Both the position numbers and the translations under genes were made by a program. Shown piece after piece: positions 1 through 64,000 of a stretch of 64,000 nt of DNA. The DNA is taken from assembly GCA_040954595.2 (NCBI GenBank), contig CM082577.2, positions 9,511,846 through 9,575,845 on the forward strand, in the 5' to 3' direction. This DNA comes from Balanoglossus misakiensis (Eukaryota > Animalia > Hemichordata). The notes beneath the pieces are model-generated. The model had not been told where the DNA came from and ran no database searches. It saw only the letters and a list, made by a program, of their open reading frames with translations. How positions within the stretch are numbered: the stretch's first letter is position 1; every line of letters starts with the position of its first letter.

Positions 1-626
1 CAAATTCTCGCATTTGTGTGTGTTGACTTTTGGGGTGTCACACGACTCCATCTACGTTGGAACCACTTGAACAGACCCCCAAATTTAGTATGACACGGCC
101 ATGCTTCATTTTCAGATAGCTGTTTAGATATTTTCACCACAGGAAAACTACACACCAAATTTCTCACTATATATATTTTTAAAACAAGAAAATTACAATG
201 TTATGTGTACTAGTATGTGGCGGCCATATTGGGCAAAACGTTAATAACATTACAACTTTCCGGTCATCAGAATTTAATAGACTTTCAATCTCTTATTAAG
301 GCGATTTAATACTACAGATAACCTTTGAGAAACCTTTCGTTGCAAGGGTAAGGTCTTTTTATTTCATTAGTGCAGCCGTCTAGTTAAAATACTTTTGAAG
401 TTGTATTTCTTCATTCCGTTTGATGAAGATTTTCTATTTAATATTTGATTATTTCATTTCTGACGATTGATTAGTCTTCGTCTTCATGATCTGGTCTTCT
501 TCTCAGTCTGTCTGTCTTGTCGCTGTAATTATTCCGATCTCTTGCGCTCACAGTGAACACATACCAACCTTTCACTTCTGGTATTTATACTTTCAGGTAA
601 ACAGGTCAACAGAAGTGGGGGCCGAA

Positions 627-3600
627 TCATGGTCTCACGAAAAAGTCAGATCCGACACCGGTTTGTTCCTGGAAGACATCAAACAGAAAAGAAGCGATAG
701 TGTCCTGGAGGGAGAGATGAGAGTATATGCTGTGCGCTGCAGTGGGCCGCATTTGCAGGGATATTGGTAATTAACAATTTTGACACCAGACACGAGCAGC
801 TTGGAATACTACAACCGATATAGATACACGTTTAATTCACACTCATCCAGCATTTCAGTTTTCCCGCCCTTTACTCTGACGTAGTAAATATTTAAATTAC
901 CGATACCTCGCCTTTCCCTGGGAAGTTGTCAGCACACGCAAGTCGTATCTTCTCCGGAGTCGCGGGACTGTCTAATCTGAAGTGACCGTCTACTCCAGCA
1001 TCGACTCTGGCGGAGGATATGGCGTCCTTTATGGCCAGGAAAACCGCAAAGGCAAGGAGGAGAGCGGCTTCTCCGACACCCTGGGGTTCATCAAGGACGG
1101 AGGGAGAAAGTGTGATTGAAATTATAATCGACAGAAAATCAACATGCATTGCTAACACATAAATGTGGTGTGCAAATATGATAAATGACTGCATCCAATT
1201 CTCTCGATCTGGAAATTCATGCGATATTCATCTTAGACATCAATCATTACAAAAAGGACATGATGGCTTCTTTGTATCTCAAAACGCAAAACACAGATTA
1301 TTATTAAACCTTCATGTATGTGAATGAGCATTTTGCCAGCTATCATTTTGGATTCTGATACGTTACGAGACAACCTTCAAGTACATGTATACCATTTTCT
1401 GACACGCGAGATACGATGTCACAATGATTAAACAATAACTATAAAGTACTGGCATCATATTGACACCTAACAATGCAACCCACTCTGATTTGGAAATCCT
1501 TATCTAGTCAGTGACTACAACTGCACACACGTCTTGCACAGACACATGTCCAGGGCAGCCATCCACAAATCGGAAGATCCTTTTAGAACATGGTTTATCA
1601 TCATATGTTTGTCTCCAACCATACAGCGTACAATCACCACAGAATACTAACGGTTTTCCTTGTAAAACCTCGTAAAGTTCAGCCGCGAATCGAAATGAAA
1701 TGTAACCTCCAGGACCGGAAATAACTGCCGATTTTCGGGGTCACATGTTATCGCCGGCATTACTTTTATAGACCCTTATTCAAACTGTTACACTCACCTT
1801 CGATGAATACACACCAACTTTGCACGGCGCACCTTTCAGCAGCGTCACATTCAACTGGCTCGGGATATCACCAATCTGAGGTACCCTGTACATCCCAGGA
1901 CCCTTTGTCAACAGTTTGCCCTGATTGGAATATCTCAGTTCCTCCAATGCGTACAATCCATACCCCTGTATGAATGCTCCTTCGATCTGAAACAAAAAAA
2001 AAACATAAATTGTCTGTCAATACTTGACATCAGATTTCAGATTCGCTCAATTTGCTCTAAGCCTAGACAGGAATCAAACAAAACAAGCAATCAGCATAGG
2101 CTCTGATTAAGATTATCTTTGGTTACGCAGAAAAGTGCTCGCTGCTATATTTGCACTATAATTGTCACGTTTACAACGCGTTATATTGGGATATCATTCG
2201 TTGTATTACCTGTCCTATGTCCACGGCTGGATTCAGGCTCTCGCCAACATCCATCACCAAGTCAGCTCGCTTCAACTGGTGATCCCCGGTCAGGCAGTCT
2301 ACCTCCACTTCACAGCATGCTGCGCCGTAGTTGAAATAGTACTGGCCACGGCTTCCTTTCAGGTTGTCCCAGTCGTCGACAATTTCGTCTGGATATCTGT
2401 AAGAAATAAAATCCAAGTATACATGGTCACCAGATGTTGCATAAACATTGTTATATTATCGTCAAAGGAATCATCGAGACAACCAGTACCACCTCGGCAT
2501 ATCCAAATTCCGTTGTAAGCACACTGGCAGTTTCATAGGTTTATTTTCATGGTATAAGGGACCATCCCACTTTATTTCCAATCACTTATGTTTCTTGACC
2601 ACGTTCTGTAAGAATTACAATTAAGAAATCATAGATCACACTAAAGAAGGTGCACTTACTTGTAAAATCCAGATACAGAAAGACTTATCCTTTTCATATA
2701 CGCAGCATTCACCTGGAAAAAAACAACAACATATCTTCCCAATCAAGTCCAAACTATCATGAGATGTTTAAACATTACAATTCAACATCAGAAACAAACG
2801 GGAAGTAATATTCACGTTATGCATCGATTTTGATGACAGACTTTCACTTATCTTAGTAAGCATGCTTTGTAGATTGTTGTATTGCCAAAGACATGACGTC
2901 CTCTAAGACCAACCCAAATCCGTGGCTAAAGATGTCCGTCTCATGCATGAACTGTGAGTTATTTATGACATTTACCACGTGTTCACATATAATAGAAACT
3001 TAACTCTAATTTTTTCATGTCGATTGTGAAAGAGACAGAGAAAAGACCTTAGCGGTATGCTGGCATCTGAGAAGGTACATTTAGGTCTTGGTCTAATTAA
3101 CATGTACTCAGATGTAAGGACGCTAAAGGCCAGCCACCAAAGTCAGTATTTTACTGTCCCCTGTAAATCACTTCCTAGGAACCTTAACACTTGGATTGTC
3201 CAAATTTACAAGCATGCATCTGCTTACCCACTCTTCCCAGGAACCCTTGGGGTTCTCATGCATAATTGGCTCAAGTCTCTCCATCAGGATTTCACAAGCA
3301 TTCTAAAAGAACAGCGGCAGACAAGAGCAAAAAATAAGCACGTTTCTTATGCATTCTTTAATTTATCACTATCTAGAAAGTATCTACTCTACCATCCAAT
3401 AATCCACTTACAACGGAAGTAAACTTTCTCCATAGACTTAACGCAGAGATTGGCGGCCATTTTGAATTTCGAATGTGTGACAATTTGACACAAAGTGGTC
3501 AGGCCTTACCTTCACAGAATTTCCATGCAAGTCAGTTCCGGCCGAGGCGGCTGTAAGGGGATTGTTGGGCGCCTTGTCCGTGCTGGTCTCGCAGACGTGT

Positions 3601-6600
3601 ATTTTTTCGTGGGGTATGCGCAGAACGCGACTGGCAATCTGCACAACTTTAGTGCTCAGTCCCTGGCCCATGTCGGTGCCTCCATGGCTGATCAGCACCG
3701 ATCCATCCAAGTAGATGTGAACAAGTGATATTGCCTGAAAATTGTAATGCGAAAATATAAAAGAATCATTCTTGAAAAAAAGGGTTCATGACTGGAGGCT
3801 CTGCTCTGTGGTGGTTGCAACATTATTTTCCAAACTACCCCGGCTCCCAAAGCAAAACACCAAATGGCCCACTAAAAAAATACCTGGTTGAGAGAAGGCA
3901 TTGGCAATCCCAAAAACCGTTTCAGAGGTATTATTGCCAGCCCGCTTTTCTTCCAGCGACTTTCACTGTGAAAAGAATAGGTGCTTGTTAAGATTCTGTT
4001 TTTTTTCTCATGTTAGTGACACGCCAGAAATATAATTACACACATATTCTGTGAGACATGCTAAAAAAAGAGACAGTATACACATATTGACTCGACTGGC
4101 CATGAAGGGTAACATCATAAGTTTGTTTCTTCAAGGGGCTAGACTGTGAGTCGCCCCCAATATAGTCCGATTCCCGAGGCCGAAGACAAGGAACCGTCAT
4201 CACCGGCAGACTATGCGCCTACCTGTTGAACTGATCAATCTCAGCCCTGCGTTTGGAATAGTCACTTCTTCGAAGGCATTCATCCCAGCATCGTCGCAGG
4301 TTCACAACGTCAGGGAGTTCCTGGTACAGGTGATCTATATCACCCTCTTTGTATAAATTCATTTCACGTATCTATCAATCAAAAATTCCAACGTGACCAG
4401 CTTTAGTGTAGGGCCAATCTGATCAAAATCAGATGTAGGGAACGGCGACGTCTTATACTTACGCGGTACGGGACAGCAAAGAATACCGTACCGCGTAAGT
4501 AAAAGACGTCACTGTTCCCTACATCTGATTTTAAGATTGGTGTAGAGCTAAGAATCATGGGCTTCCAAAGAGTATAGGCGGACCGAGATTGTATGGCGGA
4601 AGCGCCCGTGCCACCATAAATATCAGTAAAATGAACGGTAGTTGAAGCAGTAATCTGCCCGCTGTGTAGTACATTTTTGTACTACTGAATATGGTGACAG
4701 GTCGTTTAAATATTTTAAGTATGCGGGCATGTGAATTTTGAATGAGTGACGAATATGTATAATTTGTATGGGAGGGTGTCGTGTAAAATGCGAGAAAAAT
4801 TGCAAAATTCGATTCGAAGATGCAGCAGCTCTACATAAGTTCGATATGTTCGGCACACGTAAGATAGGGACACGCATAAATTACCTTTTCGCGGGGAATT
4901 CCAGCCTTGTGGGCAACAGCATCCATTATCATCTCCATAATCGCCATACATTTCGGGGTGCCCGCACCTCTCATTGGAATACAGGATGAAAGATTGGTTT
5001 TGCAAATCCTGCCGGATATCTTGTAGACGGGGATTTTGTAGGCGTTGTGCAGTTGTTTCAAAGCTACAAGGAGTACCTGCAGAAGAGTTGGAATACATAC
5101 TCAACATTTTGTAATGAAAGCGCAACATATTGCCAATGGTAGAGCGGAGAGACCACCGATGCCGTACGTTTCTATTGGTAAGCCAAACCAAGTGGGACTA
5201 CTACAGGGACAAAGTCTCTCTCTTGCTGCCTTTTTTCCCATTGATTATGTTTGATACAAGTCACTGTTCATGTTATGCTACATGTGGATATATAGTGAAT
5301 CAACGTTCAACCACAAACACCTTCCATATCCCACTTATAGACACAAGAGTTAAAAAACTCACCAAAATGAATAATCGTTCTCTATCATTTATTCATTTTG
5401 GGCGAGTTTTTACTCTCATATCATACAAGCGGGATGGAAGTTCTGTGTGTTCGAACGTTGATTCACTAAATACATGAAGAATAACATCAACAGTGTCTTG
5501 TATCAAGCATAATTAATGGGGCAGCGAGAGACAGACTTTGTCCCTTTAAAACACCAGAAAATTGTCTGCAAACCTTCACGTGTAAAAGCGCACGTTAGAA
5601 GGTGTGATTAAAAGTTACACGACATTCCACCACCTACCACAGGAGAAATTCCCTCAGTGCAGCCTGCATTCATAAATAGCTCCACATCCAGTGCCTTCAG
5701 TAGTCCGTGTTGACTGCAACCAACTCTGTATCTGGCTAACGCTGAATGCCTGGTTCCGGTCATCTGCATATCTTCATCTCTTCCCAATATGGAACGCACT
5801 GACTTTCCTGATCTGTGTTGTAAATGCGGAATTACATCATATCATGCTACCATGCATCCGCCATTCTGATTGGACGAGAGCTCAGGAAAAAAAGACGCCT
5901 TTGTATATTACGTAGTTCTCCATGAAAGTTGAGAATTAAATTTGAAAATGGGCCAAATTCTTTTTTCAAGTTGACCCTTATCAACAATATATCAGTTGTT
6001 CACGTAACGTTATAAAAATACAACAAAAATGCCCTTAATACGACATTGGCATTCCCCATATCATAATTGGCTTACTTTCTGGCAGCCACTGCGCACATTT
6101 TTGCCACGGCTGCTGCTGGAGATTCCTTGCCGCCGAATGCACCGCCCATTCTTCGGACTTTCACGGTGATCTTACTAGCAGAAACGCCAAGGGTTTCTGC
6201 CACTTGTTCCTATCGGATAGGAATGGTAGAATTACTCCAAACATGAGTCTTAATCATTAAGGTAGGGGTAGAAAGGTGCGCTGAGTTATATTTACATAAA
6301 ATCACAAGTCCCTCACCCCATCCCCCCAAAAAACATTCTAATTTTGGTATAATTTAGACACTTTGTCTATTTAAAATAGCAAGAGTTGCAACATGGCATC
6401 GAGTCCAGCGTAATTAAATGTGGAGCACATTTTCTTACGCAGGATGACTTCATGGTATATCAGCAATGGACAATTGCCTTCACTACAGTTACGCTTGGGG
6501 GAAACCTGCCTTTGCATAGAGCCTACACTATTTGAATATGTGGGTTAACCGGCAGTTATTAGTGTGTGGTCAAGGTCTGTTAGCTCCTTTCATATACATG

Positions 6601-8015
6601 TACACACACATTCCTGCATATTTCAAATTTTCATCTCAACTAACCTGAACATGCATTGGCCACTGGGTCGATGACAAAACTGTCATCTCATCCCTCTCCC
6701 CTGGCTTGACAACGCAGCTCTGTGTCTCCATGTAGTAATGGCTCTGAGCACCAACGTACACTTCACCTTCAACCACGTGGTCGGATTTCTCTAATTCCGA
6801 TTCCACGTTTCCTTCTTCAAGGAGTCTGGCGGGTTGGTAGAATGAGTTTTGCTTTATTGCATCCTATGGAAGAACGCAGAGCGAATTGTAGCTGAGCATA
6901 ATGTCTGAAATAAGACCCATGCGTTACTCTAATATCGCACGTAATCACTGATACAGTCTCGCATGCATGTGCAAATAATTTATATAAACCTTTGAACGGA
7001 ATTTTGCCCTTGCATTAATTATAACCTCCCCTGTGAAGCACATATTTTTAATCTAACATTTAGCTATGTATAACTTAATTATGTTCTCCACATGTTTCCT
7101 CCCGCAATGACTGATACAAGACGTCACTGTCGATGGCATACTCTCTGTTTGATTAATGATACCGAGAACGTCACAGAAGATCTTTGGTGGAATGAAATCA
7201 GTCAAGACATGTCTGCAAAACGACTACCAGATGTTTTCTTATGAAGTGCATTGTCCTTGTCCATCAAATCGCAGAATAAATGTATTTGCATTATGTAGGT
7301 GGCAGTAGTAATTTGTGCCAACTTTGTGTGAAATCTGTCTTGGGCATGACAGCTAGTGTAGTACATCTTGACAGGAAAAAACACGAAGGAATCGCTCCAC
7401 GCATGTTACAGTATAACGGCCACGGATTGACAGAGGGAGGAAGGACGTAGAAAGACAGACAGGTCACCCGTACTACGTCCACAGCAAATACCTTTATGGT
7501 CAGTATGTAGTCCTTGTCCTCATAAACAACGTTGACGAGTTTAACTGCCTTGCGGGCCATTTCTGGCGACTCGGCATATATCGCTCCAATAGGCTGACCA
7601 ACATGAATCACCTGAATTGAAATTGATAAAACATGCCGACCATGTTATACAAATTATAACGACACGACAGTCTAGGCACGACAGAATATTCAGTACATGT
7701 CATTCTTCTACAATAGTACACTGCAAATATCAAAATTTGCATTTCAGTTTTTAGGGCTAACATCTTCATTCCACACTTCTACTTACTTTATCTGTAGGAA
7801 AGGTTTCCGTATCTTCATCTGACGGATTGGGAGCAGGCCAAGAGTTCGTGCCAGGGACATCAGTAGCATCTATGTAACCGCAGACACCATCCAAGGACAA
7901 TGCAGCTGAAGTGTCAACAGATCTATCGAGGAGATACATAGACAGGAGATTATTATCACCTATCTGATCACCTAGTTCACCTAAATGTGTGTCTGCCTGC
8001 CTGTATCGGTCTGCA

Positions 8016-8056
<41 letters not shown>

Positions 8057-11000
8057 GCCTGCCTGCCAAAACCATCATGTATATCCACGAAACGTTGATG
8101 TTCTCAACATACATGAATGTTTTTTCCTCCTTTATACTTTTACACAGAACGTTCTCAAATACTTGAAAGATAACTGTAATGTTTTATCAGATTCTCGTTC
8201 CCTTTTGGTGCTGACAAAGACTGTCTATCATCATCTAATGAACATCTTAAAGACTTCATGTATTCAGACATCACAGGCAATGACATACTATGACCTTGCT
8301 ATACATTACAGGCAACGTTAACGTTAATCTATACTCACATTATTTCGGCATGTGGTCGAGTACTGAACACCACCACCAGATGCAGTTCACCTAGTGATGT
8401 TAGAATAATAATTACTATTACACAAAATATATTGGAAGTGCCTATCTCAATTTTGTTTAGGTTATAGTAACTTACAATAATCATTTTCTCCCTAAACACT
8501 TAATATATTTTGGGCATCGATTTCCATATAGGCTTTATATAGAGTTTCATTTCCATAAAGGCTTTATATAGAGTTTCATACCTAAATCATTACCGTTTTA
8601 GGGAGACGACATAACGTCAGAGTAGGACCCGCGCACAGGGCCATTAACATACACTTTATCCCCCCCCCCCCCCCCCGTTCTTAAAATGTGTGCCACGCAG
8701 CTTTACCTGGTTCTTCGTGAACATCATCACAGAATACGGCTTCACCGGTTACGAGCTGAAGTCCAGATTCGATCATCAGTGGGCGACCAACTGGATCAAT
8801 GGTTGGTTGTCCCGCAGGAACATCCTACGAATGATGTTCTGGTTAGAGCCATATTGCGAGATATGTACACCCATCCATCCATCTACATGTATCTGTCTCT
8901 GTCTTCCTTGCGTCCGTCCGTCTGACTGCCTGTCTGTCCGCCACTCTGTTTAGTTATCTGCCAGTCTGCGGATTATTTAATCCACTAATATTGTCCAACA
9001 CCTACCTGATAAAGTTGAGTGGAGGAGGCAGCCGGTTTTTCTGCGTCCAATAACACTGATTTGTTAGCACTTGAAACCAACTGAGCCTCTGCACAGCCAG
9101 CGTGCTTCTGGTGTGAAAGAAAAATAAGGCATCATATAACACCAACGTATTACCAGTTTAACTTGTTCTCCTCCCAGGATCTTTGTTAAATCATATAGTG
9201 TCTGAAGGACCATTGTAAAAACTGCAACTTCTCAAACTAAATAAGCTTCAGGAAAAGGGGCAAATATATTGAAAGCCATATCGCAGATCGTTTTATAATA
9301 ATTCCCAAAATTTTTTTACAGATCAGATGGTTATACGACAGAGCCAGTCGTGTCGATCTGTCATATTTTCTCAAACTGTGTGCAAACGTATAAATAATGA
9401 TGTACAAACATTATTACTAACCATCTTATCACTGACCTCATTCTGCACCTTCAGGTAGAACTTAAAGAAGAAGCTTTGAAGTAAAGCTTTCCTGTATTCA
9501 ACCATTCCACCGTTTGGTGACAGTGGAAGTTCAGTAATGAGCATGGATTGGACATCCTTCAGCAAACTTTCATTCCAGTTCCTTGTGAAAAAATGAGAGA
9601 ATCACTTTTCTGGTTCTAATTTACATGCAAAATACAACGCCACATGAGTTGCAACGATGACCTCATGACAGCCTACATAACTAATAACTATAGATTATAT
9701 TGTAAATGATTGCTGACATTTACGATGATTAAACATGTTTAGATTAAAGGGTAAAAACAAGTTTAAAAGATCGACCACGACCTTACCTGCCAACCATTTT
9801 CTCCGACAGCTTGGTAGCCATGACAACACAAGGTCCTGTTCCTCCAAAACTCAGAGCAGCTTCTTGGACAACATCTGAATTCTCCTCAAACCGTATTCGG
9901 AAACCTGCACTCACCACGGCGACTTCCGTGTCACGGCGGTGAACTTGTTTTTTGACCTTATACCCAGCGAAGAATTCGCTCTTAACACGAGAAAATGTTC
10001 GGAGAATACAAAAGTGAGATTTTCGAGCACATGATTTACACAGGTTTAAGTTCTGGCAAGTTCAAAGTTAAGGTCTAAACGATATTTCACCACAACACGT
10101 GATTAATAATCAACATATGGATACTACTAACCTTGGCCGAAATAGGAATGGTTAAAGACACTAGTATTTCATCTTGCTTCAAACAGGTTTCCCTGTACCC
10201 GATGAAGAAGGACTGGTCAAGGGGCTGGGTACGATTTCCTCCTACAAAATAGGGTTGATGGTTATGTCATAATAATGTAATAATCAACTATTTACTTTCA
10301 AGACACATAACATTGAAACGTATCCAGACATAGAAAACACGTATTGAGAAAGAGTACACAAAGGTAAATGAAGACCATTGGCAAATTGTACTCATAACAT
10401 GCAGAGTGAGCAGCGACGTGACACCAACCCTTCAGAGATGTAATAGTAACTGTAGCCCCTGCCGCCATCAATAATGGGATGAGATCAGACAAGGGACTTG
10501 CCGACATGATGTGACTACCAATTCCCTGTGAAAGACAACATGAGAATTAAGGACGCTTTATCTCCTTTTTAAAATTTTAAGAAAAGATACTATTTTGATA
10601 ACATTTTCTCGAAATTTTACTGCTATGAAATGTGGGAACCATGTAATGCCTTAGGGTAGTCTCCAGCCAGGATTGAACTGATCAGATTAAATATGCTATT
10701 TTCTTTGTAACACAGGAAAATGAATATAGTATCCCCAGTTTGCGTTCGACCGACATTGCAGCAATCAGGTTCCAATACAAACAGAATTTTATCAATGAAC
10801 TACCAGAATTTCAGAGAAACACAACTTACAGACACGTTTCTCAGTTGGCAGTCTCCAACCTGGTGTAGCATTTTCAGCAATTCCGAATACACTTGAACGT
10901 TTGAGCCTGAAATAGCAGGTACAGGAATATTACAAAAAATCGACGGCAAATTATCGTTTTCTCTGGTGGGTATAGAAAGGTACAAAAATGGTTATACTAA

Positions 11001-14000
11001 ACCAGCAAACTGTGAACTGTATTTGACTATGTTTGCTTTTCCAATTGACTCTTTCAGTTCCATTGAAGACAGTATGCTTGAGGAACACAACACTTTTAGT
11101 GCTGACTTGTTAACGATGTACTCACTTGGTAGTTCTTCGACACGTTCCTTCAACACTTCACACATGCGACTCAGTGTAACAGACGAACCCAGGGTGATTG
11201 CGTCATCGGTGACAACAGCTTGACACAGTTCTGTCACGTGAGACACCGACAGCAGGGTTTTGTGTTGGATCTTTTTTATTTGAGGATCAAATCCTGCAAT
11301 CATTTAGAGAAAATATTGGATGACTGCATGTCTTTCTGTACAAAAATGGTTACTGTGGATACATCGAGTAAATGAACCAACATTGTGCCCTCAATTTTAG
11401 CAGTATATAACATTTATACTACAAATTCATATGAACACACGAAAATATTGTCACTTGAGGTCTGCTATCTACCATTCTCTTGTTCAAATACAGTTACAAT
11501 AGAAGGTACCCTTACCAACTTCGGCATTTCCAACGACAAGAACGGCATCGGGCATTTCTGACTTCAATCGTAGAAGGTCGTTCAGTGTCGTCGGTCGCAA
11601 CCAGGTTGTTGTCTTGCCGGTAAAGCGTACAAGTCCAGAATTGTACCCATCATTTAACTAAACAACAAGTGATGGAGAAGTCAAGTAACCAGTTCGATAC
11701 TGCACTCAGTATTATGAAAACATATAGTTGATCACAGTGTTAATGATAACGGTGAATGTCCTTCTATGTTTGAGATTGAAGAGTAAATGAGTATGGTTTT
11801 CACAGAAATCGTACAGCCTGGGATTTGTCGTATTCTAAATTCAGATGGCACAGCAAGAAATACTCCTTGTTGTAATTACCTGCAATTCGGAGGGAAATAT
11901 AGGTTCTTGTGTTGGATCATACGGCGCAAAATCACTTGGCTTGAAAAGTCCGGACACCATCTGAAAAGAAGTGGACGGTATGGTAAAATATTTCACTTGT
12001 GCTACATTGACCGTTTCCAAAGTAGATAAATTCAACAACATGCTGATGGCAATACACGTTGCTCATTTTGTGACATGGCGTTTGCCAGTTAACTTCGTGG
12101 ATCAACAAAAAGACGCGGCTATATTCCACGGTTGTTTATGAATTCCATTCAATCTAAAGTGGAGAAATATTTATTATACTATGTGGTAAATACCCTCATC
12201 AAAGCTTACTCCAGACGAGAAAATCCATCGGACTTTCCCGTCTAAGCTATACCCATGCAGAAAGGGAAGAAACCAAATCGCGGAATGTGTTTGCTAGGAA
12301 TTCATCACTTCTCTTTATACTCACATCGCTGTCTTCTCCTCCCGAACCCTGACATGCTGATGGGTTTCCACAGCAACCGCTCTAAAACAAGGATTTATAT
12401 ATGAAGACAAAAAATCAATTGTTCGCCATACAGCTTTTAATAAACTGAGATAGAAATTTCAAAACAAGATTGCTTTTCATTGTATTTGAACATTCATATG
12501 GTTATTTGTCCTGTATGTATATGATTATATGTTAATTAAATAATATACTTATGTACTTCAGTGAATGTTTGCAATCCTTCCAATATCGGTCGATACCCAG
12601 TGCATCGACACAGATTTCCAGTCAGAGAACACTGGATGTCAGCAAAGTGTGGTTGCGGATTATTTCGTAGCAGTGTGTACATGGACATCACCATTCCGGG
12701 AGTACAGAATCCACACTGTAGCCCATGGGCCTTTGCAAGACGTTCCTGCACTGGATGCAGTTTCGTTCTTGTTGAACCGATTCCTTCCACTGTAGTCACG
12801 GCCATGCCATGTACAGCGCAGATGGGAGTGTAGCAGGCATTGACAGCGTGGTGTCTTAAGGTCAGCATTGTCATAGGAAAACCAGCGAATGGACAAACAC
12901 CCTGACCTGTTCAATCATTGTTTAATATATGATTTTCTAATAGAGTTTGACAGTAGTCTAAGATCAATTAGTTGACATTGGAGTACTATGTACTGTGACA
13001 GTCTACTTTGTATTGCATTGCATTGCATTGCATTGCATTGCATTGCATTGCATTGCATTGCATTGCATTGTATTGTATTGTATTGTATTGTATTGTATTG
13101 TATTGTATTGTATTGTATTGTATTGTATTGTATTGTATTGTATTGTATTGTATTGTATTGTATTGTGTTGTGTTGTGTTGTGTTGTGTTGTATTGTATCG
13201 TATCGTATCGTGTCGTGTCGTATCGTATCGTATCTTATCGTACCGTATAGTTTCGTATCGTATCGTATCATATTGTATTGTATTGTATTGAGATAAACAG
13301 TGCTACACTACTACTTGCTTGTTGTCTGTAAAGGTCTCTATAAGTTATAAATCGCCTAAATGTCAAAGAAAAACGACATATATAGAAAGTCACTGTCTAA
13401 TACTCCGAATACTTGTAAACATCCTCTCAACTAGGTAATTTGAACACATTCTCACAAACTGTATACTGCCATTAATAGCTCTAAATGAAGTACCCTGCAC
13501 CTAACACATAAATGTCCAAGGTAATCGTAGGTCAAGATCTAATTGAAGTGGATACAGTATCTTCTTTTGTAGGTTGTCATATCTTGATAGCATGACAGTA
13601 CATGCGCCGCAGCCGCCTTCACCACAGCTGTATTTACTTCCTTTCAAATATACTGTGATGTTGTCAAGGAAACGGTCCGAGAAAATGTTTCATATACATG
13701 TACTTATCACCCAATAAAAGAGAGTGGTTACATTTTCCCATAATTGACGATCTTTCTGAATATACAAACAAGGATACACTTTCTTCTGAGGTATGATAAC
13801 AGTGACACCTCAGGATCTACGTGGTGGTCCACAACCTGAGAAAATTAGTACAATTGATATATCACCGACTCTAGGTAAATATCCATAGAAAATGGGAACG
13901 TAAATGTACACATGTTGATTTGTGCAATATCGCACTACGATTGAAACCCCAGTTGACAATTTCAAAACTTATTTCTTTTGAAACGTGGGGCATGGTCGCT

Positions 14001-14509
14001 ATTTTGACCTTTTGTGATATCGAGAATGACTGTATAATTTTTACATGGAGTCACGCACTGTACACAATGATGTTGATGGATGTTTTCAAATTGCCAAATT
14101 TATAATAACCCCTTTGCTGTGTCATTACGCCCACCGAAATATAATATCTGTTCTTGCCATCTGAACTTGTGTACCAAATTTGACTTGAATCCATTCAGCC
14201 GTCTTGAGATACGTGTATCATGTAAACAGACAGACAGACACACAGAAATCGGCACGACATAATGAGCTCACGTACGTGTGTTAACCCCCGGAGCTAAAAT
14301 GCTATATGACCCATATTTCAAGCTGGACCTTGAGTTACATGTTTTTCCCAGGCACCCGTCGTCCGTACTCTATGGCCTCTACCAGGTAGCAGGTAAAAGC
14401 CTCGTCACTATATCGAAGAGATCCAACCTACCTTACGTCCGTTCACAAAGAAAATAAACGCGTCTTCCGTAGCGACCGGAGCGCCGCCATTTGAAGTTGA
14501 ACGAGCCAT
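627..14509 (-). CDS. Xanthine dehydrogenase/aldehyde oxidase-family molybdo-flavoenzyme, copy A (multi-exon, apparently intact)
   Basis: Exon 1 14509-14432 ([26 protein letters not shown]), exon 2 13835-13778, exon 3 13652-13556 ([14 protein letters not shown]), fused exon 12854-12557 ([20 protein letters not shown]). FAD-domain exons lie at about 11.9-9.4 kb. Mo-domain exons include [30 protein letters not shown] and SSK/GVGEA. Terminal exon 668-627 reads [13 protein letters not shown]. No frameshift or premature stop was seen in the exons read. Confidence 0.95.
4415..4539. mobile_element. Hairpin MITE (CAATCTG...GATTG termini) with 9-bp target-site duplication, in an intron of copy A
   Basis: Long imperfect inverted repeat flanked by GTGTAGGGC (4406-4414) and GTGTAGAGC (4540-4548). 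Same termini as the element at 34510-34612. Confidence 0.8.
5205..5545. mobile_element. Non-autonomous DNA transposon with AGGGACAAAGTCT terminal inverted repeats (TTAA-associated, Kolobok-like)
   Basis: Left end AGGGACAAAGTCTCTCTCTTGCTGCC, right end GGCAGCGAGAGACAGACTTTGTCCCT followed by TTAA. A truncated second copy lies at about 50884-51085. Confidence 0.7.
8016..8067. repeat. (TCTG)n microsatellite
   Basis: Tandem TCTG/CCTG units seen directly. Confidence 0.9.
12855..13777 (-). other. Two adjacent U12-type (minor spliceosome) GT-AG introns flanking exon 3 of copy A
   Basis: Intron 2 (13777-13653): donor GTATCCTTG, branch TTTCCTTGAC close to CAG. Intron 3 (13555-12855): donor GTATCCACTT, putative branch TTTTCCTATGAC, acceptor AAG, no polypyrimidine tract. 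Confidence 0.8.
13010..13290. repeat. Compound pentanucleotide microsatellite (CATTG/TATTG/TGTTG/TATCG)n
   Basis: Seen directly. It explains the spurious CIALH/YCIVL ORFs. Confidence 0.95.
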
Positions 14510-15503
14510 GTTCAGTGAACTGGGTATAGGGCAGGTGCAATGGTGACCCCGAGTGTCACATAAAAGTGTATCGATCTAGGCCTATCACCTTTGTGTGACA
14601 CAGGTGTACGCTTGCTTATCGGGAGTATTCGACAAATGACCTTGAGCAATACTACGCTGTACCTCTGCCGAAAACTCGGAAACGGTGCCCTTTAAAGTAG
14701 TCGTTCGCACGAGAAAACACAGACACGAAATTAGCACTTGCAAAACAGTCGTCAGGGATGACAGGTATGGGAGTAATTAGCATAAGCCAGTGTCATTCGT
14801 CGACTCCGGGCTTTGTCTCGGCTGGGGTCTTTGTGACCCGTTTGTGGGTCTACTGCCTGCAGGTCATAGGGTAAAGCTAGGGTTCTAGACCCATAAGGGG
14901 GGAGGGGGGACTTGCGGACATAAAGGGGAAACCAACATTACATATCTGTAAAGATTTCAGTGCGCCCTTGTACATTGTACGATATAATATATATATATTT
15001 CAGCATACAGTTTGGGTGCAGGGGTATCACAACGTCTGTTTTCCTTAATTGCATATGTCTTGACTGCTTGTGATAACCTACAGAATTCCCTGTATTTTTG
15101 TTTACTTTACTCATTCCAACAATCGGCCGATGCAGCAGGGTGGAATGAAAAACGCCCAATTTTAAGGATTTAAAAAATATAGGATTCAGCACTGAGTAAA
15201 AATCTGGCGCAGTCTCAATCGTCCAGACCCGACAAGGATATCAAATGGTCCGCCCCTCAACTCACGTCGACCTCGATTAAACACAGCTTGGGGCAAGGTC
15301 ATCTTTGGTTCGCTGTTGGAAATCGGGTCAGCGGTGGGGTGGTTAGGAGTGTCAAATGGCTCAGGCAATGAGTATAGCGCTATAGGCAGGGAAAATTATA
15401 AAATTTGTTGTATTAGTTCAATAAAAATTGTGACTTTTATAGTGAACATGTAAGCTCGGCGTCTTTGATCTTGACAGCCTTTTTGAAACTCTTGCAAAAG
15501 CTT

Positions 15504-15529
15504 GTGTGTGTGTGTGTGTGTGTGTGTGT
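15504..15529. repeat. (TG)n microsatellite
   Basis: Seen directly. Confidence 0.9.
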
Positions 15530-15984
15530 CTGATCACGTGATGCTGAAGGTGACAAGAACTTAAATTGGTTCCCTGCCCCATTCCCGCAGCTGGTAAAAA
15601 GGAAAGGTTCGGGTATACATGTAGACTATTGTTAATACGAACATCGTGAGTGGACGACAGCTATTTCCAATATTACAACCTCGAAGTTTGAGTTTGTTTT
15701 CCAGACAAAATATGCTTTGGCAAAGTAGAATGAAAAATACTACTCATCGAACTCTGGAATTTTAATAGAATTTAAAATTAACTTCAAAAAACATTTAATG
15801 TTATTAATTATCATGATTTGATACATTTTCAAATATTAAACATCAGCTATTGTTTTTGATCTATACATATGGCTATTTTTGCATTCACAATTCGTTCTTC
15901 CTGGTCTGGTCTCTATTTTTTCTTATTTGTATGTACTTTATCATTTGTTTTGCTCTATAGTCAGTATGTAAACCTTCACTTCTG

Positions 15985-16149
15985 CAATCATATTCAACCA
16001 CGGTAGATACGCCAGGTGGTTACAGAATTAGGGTCTAACCAATCACGTTTAACTATGGTAGATACGCCAGGTGGCAACAGAATTAGGGTCTAACCAATCA
16101 CGTTCAACCACGGTAGATAAGCCAGGTGGTGACAGAATTATGGTCTAAC
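15985..16149. repeat. 55-bp tandem repeat x3 overlapping the stop codon and 3' UTR of copy B
   Basis: Unit approximately CAATCACGTTCAACCACGGTAGATACGCCAGGTGGTTACAGAATTAGGGTCTAAC, three imperfect copies. Confidence 0.9.
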
Positions 16150-19100
16150 GAAAAAGTCAGAGTCAGCAGCAGATTGTTGTTGTTCCTGAAAGGAAACAAA
16201 AGGAGAAGTTTGTGGTTCAGTACAGGACGAAAATGGGATATTGGGTATACATGCAAACGTTAGACAAATTACTGGGATACTATTAACGTGTGTGAAATAC
16301 TGCAGCCAATTGTGACAGTCATGTACATCAAGCACTTACAGTTAGTCAATCAGCAGGAATCCCCAACAATTTGAAAATGTATAGGCTAAACGATTAACGG
16401 TATTGTCAGAATGAGTTCATTCTTTCGGTTACATATAGTATTCCCATTACCTTATCTTTCCCTGGGAAGTTGTCAGCACACGCAAGTCGGATCCTTTCCG
16501 GAGTCGCGGGACTGTCTAATCTGAAGTGTCCGTCCACTCCAGCATCGACTCTGGCGGAGGATATGGCATCCTTTATGGCCAGGAAAGCCGCAAAGGCAAG
16601 GAGGACTGAGGCTTCTCCAACACCCTGGGTTTTATCACAAAAAAAGACAATAAAAGATCGACATTTACATCAACAGAAGTCTCTCTGTCAATCGATGACA
16701 CCATCTAATATACCCCTATACATTAGAATTTAAACATTTGGTGTCAAAATCATTTCAGAAACTACAGTATACTAGCATCATATCGTAGTATACATTTTAC
16801 TGAGTACCAAATATCACTGTTGTCAACCGTTATTATACAGACGACCACTACAACAGCACCAATACACAAAAGTATGCAAAATACATAAGCATATAACTAT
16901 TGAAGCATTGTAAACATTAAAAGAACGTTTTTGCGGATTTCAAGAACTGTATGAATGTTCATAACAATATTCGTGTGTCTTACGATTGTAAACAGCCAAT
17001 CACTGTTTGATAAACGATGTCCTTATATAGCAAATATTGCAACACCCCTAGTCTTCCAGGCTTCAAACGTTGTCACCAACACTAACCGTTATAGAACCTT
17101 CGTCCAACAACTACACTCACCTTCGAGGAATACACCCCAACTTTGCACGGCGCACCTTTCAGCAGCGTCACATTCAACTGGCTCGGGATATCACCAATCT
17201 GAGGTACCCTGTACATCCCAGGACCCTTTGTCAACAGTTTGCCCTGATTGGAATATCGCAGTTCCTCTAACGCGTACAATCCATAACCCTGCATAAATCC
17301 ACCTTCGATCTGCCAGAAAATTAAATGTATCTCTCAATTGATGAAGTACAATGGCGAGCTAGAATAAAACAATGACGTTTTATTTCAGGTTCTCTCAAAC
17401 AATTTATCGTTGGACTTTCTTTATCATAATTATGAACTTGCCTTCTTAAATTTATAGGCTAGGATTATCAATATAGGGAGCTTATCATTCGTCACCCTTA
17501 TAAAGCATTATTGGTATAGCAAATGCTTTTTTACCTGTCCTATGTCTACAGCTGGATTCAGGCTCTCGCCAAGGTCCATCACCAAGTCAGTTCGCTTCAA
17601 CTGGTGATCCCCAGTCAAGCAGTCTACCTCCACTTCACAACATCCAGCCCCGTAGTTGAAATAGTACTGGCAAATGCTGTCCTTGACATTGTCCCAGTCA
17701 TAGCCGACATGTTCTGGATATCTATACAAGAAGTTAAAGCGACGAAAATGGTCAACGAGTGTTTTATGCACACTGTATTAAATGTTATCAGTGGGGCAAG
17801 TAATGATTTGGTATTTCTGTTTGTTTTTCTTTACACATACATGTATTTAAGGTACAACTATACTAAACTTACGTCATTTTCTTCTCTTGAAAATGAGAGC
17901 TCATACATACTGTACTATACAGTACATTATGGCATGTAATTTTTAGTTTTGGCAATCGCCATTATTGCATGTAAGTTTTATTGAAGATATCTTCGTATGG
18001 AAGCCAGGTTCATTATTAAATGTCCATAATTTATATTTCTTATCCACACTGTCTTTCATGGCAAGAATAATTTACGTATGCACTTACTTGTAAAATCCAG
18101 ACGTGGATAGACTGACCCTTTTCATGTAAGCTGCATTCACCTGAAACAAAATGGAATCACTGTAAAATTGCATCACCCTGGATGTATTAACGTTTTGGCC
18201 CTCTTTTATTTGATCGTAGAATACACGAAAGCAGTGAAAGATCAACAGATGTGGGTTATTATTTGAGTTCGACAAAAAGTGTAATAATAATATGGGTATA
18301 CACAATAGACATTGTATAGCCATGTAAGCAACATTTAATCACTGCAGTTAGGAACCTAGGTATACCGTACACTCCGATCGGCCATGAACAAAAGTGTATT
18401 ACGCTTGTAAAGTGTTGTATTAGATTTACTCACCCAGTCTTTCCAGGATCCCTTGGGATTCTCAGACATAAATGGCTCCAGTCTCTTTAGAAGGGTTTCA
18501 CAAGCATTCTGTGAGCGCAATTACACACAGAGGTAATGAAGAAAGACAATAAACATGTTTTTTAGTTTTGAATGCATCATACATTACATGAATACCAAAT
18601 TGATCGCTACATAGAAACCACATTCTCCCACCATACACATAATTTAATCGATACTTCAGATAGGAATATTTCATTAACATGAGTTCCTACGCGTAAGTTT
18701 TTGATTATACAAGTTGTTTCACTTTTCTTTTCTTGTCCCCACCAAACACAATGTTTGACATCCTACAGCAAAGTGTCCAGGCCTCACCTTCACAGAATTT
18801 CCATGCAAGTCAGTCCCGGCCGAGCCACCTGTTGTGGGATTGTTCGGTGCCTTGTCCGTGCTGGTCTCATTGATGTGTATAAGTTCTGGGGGTATGCGCA
18901 GAGCACGGCTGGCAATTTGCACAGTTTTAGTGAACAGACCCTGGCCCATCTCTATGCCGCCATGGCTGATCAGCACCGATCCATCCAGGTAGATGTGAAC
19001 AAGTGATGTGGCCTTAAAAGGACAAACATAACAATCCATTATTGAGAGTCATATATAGTCAGTCTGTCAAACAGGCCAAGCTCTAAACCAGGGAAGCTTG

Positions 19101-22100
19101 AAAAGTTTAAGATTAATCCTTTATTAATCATTCTGAAGAGATTTTCAAAAGATGTATACATTGTATGTTTAAAAAATGTTGCAAACGTTTTCAAATTTTC
19201 CTGGCGACACATAAACCTGCATCTTTACTATTTTAGATTATTTTAATGTTATCCTTTTAACATAGTTAAGGGTAAGAAAAAGGGTCTGAAAAACATCCTT
19301 ATACTGCACTGTCCACTGATAATGCAAATTTCCACCAGAAATCTAGTACCCTGAATGACAAAAAGTGATTTTATGAAAAATGTTGTATCTTGTTTATGAT
19401 CATTGAATGTGGCTGTGTTAGTGAATGGAGATCTATATTAATTGCTGTTATTTTCTCCAGAGGAACATTGCAGTTACACACATGAAATTAGCATAAGAGA
19501 AAAAATACCTGGTTGACGAAAGGCACCGGCAAACCTAAGACTCTCTTCAGGGGTACAATTGCTAGTCCTCTCTTCTTCCAGCGATTTGCACTGTGAGCAG
19601 AATGTATATCGGTAAGTCATGAAGAAATGAAAGTGCTACTGTGTGGCTGGTGAGATTTGCAAGGGTATTTCATTCAAAGTGTTCCTTTCATCATGATATG
19701 GTCTTTAAAGGAACCTGCATACCGAATATCACTGAATTGTGTGTACAGTTTTGTGACTATCCTTGCAACTGGCCATGTAAATACTATACAAGACCTATGA
19801 ACTTTAAATATGGATAAGTATGATCGCAAATATTCTATACCTTATGAAATTTCTGTTGAAGATTACAGACCTATATAAGGATACGTCGACAGTTGCAGTA
19901 ATTTGCCTACCTGTTGAACTGATCAATCTCTGCTCTACGTTTGGAATAGTCACTTCTCTTAAGGCATTCATCCCAGCATCGTCGCAGGTTTACAATATCT
20001 GGGAGTTTCTGGTACACATTATCCAAATCGCCCTCCTTGTATAAATTGATTTCGCGGATCTATCAGTGAAAAATTTCAAAGTGACCAGAATTAGCGGTTA
20101 GTTTCTTAATTCAAGATAAATAATGTGCTTCCAACAAGTAAGCTTTTGGTTTTCAAGAATACATGTTGGTGAGCAGGATCCTGATATATAGACAGTGCCT
20201 GAAAGTCTCTGCTGTTGCAAAAGTTCAGGTTAAAGCACATTATGTACACATGTGAATGCGATTGCACAAGACAAATATATGAAGATGCAGCAGCTTTAAG
20301 TCTTAATGGTTAGGTAGACATAAGATATAAAGACATCCGTTTGTTACCTTTTCGCGAGGAATGCCAGATTTGTGGGCAATAGCATCCATTATCATTTCAA
20401 TAATCGCCATAGATTTCGGGGTGCCCGCACCTCTCATTGGATTGCAGGATGCAATATTGGTTTTGCAAATCCTGCCGGATATCTTGTAGACAGGGATCTT
20501 GTAGGCGTTGTGTACGTGTGTGAATGTCTGACCCATCACCTGCAGAAAGGTTAAAGTATTCCTTGTTTAATAATCAGTGACCGTAGTGCAGTGCCAGTAT
20601 TATAAAGCTTAACTCTCGTTGTCTGAGACCCACTAGTGTGAGATAAGTATATCACAAAAAGGGCATAAGGCTTGACAGCTTCCTTCTTTCAATGACAAGA
20701 TACATTTACTGCAGATGGAAAGTGCAGATCGTAGCATACTTGATCAACATAAGACGATGTCACTTACCACATAAGAAGCACCTTCATTACAGCCAGCATT
20801 CATATATAGTTCCATGTCTAGTGCCTTCAGTAATCCATCTTGATTGCAACCAACTTTATATCTTGCTAATGTAGAATGCCTGGTACCAGTAAACTGCATG
20901 TCCTCATCTCTTCCAAATATTAAACGTACTGGTTTTCCTGATCTGAGTTACAATGTAAAAAATGTCAAATCATCAGAAATATAGGTCATTGTCAGTGGCA
21001 TAGTTACTGCTGGGTCTGCTATGGGTAGAAACACTGTTCAAAGGAAAAAAGTATCACCACCAGTTGTTATAATCCTTGCAATAATGTGCTATATTGCTTT
21101 GTTTTAAAATGGGGCCGGGTATAATGTCTGTCAACAAAGGTGGGCTCCTGAAATATAATATTCAGATTTTGAACTTGTTGGTTTTCACAAAATACAAGAC
21201 AGCTAATTTGTTTTGACGGAGTCTCCTCGGCACACAATCAAGAGATGTATCCTGAACAGTCCTGTCCGCCTAAGGTCAATGTATGTTGGCTATATGCTTT
21301 ACTCACTTTTTGGCAGCAACTGCACACATTCTTGCCAAGGTTGATGCTGTAATTTCCTTGCCTCCAAATGCTCCACCCACTCTTCGAACTTTCACAGTGA
21401 TGTTACTAGCAGAAACACCTAGGGTTTCAGCCACTTGTGTCTAGCAGATGAAAATATATAAAAACAGAGACTGGTGGCCATTTTGAATTTCGAATTTGAT
21501 ACAATTCGAGACGAAAAATTGCAACATTGAACATTGCAGTATTGAACATCGAGTTTCAAGGCCTTGTCAGCTGAAACTGTTTGCTTGTGGACGTTATTCT
21601 TGTATCGATACAGAAGGTTCCTGGTTCGAATCCAAATCAGAAAGTACTGGTTTATTTATGATCATTATACAATCCATGTACAGTGTTGATTTTAACTGAC
21701 CTGAACAAACTGTGGCCACTGGGTTGATGACAAAACCAACATCTCATCCTTCTCCCCTGGCTTGACAATGCAGCTCTGTGTCTCCATGTAGTAATGGCTC
21801 TGAGCACCAACATATACTTCACCTTCAACCACATGGTCGGATTTTTCTAATTCCAATTCAACATTTCCTTCTTCAAGGAGCAGGGGATCTCTGTAGAATG
21901 CGTTATGTTTAATTGCATTCTATAAAAGACAATGAAGTATAGTTAATACCGGAGTTATATGATATGTCACTGCCTATATCTAATATGTTTTTTACTGATA
22001 ACTTGCGTCGAATCTTATTTGTATATTCAAATTTTGAAAATACGCTAAAATGGGGTTTTCTTGATTACAGGTTACATAAATTATGTAAATGAAGTAAATT

Positions 22101-23431
22101 TAGCCTTTATAATGCATTAATCTCCAACTCATGTAACCATTCATGTACAGTACAATTTCATAACCTTTGACTATAGATGTAACAAAATGGCTGACAAGCA
22201 CACACAAACCCATACCTGTATGGTAAGAATGCAATCTTTATCCTCATAAACAACACTGACAAGTTTAACGGCTTTGCGGGCAAGTTCTGGTGTTTCTGCC
22301 AATATCCCTCCAATGGCCTGACCAACATGAACAACCTGGAGTGAAATTGCACAAGGATTACAAAAGAACATTCTGGTTAGAGATTATTGTACGAAAAATT
22401 CAGTATCGGAATAATCCCTTCTCTCTTAACATATCTTATTTATTTTGAGTTGGAAATACATGTTTTGCCATGCCATGACCCTAAAACTTCTTACATGTAT
22501 ATGTACAGGACATACTTAAATCGGGCACATTATGTGCTAATATATTGACATACTTTGTCTGTTGCAAATGTTTCTTCATCTTCATCTTGTGGATGTTGAG
22601 CAGCCCAGGTATTCTTGCCAGGAACATCAGTAGCGTCTATGTAACCATGGACACCTTCGATCGACAGTGCAGCTGATGCATCAACAGAACTGTAAAGGAG
22701 GTAAGATTACAAATATAAGGTTTAATACCAAAACTGTGCACCGATCACTCGTGGGCTTGTTGTAAATTATCAGACACTGTTATCCATACTCACATTATCT
22801 TGGCATGCGGTCGAGTACTGTACACAATTGCCATGTGAAGTTCACCTAGGAGATAAAGACAAAGATAAACATCACACAAAATATAGTAAACATGTGCATC
22901 GATCCACATGACGTCACATGGACAAAAACGATGTACTGAAGACTATTCGGTGTCCACTTGATAGTATATAAGGCTTTTCTATGTGTAAGTATAGAAACTC
23001 AATCATAGACCACATAACTATATAGCGGTCCACAGTAATCAAAGCTCATTGATGTTCAAGCTACTGTATTGATTCAGGTGTCTCATCTCTGTCATGTGAT
23101 CCTACACTCAATTTATCCTATACTATCTTTGAAGTTTGAGTCACTCAACATTACCTGGTTCTTCATGTACATCATTACAGAAGACTGCTTCACCGGTCAC
23201 CAGCTGAAATCCAGACTCATGCATCACTGGGCGTCCGATGGGATCTATGATTGGTTGCCCCTCAGGTACAGCCTAAATATTAATTTCAGGATAGTATCAT
23301 ATAATGAGATTTGCGTTGATGTATGCTTTTATGCTTCTTAAGCCATATGTAATATATGTATGGCAAATGTATGTATGTATGTATGTATGTATGTATGTAT
23401 GTATGTATGTATGTATGTATGTATGTATGTA

Positions 23432-23510
<79 letters not shown>

Positions 23511-23529
23511 ATGTATGTATGTATGTATG

Positions 23530-23560
<31 letters not shown>

Positions 23561-26500
23561 TCTATATGTGTCATGTATTTTTTCTTGTGGTTCAGCTGTA
23601 AATGAAGTATTTGACCAAGACCTACCTGATAAAGTTGAGTGCCCGTGGTCACATCTTTCTTCATGTCCATTAATGCTGATTTGTCAACACTTGAAACTGA
23701 CTGGCCCCCTGCAGAGCCAGCATGCTGGTGAAACGAAAGACGAAACCAGATGATACCATATTTCACAAACACACACAGCCAATAGTATTTGCATATAAAT
23801 ATGTTTATGGCGTTAACAGAATTTTGTGGAGCCATATCAAGATCCATGATTTGGGCAAGTCCACCCACTTGATGTATAATTTTTTTTTTCCATGTAACAC
23901 TACAGCATATTAGGTCATCATAAAACTAATATTTTTTGTGTCCGTGCAAATGGCAGTACCAATAGTGTCCAGGTAAAGCTGCAAACAGGGAATTACATTG
24001 CACTAACCATTTTATCACTGAACTCATTCTGCACCTTTAGGTAGAACTTAAAGAAGAAACTCTGAAGTAGCGATCTTCTGTATTCAACCATCCCGCCATT
24101 GGGCGATAGCGGGAGTTCTGTGCTGAGCATGGATTGTACATCCTTCAGCAAACTTTCGTTCCAGTTCCTTGTGAAAATCAGAGACAAAAAGTTTTTATAA
24201 TTTTATCTATTGTGCATTCTGAGGATGAACCACTTACTTATCTGACTATTGCAAACGGAACTAATATAGGTAATGCTTTAGAAGGTTCAGCCAAATATAG
24301 CGCACAATCTTACCTGCCAACTATTTTCTCTGAAACATCTGTTGCCAAGACAACACAAGGTCCAATTCCCCCAAAGCTGAGGTTTGCTTCCTTAATGACA
24401 CCAGTGTTTTCTTCAAGCAGAACTCTGAAGCCGGCGTTTACCACGGCCACTTCTGTGTCACGACGGTGGACTTGGTTTTTGATCTTATACCCAGCAAAGT
24501 ATTCGTCCTTCAAGCAAGAAAAGTTAGATAAATACACAAGTTGGTCAAACCAAAAATAATTACAGGAAACTTAAATTTGACAAGCGCTAGGTTAAAGTCT
24601 GACTGTCCATACCTCGTGACTTATGTCAATATGTAAAAAAGATTATAATGGGTTAGAGGAAGCTAACCTGTGATGAAATTGGAATGGTTAAGGATAATAA
24701 TATTTCATCTTGATTCAAGCAGGTTTTCCTGTACCCGGTGAAGAAGGAGTTGTCGAGCTGCAGGGTACGATTTCCTCCTACAAAAGAAAATTAAATTGTT
24801 TATACTTATGTTGAAACAATAAGTAAAATGTAAAAATTGAAAATATTTACTTTGAAGTTTTAACAGTAAAAACTTATCCAGAAAACATATTACGTTAAAG
24901 TAAATGATAGGATATGTCATATGGAAGTGGTTGATAACAAAACAGGCCTGTCTTAATTTTCGAGTTGTACAACCTGCAAATGTTATAAACAGCACCAGTG
25001 AACGTGAACAATATGCCACTAACCCCGCACAGAGGTGATAGTTACTGTAGCCCCTGCCGCCATCAATAATGGGGTGATGTCAGACAAGGGACTTGCTGAC
25101 ATTATGTGACTACCAATTCCCTGTGAAAGACAACGGATACACATGGGTGGATAGTTTACCATTTAAAACATCGAATTCACTGCACTAACAAGTAATATAC
25201 ACAGAAGCAACTGTCAATTCAAATCAGTCCATTTTCAAATAAAAACTATACTCCTGTCCACATTTGTTTAGTCATGACAATGCAAATTTGTCTCCCCCCC
25301 CCCAAGATATTAAACAAGCAGCCTTTGAGGCATCTGTGCACACTGGCCATTTAAACCAAGTTCCATTAAAACCTGATTAACGTATACATAGGCATCAAAT
25401 ACTAACAGAAACAGAACGCCATCATTTACTTTTGATGTGCCGTATTACAGGCATTGCATAAGTTTGGTTCCAGTGTTAACACAACGCTGCGACAATACAG
25501 CAAATCAAATTTGAGACGGACGCGCAACTTACAGAAGCATTCCTCAGTTGACAGTCTCCAACCTCGTGTAGCATTTTCAGAACTTCCGAATACACTTGAC
25601 TTTTAGAACCTGGCATCACAGGAAAGATGATATTACTAGTACATAAATTAACATAATTTATTTTGTATGTGTTGGTCAGGAAAGTTTCAATACTTTGTAA
25701 TTTCTAGACAGACAACTGTGACTCATCATCTCGCATTTGCACACATTCGAAATTTTGGGATATGTGTCTAATATTATGATTTACTTACTTGGTAGTTCTT
25801 CAACACGTTCCTTCAACACTTCACACATGCGACTCAGTGTAACAGACGATCCCAGGGTGATTGCGTCATCGCTGACGACAACTTGACACAGTTCCGTCAC
25901 GTGAGACACCGACAACATAGTCTTGTTTTGCATCTTTTTGATTTGGGGGTCAAATCCTGCAAGGGTTCAAGAAAACTTTCAAATTGGATGACTGCAAGTC
26001 TAATCATGTGCACCATAGGCCTAATATGGACAATTTGAAGTATCACAGTTCAATCGTTTTAAGTGCCTGGGCAAACCCTTACCAACTTCAGCATTTCCAA
26101 CGAGCAAAACTGCATCGGATATTTCCGACTTCAAGCGTAGCAGGTCCTTCAGTGTCGTCGGTCGTATCCAGGTGGTTGACTTGCTGGTAAATTTTACAAG
26201 TCCAGAATTGTAGTCATCGTTTAACTGTCGGTCATAAAAAGGGGTCAATAATAAATGTCATTCAACATACTCAGCACTGCACTGACTACACTGACAAAAC
26301 ATATTCATAACTGTTGAAGTGAGTATTGCGACAAAGTTAGCCGTCTTGTCTAAAATAGTATAGAAGCTGCCATGGTATGATATTCATTGCTAGACCTAAT
26401 TCGATGAATGTATTTATGAAAGCCTAGCATAAGAAAGCCCAGGCAGCAGTTAAAATCCCACTAAGTATATGAAAAAGATGTGAAGAGTTTTGTAAAGCAA

Positions 26501-29500
26501 TCCTGAACACGACCCATCAAAACACTGACTAGGCCTTTGACGTGTTCGTTGTAATTACCTGCAATTCGGAGGGAAATACAGGTTCTTGTGTTGGGTCGTA
26601 CGGTGCAAAATCACTTGGTTGGAAAAGTCCAGACACCATCTGAAAAGAAGTTGATGAATGTTAGAGAGAGAGGCCATAATGCATATAGGCACTATGCTTA
26701 ATAATAATTATTTCTGTTGTGCTACACTTAACAATAGTTTCGAAGTTCACAAAAATTGTAGACATAACTATAAGTGGCACGCGTGCACATTTCCTGAGAC
26801 AACGTTCCACCATCTAACATGCAACTGTCGTAGCTCCACCGAACATTTTCTTGTGATTCTGTCATCATACTCACATCGCTGCCTTCTCCTTCCAATCCCT
26901 GGCATGCTGATGGGTTTCCACAGCAACCATTCTGGGTAAAAACGGGTTAATATCATGAATACAATCAGAGAATACGTCCCAGAGGCCGACGCAGCAATCT
27001 TTAAAGCCGTGTAACACATGTTACTGCAAACATAACAATTGTAACCTATGTAGTATAATTATTATACCTTCTGTGAATTGCACCAAAATTGTGGCCAGGT
27101 GCCTTTTCAGATAATTCGTGCTTGAGTATTCTACCCGAATAATAAACACACTATTACTTTCAGCTTCCATGAAATATTAATAGTAATAAAAATATAACAA
27201 TATCGATTACTTCGGTGAATGTTTGCAATCCTTCCAATATCGGTCGATACCCAGTGCATCGACACAGATTTCCAGTCAGGGAATGCTGGATGTCAGCAAA
27301 GTGTGGTTGCGGATTATTTCGTAGTAGTGTGTACATGGACATCACCATTCCGGGAGTACAGAATCCACACTGTAGCCCATGGGCCTTTGCAAGACGTTCC
27401 TGTTTGGGAAAACAACAAAAAACGACCAATTTATGTCATACATGTATCAATTGACAGAAAGGTATATGAAGGAAAACTTATATAGAGTGTAACCTCAAAT
27501 TCACATTCATTATAAGTAAAAATTAATATATTCAAAGTCACATAAATAACAGTTTTAGATATTCTGTACCCACCTGCACTGGATGGAGTTTAGTTCTTGT
27601 TGAACCGATTCCTTCCACTGTAGTCACGGCCATGCCATGTACAGCACAGATTGGAGTGTAGCAGGCATTGATAGCGTGGTGTCTTAATGACAGCATTGTC
27701 ATAGGAAAACCAGCAAACTAATAAGTCTGTATATTTATGTATGACTTTTCGTCATTTTCCAATTATGAACTTTTGTATTTCAGCTAAATAAACTTATTGT
27801 ATGTAGTCAGTAAATTTCTGCAACATTTCGTAATAGCCTATGAGGGAGGAAACTTATTTTAAAAAGAGACATCAAAACATTGTCGTCGCACAGTACGTTT
27901 GAAACCAATTATTGTTCTACACAATATTGCAGTGCAATACTTCATTTTGTATATTTTTGCTACTTTCTTGTTATTCACAAATTAAACATTCGAGTAATTG
28001 ATGTTCCTGCATTAAAACGTCAATAATGATCCAATACTATAGATTCGTTTATTCTTTCGGTCAAAGTTCGCAGACGTAGTTCAAGATCTAATTGAAGTGG
28101 ATACAGTATCTTCTCTTGTAGGTTGTCATATCTTGATAGCATGACAGTACATGCGCCGCAGCCGCCTTCACCACAGCTGTATTTACTTCCTTTCAAATGT
28201 ACTGTGACGTCGTCAAGGAAACTGTCCGTGGGCATATCTTTCCCATGCCACGTCACCATTTGCCCCCGTATTATTACATCTAAGGTTCAGGCAGATGGGT
28301 CGATAACAATCACTATATCGTAGACGTTGCTTAAAACGTCGAAATGAATTTAAGCAAAACTGTGAGATTTCGAGGTTACACGTCTAATTATGACATCTTT
28401 ACATGAAAAGTAGTGACATTTATCACAAAGCTGTCCTGCTCAAAATGCAACACACGACTACTGATATTTTGGGGGAATGGGCATTTCTTTTCTTCTGTTT
28501 CACCCCTTTACCGACTTCCAGTCACCCTCCTTCATCAATGTCAAGAAAGAACATATAGCCTAAACATTGCCCAGTCTGTGTATTCAAAGGGTATGCTAAG
28601 TCTGTCATTCGACCAATCACTTGTCTGTGCTTTCAGACTGAGTCATTTGACTTGTAGACAGGAACAAGATAGCCTGATAGCCGATGTAATGTTTCGTCGA
28701 GTCCAAAGGTGGTTTATGCAAATTTCTCAAGAAATGAGCTGAAACTGTTCTAATGTTTACTTAATCTGGCTGTATCTCTGTAACGACCTTCAAGTTTTTT
28801 TGTTTTCTTTCGACATATGTTGACTTCTTTCTGTTCAGGTTTCCTATCATTTTATAATGAATTTGTCTCCATATCTGTACCAGGCACCAAAATAGCAAAA
28901 TCCCTTGTCGTAAGTACGATTTTCATTGGTAATTAGCCGACTCGAACTCATTACGTCGACAACACCGTCTAGCCGCTGTGCCGCATGCGACTACTAGGCC
29001 GTGTTAAACCCCCAAAACTTGGTCAAACGTGCCGAGTAAGAAACACACGAAAAAACACAATCTAATCACGGTCATTTTCGCATCATTTTTCCAATCACGA
29101 GGAGCAAGGATACACTTTCTTCTGAGGTATGATAACAGAGACACCTCAGGATCCACATCGTGGTCCACTACCTGTGGAAAAGTGTTGATACGTCAATGAT
29201 TAGATAAATATATAAACTTTTTCACTTTTCTTAGATTATTCAGATTTGCAATAGTGCACTAGCATCTCAATTTTGTTGATAAAAACACAATGAGAAATCA
29301 AAACGAAATTTGTCCAACCTCATGAACAGATATGGCTGCCAAATATCCAATGTGGTATTTAATATTATGCAAATTAATCATAAACATTCATAAGCATTAA
29401 AGGCAACCAGCGAGGCAACCATAAACTCTGGCTACACCTTCAAACGGCACCCCTGCTTGCCGGAATGCTAATTTTGGCAATGCAGCTTTAATATGGCGGT

Positions 29501-30651
29501 GAGGGAGCTGCTGTTCCCAGGTTGTTATGACCACTGAAGGGGACACGCCCCTCGCCTGCTCGAATCTGCATTTCCACAGCGAGTTGGCTTGACCCAAGGT
29601 TGTATCGAGGGGATACCAAGGAGTTTGGCTGCACGGTGGTATATAAGTGGCCGTCGTGTTATTATAGGCTGCACCTGATCACATCGCCCCTTCCTCGTCT
29701 GCCATGCAGCGCTACCTTGACGATAAGATCACCATGGGCTCTGTTGGAGCTTACACTAGCAAGACACGATGTCAGATAGAATGGCTCAAAATACTCGACA
29801 TCAATCACATATTCGCATGACAGCCATTCTGTACTACCAAGCTGCTGCCGAGTGTTTGATTGATTGAAATCCAAGACAGATATGTTATCACCCGCGCCTT
29901 CGCTGATAAAGCTGCTCACGTCATTGTATTTGTCTGTAAGGATTGATTGCTGATTATTTTATTTGTAAACCATTTCGAAATTGCTTTGTGTCGAATATAA
30001 AAAAACGTTCTTCGTTCTTTGCACAACGCCAATTTCATCCAGCTACACCTCCCTAAATAAATTGAGTTGTCCCTAGGTGAAACAGCTGGTGCGCAAGGTG
30101 ACCCAATTCTCTAAACCATGGCCACCTTTGGTGAAATGTTCCGCGAAAAAAAAACACATGTACATACACTGTGCATTAAATCGTTGTGTCCGAATTACTC
30201 CTTCGGGTTTCGCTGGCATGATCAGTGCGTAGTAGATACGTGTGTGGTAGGCTATAGGCTCTACAAGACTGTGTGACACGACACAGACTATCCGCACGCA
30301 AAAAACAGGCATAGCCTTGACCTGCAGTACTGCAGCAAGCAGGCTCAAAATGCCGGTAGAATGGCTATAAGCTCTATAAGCCCACACGCGACTGTTTGCA
30401 GACATGTCCGTACGCAATCTGATAAAAAAATCCCGTGCAGAGATATGTGTCGGTTGTTTCGCTTGCATCGTACTGGACTTTACTTCCGCGGCCATCGACT
30501 ACAATACGCACGCTTCGAGCGAAACGTGGCATTTAAATCAGATTGATTCGGTACGTTGTCGGCGCAGCCCTGAGCCTGGCCGACCATGACTACGGAAATG
30601 GTCTTAACTCACCTTCCTTCCGTTCACGAAGAAGACAAACGCGTCACCCAT
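16138..30651 (-). CDS. Xanthine dehydrogenase/aldehyde oxidase-family molybdo-flavoenzyme, copy B (multi-exon, apparently intact)
   Basis: Exon 1 30651-30613 ([13 protein letters not shown]), exon 2 29171-29114, exon 3 28201-28105, exon 4 27682-27574, next exon from 27399. Exon-for-exon paralogue of copy A, with the same 2Fe-2S, FAD and Moco motifs. Terminal exon 16185-16138 reads [15 protein letters not shown]. Confidence 0.95.
23369..23558. repeat. Compound (TATG)n(TG)n(TATG)n microsatellite
   Basis: Seen directly. Confidence 0.95.
27683..29113 (-). other. Two adjacent U12-type GT-AG introns flanking exon 3 of copy B
   Basis: Intron 2 (29113-28202): GTATCCTTG ... TTTCCTTGAC ... CAG. Intron 3 (28104-27683): GTATCCACTT ... 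TTTTCCTATGAC ... AAG. Confidence 0.8.
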
Positions 30652-31336
30652 TACAACTCCAGCATCTGAGGTTGAACGAGCAATGATTAAGTGCAGGATA
30701 AGGGGCTGAACAGAATTAAAGGGGAGAGGGCTGGTACAATGTTGGGGGGGGGGGCTCCCGAATCGACTATAATTTGAAATTCAAAATGTTCTCTGTGTTA
30801 GCTCTATGGAGAATAATTACAGTAGAGATTTTTTATGCTTTCATCTTCATATTTTTAAGATGTTGGTATTGAAACAAAAGCATATTATACCCCACTGGCC
30901 AAAAGGACTTTGTACCTTTTCTGGGAAATACTGAACTAACTAAATTCACCTATATCGAGGGAATTATGGGAACGGTGTAGAAAGGAATTTGAGTTCGTTC
31001 ACATGAATCATGACCCTCCCCAATTGGTAAAATATGACCCTTCCCTTGTCAACTCACAGGTGTGACAGGTACAGGTCACTATAACAGTGACGTAATTCTT
31101 CCAGCACTGGAGCAGCTGTGGCCGGTGCCGTTAGAGCGCCCTCAACATGTTCTGGATGTCATTTGTTCATTCTCGAGCTCCAATCATATGGTTTATATAG
31201 TATCGCACAGGTCGGATGCAGTGCGGAATAATCGTTGTGATGTTGGCGGGCGTTAGTTGTTTGCGCTTGCAAAATACCGGCCCTATAAACCAGCAACGAG
31301 AGTCATTATCAAACGCCCCTGGCTCTTCGTTGTGGT

Positions 31337-31443
31337 TAGTCTGGTTCCCTGCCCCAATCCCACCGCTGGCTGCGCTACGCTAAAGGGAAAGGGTTAGGGT
31401 TAGGGTTAGGCCAGCGGTGGGATTGGGGCAGGGAACCAGACTA
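31337..31443. mobile_element. 107-bp MITE with perfect 34-bp TIRs, 9-bp TSD and internal telomeric repeats
   Basis: TIR TAGTCTGGTTCCCTGCCCCAATCCCACCGCTGGC (31337-31370) and its exact reverse complement (31410-31443). CGTTGTGGT flanks both sides (31328-31336, 31444-31452). GGGTTAGGGTTAGGGTTAGG lies in the loop. Confidence 0.9.
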
Positions 31444-32480
31444 CGTTGTGGTTAGTGCATAGAGGTTGTAGCAAGTCTCTCAAAGAGGGAAGGACCCCCA
31501 ACAAAAACAACATAAACACTCAACAAATAATGAAATGCGAAAATGAGTTGTGACGGTGTTACTTGGCAAATTGGCCATATATTTTGACAATCTTGAGGTA
31601 TGCATTGTATATTGACCCACGTAAATGAGTACTAAAGCGGACCTTTGGGCTGGTATGAAATTGGCTTGGTAACTTTACTGATCATGACATGTATATGTTC
31701 AGAACTTTGTACAGGGCCCTGGTAATATACGAAAACAACTACCAAATAAGAGCAATAAAACGCATCCGGGATGCACCCGGATGAAGCTATAAGGATACCG
31801 AGACTCGTATTACTGTTGTATCTAAGACGAAAACAACTACTAAATTAAAGCTGCAAGCAGCGTTGGCGGGGCCCAATGCAAGGTAATGTGCAAAGCAGAA
31901 ATCGAAATCATACAGTTGCACTTCAGAAGTGTTACTTAACATTACTTAGTCTAGTAAATGACTGCTTAGGTAATAAATGCAGTGGGACAGCATGAAGCAA
32001 TGTAATCTGAGGAATCACATAAACTGAACAATAGTGATTGGGTGTAAGGTGATTGCAGGGCTTATATGAATTGGAAAAATGTTACCCATCCTCACAATTC
32101 CCAGCCAGGGGTATCAGGCTTGACGTTAGTTTTGGAAGCAAAGCGGACAAAATACGACTGTGTGAAAAATCTTAGTTCTTACAAATTTTTGGTTCTCGCA
32201 GAAAACGGTTTTCATCATGTTTTAGCAAAATCCAATATAGCCACTACAAAGTTCGACTAGTCACTATGTACTAAGAAAAAAGATGAATTCCATCTATATC
32301 AATGATGGTGGCCGATCGGTCGCAGGCCTTGCATGGGCCCCAATTAAAATCTTTGAAATGTTGAAAGCACGTCCAGGATTTTGAGGCTATCCCAAATTTA
32401 TGTAGTGAAGACCAGAGCGTGGTCAAAACATCCTGGTTATGATCCGGTTGCAGGGATAAAGTTACTGGGATGCATTGGGA

Positions 32481-32486
32481 TATAAA
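32481..32486 (+). promoter_or_regulatory. TATA box of the Dae4-like gene
   Basis: TATAAA 79 nt upstream of an ATG in strong Kozak context (CACCATGG). Confidence 0.6.
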
Positions 32487-32559
32487 GCGCGCGACAGATA
32501 GAGAAGCGCACACATCGACAGGGTAGCAGTGCACTGTTGGCTATCGCGGCTTTGTCACC

Positions 32560-33296
32560 ATGGACTTCAAGATTTTTTTCCTACTGTTTGCATTCATGGC
32601 AACCTCAGAAGGTAAGTCGTTTAAAGGCCCATGAGCTGCAACATTAGGATAACTATCGTAATTATCTAAGCCTCATATATGTAACAGCGATAAATCGGCT
32701 GATGTCGACGTGATCAGCGAAAACGGTTTATGAAATGTCAGCCTATAGGCTGACATTTCATAAACCGTTTAGGCTTTCGTATAATATAACGGTCACCAAT
32801 TGGTATTTTTAGACATAGCACCAGTAACTATACCAAACATTGTATCCAAATGTAATCCATTGAGACATTACAATTTCATTTTTCGTTGCAATACTTCAGT
32901 TATTTTAAAATTGCGGGAAAGATATTTTTTTATTCTTTCTTTCAATGTTTTCATGAAAAAAAGTTTTATCTGTACATACTAAATGTCATTTAATAGACAT
33001 AGCATATTTTTATCCAGTTAAATTGCATTGGTGACCGTGTACTAACTCTGACTATCTGCAGCATGGTGGTTCAAGGGTGGTGGGCGTGGACATGAAACAA
33101 GCAACTCGAACGACTGGCCAAGCTTTTCAACCATGTGGAGTAACTATCCACGTTATAACGGCTACTCATCTCACCAGCTCATTCAGAAGTGTAAGCTCCG
33201 TAGCTGGTTGGACGTACCTGGTCTCAATACATGTGCCATTCGTGTCAGTAATTCCTTGATCAGTTCTGGTAAGTATTGGTTTATTCACTGTATGTA

Positions 33297-33349
<53 letters not shown>

Positions 33350-34176
33350 ACGTATGTATGTATGTATGTATGTATGTATGTATGTATGTATGTATGTATG
33401 TATGTATGTATGTATGTATGTATGTATGTATGTATGTATGTATGTATGTATGTATGTATGTATGAATGTCACGTAAGACATTAAAAATAATGGGAAAATT
33501 ATTTGTTCTAGGAAAGAATTTGAATGACTTAACTGGGTGTAACTGGTCTGGTACCACCAATACCGATGGAGACAAGTACATTATTCGCGTTAACACCATG
33601 AATTGCTACCTGGTGCAGCAAGGGAAATCTTACATTGAGGGGGACAGCGAGCAGGACTTCCGGGTAAGAAACAAATAAATGAAATGAGCTCATTTAGTTT
33701 AATGAACTTGGGTCAAGATGGGTTTGTTTGTTTGTTTTTTTTTTTGGGGGGGGGGGGGGTCCGACATCGGTGAATGTGTAGATAGTGATCACTTGGTGTT
33801 ATGACTTGAGAAAGGTTGGTTGATCGGTAGTCTGGATTCCAGACTATTTGATCGGCGACTGACTTTTGACGGGTGATTGGGTTGGTTGGTGGGTAGGTGG
33901 GTGGGTGGGTGTGTAGGTGGATGGATGATCTCCCACGCCCCCCCCCCCCCATTCATCAATTGGTTGGCTGGACAAGCCGGCCATGCATCGAGTCACACAT
34001 GGCATATGACACGTGCACTCGACATTGCTTCATTTCAGAGTCACAATGGTGTAATTGTGTTCCGAAGCTGTAGCTTCAGTGATGCTACTGGTCACGTGGA
34101 TTTGTGGAATGGATACTCATGTGCTGGGAACTGTTACTTCCACGAATGCTCAGACATTCGACTGTTCGAGTGGTAA
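32560..34176 (+). CDS. Secreted Tae4-family peptidoglycan amidase (domesticated amidase effector, Dae4-like), 182 aa, 4 exons
   Basis: Exons 32560-32611, 33062-33268, 33512-33663 and 34039-34176; all GT-AG and phase-compatible (549 nt). Signal peptide MDFKIFFLLFAFMATSEA. Motifs WPSFSTMWSNYP, NTCAIRVSNSL (catalytic Cys), DGDKYIIRVNTM and GVIVF..SDATGHVDLWNG.SCAGNCYF (catalytic His) match bacterial Tae4 motifs as recalled (NACPIRMSYVL, DKKRYMFRVKDM, GIIIF...DATGHVTLWNG). Confidence 0.9.
32721..32770. repeat. Perfect 50-bp palindrome in intron 1 of the Dae4-like gene
   Basis: AAACGGTTTATGAAATGTCAGCCTA followed directly by its reverse complement TAGGCTGACATTTCATAAACCGTTT. Confidence 0.95.
33290..33464. 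repeat. Compound (TG)n/(TATG)n microsatellite in intron 2 of the Dae4-like gene
   Basis: Seen directly. Confidence 0.95.
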
Positions 34177-34509
34177 ACTAACCCGACAGCCTGGCATGGT
34201 TTAGACACAGAAAGCTTTTGTTATGATTTCCATTATTCCACTTTTACTGTCGTTTAACAAAAACGTGGTAGCATATACATAAGTGGTTACTAAATATCCC
34301 AGACAATTGTTTTGATATTGCATGTGTTCTGTATTGCTAGTTCTATGTTCTGCCAGAATTCTAGAATATGATGACACTCTAAAACAAGTTTTCCTCAAAA
34401 TTTTCACAAAACGTACATTTATCATGTTCGGTTTTCCGTCTAATCGTCGAATACTCATTAGTTGTATGAATTCGACTATTAATTCAGGTTTGAATATTAC
34501 GTAACGTAC

Positions 34510-34612
34510 CAATCTGATTAAAATCAGATGTAGGGAACGGCGACTTGGGTTTTTTTATGCTGTAAAAAAATCCCCAAGTCGCCGTTCCCTACATATGATT
34601 TTAATCAGATTG
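34510..34612. mobile_element. Hairpin MITE (CAATCTG...CAGATTG) with perfect 9-bp TSD
   Basis: Near-perfect inverted repeat flanked by GTAACGTAC on both sides (34501-34509, 34613-34621). Same family as 4415-4539. Confidence 0.85.
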
Positions 34613-37600
34613 GTAACGTACAGTCCTGTGTAATCATAAATGAAAGAGAGAAATAAAATTGGAAATAAAAATTGCAAAAAATAAATTTCCCCTTTCGTGT
34701 ACCATCTCAGACATTTAAAACGTAGTTTAATGTCATGTCACAACACCAAATTGCCAAGCTGTGAACGACGGTAGATGTGTCAAATACAAATTAGTTTCAG
34801 CCAGCCACCAGTACGTAAAATTCTTTATGTGAGTGTGAATTGGTGATTTTTGATGGAATTTCTGGCGTTCTCACAACTCTTTTCCAACACCAAATTGATG
34901 TCATGACATAGTGCTCAAGCAATGTCTCAACCTGTTTCACCATCCAGTCCACAAGAAATGGAAGCTTTGGAATACGTGTGATGTGATTTAAGATGGCATT
35001 TGCAGAAAATGTACTTTTCTTTACTATTCAACGTTTCCTGTTTTTGCTCTGTAGTTTGATTGTGTTGCAGCTAATAAAGCAAATACGCGTAATCCTATGT
35101 ACGTGTTGACCCAGGTGTATTTTGTTTCTGACTAGTTGAAACGCGCGCGATCTTGTTCTGACTTTGCCTACATAAATACATATGTAGAAACTCACCAAAA
35201 ACCTGGTTGCAAAACCTCTCTTCGTCACGTCTCTTTGTTCGTATACAAACTGTGAGTGTAGCGCAGCGCCCCCATTGAGCAAGAACGAGTCTAGTCTTTG
35301 TTTTTTTGCCACTGTCATGTGACTGACTTATTCCGCGTCTCTGCTGTAGTCAGATGCGCGCCACGTTTTATCATCCGGAGTAGGTCAATTTCGCGAACCT
35401 CTGAGTGCGGGGTCGCTGACACATCCACTCGCTCAACTCCTGGAAATTTTACAATGAAAACTTGTCTGGGTCCAGAAGGGTTAAAAAAAGTGGCTGGGTC
35501 AATCATAGAGCATCTCCATTGATGTCTTAGTTGTTTGAATTCCTAAAAATATATTAAAAGCGCGACTTTGAAGGTGTGTGGTCGGAAAGGTTGGTCTTTC
35601 CAGACACACATGCCCATCGTCGAGGAATGTTGCTGGCTACAAAACTTCATGGGACGGCGACACAGTCGCCCGTCCTCTAAAATTCAGGTCCTACATTTTA
35701 CCACACATACACGGAAACAGAGAGACCTAGTGGACGACAATCATTCTTACCTTTATATGGGTGTCCTTGTAAGCTTTACACGTTTTCAACGGCTCACCAT
35801 TACGCTTGTTGATCAGCCTTTTTCTGTCACAGTGTTACCCCCACCTGTCTTATCAGTTGCTAATCCAGAATACTAGCTACCGAATTTCCCATTAAGCACC
35901 TGCTAACGACTTAATCTGTGTGCCCCATCCACGGATTTAGTGGATTAAGTAAACATCGGTCAGTTCTCACTTGGTAAACCAGTACTCGCTTGATTATTAT
36001 GGTAGTCCGAGAGGTTGGCCCGCACACGATACACAAATAATCCCTCAGCAGAAAATGAAATAACCACAACAACGCCAAAAATGAGCGACTGCAATAAACG
36101 TCCTTGACGGACCAATCACAGTCTCGTACCGATTGATACTCGATCACATGTATATTCAAGGGTGGCCACAAAAAGTTACACTTTTATACAAAGAACATCT
36201 GTGATGTCACGAGATATGAAAAAAACTCCAGACAGGCCATATGTATTCGTTTTCTACCAAGTACACGTTCGACTGCAAACCCCCATAGATCGACATCGTT
36301 CATGTATCAAGTGCATTTTCGCAATCTGATCGTGAATAATCAGATGTGCAGAATTTTGATCAATCGCCTCCTTGCTTGTTGTGTGTTTTCGTCACGGCCT
36401 TGTCTTTATATACCTCGCTACTGGCTAAGCATGATAAGGGAAAAGACGTGAAATGAAACAACGTAGAAAAAATGTAATCGCATGAAGACGAAAAGGACAC
36501 TTTCAGAGGCAGATGGATGTGACAATTATCGGAACTCGACAGCATGATCGAGAATGGACACAATTAAAGCGTCAGAGGTCAAACGGCATTTATTAATATT
36601 TTTTAATAAATGATATTGGCATACCTAGCAATATTCCCGGTTGCTCCATTTCTACATTTCATAGTATGAATTCTTTGAGCTCATACAATATGCAATGCTT
36701 GACTACAAATTGAATTACACCCCCGTTGAATTATATGAACGATTGCCCTTATAATTAAGATTGATTGACAAGACACCTGTGACAAACATATTTTGTTCTC
36801 CTAGAACGGAAAGTGTTCAACCGTGACGTCACAAGTCTGGGTTACTTCACAGTGCATACGACGCTTGACTCCCGTGTTAGTAAGTTACAGCCCCGCTCTT
36901 CTGCTAAAAAGATTACTTTGTGCGTTGGCTTTTTTCTCTTCGTTTTCATTTCAAGAGCAAATTATGGTTTCCGTACGAGTTTCACTGGACGCCTTGTCTT
37001 CAAGTTCTGCTTCAAAGAATCGTGAATCTCAGAAAATATGTAGATGCGGGGGACAACATCCTTACAGTCCAGTAACTCCCAAATAGAATAAATTCATTTC
37101 TTCGCCCGTTAGTCAACGAAGTTCACGACACACATACGCCAATTTCACATGTAACGTGTCAATGAATGTGTAATAAACGCCGCCTGATGTCATTGTGGTT
37201 TCGAGCGCGTGGTTTCCATAGAGACAGTGGACAACGTGTTGTTCGTGTCGAAACGATCAATCAAGTGCGCTTTGGCAGCGCAGCTCAGCGCCCTTCCAAT
37301 TATTCCCGAGGTTGTTTTCACAACTTTTTTACTCGAAAACAGGGAGGACGCTCCGCCTTGTAATAAACAACATCTTCCTTGCTTGCTTTCGAACAATAAA
37401 CCGAACTGTATTGACAAAGGCATGGGGTAATTGGTCACCATGATTACTTGGCCGTTGCACTTTGCCCCTTTTCCAATTGGGGTCATCGGGTTCGAGATGT
37501 TCTAAATTTTCACCAGTAAAATGCAACAAACCACCGCACGGGAGTCCTGTAAGAAACCTAGTTTCTTTCCATACAGTTGTTTGTGATGTTCGAAATATGT

Positions 37601-38322
37601 TCAAAAACCGGTAGTCACAACTCAACTCACGCTCTGTATATGCTTATAACTTAACCCACGGTACAATTTTTAATTAACTAAAATTAAATTTAAATGTTGG
37701 AAATACTAGTATTCACACGTTGTGACTTGTGTCCACATATACGGGGCACGAGTTGGGCGTTACGACCGGCCATTTCGGAGTATTGCAATAACTTTGAAGC
37801 CGAGGACATGGAAAATCCCATAAAACAGAAAATGATCAGAATAGTGTCAGAAGCGAGCGATTTTTCGCCTTTAATCTGTGAAGCTTGAATTGACTCGAAG
37901 AACACTCTCTTTGATAAGTATGTCATTCGTTCAGAGATGGACGGGTAGAACTTGCGATAATCACCGCAGCGGGGACGCACCCACCTGTTGAGTTGGCATT
38001 CCAATGAACTTCAGGTCGTGACGTAAGACGGCTCTGGTGTAACACGGTAGCCGTCGCGCTGTCAGTACGCGGATGACGCGTGTTTATCGTGGGAAGTGAA
38101 AACAGTGGAGTGGCTAATAGCAGGGGCGCGCATAATCTCGCTGCCAGATCTAACTCCAGTGATCGTCCGAAGCGGGTCGGTATGGGGCGTGTGTCTTCTA
38201 AGGGCTGTTGAGTTCGACATATCACAAGAGGTTTGATGCTCTTCATCAGAGAGACTTAGTCCAGTGAAGTACAACTTGTCGCGAACAACTTTGTGACCAG
38301 TGGTTCGGTGATCAACTTCAAG

Positions 38323-39859
38323 ATGTCGCAGTCGACAACGTGCGCCAGTCAGGTTCTACTGAAAGCCGTGTCGGCCGGCCGGCCGCGACAGGTGCGGCTG
38401 CTTCTGGAATCGGGCGTCTGCACCGAAGTTGCGGACGAGTGCGGACAGACGGCGCTGATACGCGCCTGCTTCATCGAGAACGTGAAGAACCAGTACAACA
38501 TCACGAAGATGCTGCTGAAGGCCGGGGCGATCGTCAGCAAGAGCGACATAGTCGGTCGGAACGCCCTGCACTGGGCATGCCTCTACGGCCGCCAGAGGGT
38601 GGTCCAGCAGCTTCTGGAGTACAGCGACCTGGAACTGGACTTGAATAAAAGTGACATGAACGGTTGCACTGCCCTGTTCAACGCCGCGTCGTCTGGAAGC
38701 GCGGCCACGGTGAAGATGATGGTGGATTGCCTGGTAAGGTATTCCCTCAGCGTGGACGTTCCCAACTTCGACGGACTGACGCCCCTCATGCAAGCTCTGA
38801 GACTCGGCCACGACGTCTGTGCCAGCATCCTATTGCATCAGGGGAAAGCGTCGACGACGAGGCGCGACAAAGACTTTCTGAGCGCTCGGGACTGGGCGCA
38901 GAAAACGAACAACTCGGGGAGGAAGAAGAACGCGAACGCGGACGGGGAACGACCCAAGCCCACTTTCCCGCCAATCATGTCCCAGACGGTGGCGAATATC
39001 ATCAGGTACCGGGAGAATCGCGCCCGACAGCGGATCAACTCAGACAGCGACGAGGAGCATTCGGACTCCGATAATCCGTTTGGACTGGCCGATGTGTCCG
39101 AGGCGGTCGACAGTCTGAGCAGCGGGGGATTGTCGTCCAGTCTATCAAGAAGTACCCCGGACATCATCAGCAAGACCATCGAATCGGACCTTGACCAGAC
39201 GGTCATATGTGATGACGGCGATGGCATTCTGTGGTCGAGCGATGAAGACGAGCAAACGCAGTCGACCACCGTCAAAGCCAGACCGTGTCACGGTCAGCTG
39301 AGGCGACATCACGATCTTCCCAAAATCTATTCACTGTACGAGGAACAACTGGCGGGGTCGTTTCGACCGGGGTATCTGAAACGACACAGAAAGCGCGACC
39401 ATGACTCGTCGAATTCGCAGCCTTCGCCCGACTGCAAACTGGAGTGCTGCAACGACGTGGTCAGTCCGACAATCTTGGTGTCGGACGAAATGATCCAGAA
39501 AATCGTTACGGCGAACAGAAGAGCGAGGGAAAAGAAAACTGCCGGGGCGCCAAAGAAGGACGACTATGAAAGTAAGTTTGAATCGCAGTAGGTTTTTTGA
39601 TAAATTAGACGTAGGCCAGAGGCTGATATGACACATATGCAGCAGCAGGGAAACCGATAAAGGCGTATGTCATGGTCACGTCCCCGGACTTATCTTCAGT
39701 AAACACCTGACTGTCGTTTGCCAAAACCCTTCCACTTATTTTTCACACGCACTCACACATAAACGCTCTTCCCACTCTCTCTCTCTATCTCTTTGTCTTT
39801 CTCTGTTTCTCTGTCTTTTAATGTGTCACTGTGTGTCTCTCTCCGTGTCACTGTGTCTT

Positions 39860-39930
<71 letters not shown>

Positions 39931-40862
39931 CATTCATTCGTTCGCCCACTCTCGTACTCGAGGAGTAGGTGATTATCATGCGGCTGATTGTAAAACGTTG
40001 ACAGAAAGCGAATCAAAAGAACTCAAATAAGGTTGGGCGTTGTGTACGTGTGGCCTGCACTTGCCATCCCGACTTATACAGTATAACTTGCTGATGTCAA
40101 ATATTTGCAGTACTTCCTTGAGTCGGCACTTTTTCACTTAGCACGTCTCCAGCACAATGGTAATTTCGTTGGCTGTGTGTACATGCTCAATGGGCGTTAA
40201 TGTAAATGTCGTCTTACAATTGATTATCCAGCGGTTGGCTTTGGCTGTGCTTTGGCGCTGTCGGAATGTGGTCGCTCTTGGCTCTTGATAATAGCCACTA
40301 CTAGTGTGTCGGAGACATATTTCTGTTCTGCTGATGCAGAGCAGAGAATATATAAAAAAAAAAACATTTTATCTACACATATAACGCCTTGGCCATCAGG
40401 AAAATTTAATAAACAAAATATTTCTTGTATCGCCATTGCCTCGGATTAAATCGAAATCTTTCATATTTTTTTCGTATTTACTACCCAAACAAATGCGTGT
40501 ATACCTAACCCCCTTCTTCTGTTTGTCTCTATACAGCGGGACTGAGGCGCAGTCGCGAGCAGTGGATTGACCTGCGCAAGAGGATCGCCTTCCGAAACGC
40601 GAACACTCTCACCGCGGCCGGCCTCGGCCAGAAATGGCACTCCGACCCCCAGCTCCCGCAGAAGCCGGGGAGCGTGGTGGCCAACGGCAACGGTATCCAG
40701 GGCAACGACGTGAACGGAAACGCCCAGGAGAAGAACAAGAGAGAGGTCACAAAGAAACCGGCGACCACTCTGCCGTCGCTGGGAGACGGCAAGATCTCTC
40801 TGGTGTCCAGAAACAACGGGGTTACCAACGGCGAAGAGGACAACAAAACGTCTTCTCCCTAA
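38323..40862 (+). CDS. Ankyrin-repeat protein (ANKRD63/ANKRD34-like architecture), about 524 aa, 2 coding exons
   Basis: Exon 38323-39571 has about 5 N-terminal ankyrin repeats (GQTALIRAC, GRNALHWAC, GCTALFNAA, GLTPLMQAL) and then a Ser/Asp-rich tail. Donor GTAAGT at 39572. Acceptor with CTAAC branch and pyrimidine tract at 40536. The in-frame GC-rich exon 40537-40862 ends KTSSP*. Confidence 0.85.
39862..39922. repeat. (CT)n microsatellite
   Basis: Seen directly. Confidence 0.95.
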
Positions 40863-43800
40863 ACACCGCGTAATCTGACTACTTCATCGAGCACTTTCTC
40901 GGTGTCATGGCGTGCATTCCCCTCAAAGGGGTACGCGCTGTGAAAGTTCCCCATGCCGCTGCCTCTTCGATAGACTTAAAACACACCGATCACTTCATTA
41001 ATCTCTTCTGGCGAAAAGTTTGAACTCCGTGTTGTGGACACGCGGCAAATATACTCATCTCGGGTCAACAGGTCATGTAATTGAGGACCAAGGTTTGTCT
41101 GTCAATATAGACTGTTGACCATCAAGTTGTAATCCGCGTGAACTCGGCTTGAGCCTGAACGTTAATTATCGTGGTGCTGCAGAGGTGCCTTACATGGTAT
41201 TGATTCGAATTTCTGGACGCAAAAGTACGATCTCGTCTGTTCAGCCAAAGACCCCGGGATCTATGGTTCAACTTGATAGTGTAGAGTCGGGTTGTTATTT
41301 TACTGAGGTGTGAATTACAAAGAGAGTTTAAAATGGGATCTTTTCTGGACAACGGGGAACCGCCGAGTGGTATATCACACTTTTGCCATGATAACAAGCG
41401 GGTGGATGCCAAATGAGTGAATTGTTACCGCTATAAACATTCGCATCAATCAAATCAAGCGATGACGCGCTGAACTATATACATTGTAATGTCGGATTAG
41501 GTTATTAATAATTTGTTTAAGTTTCGACTTTTGTCTCGAAAGTGTGACTTTCGTTTTAAACTACACACATTCGGCGGGTTCAAAGATTTCCTAAATTCGG
41601 ATTGCGAAATAAAAATGACACTTCTTTCGGACTCGGAGCAGAATGAAGACAGTGGCGGTCCGTCTAATCTTGGGCATGTCCGTTCGGGGTTGCCGGACTC
41701 GATATAGCCCACTCAGTGCCTGGCAAGGTTGGCCTGCCAACCTGATGTAGTTCACAGGAGGGTCGCGCGAGGGTGGATTACCGGGCGGACGTTGCCTGTA
41801 ATACGAGTGGGGTTTATTTAGTGGAAGCGCTGTCGCGAAATGCAGGTGTAAAACATACAGTCGGCAGCATTCGTTATATTTAGCATGACTATGCGTATCG
41901 ACGCTTTTTGTTTGGAACTGAGTACTGAAAAGAAGTGTCGATAACCATTTTTGGTATTTGAGTATAATGATCATTGATCGTTGCAAAATCCAGACGGATG
42001 AGCACAGTGCCGCTGGATATAGTTAGAACAAAGGTGTGACTCTAGCACGTCATCGAAAAAAAGTACATAAAGTTAATTTTAAATCCTCAGTACATTCGCC
42101 TAAGGCTACCCCCCAGTATAGACGCCAAGTATTTATACATTCCTCGTGTAAATATATGTTGGCCGTGTTCGGAAATAGCGACGTTTTTACGACCTATTTG
42201 TATATATTTAAGATAAGTTATACTGTAATATTACATTTTGTAAGTTGAGGAAACAAAGCTATAAAATGACAATTGAATTAATCGTAAAAAGGAGAATGGC
42301 GCTCAGGTATGTATATTGCGTGAGAGCAAATTTTGACAGAAATTTATTTGTTTGATTTGCCGATTGGAATTTTCATATCAGTCGCAGTTGACACTAAACC
42401 GGATGTCGGGTCAAATGTATTTACGTCACACCTCATGTCAAGTCAAGTATAAGGTCACACTGAGCCATCGCAAATTGAATTTTCCATAAAAGATGGCGTC
42501 AATTTCTTTAATTTTAACTTTAACCATTTTATTGTTATTCAAAATTCAGTTTAAATAAAGCAAAATGTCAAGACATTTGTTTCGGTTTTCTTATTTGAAG
42601 TAAAGTTCGCGGAAGGTTGGTCAAGGCAACGTCTGTTGGGAAACTTCGTAGTAATGTCGAATATATAAATATCTAAAAAGGATGATACTGTGGGTTTGTT
42701 TATAATCACCGAATGTCGTACAATAAGAAGTTCATGAGAATTTACATGTGTGAATGTATGTGTTCGACATGGCATATTTTGTCATGAAAACTTCCAAGCC
42801 TCTACCATCCAGTCTTAAAGTTGAAGTTAAATCAAATTAAACGTCGACTGTTTTGTTGTTATTTCTCTCACCTGTCCGACCTGTGAACATAGACCAACAT
42901 GACACAGTAGTGTAAATGGCTTGGAGGTGGAGAGCAAGAAAAACACCTTTCACTTGTGATTGACCTCCGTTTTGTAGTTAACTTTCAAAATATTATTTTA
43001 CAATACATTCTCGACAACAGAGCGATTATTTATGACTCGTTCTGTTCTCCCACTTTGTGACCCCTGACCTCCGGGCCTGCCATGCACCAAAATACTGCCG
43101 TCTCATCCCATTCTTGTCAGTGGTCGACAAACTTATATACAGGGGAACAAAGGGGGAAGTGCAAACACTGGACGTCGGGCAAATTCAAATATTTTATCGG
43201 CGTTGACTGTCTTCCTGTCGAAATGCATTGATCTTAGACCGTAGTGTTCTCCGCACTGTCAAGACCACACATGTCTGATGATTTGAACTGCATATCATCA
43301 CTTTCTGTTTGTCGTCGGCCGTACATGGTTGTTCAGAACGTAAGGGTGCTATACAAGAATCAGTTTGCCCCTGAAGTTCTTTTTGAGCGCACAGTGAAAC
43401 AATTGGCTTCATAACAAGCTGGGTTCAAGAAAAGATGGGTCATGCATAGAGATACTCCTCGACGCACTGAAGGGTTTGACATGCGCAGAGACTTGTCATG
43501 CGCATAGTCCATGGTTACTGGTAACCACCGCGACGGACGTTCCCTGGATACTAATAGCAGTTCAGTAATAGTGCCAACCCGCGAAATACTTTGCGCGCGT
43601 TGTGTAACACACCTCAGCGTTGTTGGTATTGCACCATGTCGAGAAGAATGCCTGTCAATGATATCGGTTTTTATCCCTAACCATAAACAAATGTGTCACT
43701 CTAAACGGCGATTTTGGCCAAATTTCTCTCTTCTTCAGACATTTTCGTTCTCATCTCATACTTTTATTCTTGGTGAAAAAAACGTGACAGACCATGCAAC

Positions 43801-45384
43801 TTTTTTGCAAAATACATATCCCCGTGATACTGTTGTTGTTTTTATACTACTTCTTGATCTGTATAATTTTTTTGTCAAATTTAGGCCTCAGCTAGCGCTT
43901 GAAAGGGATGAAGGAGCACATTTCACACGCGATTCGAAGCTTATACAAATTCGTTGGTCGATAAAGTACTTGCAGCGGTAATAAATGTTAATTGAATTCT
44001 GATTTCTTAATATTTTAAAAACATCGGGTTTTCAAGCACTGCAGATGGCGGTAGATGGGATTAGTCAGGCTAATCACTTCCCACGGAAACTCCTGTTTTG
44101 AATGAGATATTGAGAATGCGACAGAATCCCTTTCAATGACTGCCAAATATGGCTGGAGATATTATTTTTTTCGCAAGTTATTGTAGTTCTGGTGATAGAT
44201 TTGGTGAAACTAATGATTTCAATCGACTTTCCCATTCAGTTCGTTTCAAAAGCTAATCGATCAATCTCACGAATGAGACCATGAACATGATTGTTTCAGG
44301 GTCTAGGGTTTGGCAATTTTGACTGAAATCGGGCGATTAAAGGTCGGGCAAGTCGCCTTCAAGTTGCAGCGATATTTACAGACCTCTTAACAGGTCACTG
44401 CTAGTGAAACGTCAAAGGTGAAATATTTGTCCCAAACATACTAGATGATTTCAAAGATTAACGAATGCGGGGGTGGACGGCGAGTGACAGACTCATAAAA
44501 AACATTTCACGGCGTCACATACAGAACAACGATGTAGATATGATAATTCTCAAGTCTTGTTCGGAAGTTTTCGTTTATCGATCCTATATTTTAACCATGT
44601 CCAGGGTATATTCTATTTGTTCTTACATACAGTTTTAAACTTGGTCAGATCATGTCGAAACCATCCGATGTAAAATGCCATCAATCTGATCGAGAAAATC
44701 TGATACAAATATCTTCATGAGTGAATCCTTTAACGTGTTTCGCGTGTGTTCTTTTTTGTCTTCTTCATTATATTTCTCGACATTACAGTCACGTAGCTCC
44801 AAGGGGACATGTAACCAGCCTGTCAAGTTCCTTTACGGTGCTGATAGACGTCGGTTAAATGCACGCTGCTTCATGCAATGCGTAATCATACATGTACACT
44901 TTGTACTGCCCCTTTTTATTTGCCTTTGAAACCGTCACGGTACATACATCACATCCACGGGCGACATTCTAATGACAAATTTATTGAAATGTCGCGATCT
45001 TGGAACATTTTCAATGGGAAAATATAATGCACAATAATATCGGTACGAGCTGTACCTGGTACTGGGTGGAGTCACACTCGAACGTTGTCACTCTGGGGAA
45101 ACTGTCAGGGCATGCCTTCTTTACAATTGGTCTGAACAAGCGTATGCTTTCGTGGTCAATTTTCTCAACGTGCCTGGAATCGTATGTTGTCACTCGGACT
45201 ACAGAAACCGCACCATTAGTTGTGAGCTTATTTTCCTAAAACGTTACATTTCGTTGCATCCTATGGAAATCCGGTCACGACATGCGACCTGCGAGTTTGT
45301 CCATAGCATCCTGCACCATCGTCGGTTTTCTAGAAAATAACGCCCGCAGTCGATAGTCGAGGAGCTGAGTCACCGATACTGGTC

Positions 45385-45420
45385 GCTGATTGGTCCATTA
45401 GTTTAAAGATGGCGGCGCCC
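45385..45420 (+). promoter_or_regulatory. NPRL3 promoter elements: reverse CCAAT box and YY1-type AAGATGGCGGC motif
   Basis: CTGATTGGT at about 45386-45394 and AAGATGGCGGC at 45406-45416, just upstream of the start codon. Confidence 0.5.
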
Positions 45421-45467
45421 ATGAAATTATACATCGCTGGACTCGAACATGTACACCAGTAAAAGCC

Positions 45468-48400
45468 ATGTTTAAATGTAATCCCATAGCGGTTATTCTA
45501 GTGTCATCGGGGTCAAGAGGTGACCGACTACTATTCCGATACCCATATGAGTTCGATGGCAGTAAACAAGTTACCCAACTCGGTAAGTCGCTAGGTGCGA
45601 TCTGGTCTGCGTCCGTAGCCTTGCTCAGTTGCTGCAAACCACTATCACTCGAGGCTTCACCTGGTAATTGGGATGGGGTTGGACGACAAAACCAGTTTTG
45701 CCGTCCAACCTCAAATACCAGGCAAAACCTCGAGCTTCAGCAGTTTTCCATCCAAAGTAGCATCAACAGGGGATAATCCCCTTTGCCAAAAAATGGGGGT
45801 GGGCGTGGTGGTGGTGGGGGGGGGGGGGGGGGGAGAGATGGACATTGAAAAGGTAAACTTTGCAAGTTGTTTTTGTCAGCTATTACCTCTTGTCTACTAC
45901 CCTGGGACACCCAATGTGGCAACAACGAAGTGTGTACCATAAATGTCACTAGTTCAACTAGCTCTTCATACAGGTCTCCGAGGTCTGTGTGTTCCTGGCG
46001 TTACCTGTACACAGGGCTATAATTCACCATAATTTCAATACCCATCACAGTTTCAATTACACCTTTTACTTGCAAATTTCAGATAATTCAATGTCCATTT
46101 TTCCAACTGAAGAACATCATTTATTTAAAATGAAGGAAAAGTGATGTTACACCGAAAGATAAGAATAAAAATTACTGTCCAAATTCTCTCAAGTGTGCTG
46201 AGAAAGTTTCTTGATGTGGAAAATGATGTGATTGGTGTTGTGTTGTTGTAAAAAAGTTGAAAAAATCAAACTCTTGTTTAGAGATCGGATATTGTTATCT
46301 GCAAGTACTGTTTGGGGTTTGGCACTCCACTGTTGCACATTTATCAGCTATCAAGAGGCACAGATTTGTGATCCTGGCAACTTCGCAAACACTTGCATGT
46401 CTGTGTTGTCTGTCTGTAGATGTGCCGCACAATCCATACGCCTTGAGGGAGGACAAGGACGAATGCAACGGCAATGGGCCTGCTGGTGATAGTCTGAGTC
46501 AGCTGGCAGGGTAAGAAATTTTGAGTCACTGTCAGATTCAGTTCTGTTCTGTGCTGTTGGTCTGAGACTGAGGAAATACTTCTGTAGACTGTAGTGTTCT
46601 AGGCTGTGGGATAATGTCACGTGAATAAGATTTTCTCAATACAGTGTCAGTATTCCAGCCATGTATCTGTTACGATACACAAACATGACGTGAAACAGTC
46701 CTTGAAATCAGGCATGTTTTTTATAATTTCGAGGTTCTCTTAAGTCACGGTCGCTGCATAGAATAGTGGCCTTGCTTTTATAGTGAAGTGAGCGGGGAGT
46801 TTATCAGGTCAAAGAGGTGAACTTCAAATGATCATAGACTGGCAAAGGTTATCCCACTCCTGTGAATCACACAGAGCATACATCCCAGAGGCTGTACTAA
46901 CAAATCGCCACTAATGGACAATAGCAGTTTGTTTAAATGAAACAAGTCACAAAGGTGCGCTAGACGTGAACAAGTCCATTAAAATGAGAAGGGTCAGCTG
47001 CCATCAACCGGTGTTTGATCTTTGTCTGGAGTTGTTGCGCATAAAATTAGGGGCTGTCTCCAAAATGGTCTCGTACCAGGATTAGGTGATGTCTCTTCCA
47101 AATTTGATTTAATCAGCTCCCTTTTTTGGAAACCTTTAGTTTGTAAGGAAAACTACTTCATGGGAAGGTCGATAGAAGTGATAGAATTAAAATTCAGGAT
47201 AAATACATTAAATTGGGCATTCTATTTTAAATGGCATGTGAGATTGTAGAATGACAATGGACCCTTGCCTTGCAACTTACTGGGAGAACAGCAAGTATTC
47301 CTTTGTAAACATTTTAACTTTTTTTTTCAACCGACAGATATTCCGATGAGATTCTGACGACAGTGCTGGCCACCAAGAGCGAGCTTTGTGGCCACAAATT
47401 TGAACTGAAAGTGGACAATATCAGGTTTGTCGGCCACCCGACCCTGGTACAAGATGTCAATGCCAAGTTTGTAAGTAGATAACATGCAGAATAGGCCGCT
47501 TTCATGACCACTGTGTGACCCCATTTTGTTGGTCTGAGTATACCATTTTGAATTTACTCTCTGTCTGTTGAAGGAATGGAGGTACCTTTACAGTTTGTGG
47601 TGTTATTTCTCTTTACAGAGTACAAGAGGAAATGAGGCTGCTACGATGATACTGTTCAATGTTGTGTTTGTACTACAGGTAGGACACCATCCATGATAAC
47701 ATAGCGGTAATATCAATAAACTTTTTGAGTGTCAGAATAGTGAACTTAAGATTAACCTTCAGTTATTTGAGTAGATGGTAGCAGAACTTTCAGTAAAAAG
47801 GTACAGTCTTTCGAGGAATCAGCAGTATGTTCCCTAACTAAAACAGCGCCACCAGTGTTCAAATATTGTGATCCGTTTGTTTTGATCGAAACAAAGCTCC
47901 TCTGACATTTGGCAATTACAGCTCACAGTCCTGGTGTTCTGAGAAAACTATCTTTCTGCATCAAAATCCACAGGGCGATGTATTCCCATCGGTGGTCCAC
48001 TGCTACCACGACCTGTCCAAACGTCTGGCCCTGGCTCTGAGGCACGAAGAGAGGCGGTGCTGTTACCTTAGCAACCAGGCCAAAATCATGCTCTCGGTGC
48101 ATGACGAGGCGGCCGCGTTGCCCGAGGACATGGCAGAATCTCCGTACAGGATGATGATGTCGAAGAGCAAACTCTGTCGAGATCTGAAGGACATTTATGA
48201 AAAGTAAGTGGTGTTAAAGGGACAATAACTGCAACTTTCAATATTTACCGTAGTACCGGAATATTACCTGTGCATTAAAGCTCCATTAGCTGTAACTTTT
48301 CGCTTTGTTTTCAGTATTTTTGTTTTTGTGTAACTTCTGCAGTTTCTTGTTTAAATCCCTGATGCACGACGAAATGCCCAGCATTTAGCTTACCAACACA

Positions 48401-51400
48401 GCAGATATGTGTATAGTCAACATTGATTACTATTGTGCAAAATTTGAATTCAAGTCTGGACTAGAATTCATTTGTCAACAATAACATTTGCTGTTACACA
48501 TATAAGTCTATGCTGACATTTGGAGTACTGGGTTTGGAGTGCTGGTTGGAGTAGAACAAGAAATTGCATTTGACACACTGAATAAAAATACTGAAAATAA
48601 GGCCAAAAGTTACAGCTAATGTCCCTTTAACTACAACATTATATTTCAGTTTGTGCAATTCAGGCGTGGTTACTGTGCAGGTCAATAACTGGGTGCAAGT
48701 CAGCTTTTGTCTGCCACATAAAGTACACAACGTGGAAAAGATGCACATACAGGTATGATTTGACATCTTTCTCTGTGTTGCTTTAAACCATGTGACGCAG
48801 GATTATTTCTTCACTTTTGAAGTGCGCCGAGTTTTTGACAGTGCTTGATAATTCTGTGCGAACAAGGAGCTGAATGTCTTAGGAATGAGAAATTTCATTT
48901 GGTCACAACGAAAACCTTTGCAAACTACAGAATCAGTCAGTCACTATAACGATGTGCTTCTGAACAAAAAAGTCGCATGTGCAGTTCAGATGCCCCCCTT
49001 CCCCCCTGGAGTTTTCTCTGATGAGATCAATTTCAGGTCTTATACATCTTGTACTGTACAGTAAAACCTGTTAAATCAGACACCGAAGGGACTGAAGAAA
49101 TTGTTCAGTTTGCAGAGGTGTCTGGTTTATGGAGATGCCTTTAACATGTGGTTCTATGTGAAAGGGACTGGAAAATGTATTTGGTATAGACAAGTCTCCA
49201 GATAAGGCAGGGTTCAATTTAGGTACAGTAAGTACATACAACAGAATGACAAGGAGTCCTGTTTCTCCATCACTGCAGGCCGACGTGATAGAAAAGAGTT
49301 TGAAGGCCATCAGGCCGTATCATGCAGTGTTGCTACTTGAAGAGGAAAATATTTTGGAATCGCTGCCACCGGACTCATCACCGTCGCTCGTCAGAATCAT
49401 CAAGATGACGACACCATTGAAAAGTCTACAGCAGCTATCACAGGACTGTGACCTAGCCCTATCACAGGTAAGCACAGACTATGGTTGCCGCCATCTTGTC
49501 TGTTGTTAGGACAGCACACTGCCTTTTGGTATTGACTGTATGCAGTTTTTGTAACCAGAGTCTCTGAATTGACACATGCGCATAAAACGATCGCCACCCT
49601 TTAATATGTATAGTTAATTATCTTTTGACAGGTACATTTTGACCTATGCTAGGTTTCAGGTCTTTGATTACTTTGCCAACGCTATCAAGGGAGTTGAGAG
49701 GGGGGGTCACAGCTGTCTTTAACTGACAACGGTCAAATCTTTGACGAGTGATGCCAGATTCAGCCAAGGATCCACCTTCAGCATGTACAGTAGGAAGTTG
49801 TTTCGATAGATTTGTTTTAGCGGTTACATCCATGTATGTGTGTTCTCTCGTCAGGTCTTCCAGATAGCGGGTCATCTGGTGTACTGGGGCAAGGCTACCA
49901 TCATCTATCCCCTGTGTGAGACAAACGTCTATGTGCTGTCTCCAAACTGTGACTTGCGATCGTAAGTGGTTTATCCTTCAACTGTGAAATGTGCCTAGTG
50001 CAGCTTTACATTGTATCTTGTTAGGGGAAAATCCTGCAAGCTTGAATATATGACACTTGACTCTCTGATCTCTGATTATCACCACGCAGCACATCCGACT
50101 TGGTGGAGGAATTCACCAGTAAGTTTCCAGGGCAATCCCTCACTGCCGTCCTGTCAGACTTCTCATTACCGTTGCCACTACGAGAGCACCATAACCCCCT
50201 GGGTGGGGAACAACAGGTTAGATTTATGATTTATGTACATACATACATACACACACATGCATATTACATTCATGTACATACAAAACACCTGCCTACGTAC
50301 GTATGTACACAGGTGTTTTGAGTCCCCAATTAGCTATACAGTTAGATTTTACTGTGTACAGACACACCAGCATTGATTTATAGGACTATAGATCTTTCTT
50401 CATACTTTTCAGATGGAACAAGTACATATTGTTGTGTGGTTGCTCCAGAACAGGCTACTTGTACAGGTAAGCAGCAACTGACTCAGACAAGAATAAAGAT
50501 CAGAATGATTCTGTCTTGCTGATACTCCACACTCAAGATATCAACAAAAAAATTTAAAGCCTGCACACATGTACAGAAAACCACAGGTAACATTTGTAGT
50601 TACATGTATGTACATGTTTGTCTATATTACAGTAGCATTTCCCCGTCGCTTACTTTCCATTTCACTCATAACTGTTTTCGCTAATTTTGTTTCTGCAGTT
50701 ACACACCTATGTGTTTCTGATGCCGCTTGAGAAATACGCACAACCAGACGGGGAGCTTCCAGAGGGCGGTGTTTCCAGACAGCGCATGATATCGGAGAGA
50801 AGTACGGGCAGTAGTGGGAGTGGACTCACGGAGCCACCATGTAAGTGTGAGACGGATCTGTACACTGCAATCAGAATGTTTAAAGGGACAAAGTCTCTCT
50901 CTCTCGCTGCCCTTTTTCCATTAATTATGTTTGATACAAGTCACTGCTTATGTTATGCTACATGTGGATATATAGTGAATCAGTGTTCGACCACACACAG
51001 ATTCCATCCCGCTTGTAGATACGCGAGTGAAAAACTCGCCAAAATGAGTAATCGGTCTCTACCATTTATTCATTTTGGGCGAGTGTGGTATGATTGCATC
51101 GGTAATGGTAGGCAAGGGGTTTAAAAGAAGTTTAGAGTTTAATCTCATCACACTTGGCAGAATGTAAAACTCAAGGGTATTTTGAAGTTGGCTGTACAGT
51201 GTATGTATGCAGTAAACACCCTGACCTATCCACGTGTTTGGTTTCAGTTTACACCGATGATCTTGCGGGGAGTCCCGGATTAGACAGCTACTCCGGCAAA
51301 TCCATGGAGCTGGGCAGCGACGGACAGTCGCTGTCCGAGGCCGGCACCCTGAAGCAGCAAATACAAGACACGAGTCTGTTGGCAGATTTGTCTGAAGCCG

Positions 51401-52105
51401 AACGTCTCAGTGTCTTGAGTGTGCCTGCAGCTCGCAACGATGAGGATCTCAGGCTGTTTGAGAGGTCAGTCAGCATTTCTACGATTCTTGATTGTCATAT
51501 TGGTTTTTTATATTAACCCTTTCACCCCCAGTTCCCTCTATATAGAGGTAGAGCCTTACCATAAAAAAACAATGGATTTTGACTGAACCACGATAGTTGT
51601 GTACTCTTGCAATAGGTACGGTAATTGAATTAACAGGTGTGGCACCAGTTTATTCCTTAACTTGTTCATATTTAAATGTACAGTCACAATCAGAGGTGAT
51701 GATGATATGTTTTGTGTAGACCCACCAGTATGGACCATTCTAAGTTTGAAAGTAAAATCACTAAAAAAAATTACAAAAATTGGCAGCTATTAGGGCTTTA
51801 ATGTCTATTGAGAGTGAATATCTGTAGACTAGGGTTTCTGGTGAAGTACGGGTAACCTCATACTTTAAAATCAAGATAGTGCAAGAGTCTTGGTCACACC
51901 CACATTGAATTGATCTGAATGGCATGCTGTCTTTTACCCCAGACTCTGTCCCTACTTCCGCGGGAAACACCACCTGGAAGAGATCATGTACTACGAGAAT
52001 CTGCGGAGATCGGATCTGCTGATGCTTCTGGACAAATTCCGGGATGTCCTCATCACGTGCACCCACCAAGACGCCGCCACCATCACCTACAAGGAGTTTC
52101 TCTGA
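45468..52105 (+). CDS. NPRL3: GATOR1 complex subunit NPRL3, 13 coding exons
   Basis: Exons 45468-45582, 46420-46510, 47338-47470, 47619-47678, 47974-48203, 48650-48752, 49279-49467, 49855-49961, 50090-50216, 50413-50466, 50699-50840, 51248-51464, 51943-52105. Motifs [70 protein letters not shown] and [13 protein letters not shown]. Confidence 0.97.
48279..48626. mobile_element. TTAA-flanked MITE in an NPRL3 intron
   Basis: TTAA-AGCTCCATTAGCTGTAACTTTT ... AAAAGTTACAGCTAATGTCCCT-TTAA imperfect TIRs. A related degenerate element lies at about 58567-58912. Confidence 0.7.
50884..51085. mobile_element. Truncated copy of the AGGGACAAAGTCT-TIR element
   Basis: About 200 nt highly similar to 5205-5405, starting TTAAAGGGACAAAGTCTCTC. 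Confidence 0.75.
51513..51600. mobile_element. Short (~90 bp) TTAACCC-type repeat, piggyBac-like MITE; other copies at about 52205-52296 and 60538-60632
   Basis: Shared core ATGGTTTGG(G)TCCAAATCCATTGTT (here as a degenerate reverse complement) and CCCTTTCAC/GTGAAAGGG-type ends. Confidence 0.5.
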
Positions 52106-53024
52106 TGCTGGTCCAACCCCGTCCCCAACCACAAGATATTTATTATCACATGTACAGTGGGTTTTTCCAACCTTGATTCTGCTTGAAGTTTTTTAACATC
52201 TACACCCTTAATCATCATGCATGGTTTGGGTCCAAATCCATTGTTGTCTATGGAATAGTTGGACCTCTACAGAGGGAAATGGTAGTGAAAGGGTTTTCTA
52301 CTTGCTACGGTGCTTGCCCGTAATCACCCAATCACAGTCGTCGTTACCAAATGCATTCGGCAGTTACACAGAGGGGATGTTTCGTGTGAACAATAGGGCT
52401 CTCTTGCCGGAACATGCAACAACTCTGGTGCTTGACCTCCAACAAAAACAGCAGTTCTTCAAATTACATACAGTATGAAGTGCGACGAATATTGGGAAGA
52501 TGCGTACAACTAGTGTGTTGTGTCATGCACCCTGCGTGACAGTTTTAATCCAAGCTGGCCAACAGGATATGGAACTCAGAATACAAGGATTGTACTCTTC
52601 TAGTAACCGTGCACAGAGTGAAGGAAATAGCCTTTCTGTGATATCAAGAATACATGGAACACTTGCAATAAAAGTGTCTGTGTACAAAATAGTGACGATT
52701 CATGACTTTAAAAAAGTGTCAAAATTTTGTTGAAGTAAATTGTTTTTATTTCAGACAGTACAGGTTAAATATAATTCCATTCAACTACCCGGGGAGCAAA
52801 TTAAAACAGCTCACATGTGCAGCCATAATCAATCAGCCCAGCAGCCACGTTACAATCTCTGTCCTACCAGGTACCCATATACTCCTGCATGGGGAGAAGG
52901 AATGAGGTGGGGGTTTTCTTGATTCAAAAGTTAATCACCAGTATTATACAGTGAATGTAAGTTGAAATGCAACTGTGAGCACACTTAAATCAGCCTCAGA
53001 GTTCGAACAAATTTTTGTTCGGTT

Positions 53025-53291
53025 TTATCTTCCCCTCAAGGTGCGCTTTTTGGGCGGGGTGACCTCCGTAAAAGTTTGGGAAAATCCCTGCGACTGGTGC
53101 AGTTTCTGCATCTCCTGCACGCTCGGAAGTCGATCGCGGGGGATGAGATGTCGAGTGCTGCGTAGCTCTTTCTTCAAGGGAAGTTGCGCCACGCTGCGAC
53201 CAGTGCCGCTGTACGCTGCCTTGGATGCCAGGTGCTTCCTTGGGACCATCCCGCCCGTCGATTTGCGTGCTGTCTGGATAGTTCGTGCCAT
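53025..53291 (-). CDS. Histone H3 N-terminal-tail-like protein without histone fold (88 aa)
   Basis: [31 protein letters not shown] versus canonical H3 [31 protein letters not shown]. Open to a TAA after [11 protein letters not shown]. Pyrimidine-rich acceptor (…TTCTTCTGCTGCAG) at 53330-53329 suggests a 5' UTR intron. Minus-strand AATAAA at about 52750-52745. Pseudogene status cannot be excluded. Confidence 0.7.
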   Translation of the reverse strand: [88 protein letters not shown]

Positions 53292-55664
53292 ACTGCAACA
53301 GGCCTCCAGTGGTCTCACAAAACACGTCCTGCAGCAGAAGAATGTGGGGAGAAACATAAATAGCTTTTAACTCAAAATGCTATGTGGTTTAATTTATATC
53401 CCTGGTCCATCCCCAAGCCTGGCCGATGGTAATATTAGCATTTCAATACTGTCAAGTATGTGTAAGATATCGTCAGAAATTAAAACAATATTATATCAAA
53501 TTATAATGAAAAATGTTGTCTTCATCATTATCATATCATCACTATTATTATGTCTGTTTATTCTCGGTCACTCCATGAATTGGACATGTGGTTTAGTCGA
53601 AGCCATTTATGATATTGAATCATTAATATTCAATTATCTGCAAAAGGTATTCATGAAAATGTGATGAATTATTCATAGCTTTCACTTCACTCATGGTAAA
53701 CAACATCAACCATGGAATATTGCACCTCTAAAATGCTATAATCGCGACCTTTCGGGGTGGAACCTATGCACGCCCACGCCTGTAAGTGTAAACAATGTCG
53801 GATATTTAAGTAACGAAACTCGTACATAGCCTCACGCACTGCATCATGATAAAGGGGTGGAACCAGGAGGGGCCAACTCCGGACAAAAGTACGGGGAATC
53901 GATATGATAATAGCCCGCCTTTGTGTCACTGTCGGTCGGTGAAAGTCGCCGGTCGCATTACGTCATGAAAGTAAAGGTCATTTGGGTCAAAGCAGTTGTT
54001 GCTTTACCTAGAGACCCTATGGTCTATGCTTTACCTAAGCCGGCCACGGTCACCGTAAACTTGGCTGGTTCAGTGAGAGTTGCCGGGTGTTGATGAGCAG
54101 TGATGCCGATTCATAATACTGACTGGTTTGGAAAATTAAGCAAAACTGGTGTTTTCAATGTCGCCGATCTCTCGCAAACAAGTTTTCAGGCGAAGCGAAG
54201 TACTTGCAATAATTTGGCCACGGTACACGTCACGTCCGTTGCGTTGCGTTGACAAGCTTCGGCATGACCTCGTTGGTGTTTGATGGCGCTATTGTCTCGA
54301 CTCGACCGCAAACAACTGGAAAAGGCGCGATATTTTGTACATGTTTCAACACATCGTTGGAAGAGAAAACTCAATCGCCTTATATTCGAATGTGACAGGT
54401 TTTCTATTGTTTTTCATTTTGCCAAACAGTGATTGCGCCAGTTAAATTCGCACCGTGAAACACAAGAAAAAGTTACCCTTCTAAAACGACAGAGTCCGAA
54501 ATATTACAAACCTGCCTGGACACCAAATTGTGGTGGGTGGGGCGGGGCGGTGACGTAGTTTTTTCATTCATTTGGCTATTGTAAAACGTGCAGATGTTTA
54601 TATTGATGCGACAAAGTTTTTCTCAGGGGACAGTATTTCTGTTTATTTCGTGCCCCCCCCCCCCAGCAAAGTCCAGTAGGCAAATGTGAACAAATAGTAA
54701 ATTTATTGTGAAAACACTTCGATGGTTAACTTTTGGCTTAGTTGAATCTCATACAGGACTTCTTGTTTGCTGGTGAACACACGCATTCTTTCAACAACCC
54801 AAAAATGCACACAAACTGCAGAATGGCTCTTTTTATTGTTTATTGATTTTATCAAGTATCAAAACTCTTCATTAGGCTACTTTCTGTTAATATGGACAGA
54901 GAATAAATTTCATGTGTGGTTTGTTCAGTGGTTCGGTATTTTAATCTCGAGACAATTTGCAGAATATAAATACAGCAGCAGTGATTTCTACAAGACTAGG
55001 AGTGTCCTATTAAAGTTGATGTATATTGACTATGTACCAAGCTTTGGCTTCGTCAATGTATACAGAGTACTGAAGTGCATATACACATTGAATATTTTTC
55101 TTATCTGTTGATCCTGATATTTCAAGTATAATCTTTTTAAAAAAATTGTGTACAATATTTTTTGTTTAAAATTCCTAGTTTGAGGTAATTACATGAGCCA
55201 ATAAAAAGTCTTCAATAAAAGTAGCCTAATATACAAAGACAGATAACTGGATATGATCGATATACATATTAAAACCCCTCTCCTATGAAAATATCTGAAG
55301 GCTCGTTCATGCACGCTACAAAAAAGTATCTACGAAAAATCTTAAATAACTTCTTGGCACGCAGATGGCATAGACAAGGCTGGTGATCGATCGATTGGAA
55401 ATGGGAAAATGGTATAAATCAAGACATTTTGTGACTATAATCAGTTACTTGTGATTTGATGGTGGAGTTTGTGTCATCCTGGCAAGAACTGGTAAAGTCT
55501 AAAGAGTGATTTCTTTTTTCCATTTGGGTGAGAAAGTCTTGGTTTTCCGTTTACCAGGAGGAATTGGCCACATGAATCGCATCATATGGGTTGTGGAATG
55601 GACGTCGTCGTCGTCGTCGCCTACGCCTTCTGATGCAAGCTGTAAAAATTCTCTCATAAATAAT

Positions 55665-56260
55665 TTACTTCTTCTGCTTCTGAAAATGTACAAGAAAGAA
55701 TTGGTGAGGGATAAATATTCAGTTTGCGTTTCTCTGTTTATATATCATGCAGCGGGGCAGAACAAAATTACGATAAAACGCCATTGGCATATATGCTCGT
55801 AGGCGGTGACCTTGGCCAATAGCCACAACGGCGAGACCTTGGCGCGTTTGTATGACAGTTACTAGATGTCATATTCAAAACACTTCTGTTGACACCCTAT
55901 TTAGAGAATTCAGACGCTGTATAACCTAGTTCCGCTTAGACAGGGTGATTTTTTTCGCGGGGTACACACTTCCGGTATCCAAAATCCAGCGTCTTTTCTG
56001 CGAAGCACATGCGGTGATTGGACGCTTTTGTGGCCCAGCCACGGTACGTTGCGGAGGGACCGAGCTCTACCAAAACAAACCCACGGCTACCCTCTCACCT
56101 TGCCCTTTGCTGCTTTCTTTCCCGCTCCCGCCTTCAGTCTTTTCACTTGCTTCTTGGCTGCTGGTTTCTTGGCCTTTGGTTTCTTCGCTGCCGCCTTCTT
56201 CGGCTTCGCCGCCGCCGCCTTCTTCTCTGGCTTAGCACGCGCGGCCTTAGTTTTCGCCAT
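55665..56260 (-). CDS. Small Lys/Ala-rich basic protein (histone H1 C-tail-like or protamine-like), about 58 aa
   Basis: Exon 56260-56099 MAKTKAARAKPEKKAAAAKPKKAAAKKPKAKKPAAKKQVKRLKAGAGKKAAKGK, donor GTGAGA, then exon 55679-55665 KQKK* after a pyrimidine tract and CAG. Acceptor TTCCCCTCAG lies just upstream of the ATG. Candidate non-coding exon 1 donor AAG|GTAATT at about 56888. Not present in the supplied ORF track. Confidence 0.75.
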
Positions 56261-56954
56261 TTCCTTCAGTTAGAGGTTACTGAGGGGAACACACAAAGAA
56301 AAAAAAAGGTCAATCGATACTACAACTAAACAAGTACGATATCTCAACCCCAAGAAAACATACGAAAGGCAAAACGCGGGGAAAATAACAGCACCCTGGT
56401 AAAAATGGCAAACATAGCGTGTTTTGGTCATCCACATACGGACTGTCAGTTTGTCTTTGAGGTTGCAGTCAATCGATGGCTGAATTGAGTTTGCCGCTAC
56501 AAAAACAAAGCCCACACCACTTCGGGTTAAATTTTGACTACATTTTACTCCAATTTTATCTCGACCAAAATAAACGCCATTGTAACAATTCAAAAATTGA
56601 CAATAAAGTTGCTAGATGGCATTTTAAAGATTAGATTCCAAATCTGCAATTAAGCGACAATATCAACAATATTGGATACATTGTCTTAACAAATATTTGA
56701 AAAAAAAACGGTTTTTACCAGTTGGGATATATTTCCCTCCAAGTCAGATTTTGAAATATACATCATATATATACTAATTGCGCCATGTAATGAACATAAT
56801 TATATTAGATATGATTGTTTATGTATGACAACATACATTTAAAATGTTAAATATTAAGATTTTGTAGAACAATGGGGACTAGAATTACCTTGTTGCACCG
56901 AAATATTTGCTCCAACAGTCAACGGGTCTTGGTGTAAAAACCGCGAATGATGGC

Positions 56955-57040
56955 GTCGTGTTTATACACAAAGCTTTGTATGCAAGGTCAGTAGGCGTGG
57001 ATTGAGTGATTGGCACCCGACTTCCTTTCTCGATTGGCCG
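56955..57040 (-). promoter_or_regulatory. Putative promoter of the small basic protein gene (TATAAA plus two CCAAT boxes)
   Basis: On the minus strand: GCCAATC twice (about 57038 and 57014) and GTATAAAC (about 56967), upstream of the candidate exon 1 donor. Confidence 0.5.
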
Positions 57041-60000
57041 ATTTGTAAAATGTATCGTTCAAAGCGAAATAAATTAATAAGTAATAAGCGTCGCTTTCAT
57101 GAATGGCTTTCTCCGGGTATACGTTTTTTTTAATGCACTTCTACTACAATCGCGACGGAAGGTTAATCTCATTGTTCAAGTTTTCGCGTGTGTGCACTTC
57201 GGGTCGATACATTCTATTTGTGGATATGAGACTCTAGTTCTTGGTTAATGAAGCAAGTCCGTTGTCACGCAAAATATCAAACGTTTGCGATTTTTTTTGT
57301 ATGGAGTGTACTTGTAGGGATTCCCAAATAAAATGGTCATAAAATGGCAAATGTCCACTGGCGAAACCAAATCAAAAACGCGATAATCTGAATTTAGGTC
57401 GGACAAGCCTATAAAATCCCATATTAGGAATTTGCTTCGACTACGTGTTTAGGCATATATCCATCCTATATATCTGCAATGATTGTACCGGGTGCTGCTA
57501 GGTTGACGACGTTTTTCGCTGGTAGTGCCGTGCGAAAATATCGCCAACCTATCATTGCAGCTATTCCTTCCATGGTTGATGAGTAGGCGTATCGTGTTTC
57601 CACGTACACCCTTTTCTCTTTTTATACGCGGGCGAACAGGTGGCAACACAAGTGGAATTTTCAATTTCAGTCGCAAAGAGCGACGTTTTATTTTCTGAGT
57701 TACGACATTTTAACCATTTCTTCCTCTTCTGTGGTATCGTATCGTTAAGTTTACACAGGGACGCAACATTAACATAGGTCACTGTCATGTCTTATAGATA
57801 AGGAGGGTGTGGGATTCGGTTAGTCTTAAACTTAGAGATGATCATGCACGCTATGCTACTTAATTTATTGCTCTCTCGTTCCAAATATGGCCATGCCCAC
57901 TGGGAATAATAGTTTTAACGGACGCGTCCACTTAGCATTTTTTTGAAAAAGTCGTGACCATTTTTTGTTTTGTTGTCATGGATACACCAAGCTGGGAAAC
58001 TTCGCTCGGCATCGTGCCAAACTGCCAACGCGTTGCATATTCAAAGTTGCCGAAGTTAATTTGCCATATAAATGTACGTCTGCTTTGTTCCTTTGTTCGT
58101 CTGCCCTCATGTAGTCATCAGTAATTAAAATCGCCAATCTCACTGAGGAGCAATTTTTTTGTCTGTTTTGTTTGCTATGTGTTTTGTTTTGTTTTGTTTT
58201 GCTGGTTGTGTCGGAGCATATATGCGAGGTGATGATTCATTTCTTGGCACGTCATGCCCACAACAAGTATAGGTTGATACCAGAGGTTGACGCTAAATAA
58301 GGACCCTGCAGTCAACTTATATTCCGAGAAACATAAGTCATCACACTATCACGTACACACCTAGCAACGGGGCCTGGACTTCGCTCTATCGAAACAGACT
58401 CGAGAACATTTAAATAAATTAATTGCCATACACACATGATCCTTCTCAATTTTATTGGGAAAGCTGCCCCTGCAATCGGGTGAATTTTCTCACAGTCTGT
58501 AATCTTGTAGAAGTCGTATCAGGGTCTCGATGTCCTCTAGATAGGCATGAAAGATGATGGCCGTACTAAAGCCCCAGTACTGACATTAGCTCTAACTTTT
58601 GGCTATTTTTTCGTTATTTATTTTTCGTTTTTGTCTCAACTCCGGTTTCCTGTTCTACTCTAGATAGCTTTATGAAATATGCAGACAAACCCTGTATGGT
58701 AACGGTCATTTTTTTTATTATTTTGACAATTGAAAGTTCAGCCAAGTCCGGACTTGACTTCAATTTTCAACAATAATAATTTCGACCACTGACTATAAAA
58801 TGGTCGTATTGAAATTCTTTAAATTTTACAGAGTACAACAAGAAACCACAGCCTGAGGCCTACCGAAAACAAAGCTACTGAGAAAATAGCCAAAACTTAG
58901 AAATACGGGACCCGTACGGAGACCAACGAACGCTTGTCATGGTGACGGAGTTCGTATAAACGTCGGTGGTGATCAGCGCGGTCCAAACGATTGTCATTAC
59001 AAGATTGTCATAGTAAGCTTGGAGGGGCACTCTGCGGTAATATTAATAACCATGTGCACTCGCCTTAATCCATAAACCGTCTCGATGTTTTGACGGCTGA
59101 ATCCGTAAGCATCTCAAAAATGTCTATGACAATGCCGCTGAGAAACTGTTACTTTGGCAAGTTTTTGTAAGCGCCTATTTATTTTGAACTTCGCCTAACA
59201 GGTGATTCGAACATTTTCTAGTCCCTTTACCTTGATTTTGATGAGAATTTTTTTTTAATTTTCAGACAGTTGTACGGTCGGGGTCACCATATCAATTGCA
59301 TTGAGAAAAAGTAGTATTTTATTCTGTGGGAAAGAACGGAAATCAAACTGTCTCATTTTAATATCCAAAACTGTAAAGCAGAAACTTATGCAAAAACATG
59401 CACTGAAATACTAGTAAACTTCACTGTTGTCATGATAAATTAAACCTAGAGCAAAACGAATTAATACCACACCTATTTTTGTTCTTTTTGAATCTCTTAG
59501 GCATTATACCCCCGCCCTTGACTTGACTGGTGTGAAATCCGTAGACTTTCTCACTCGCCATCGCAAATGTATCCTCTTATTCAATGTGCGCCATCAACGA
59601 TCAGCCAAGCGAATCCGGCTAGTTCCGAAACGGCGACAGCTCATGCCATGCTACAGGCTGGCCAAACTGTTGAGGGCGCATCACAGTATACGACGTTTTA
59701 AGAACCCTTTACATCTGTGAACATCTTTCCTTTGTTCATTTCTTCGGTTGTTGACTTACATTACATATTTTTCTGTAGGCTTTGTTACTTTTTTACATTT
59801 TTTTTTCATTTAATCCCACTTTTCTAAATTTTTGAAACTGATGACCATTCACATAACCGGGAGTCTGCCTATTAGTTTTGGCCCTGTACACTTTTCCCCA
59901 TTCAAACAACACAAAAGCACGGATAAAAAATTAAATCAAGATTTGCCACTATCTTTCAATTAAAATAAATCGAAATTCGTAATCTAATTTGGCCTGGTTG

Positions 60001-61978
60001 TGTAATACTTACAAGAACCACTTCTCCGTGACACTGTCAATGACCGTCTCAGTTGCTGCTTCCTGCAACGTGTAGCGTCACTTATACACGTATTGAAATT
60101 CCGAAAGTTGTTTCCTTGTTTCACATAATGACCTTAATTGACCCCAAACGGACACTTCACTGTCAGTTGAAGGACAAAATGCAAAGTACAACTTGGGAGA
60201 AGTCCTTCGCTAATGTAGTACGGTACATCATGTAGAGTGTTTTTCCATCATATCATGTCACACTCAAAAATATTTTATACATTGGTACAGTTTCAAAATT
60301 CTTTTCACGGGTAACGCACCATTAAGGAAGTAAAAGTGATGTGTAACCCAAACCAAAAATGATGATGTCACACATCCATGCGAGTATTGATTTCAAGGTA
60401 ATAAAAAAAAAGACAGATAACAGAGGACTGAAGGATGATTGAAAAGTATTGTCAAAATGAAATCACTACTTTTTGCTAAAGATGAATACTACTTCAGAAA
60501 AGTACTCCCACAACACCCACAAATTCAGTATTAAATTTTAACCCCTTCACCGCCATGGTTTGGTCCAAATCCATTGTTCACTATGGAAAACTTGAACCTT
60601 GATAGTGGGCAACCGGGGTGAAAGAGGTATAAAAAGTTATCTACACACGCTACCCAGATGCTAGACAGTGCAGAAAATGTCAAACCGTGACGGCATTCAT
60701 AAAAGACAATATGTTTATTTCCATCTACATGTATATGTTACAACACAGAATATATTTCAGTTATGATTGTAATTTCATCTAATGACTGCTAAAAGTTTTC
60801 ATCAGTACTGTTCGTTTCGTGGTCTGTACCAAAATAACCACAGTATGTAAATATACTTATTATCCGTTACCCTGTTTACAGGCTAAAATATTTCCAACAT
60901 GAGCTGTAAATGTTTTGAATCTACATTTACTCAAGTTGTTGTTTTTCTTTACTTTTCTAATAAAAGACTAAGTTTCAGTTCTAGATGCGGTCGACCGTCC
61001 TTCTGACGCAGTGTATACGTTTCCTCTGCATTTTTCGTGATTAAGTTGTCGTTCCCCGCTGTGATGTTTGTCGCCAAAATGCCCTCTGTACACGACACGA
61101 CTCGGTAAGTTGAAAAGTACATGGAACTGAGAAACTGAAAACCGTTGAGCAGTGGCCTACTGTAGTTATGTGACGTGGGTTTGACAGTATTTACCTTCTT
61201 GTATCCTGCCAAGTCCACAATAAAGGGCATTGTTGATCGAGTTTTTCTCTCAGTTTTAGGAGAATCTCACATGGAAAAGTTTCAGTGTCAATCTACAAGA
61301 AAACTCTAACACCATTGGCAATTCTCATCAGTGGACATACGTGCCTATACTCAAATGACCAATTGTTGGCATTCCATGTAAAGACAAGGAAACAGACTAG
61401 AAGAGAGGAAAGATAATAGGGAAAGAAGAAACTGGGAAAAGTGAACGTAAGTCCTATCATTTACTGCTTAATTACCAGAGACATTCAATTATGAAAATCT
61501 GCTTGATTGTGTGGTGTTCGCGTTAAAGGGGCAATGTTGCTATCGTCTGTAAAACCAGTGCATCGGGTCACCTGATGAAGAATATCATTTTTTTGAAAAT
61601 ATGTACAAAATGAAAAGGTCACATACCACTGCTGCCAACTACATTTTTTTACGGTGCCTTGAATCAAGTCAAATAATACTGACAATAGTATTTTAGACTT
61701 GTGTTGAAAACTCTTTCTCATCATGCAATGTTGCCCCCTTATTTGGATGACTAAACAACACAGACACCAGTCATGATTAATGTACCCCGGCAAGCTTTTG
61801 GGGAGCCAGGGAAACTTTTCTTATCTGTCCAACTCCAGTGGGATTTAGCCCTACATACGACGGACGAAGCACAGATTTGAGAACGGGAGAAATTTCAATT
61901 TCCCAGATAACAGTTCAGATGAGAAAGACTCTAATATTTCAGTTTTTTATCAGCTTCGGCAGTCTACAGGCTATCGTT

Positions 61979-62364
61979 TTACTTCATTGACGGGTCCGAT
62001 AGTTTTTCCTCGGCCTTCTTATCTCTGACGCTGACGCACTTGTTCCCTTTGATGTAAAATCGCAAGGGTTTGGACGCCCACTCCTCGGCATAATCGATCC
62101 CGATCCGGGGACACGCCACGACGTCGCCGCCGACCACGCCATCGCCCTTCTCCAGCCAGAGTGCCTCGCACGCGGTCAGGTCCTTCTCGTTGAAGTCCGG
62201 CTTGCTGACCGTCAGGGCCTGGCAGAGTTTGGACGGCCCGTTGCACAGCTCGTGGTCCTTCAGCGGCTTGGCTCCGTCCTTTCGTTTCTGGTTCCTGGCC
62301 GCGTGCATCTCGTCGATTCCGTCGACCGGCTCCAAGGAACGGATGAGGACGGCCGCCCCTGCAC
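61979..62364 (-). CDS. MPG: N-methylpurine (3-methyladenine) DNA glycosylase, last coding exon; upstream exons were not seen and presumably lie beyond the window
   Basis: Acceptor TTGCAG, then GAGAAVLIRSLEP...ELCNGPSKLCQAL...RIGI...WASKPLRFYIKGNKCVS...*, matching the MPG/AAG C-terminal half. Confidence 0.95.
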
Positions 62365-62384
62365 CTGCAATGGATAATCGGATA

Positions 62385-62546
62385 CAGTAAAATGCCTGTT
62401 AGTGGTCACCTCTACATAGTGGCCACTTTGATACAGTTCCTTTGCAATTCACACGTGCGTTGAGTAACCTCTGTATAAAGGCCACCTGTCTATAAAGGCC
62501 AGTTTGGGAAACTCCCTTGGCTGGCCACTAATGACAGGTTCGACTG
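62385..62546. mobile_element. TA-flanked Tc1/mariner-type MITE in the MPG intron
   Basis: TA-CAGTAAAATGCCTGTTAGTGGTCA ... TGGCCACTAATGACAGGTTCGACTG-TA imperfect TIRs, with internal GGCCAC subrepeats. Confidence 0.6.
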
Positions 62547-64000
62547 TATACTAAAATAGGTGCTCAATAGCCCTCCCAATGACATCAAACATGATCATGG
62601 ACAGAATAGAACATTTAACCACTTTAACAAAAGAAAACAAACACAAATGATACATTAGTTAATCTGCCAAGAGAAGAAGAATTTGAAACGTCATGATTTT
62701 TGTTGCAGAATCGAACCTATCTTCCAAAAATGTTATTTTGAAATATTTTCCTAGAAAAGTGGTGACAGAAGAAACTTGACCATCAGAAAAAGATGCATTT
62801 TGGTGTCAACAACGACAAACATGGCCATGTCATAATGAAGTCATATCTTCAACAAAAATACAACAGTATTGTGTTACTGTGCAAATAATAAACAATTTTT
62901 GAATATTTTGATCGCGTGCTAAGGACTTGAGGTCAGAATTCTTGGAATGTGCAAACAAAGCGCAAGAAGAATGCCCACTGTGTTCTACATAAACTTTGGA
63001 AAGAATTGATAACATTTCGCAAAACTGATCCAAGATACCCCGACTTACTGGTACATCAAGTTTTTGGCCTTGTAATGCTGTGGTATCATTTGCTGGTACA
63101 ACAAAACTACCACAAACAAACACTGTTGTCAGTGAATGAAGTGCAGATTTATTTCTTCCAAATACAGGTATTGCATTTCTCCTTGCTGAAGGTATACAAT
63201 CACCCTTAATTTACAAACGCCCATATATGGTTAAAGCTAAGGAGTGTGTCTAAGCATTCAAATCACTGTTTGGTGGCACACTTTTTTCACATGGCCACCC
63301 TGCAAAAATCTGTGATTGGCTACGTCTCAACTTTCCATGGCATTACTGTGGCCAAATTTGCAGAGGTGACTGTGTACCTTTAATACAGCCCATAATCAGA
63401 TGATGCAAAGAGCTGTTCGTTTTGATATGCGCTGCAGTGAGGATTCTAAACACACACACAGTTAACTTCCACATGTGGATTTAATGCAGTCTACCCAGAA
63501 TTAGTGACACTACTGTCAAATATCAAACCCTGATACATTGACATGAAGCATGCCAAATTCATTGTGCATGAGGCAAACAGCGGTAATTGAAAATGATTCC
63601 AATTTGAAATCAAATCAAAAACACGTGACAGCTATCATATCCATCACTTGGCAGACTAAACAAAACTGCAGGAAAGGAAAAATGCAGAAAACACGTATCA
63701 GTCTTGGATTACTGTCACTGTGTCTGTTGTTTTCAACAATCAGATGTCAGGTTGATGTCAATTTATAGAGAGTGTCTTTTGCAGTGCAGTACACCATATA
63801 GGCACCATTCATTCAAAGTGTTTCTGTTTTGGAAAAGTCTTGATTAGGAGAATCAAGATACGGTAAGTTCTTTAGCATTCTCCGTACAAAGATTGTAGCT
63901 AACCTAGCTAGGGGATCTGGTCGCTAGCTAGATTAGAATTATCCACGCGGTACAATCTCTGTAGGGAGAATGGTTCTTTAGCAGATTGACTATGCTGTTT

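What the first reader, a model, noticed from the sequence alone, without database searches (positions are those of the whole stretch)
32560..34176. Bacterial T6SS toxin domesticated as a secreted animal gene (Tae4-derived Dae4-like amidase)
Seen: four GT-AG exons splice to a 182-aa protein with a signal peptide, an upstream TATA box and the Cys (NTCAIRVS) / His (DATGHVDLWNG) pair. Established: Tae4 proteins are NlpC/P60-fold peptidoglycan DL-endopeptidases delivered by type VI secretion, and horizontally acquired dae genes are known in scattered animals as antibacterial factors. Inference: this is an intron-containing antibacterial enzyme of bacterial origin. It sits among ordinary animal genes, so it is not contamination. 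No Tai4 immunity gene was seen, as expected for a host without peptidoglycan.
Basis: partly seen in the sequence, partly recalled or inferred. Interest (0 to 1): 0.8.

Follow-up and report, generated by a model that had tools for sequence, protein, structure and literature searches.

The report
Acorn-worm copy of bacteria-derived antibacterial enzyme
An intact four-exon gene in what is likely an acorn-worm genome encodes a predicted secreted cell-wall-cutting enzyme of bacterial ancestry; it is one more member of an already described animal family (Dae4) whose sea-anemone member is known to kill bacteria.

Summary
The gene is real. Four GT-AG exons (32560-34176) give one open 182-aa frame with an N-terminal hydrophobic stretch, Cys75 and His156. 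Exon 4 alone passes the Pfam Tae4 cut-off. The product is 60% identical end to end to a 182-aa Ptychodera flava protein and 39% to Nematostella nvDae4, whose tested catalytic Cys63 aligns with Cys75. Neighbours are spliced animal genes, so this is not contamination; the host is likely an acorn worm. All animal copies tested (acorn worms, lancelets, sea anemones, a snail) form one supported clade, and read-through gene models suggest introns 2 and 3 sit at the same places in anemones and lancelets. That favours one old transfer, not a new one. Splicing, expression and activity of this copy are untested; no RNA run was listed. Verdict: new member of the known Dae4 family, low to moderate interest.

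The parts
32481..32486 (+). TATA-like hexamer, candidate core promoter (weak evidence)
   Evidence: 79 nt upstream of the ATG; start site not mapped
32560..32611 (+). Exon 1 coding part: ATG and predicted signal peptide (17 codons + 1 nt)
   Evidence: hydropathy; like N-terminus in Ptychodera P0001; GTCACCATGG
32612..33061 (+). Intron 1, phase 1, 450 nt, GT-AG; holds a 60-nt near-perfect palindrome at 32716-32775
33062..33268 (+). Exon 2: N-terminal subdomain with catalytic Cys75 (33232-33234)
33269..33511 (+). Intron 2, phase 1, 243 nt, mostly GT/GTAT microsatellite; position likely shared with anemone and lancelet genes
   Evidence: shared position inferred from P0097, P0020, P0018
33512..33663 (+). 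Exon 3: Cys96, Cys118 and the YIIRV motif
33664..34038 (+). Intron 3, phase 0, 375 nt; position likely shared with anemone and lancelet genes
   Evidence: P0097, P0052, P0015
34039..34176 (+). Exon 4: His156 (34093-34095), Asp158 (34099-34101), Cys148/165/169/174, stop
   Evidence: Pfam PF14113 33 bits, cut-off 27, E 7e-8
34517..34685 (+). Candidate polyadenylation hexamers at 34517, 34652, 34664, 34680
   Evidence: not tested with reads

Best explanation
This is an intact, intron-containing animal dae4 gene, likely from an acorn worm, that is predicted to encode a secreted cysteine amidase that would cut bacterial peptidoglycan outside the animal's cells. Shown: the open four-exon frame, Tae4-family membership, the conserved Cys75, His156 and Asp158, and nesting in one clade with acorn-worm, lancelet, anemone and snail copies. 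Inferred: the signal peptide routes it to mucus, gut lumen or coelomic fluid in place of T6SS injection; His156, oriented by Asp158 as in Serratia Ssp1, activates Cys75 to hydrolyse the gamma-D-Glu-mDAP bond of the stem peptide; exposed Gram-positive walls would be lysed directly, Gram-negative walls only once the outer membrane is breached; no immunity protein is needed because the host has no peptidoglycan. The gene most likely descends from one old bacterium-to-eukaryote transfer that had gained introns before anemones and deuterostomes split, followed by many losses and local duplications.
For: Pfam Tae4 above cut-off. 60% identity over all 182 aa to Ptychodera flava P0001; 39% to LOC5507694 (nvDae4), whose Cys63 aligns with Cys75. 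nvDae4 cleaves E. coli and S. epidermidis peptidoglycan, kills B. subtilis, needs Cys63 and is induced by cGAMP through NF-kB (bioRxiv 2021.05.13.443009 section 8; PMC8713801 passages). Model of the orthologue P0001 (pLDDT 89) matches only Tae4/Ssp1 structures at E<=0.001, 11 of 289 listed matches, best TM 0.70/0.79. Asp at His+2 in 27 of 27 animal rows and 126 of 166 other rows that the motif search caught (16 of 209 rows not caught); Ssp1 uses Cys50-His133-Asp135 (PMC3852654 passages). Animal clade support 99/86 (81 rows), 97/89 (35 rows), 100/100 (27 rows without the snail). Intron 2 and 3 positions match read-through or mis-spliced models from an anemone-like contig, Actinia and Branchiostoma. 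Neighbours are multi-exon XDH/AOX genes, an ankyrin ORF, NPRL3 and MPG.
Against: No transcript or protein evidence for this copy. The fold was of the orthologue, not of this protein. The Asp137 that Salmonella Tae4 needs (PMC3695027) is Gly167 here; the reading depends on Asp158 standing in. The nvDae4 assays used a vector signal, not the native one. The bond cut by nvDae4 was not stated in the passages read. Inside the animal clade the tree does not follow the species tree: acorn worms join three anemone rows at 95/84 in one tree, though a deuterostome clade is not rejected (p-AU 0.34). Intron sharing is read from protein models, not from DNA. The searches were seeded with an animal profile, which inflates the score gap to bacteria, and only 150 of 1,199 hits were listed. 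Immune versus digestive use cannot be told from sequence.
Confidence: 0.8

Rival explanations
1. Same enzyme, but used mainly to digest bacteria taken in as food (acorn worms are deposit and suspension feeders; own knowledge) or to trim peptidoglycan, not as an induced immune effector.
For: Sequence cannot separate the two uses. A simple scan for two NF-kB-like patterns on the + strand of 29000-34200 found 1 site, at 30749, 1.8 kb upstream, which is no support for immune control.
Against: The one tested orthologue is induced by an immune signal and depends on NF-kB. The two roles are not exclusive.
Confidence: 0.25
2. The donor was a stand-alone Tae4-family wall hydrolase of an environmental bacterium, not a T6SS-delivered toxin, so 'domesticated T6SS toxin' names the family's best-known members and not the actual ancestor.
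For: Tai4 lay next to the gene in 5 of 5 proteobacterial-clade loci and T6SS core genes in 1 of these, but neither in 0 of 14 myxococcal-type and 0 of 3 Bacteroidota loci (115 of 212 candidate ORFs from 22 of 80 loci scanned). Many relatives are fused to PG-binding, SH3 or kringle domains. The unnamed row next to the animals (P0109, 98/85) has a weak SH3 hit (E 0.004, under cut-off). The Tai4-linked group nests elsewhere.
Against: No named bacterial sister group is resolved; P0109 moves away in the smaller tree. Orphan effectors and immunity proteins that Pfam misses would look the same in a 2-kb scan. Ssp1, a shown T6SS substrate, has the same triad type.
Confidence: 0.4
3. Patchy presence reflects transfer between animals of an already intron-bearing gene, or several transfers from one bacterial lineage, not one pre-bilaterian transfer with losses.
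For: Named hits come only from sea anemones, acorn worms, lancelets and one snail; 39-48% identity between this protein and anemone copies; acorn worms group with anemones at 95/84.
Against: Deuterostome monophyly is not rejected (p-AU 0.34) and anemone monophyly is not rejected (p-AU 0.52). Shared intron positions argue against separate bacterial transfers.
Confidence: 0.1
4. A silent pseudogene, a mis-called splice, or bacterial contamination.
For: No RNA evidence in hand; this exact protein was not listed in the three protein searches.
Against: Open frame, consensus splice sites, all catalytic residues kept, full-length 182-aa orthologue at 60%; introns, microsatellites and flanking spliced animal genes with no GC break.
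Confidence: 0.05

Closest known systems
nvDae4 of Nematostella vectensis (LOC5507694; Margolis et al. 2021, PMC8713801 / bioRxiv 2021.05.13.443009)
   Same: Same clade, 39% identity over 158 columns, catalytic Cys63 = Cys75 here, His-x-Asp kept, single Tae4 domain behind a signal sequence.
   Different: This copy keeps Cys96, Cys118 and Cys169, which the nvDae4 model lacks, and has an extra acorn-worm-specific Cys61; Gly instead of Asn at His+11. Activity and induction are shown for nvDae4 only.
Unannotated acorn-worm and lancelet dae4 paralogues (Ptychodera flava P0001, P0002, P0004, P0023; Glandiceps P0003; Saccoglossus P0011; Branchiostoma spp.)
   Same: 60% identity and equal length with P0001; clade of this protein with P0001 and P0002 at 96/95; acorn-worm clade 100/97.
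   Different: Not identical to any listed protein; single copy in this 64-kb window. That dae4 genes were reported in acorn worms, lancelets, anemones and Monosiga with a shared intron by Chou et al. 2015 (Nature) is recalled; the paper was not read here.
Bacterial Tae4 effectors: Serratia Ssp1 (PDB 4BI3), Salmonella and Enterobacter Tae4 (4HFF, 4HFK/4HFL), Agrobacterium Tae4 (6IJF)
   Same: Same fold (orthologue model, TM 0.59-0.71 by query length), Cys/His dyad, and the Cys-x3-Cys pair (Cys165/169 = Salmonella Cys135/139).
   Different: Has introns and a predicted signal peptide, no Tai4 and no T6SS. Third residue is Ssp1-like Asp at His+2; the Salmonella/Enterobacter Asp at His+11 is Gly.
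Tick Dae2 (bioRxiv 2020.04.10.036376)
   Same: Same logic: a bacterial amidase-effector gene used by an animal as a secreted antibacterial enzyme (passages).
   Different: Different amidase family (Tae2) and a separate transfer.

Membership tests
Tae4/Dae4 amidase family (Pfam PF14113) | Profile match above the curated cut-off | tested here: met
   Exon 4 alone 33 bits vs cut-off 27; orthologue P0001 71.6 bits
Tae4/Dae4 amidase family (Pfam PF14113) | Catalytic Cys and His in the N-x-C and G-H motifs | tested here: met
   Cys75 and His156 align with nvDae4 Cys63 and with the Salmonella Tae4 motifs
Tae4/Dae4 amidase family (Pfam PF14113) | NlpC/P60-type Tae4 fold | tested here: met
   Tested on the 60%-identical orthologue as stand-in: pLDDT 89, all 11 matches at E<=0.001 are Tae4 or Ssp1
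Tae4/Dae4 amidase family (Pfam PF14113) | Third, acidic triad residue | tested here: met
   Met in the Ssp1 form (Asp158 at His+2); the Salmonella form (Asp at His+11) is not met, Gly167
Animal Dae4 | Spliceosomal introns and eukaryotic genomic setting | tested here: met
   Three GT-AG introns; flanking XDH/AOX, NPRL3, MPG; splicing itself not seen in RNA
Animal Dae4 | Groups with known animal dae4 genes | tested here: met
   99/86, 97/89, 100/100
Animal Dae4 | N-terminal secretion signal | tested here: inconclusive
   Hydropathy and homology only; no predictor or experiment
Animal Dae4 | Peptidoglycan cleavage and bacterial killing | not testable with these tools
   Shown for nvDae4 only
Bacterial T6SS effector Tae4 | Adjacent Tai4 immunity gene and T6SS delivery | tested here: not met
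   No Tai4 or T6SS Pfam hit in 279 window ORFs of 62 aa or more; expected in an animal
Bacterial T6SS effector Tae4 | Donor lineage was itself a T6SS effector | tested here: inconclusive
   No resolved named bacterial sister; 0 of 17 non-proteobacterial-type loci with Tai4 or T6SS hits

The most novel reading that the evidence does not exclude
The intron-bearing dae4 gene moved sideways between animals (sea anemones and deuterostomes) after capture from a non-T6SS bacterial wall hydrolase, which would explain the near-50% identity, the shared introns, the very patchy distribution and the acorn-worm plus anemone grouping in one tree.
Probability: 0.07. Interest if true: 0.75.

Novelty: new member of a known kind. 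Interest (0 to 1): 0.27.

Why it matters
It adds an intact, probably deuterostome copy of an antibacterial enzyme of bacterial ancestry that vertebrates seem not to have. No functional study of a deuterostome Dae4 turned up in the library searches, so it is a usable test case for whether the anemone result holds across some 600 million years (age from own knowledge). The Ssp1-type triad gives a concrete prediction (Asp158 needed; possibly both donor and acceptor stems cut, as for Ssp1). The shared introns help date the transfer. None of this changes the known picture.

Tried and rejected
No whole genome is held for this window, so copy number and synteny beyond 64 kb were not tested. No RNA holder was listed for 32400-34700; this is no evidence either way, and no reads were laid. 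The metagenome scan gave 53 loci, all at 25-39% identity in their best segment, and none looked like an animal gene, so introns of other animals could not be read from DNA. The AU test on the 81-row tree did not finish and was run on 27- and 35-row sets. Monosiga P0068 does not join the animal clade, but joining it is not rejected (p-AU 0.41), so its place is open. 31 of 239 proteins were left out of the first tree for short coverage, Monosiga among them; it was added to the later trees. A 180-aa splice variant was rejected for its weaker donor and loss of conserved residues. A PRS7_OB hit on exon 3 (E 0.04, under cut-off) was set aside as noise. Contamination was rejected. Earlier scan findings: nothing by words, sequence or place. 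Chou et al. 2015 did not appear as a held paper in any listing and was not read; its supplements would bear directly on whether the shared introns and the acorn-worm copies are already in print.

Full report
Observation. The window holds an open four-exon frame at 32560-32611, 33062-33268, 33512-33663 and 34039-34176, with intron phases 1, 1, 0, giving 182 aa. Each intron starts GTAAG and ends in AG. Enumerating GT and AG choices round the six boundaries gave 2 long products, 182 and 180 aa; the 182-aa form uses the consensus donor. tblastn with 25 animal homologues hits exons 2, 3 and 4 and shows no second copy in the window. The TATAAA at 32481 is present but weak evidence. The signal peptide is supported by hydropathy and by the orthologue's N-terminus, not by a predictor.

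Family. Exon 4 scores 33 bits against Pfam Tae4, cut-off 27; exons 2 and 3 alone give no Tae4 hit. Exon 2 retrieved a 182-aa Ptychodera flava protein, P0001, 60% identical to the spliced product from first to last residue. Further named hits are from Ptychodera, Glandiceps, Saccoglossus, Branchiostoma, Exaiptasia, Actinia, Actinostola, Nematostella and Monosiga and Littorina. A profile of 15 animal rows matches six PDB sequences at E<=0.001: four labelled 'putative cytoplasmic protein' from entries whose titles are Tae4 structures, one Tae4 and one Ssp1. The joined protein could not be folded, so P0001 was folded as stand-in (62-row alignment, pLDDT 89); its 11 matches at E<=0.001 are all Tae4 or Ssp1, and other NlpC/P60 enzymes follow at E>0.1.

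Catalytic anatomy. LOC5507694, the gene that Margolis et al. call nvDae4, is in the cluster of P0024. Its model P0264 has Cys at position 63, the residue mutated in that paper, and it aligns with Cys75 here; the paralogue P0263 has Tyr there, as the paper describes. Salmonella Tae4 needs Cys44, His126 and Asp137 (PMC3695027, passages). Asp137 corresponds to Gly167 here. Serratia Ssp1 instead uses Asp at His+2 (Asp135) and cuts both donor and acceptor stems (PMC3852654, passages). This protein has Asp158 at His+2, as do 27 of 27 animal rows and 126 of 166 other rows caught by the motif search; 16 of 209 rows were not caught. The triad is therefore likely Cys75-His156-Asp158. Cys165/Cys169 match the bacterial Cys-x3-Cys pair. 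Cys96 and Cys118 are lost together in 5 anemone rows of the 25 aligned, while Saccoglossus lacks only Cys96; a disulfide there is an inference.

Setting. Of 279 ORFs of 62 aa or more, Pfam hits define two tandem multi-exon xanthine dehydrogenase/aldehyde oxidase genes on the minus strand upstream, then an ankyrin ORF, NPRL3 exons and MPG downstream. GC is 40.6% in the bin holding the gene, within the window's 37-54%. No Tai4 was found. The host is inferred to be an acorn worm from this gene's tree position alone (96/95 with two Ptychodera rows, 100/97 for acorn worms); neighbours were not used for taxonomy.

History. A FastTree of 209 domain rows put 26 acorn-worm, lancelet, anemone and unnamed rows in one clade at 97 (31 of 239 proteins left out for short coverage). 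The careful tree of 81 rows (20 animal or animal-like, Monosiga, 17 other database rows, 43 of 78 named bacterial loci) gives animals with Littorina 99/86; smaller sets give 97/89 and, without Littorina, 100/100. Littorina is a long branch, so its place is less sure. Order inside the clade is unstable: acorn worms join three anemone rows at 95/84, but deuterostome and anemone clades are not rejected (p-AU 0.34 and 0.52). Monosiga is outside, and inclusion is not rejected (p-AU 0.41).

Introns. No animal DNA could be fetched, but gene-caller read-throughs mark exon ends. P0097 and P0052, both listed on an ENA contig of 22,747 bases and matching Exaiptasia P0012 at 54 of 57 and 42 of 45 residues, begin and end their homology in the same alignment columns as this gene's exon 3 and exon 4, with Val after the donor side and Gln before the acceptor side, as here. 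Branchiostoma P0015 carries a 20-aa insertion starting with Val at the intron 3 position. Actinia P0020 and Branchiostoma P0018 jump from the residue at the intron 2 position to the start of another copy. These are protein-level inferences, but they agree and favour one transfer older than the anemone-deuterostome split. I recall that Chou et al. 2015 reported dae4 in these lineages with a shared intron; I did not read it, and the review passage seen (PMC4832377) only states that effector genes were transferred to eukaryotes.

Donor. The best-scoring named bacterial relatives are mostly Myxococcota and Bacteroidota at about 30-40% identity (best 80 of 217 kept). None is a supported sister of the animal clade. 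In 22 loci scanned within about 2 kb (115 of 212 candidate ORFs), Tai4 was adjacent in 5 of 5 proteobacterial-clade loci, T6SS core genes in 1, and neither in the other 17. A T6SS ancestor is thus possible but not shown.

Mechanism. Shown: frame, family, residues, clade, setting. Inferred: secretion; thiolate attack by Cys75 on the gamma-D-Glu-mDAP bond, the bond Tae4 cuts; lysis of exposed walls, as for nvDae4 on B. subtilis; poor access to Gram-negative walls without help, as stated for Dae enzymes (bioRxiv 2020.04.10.036376, passages). nvDae4 was secreted with a vector signal in that study, so native secretion is untested even there.

Papers seen: bioRxiv 2021.05.13.443009 (passages and section 8), PMC8713801, PMC4832377, PMC3695027, PMC3852654, PMC4729200 and bioRxiv 2020.04.10.036376 (passages only); no supplements. 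PMC4729200's main text has no 'amidase' or 'peptidoglycan'; its supplements were not read. Nine library searches were run; the only dae4 study listed was the Nematostella one, and most subscription papers are not held.

Verdict. Observation confirmed, interpretation supported with two qualifications. New member of a known kind; interest 0.27.

Noticed in passing
window 1783-13689 and 17085-28286 (-): Two tandem multi-exon xanthine dehydrogenase / aldehyde oxidase genes with the same domain order.
   Followed up: partly
window 45402-52102 (+) and 61979-62398 (-): NPRL3 exons and MPG about 10 kb apart, converging. The same pair flanks the vertebrate alpha-globin cluster (recalled, not checked), which would be an old microsynteny.
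   Followed up: no
window 38260-39591 (+): Single long ankyrin-repeat ORF of 443 codons; resembles ANKRD34/63-type genes by recall only.
   Followed up: no
window 53025-53366 (-) and 56087-56269 (-): A degenerate histone H3-like N-terminus that loses frame, with no Pfam hit, and a Lys/Ala-rich histone H1-like tail, both between NPRL3 and MPG; labels are by eye.
   Followed up: partly
window 32716-32775 and 34507-34615: A 60-nt near-perfect palindrome in intron 1 and a hairpin with 50-nt arms just 3' of the gene; possibly small transposon remnants.
   Followed up: partly
proteins P0075, P0186, P0261, P0262 (unnamed): Kringle-Tae4 fusions, two of them on one 29,770-base contig length; they lie outside the animal clade and may mark another eukaryotic capture.
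   Followed up: partly
protein P0114 cluster (28 unnamed members), P0192: Tae4-family proteins with an N-terminal membrane-like helix on very short contigs, grouping with gut Bacteroidota/Lachnospiraceae rows; origin not determined.
   Followed up: no
proteins P0105, P0238 (Littorina saxatilis): Two snail copies with hydrophobic N-termini, divergent, falling in or beside the animal clade.
   Followed up: partly
protein P0023 (Ptychodera flava): 387-aa model fusing DUF6973 to a Tae4 domain; may be a real fusion or a merged gene model.
   Followed up: no
L078:6346-6852, L088:6335-6856: In two gut Bacteroidota a WG-repeat gene directly follows the Tae4-family gene, a candidate non-Tai4 immunity protein.
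   Followed up: no
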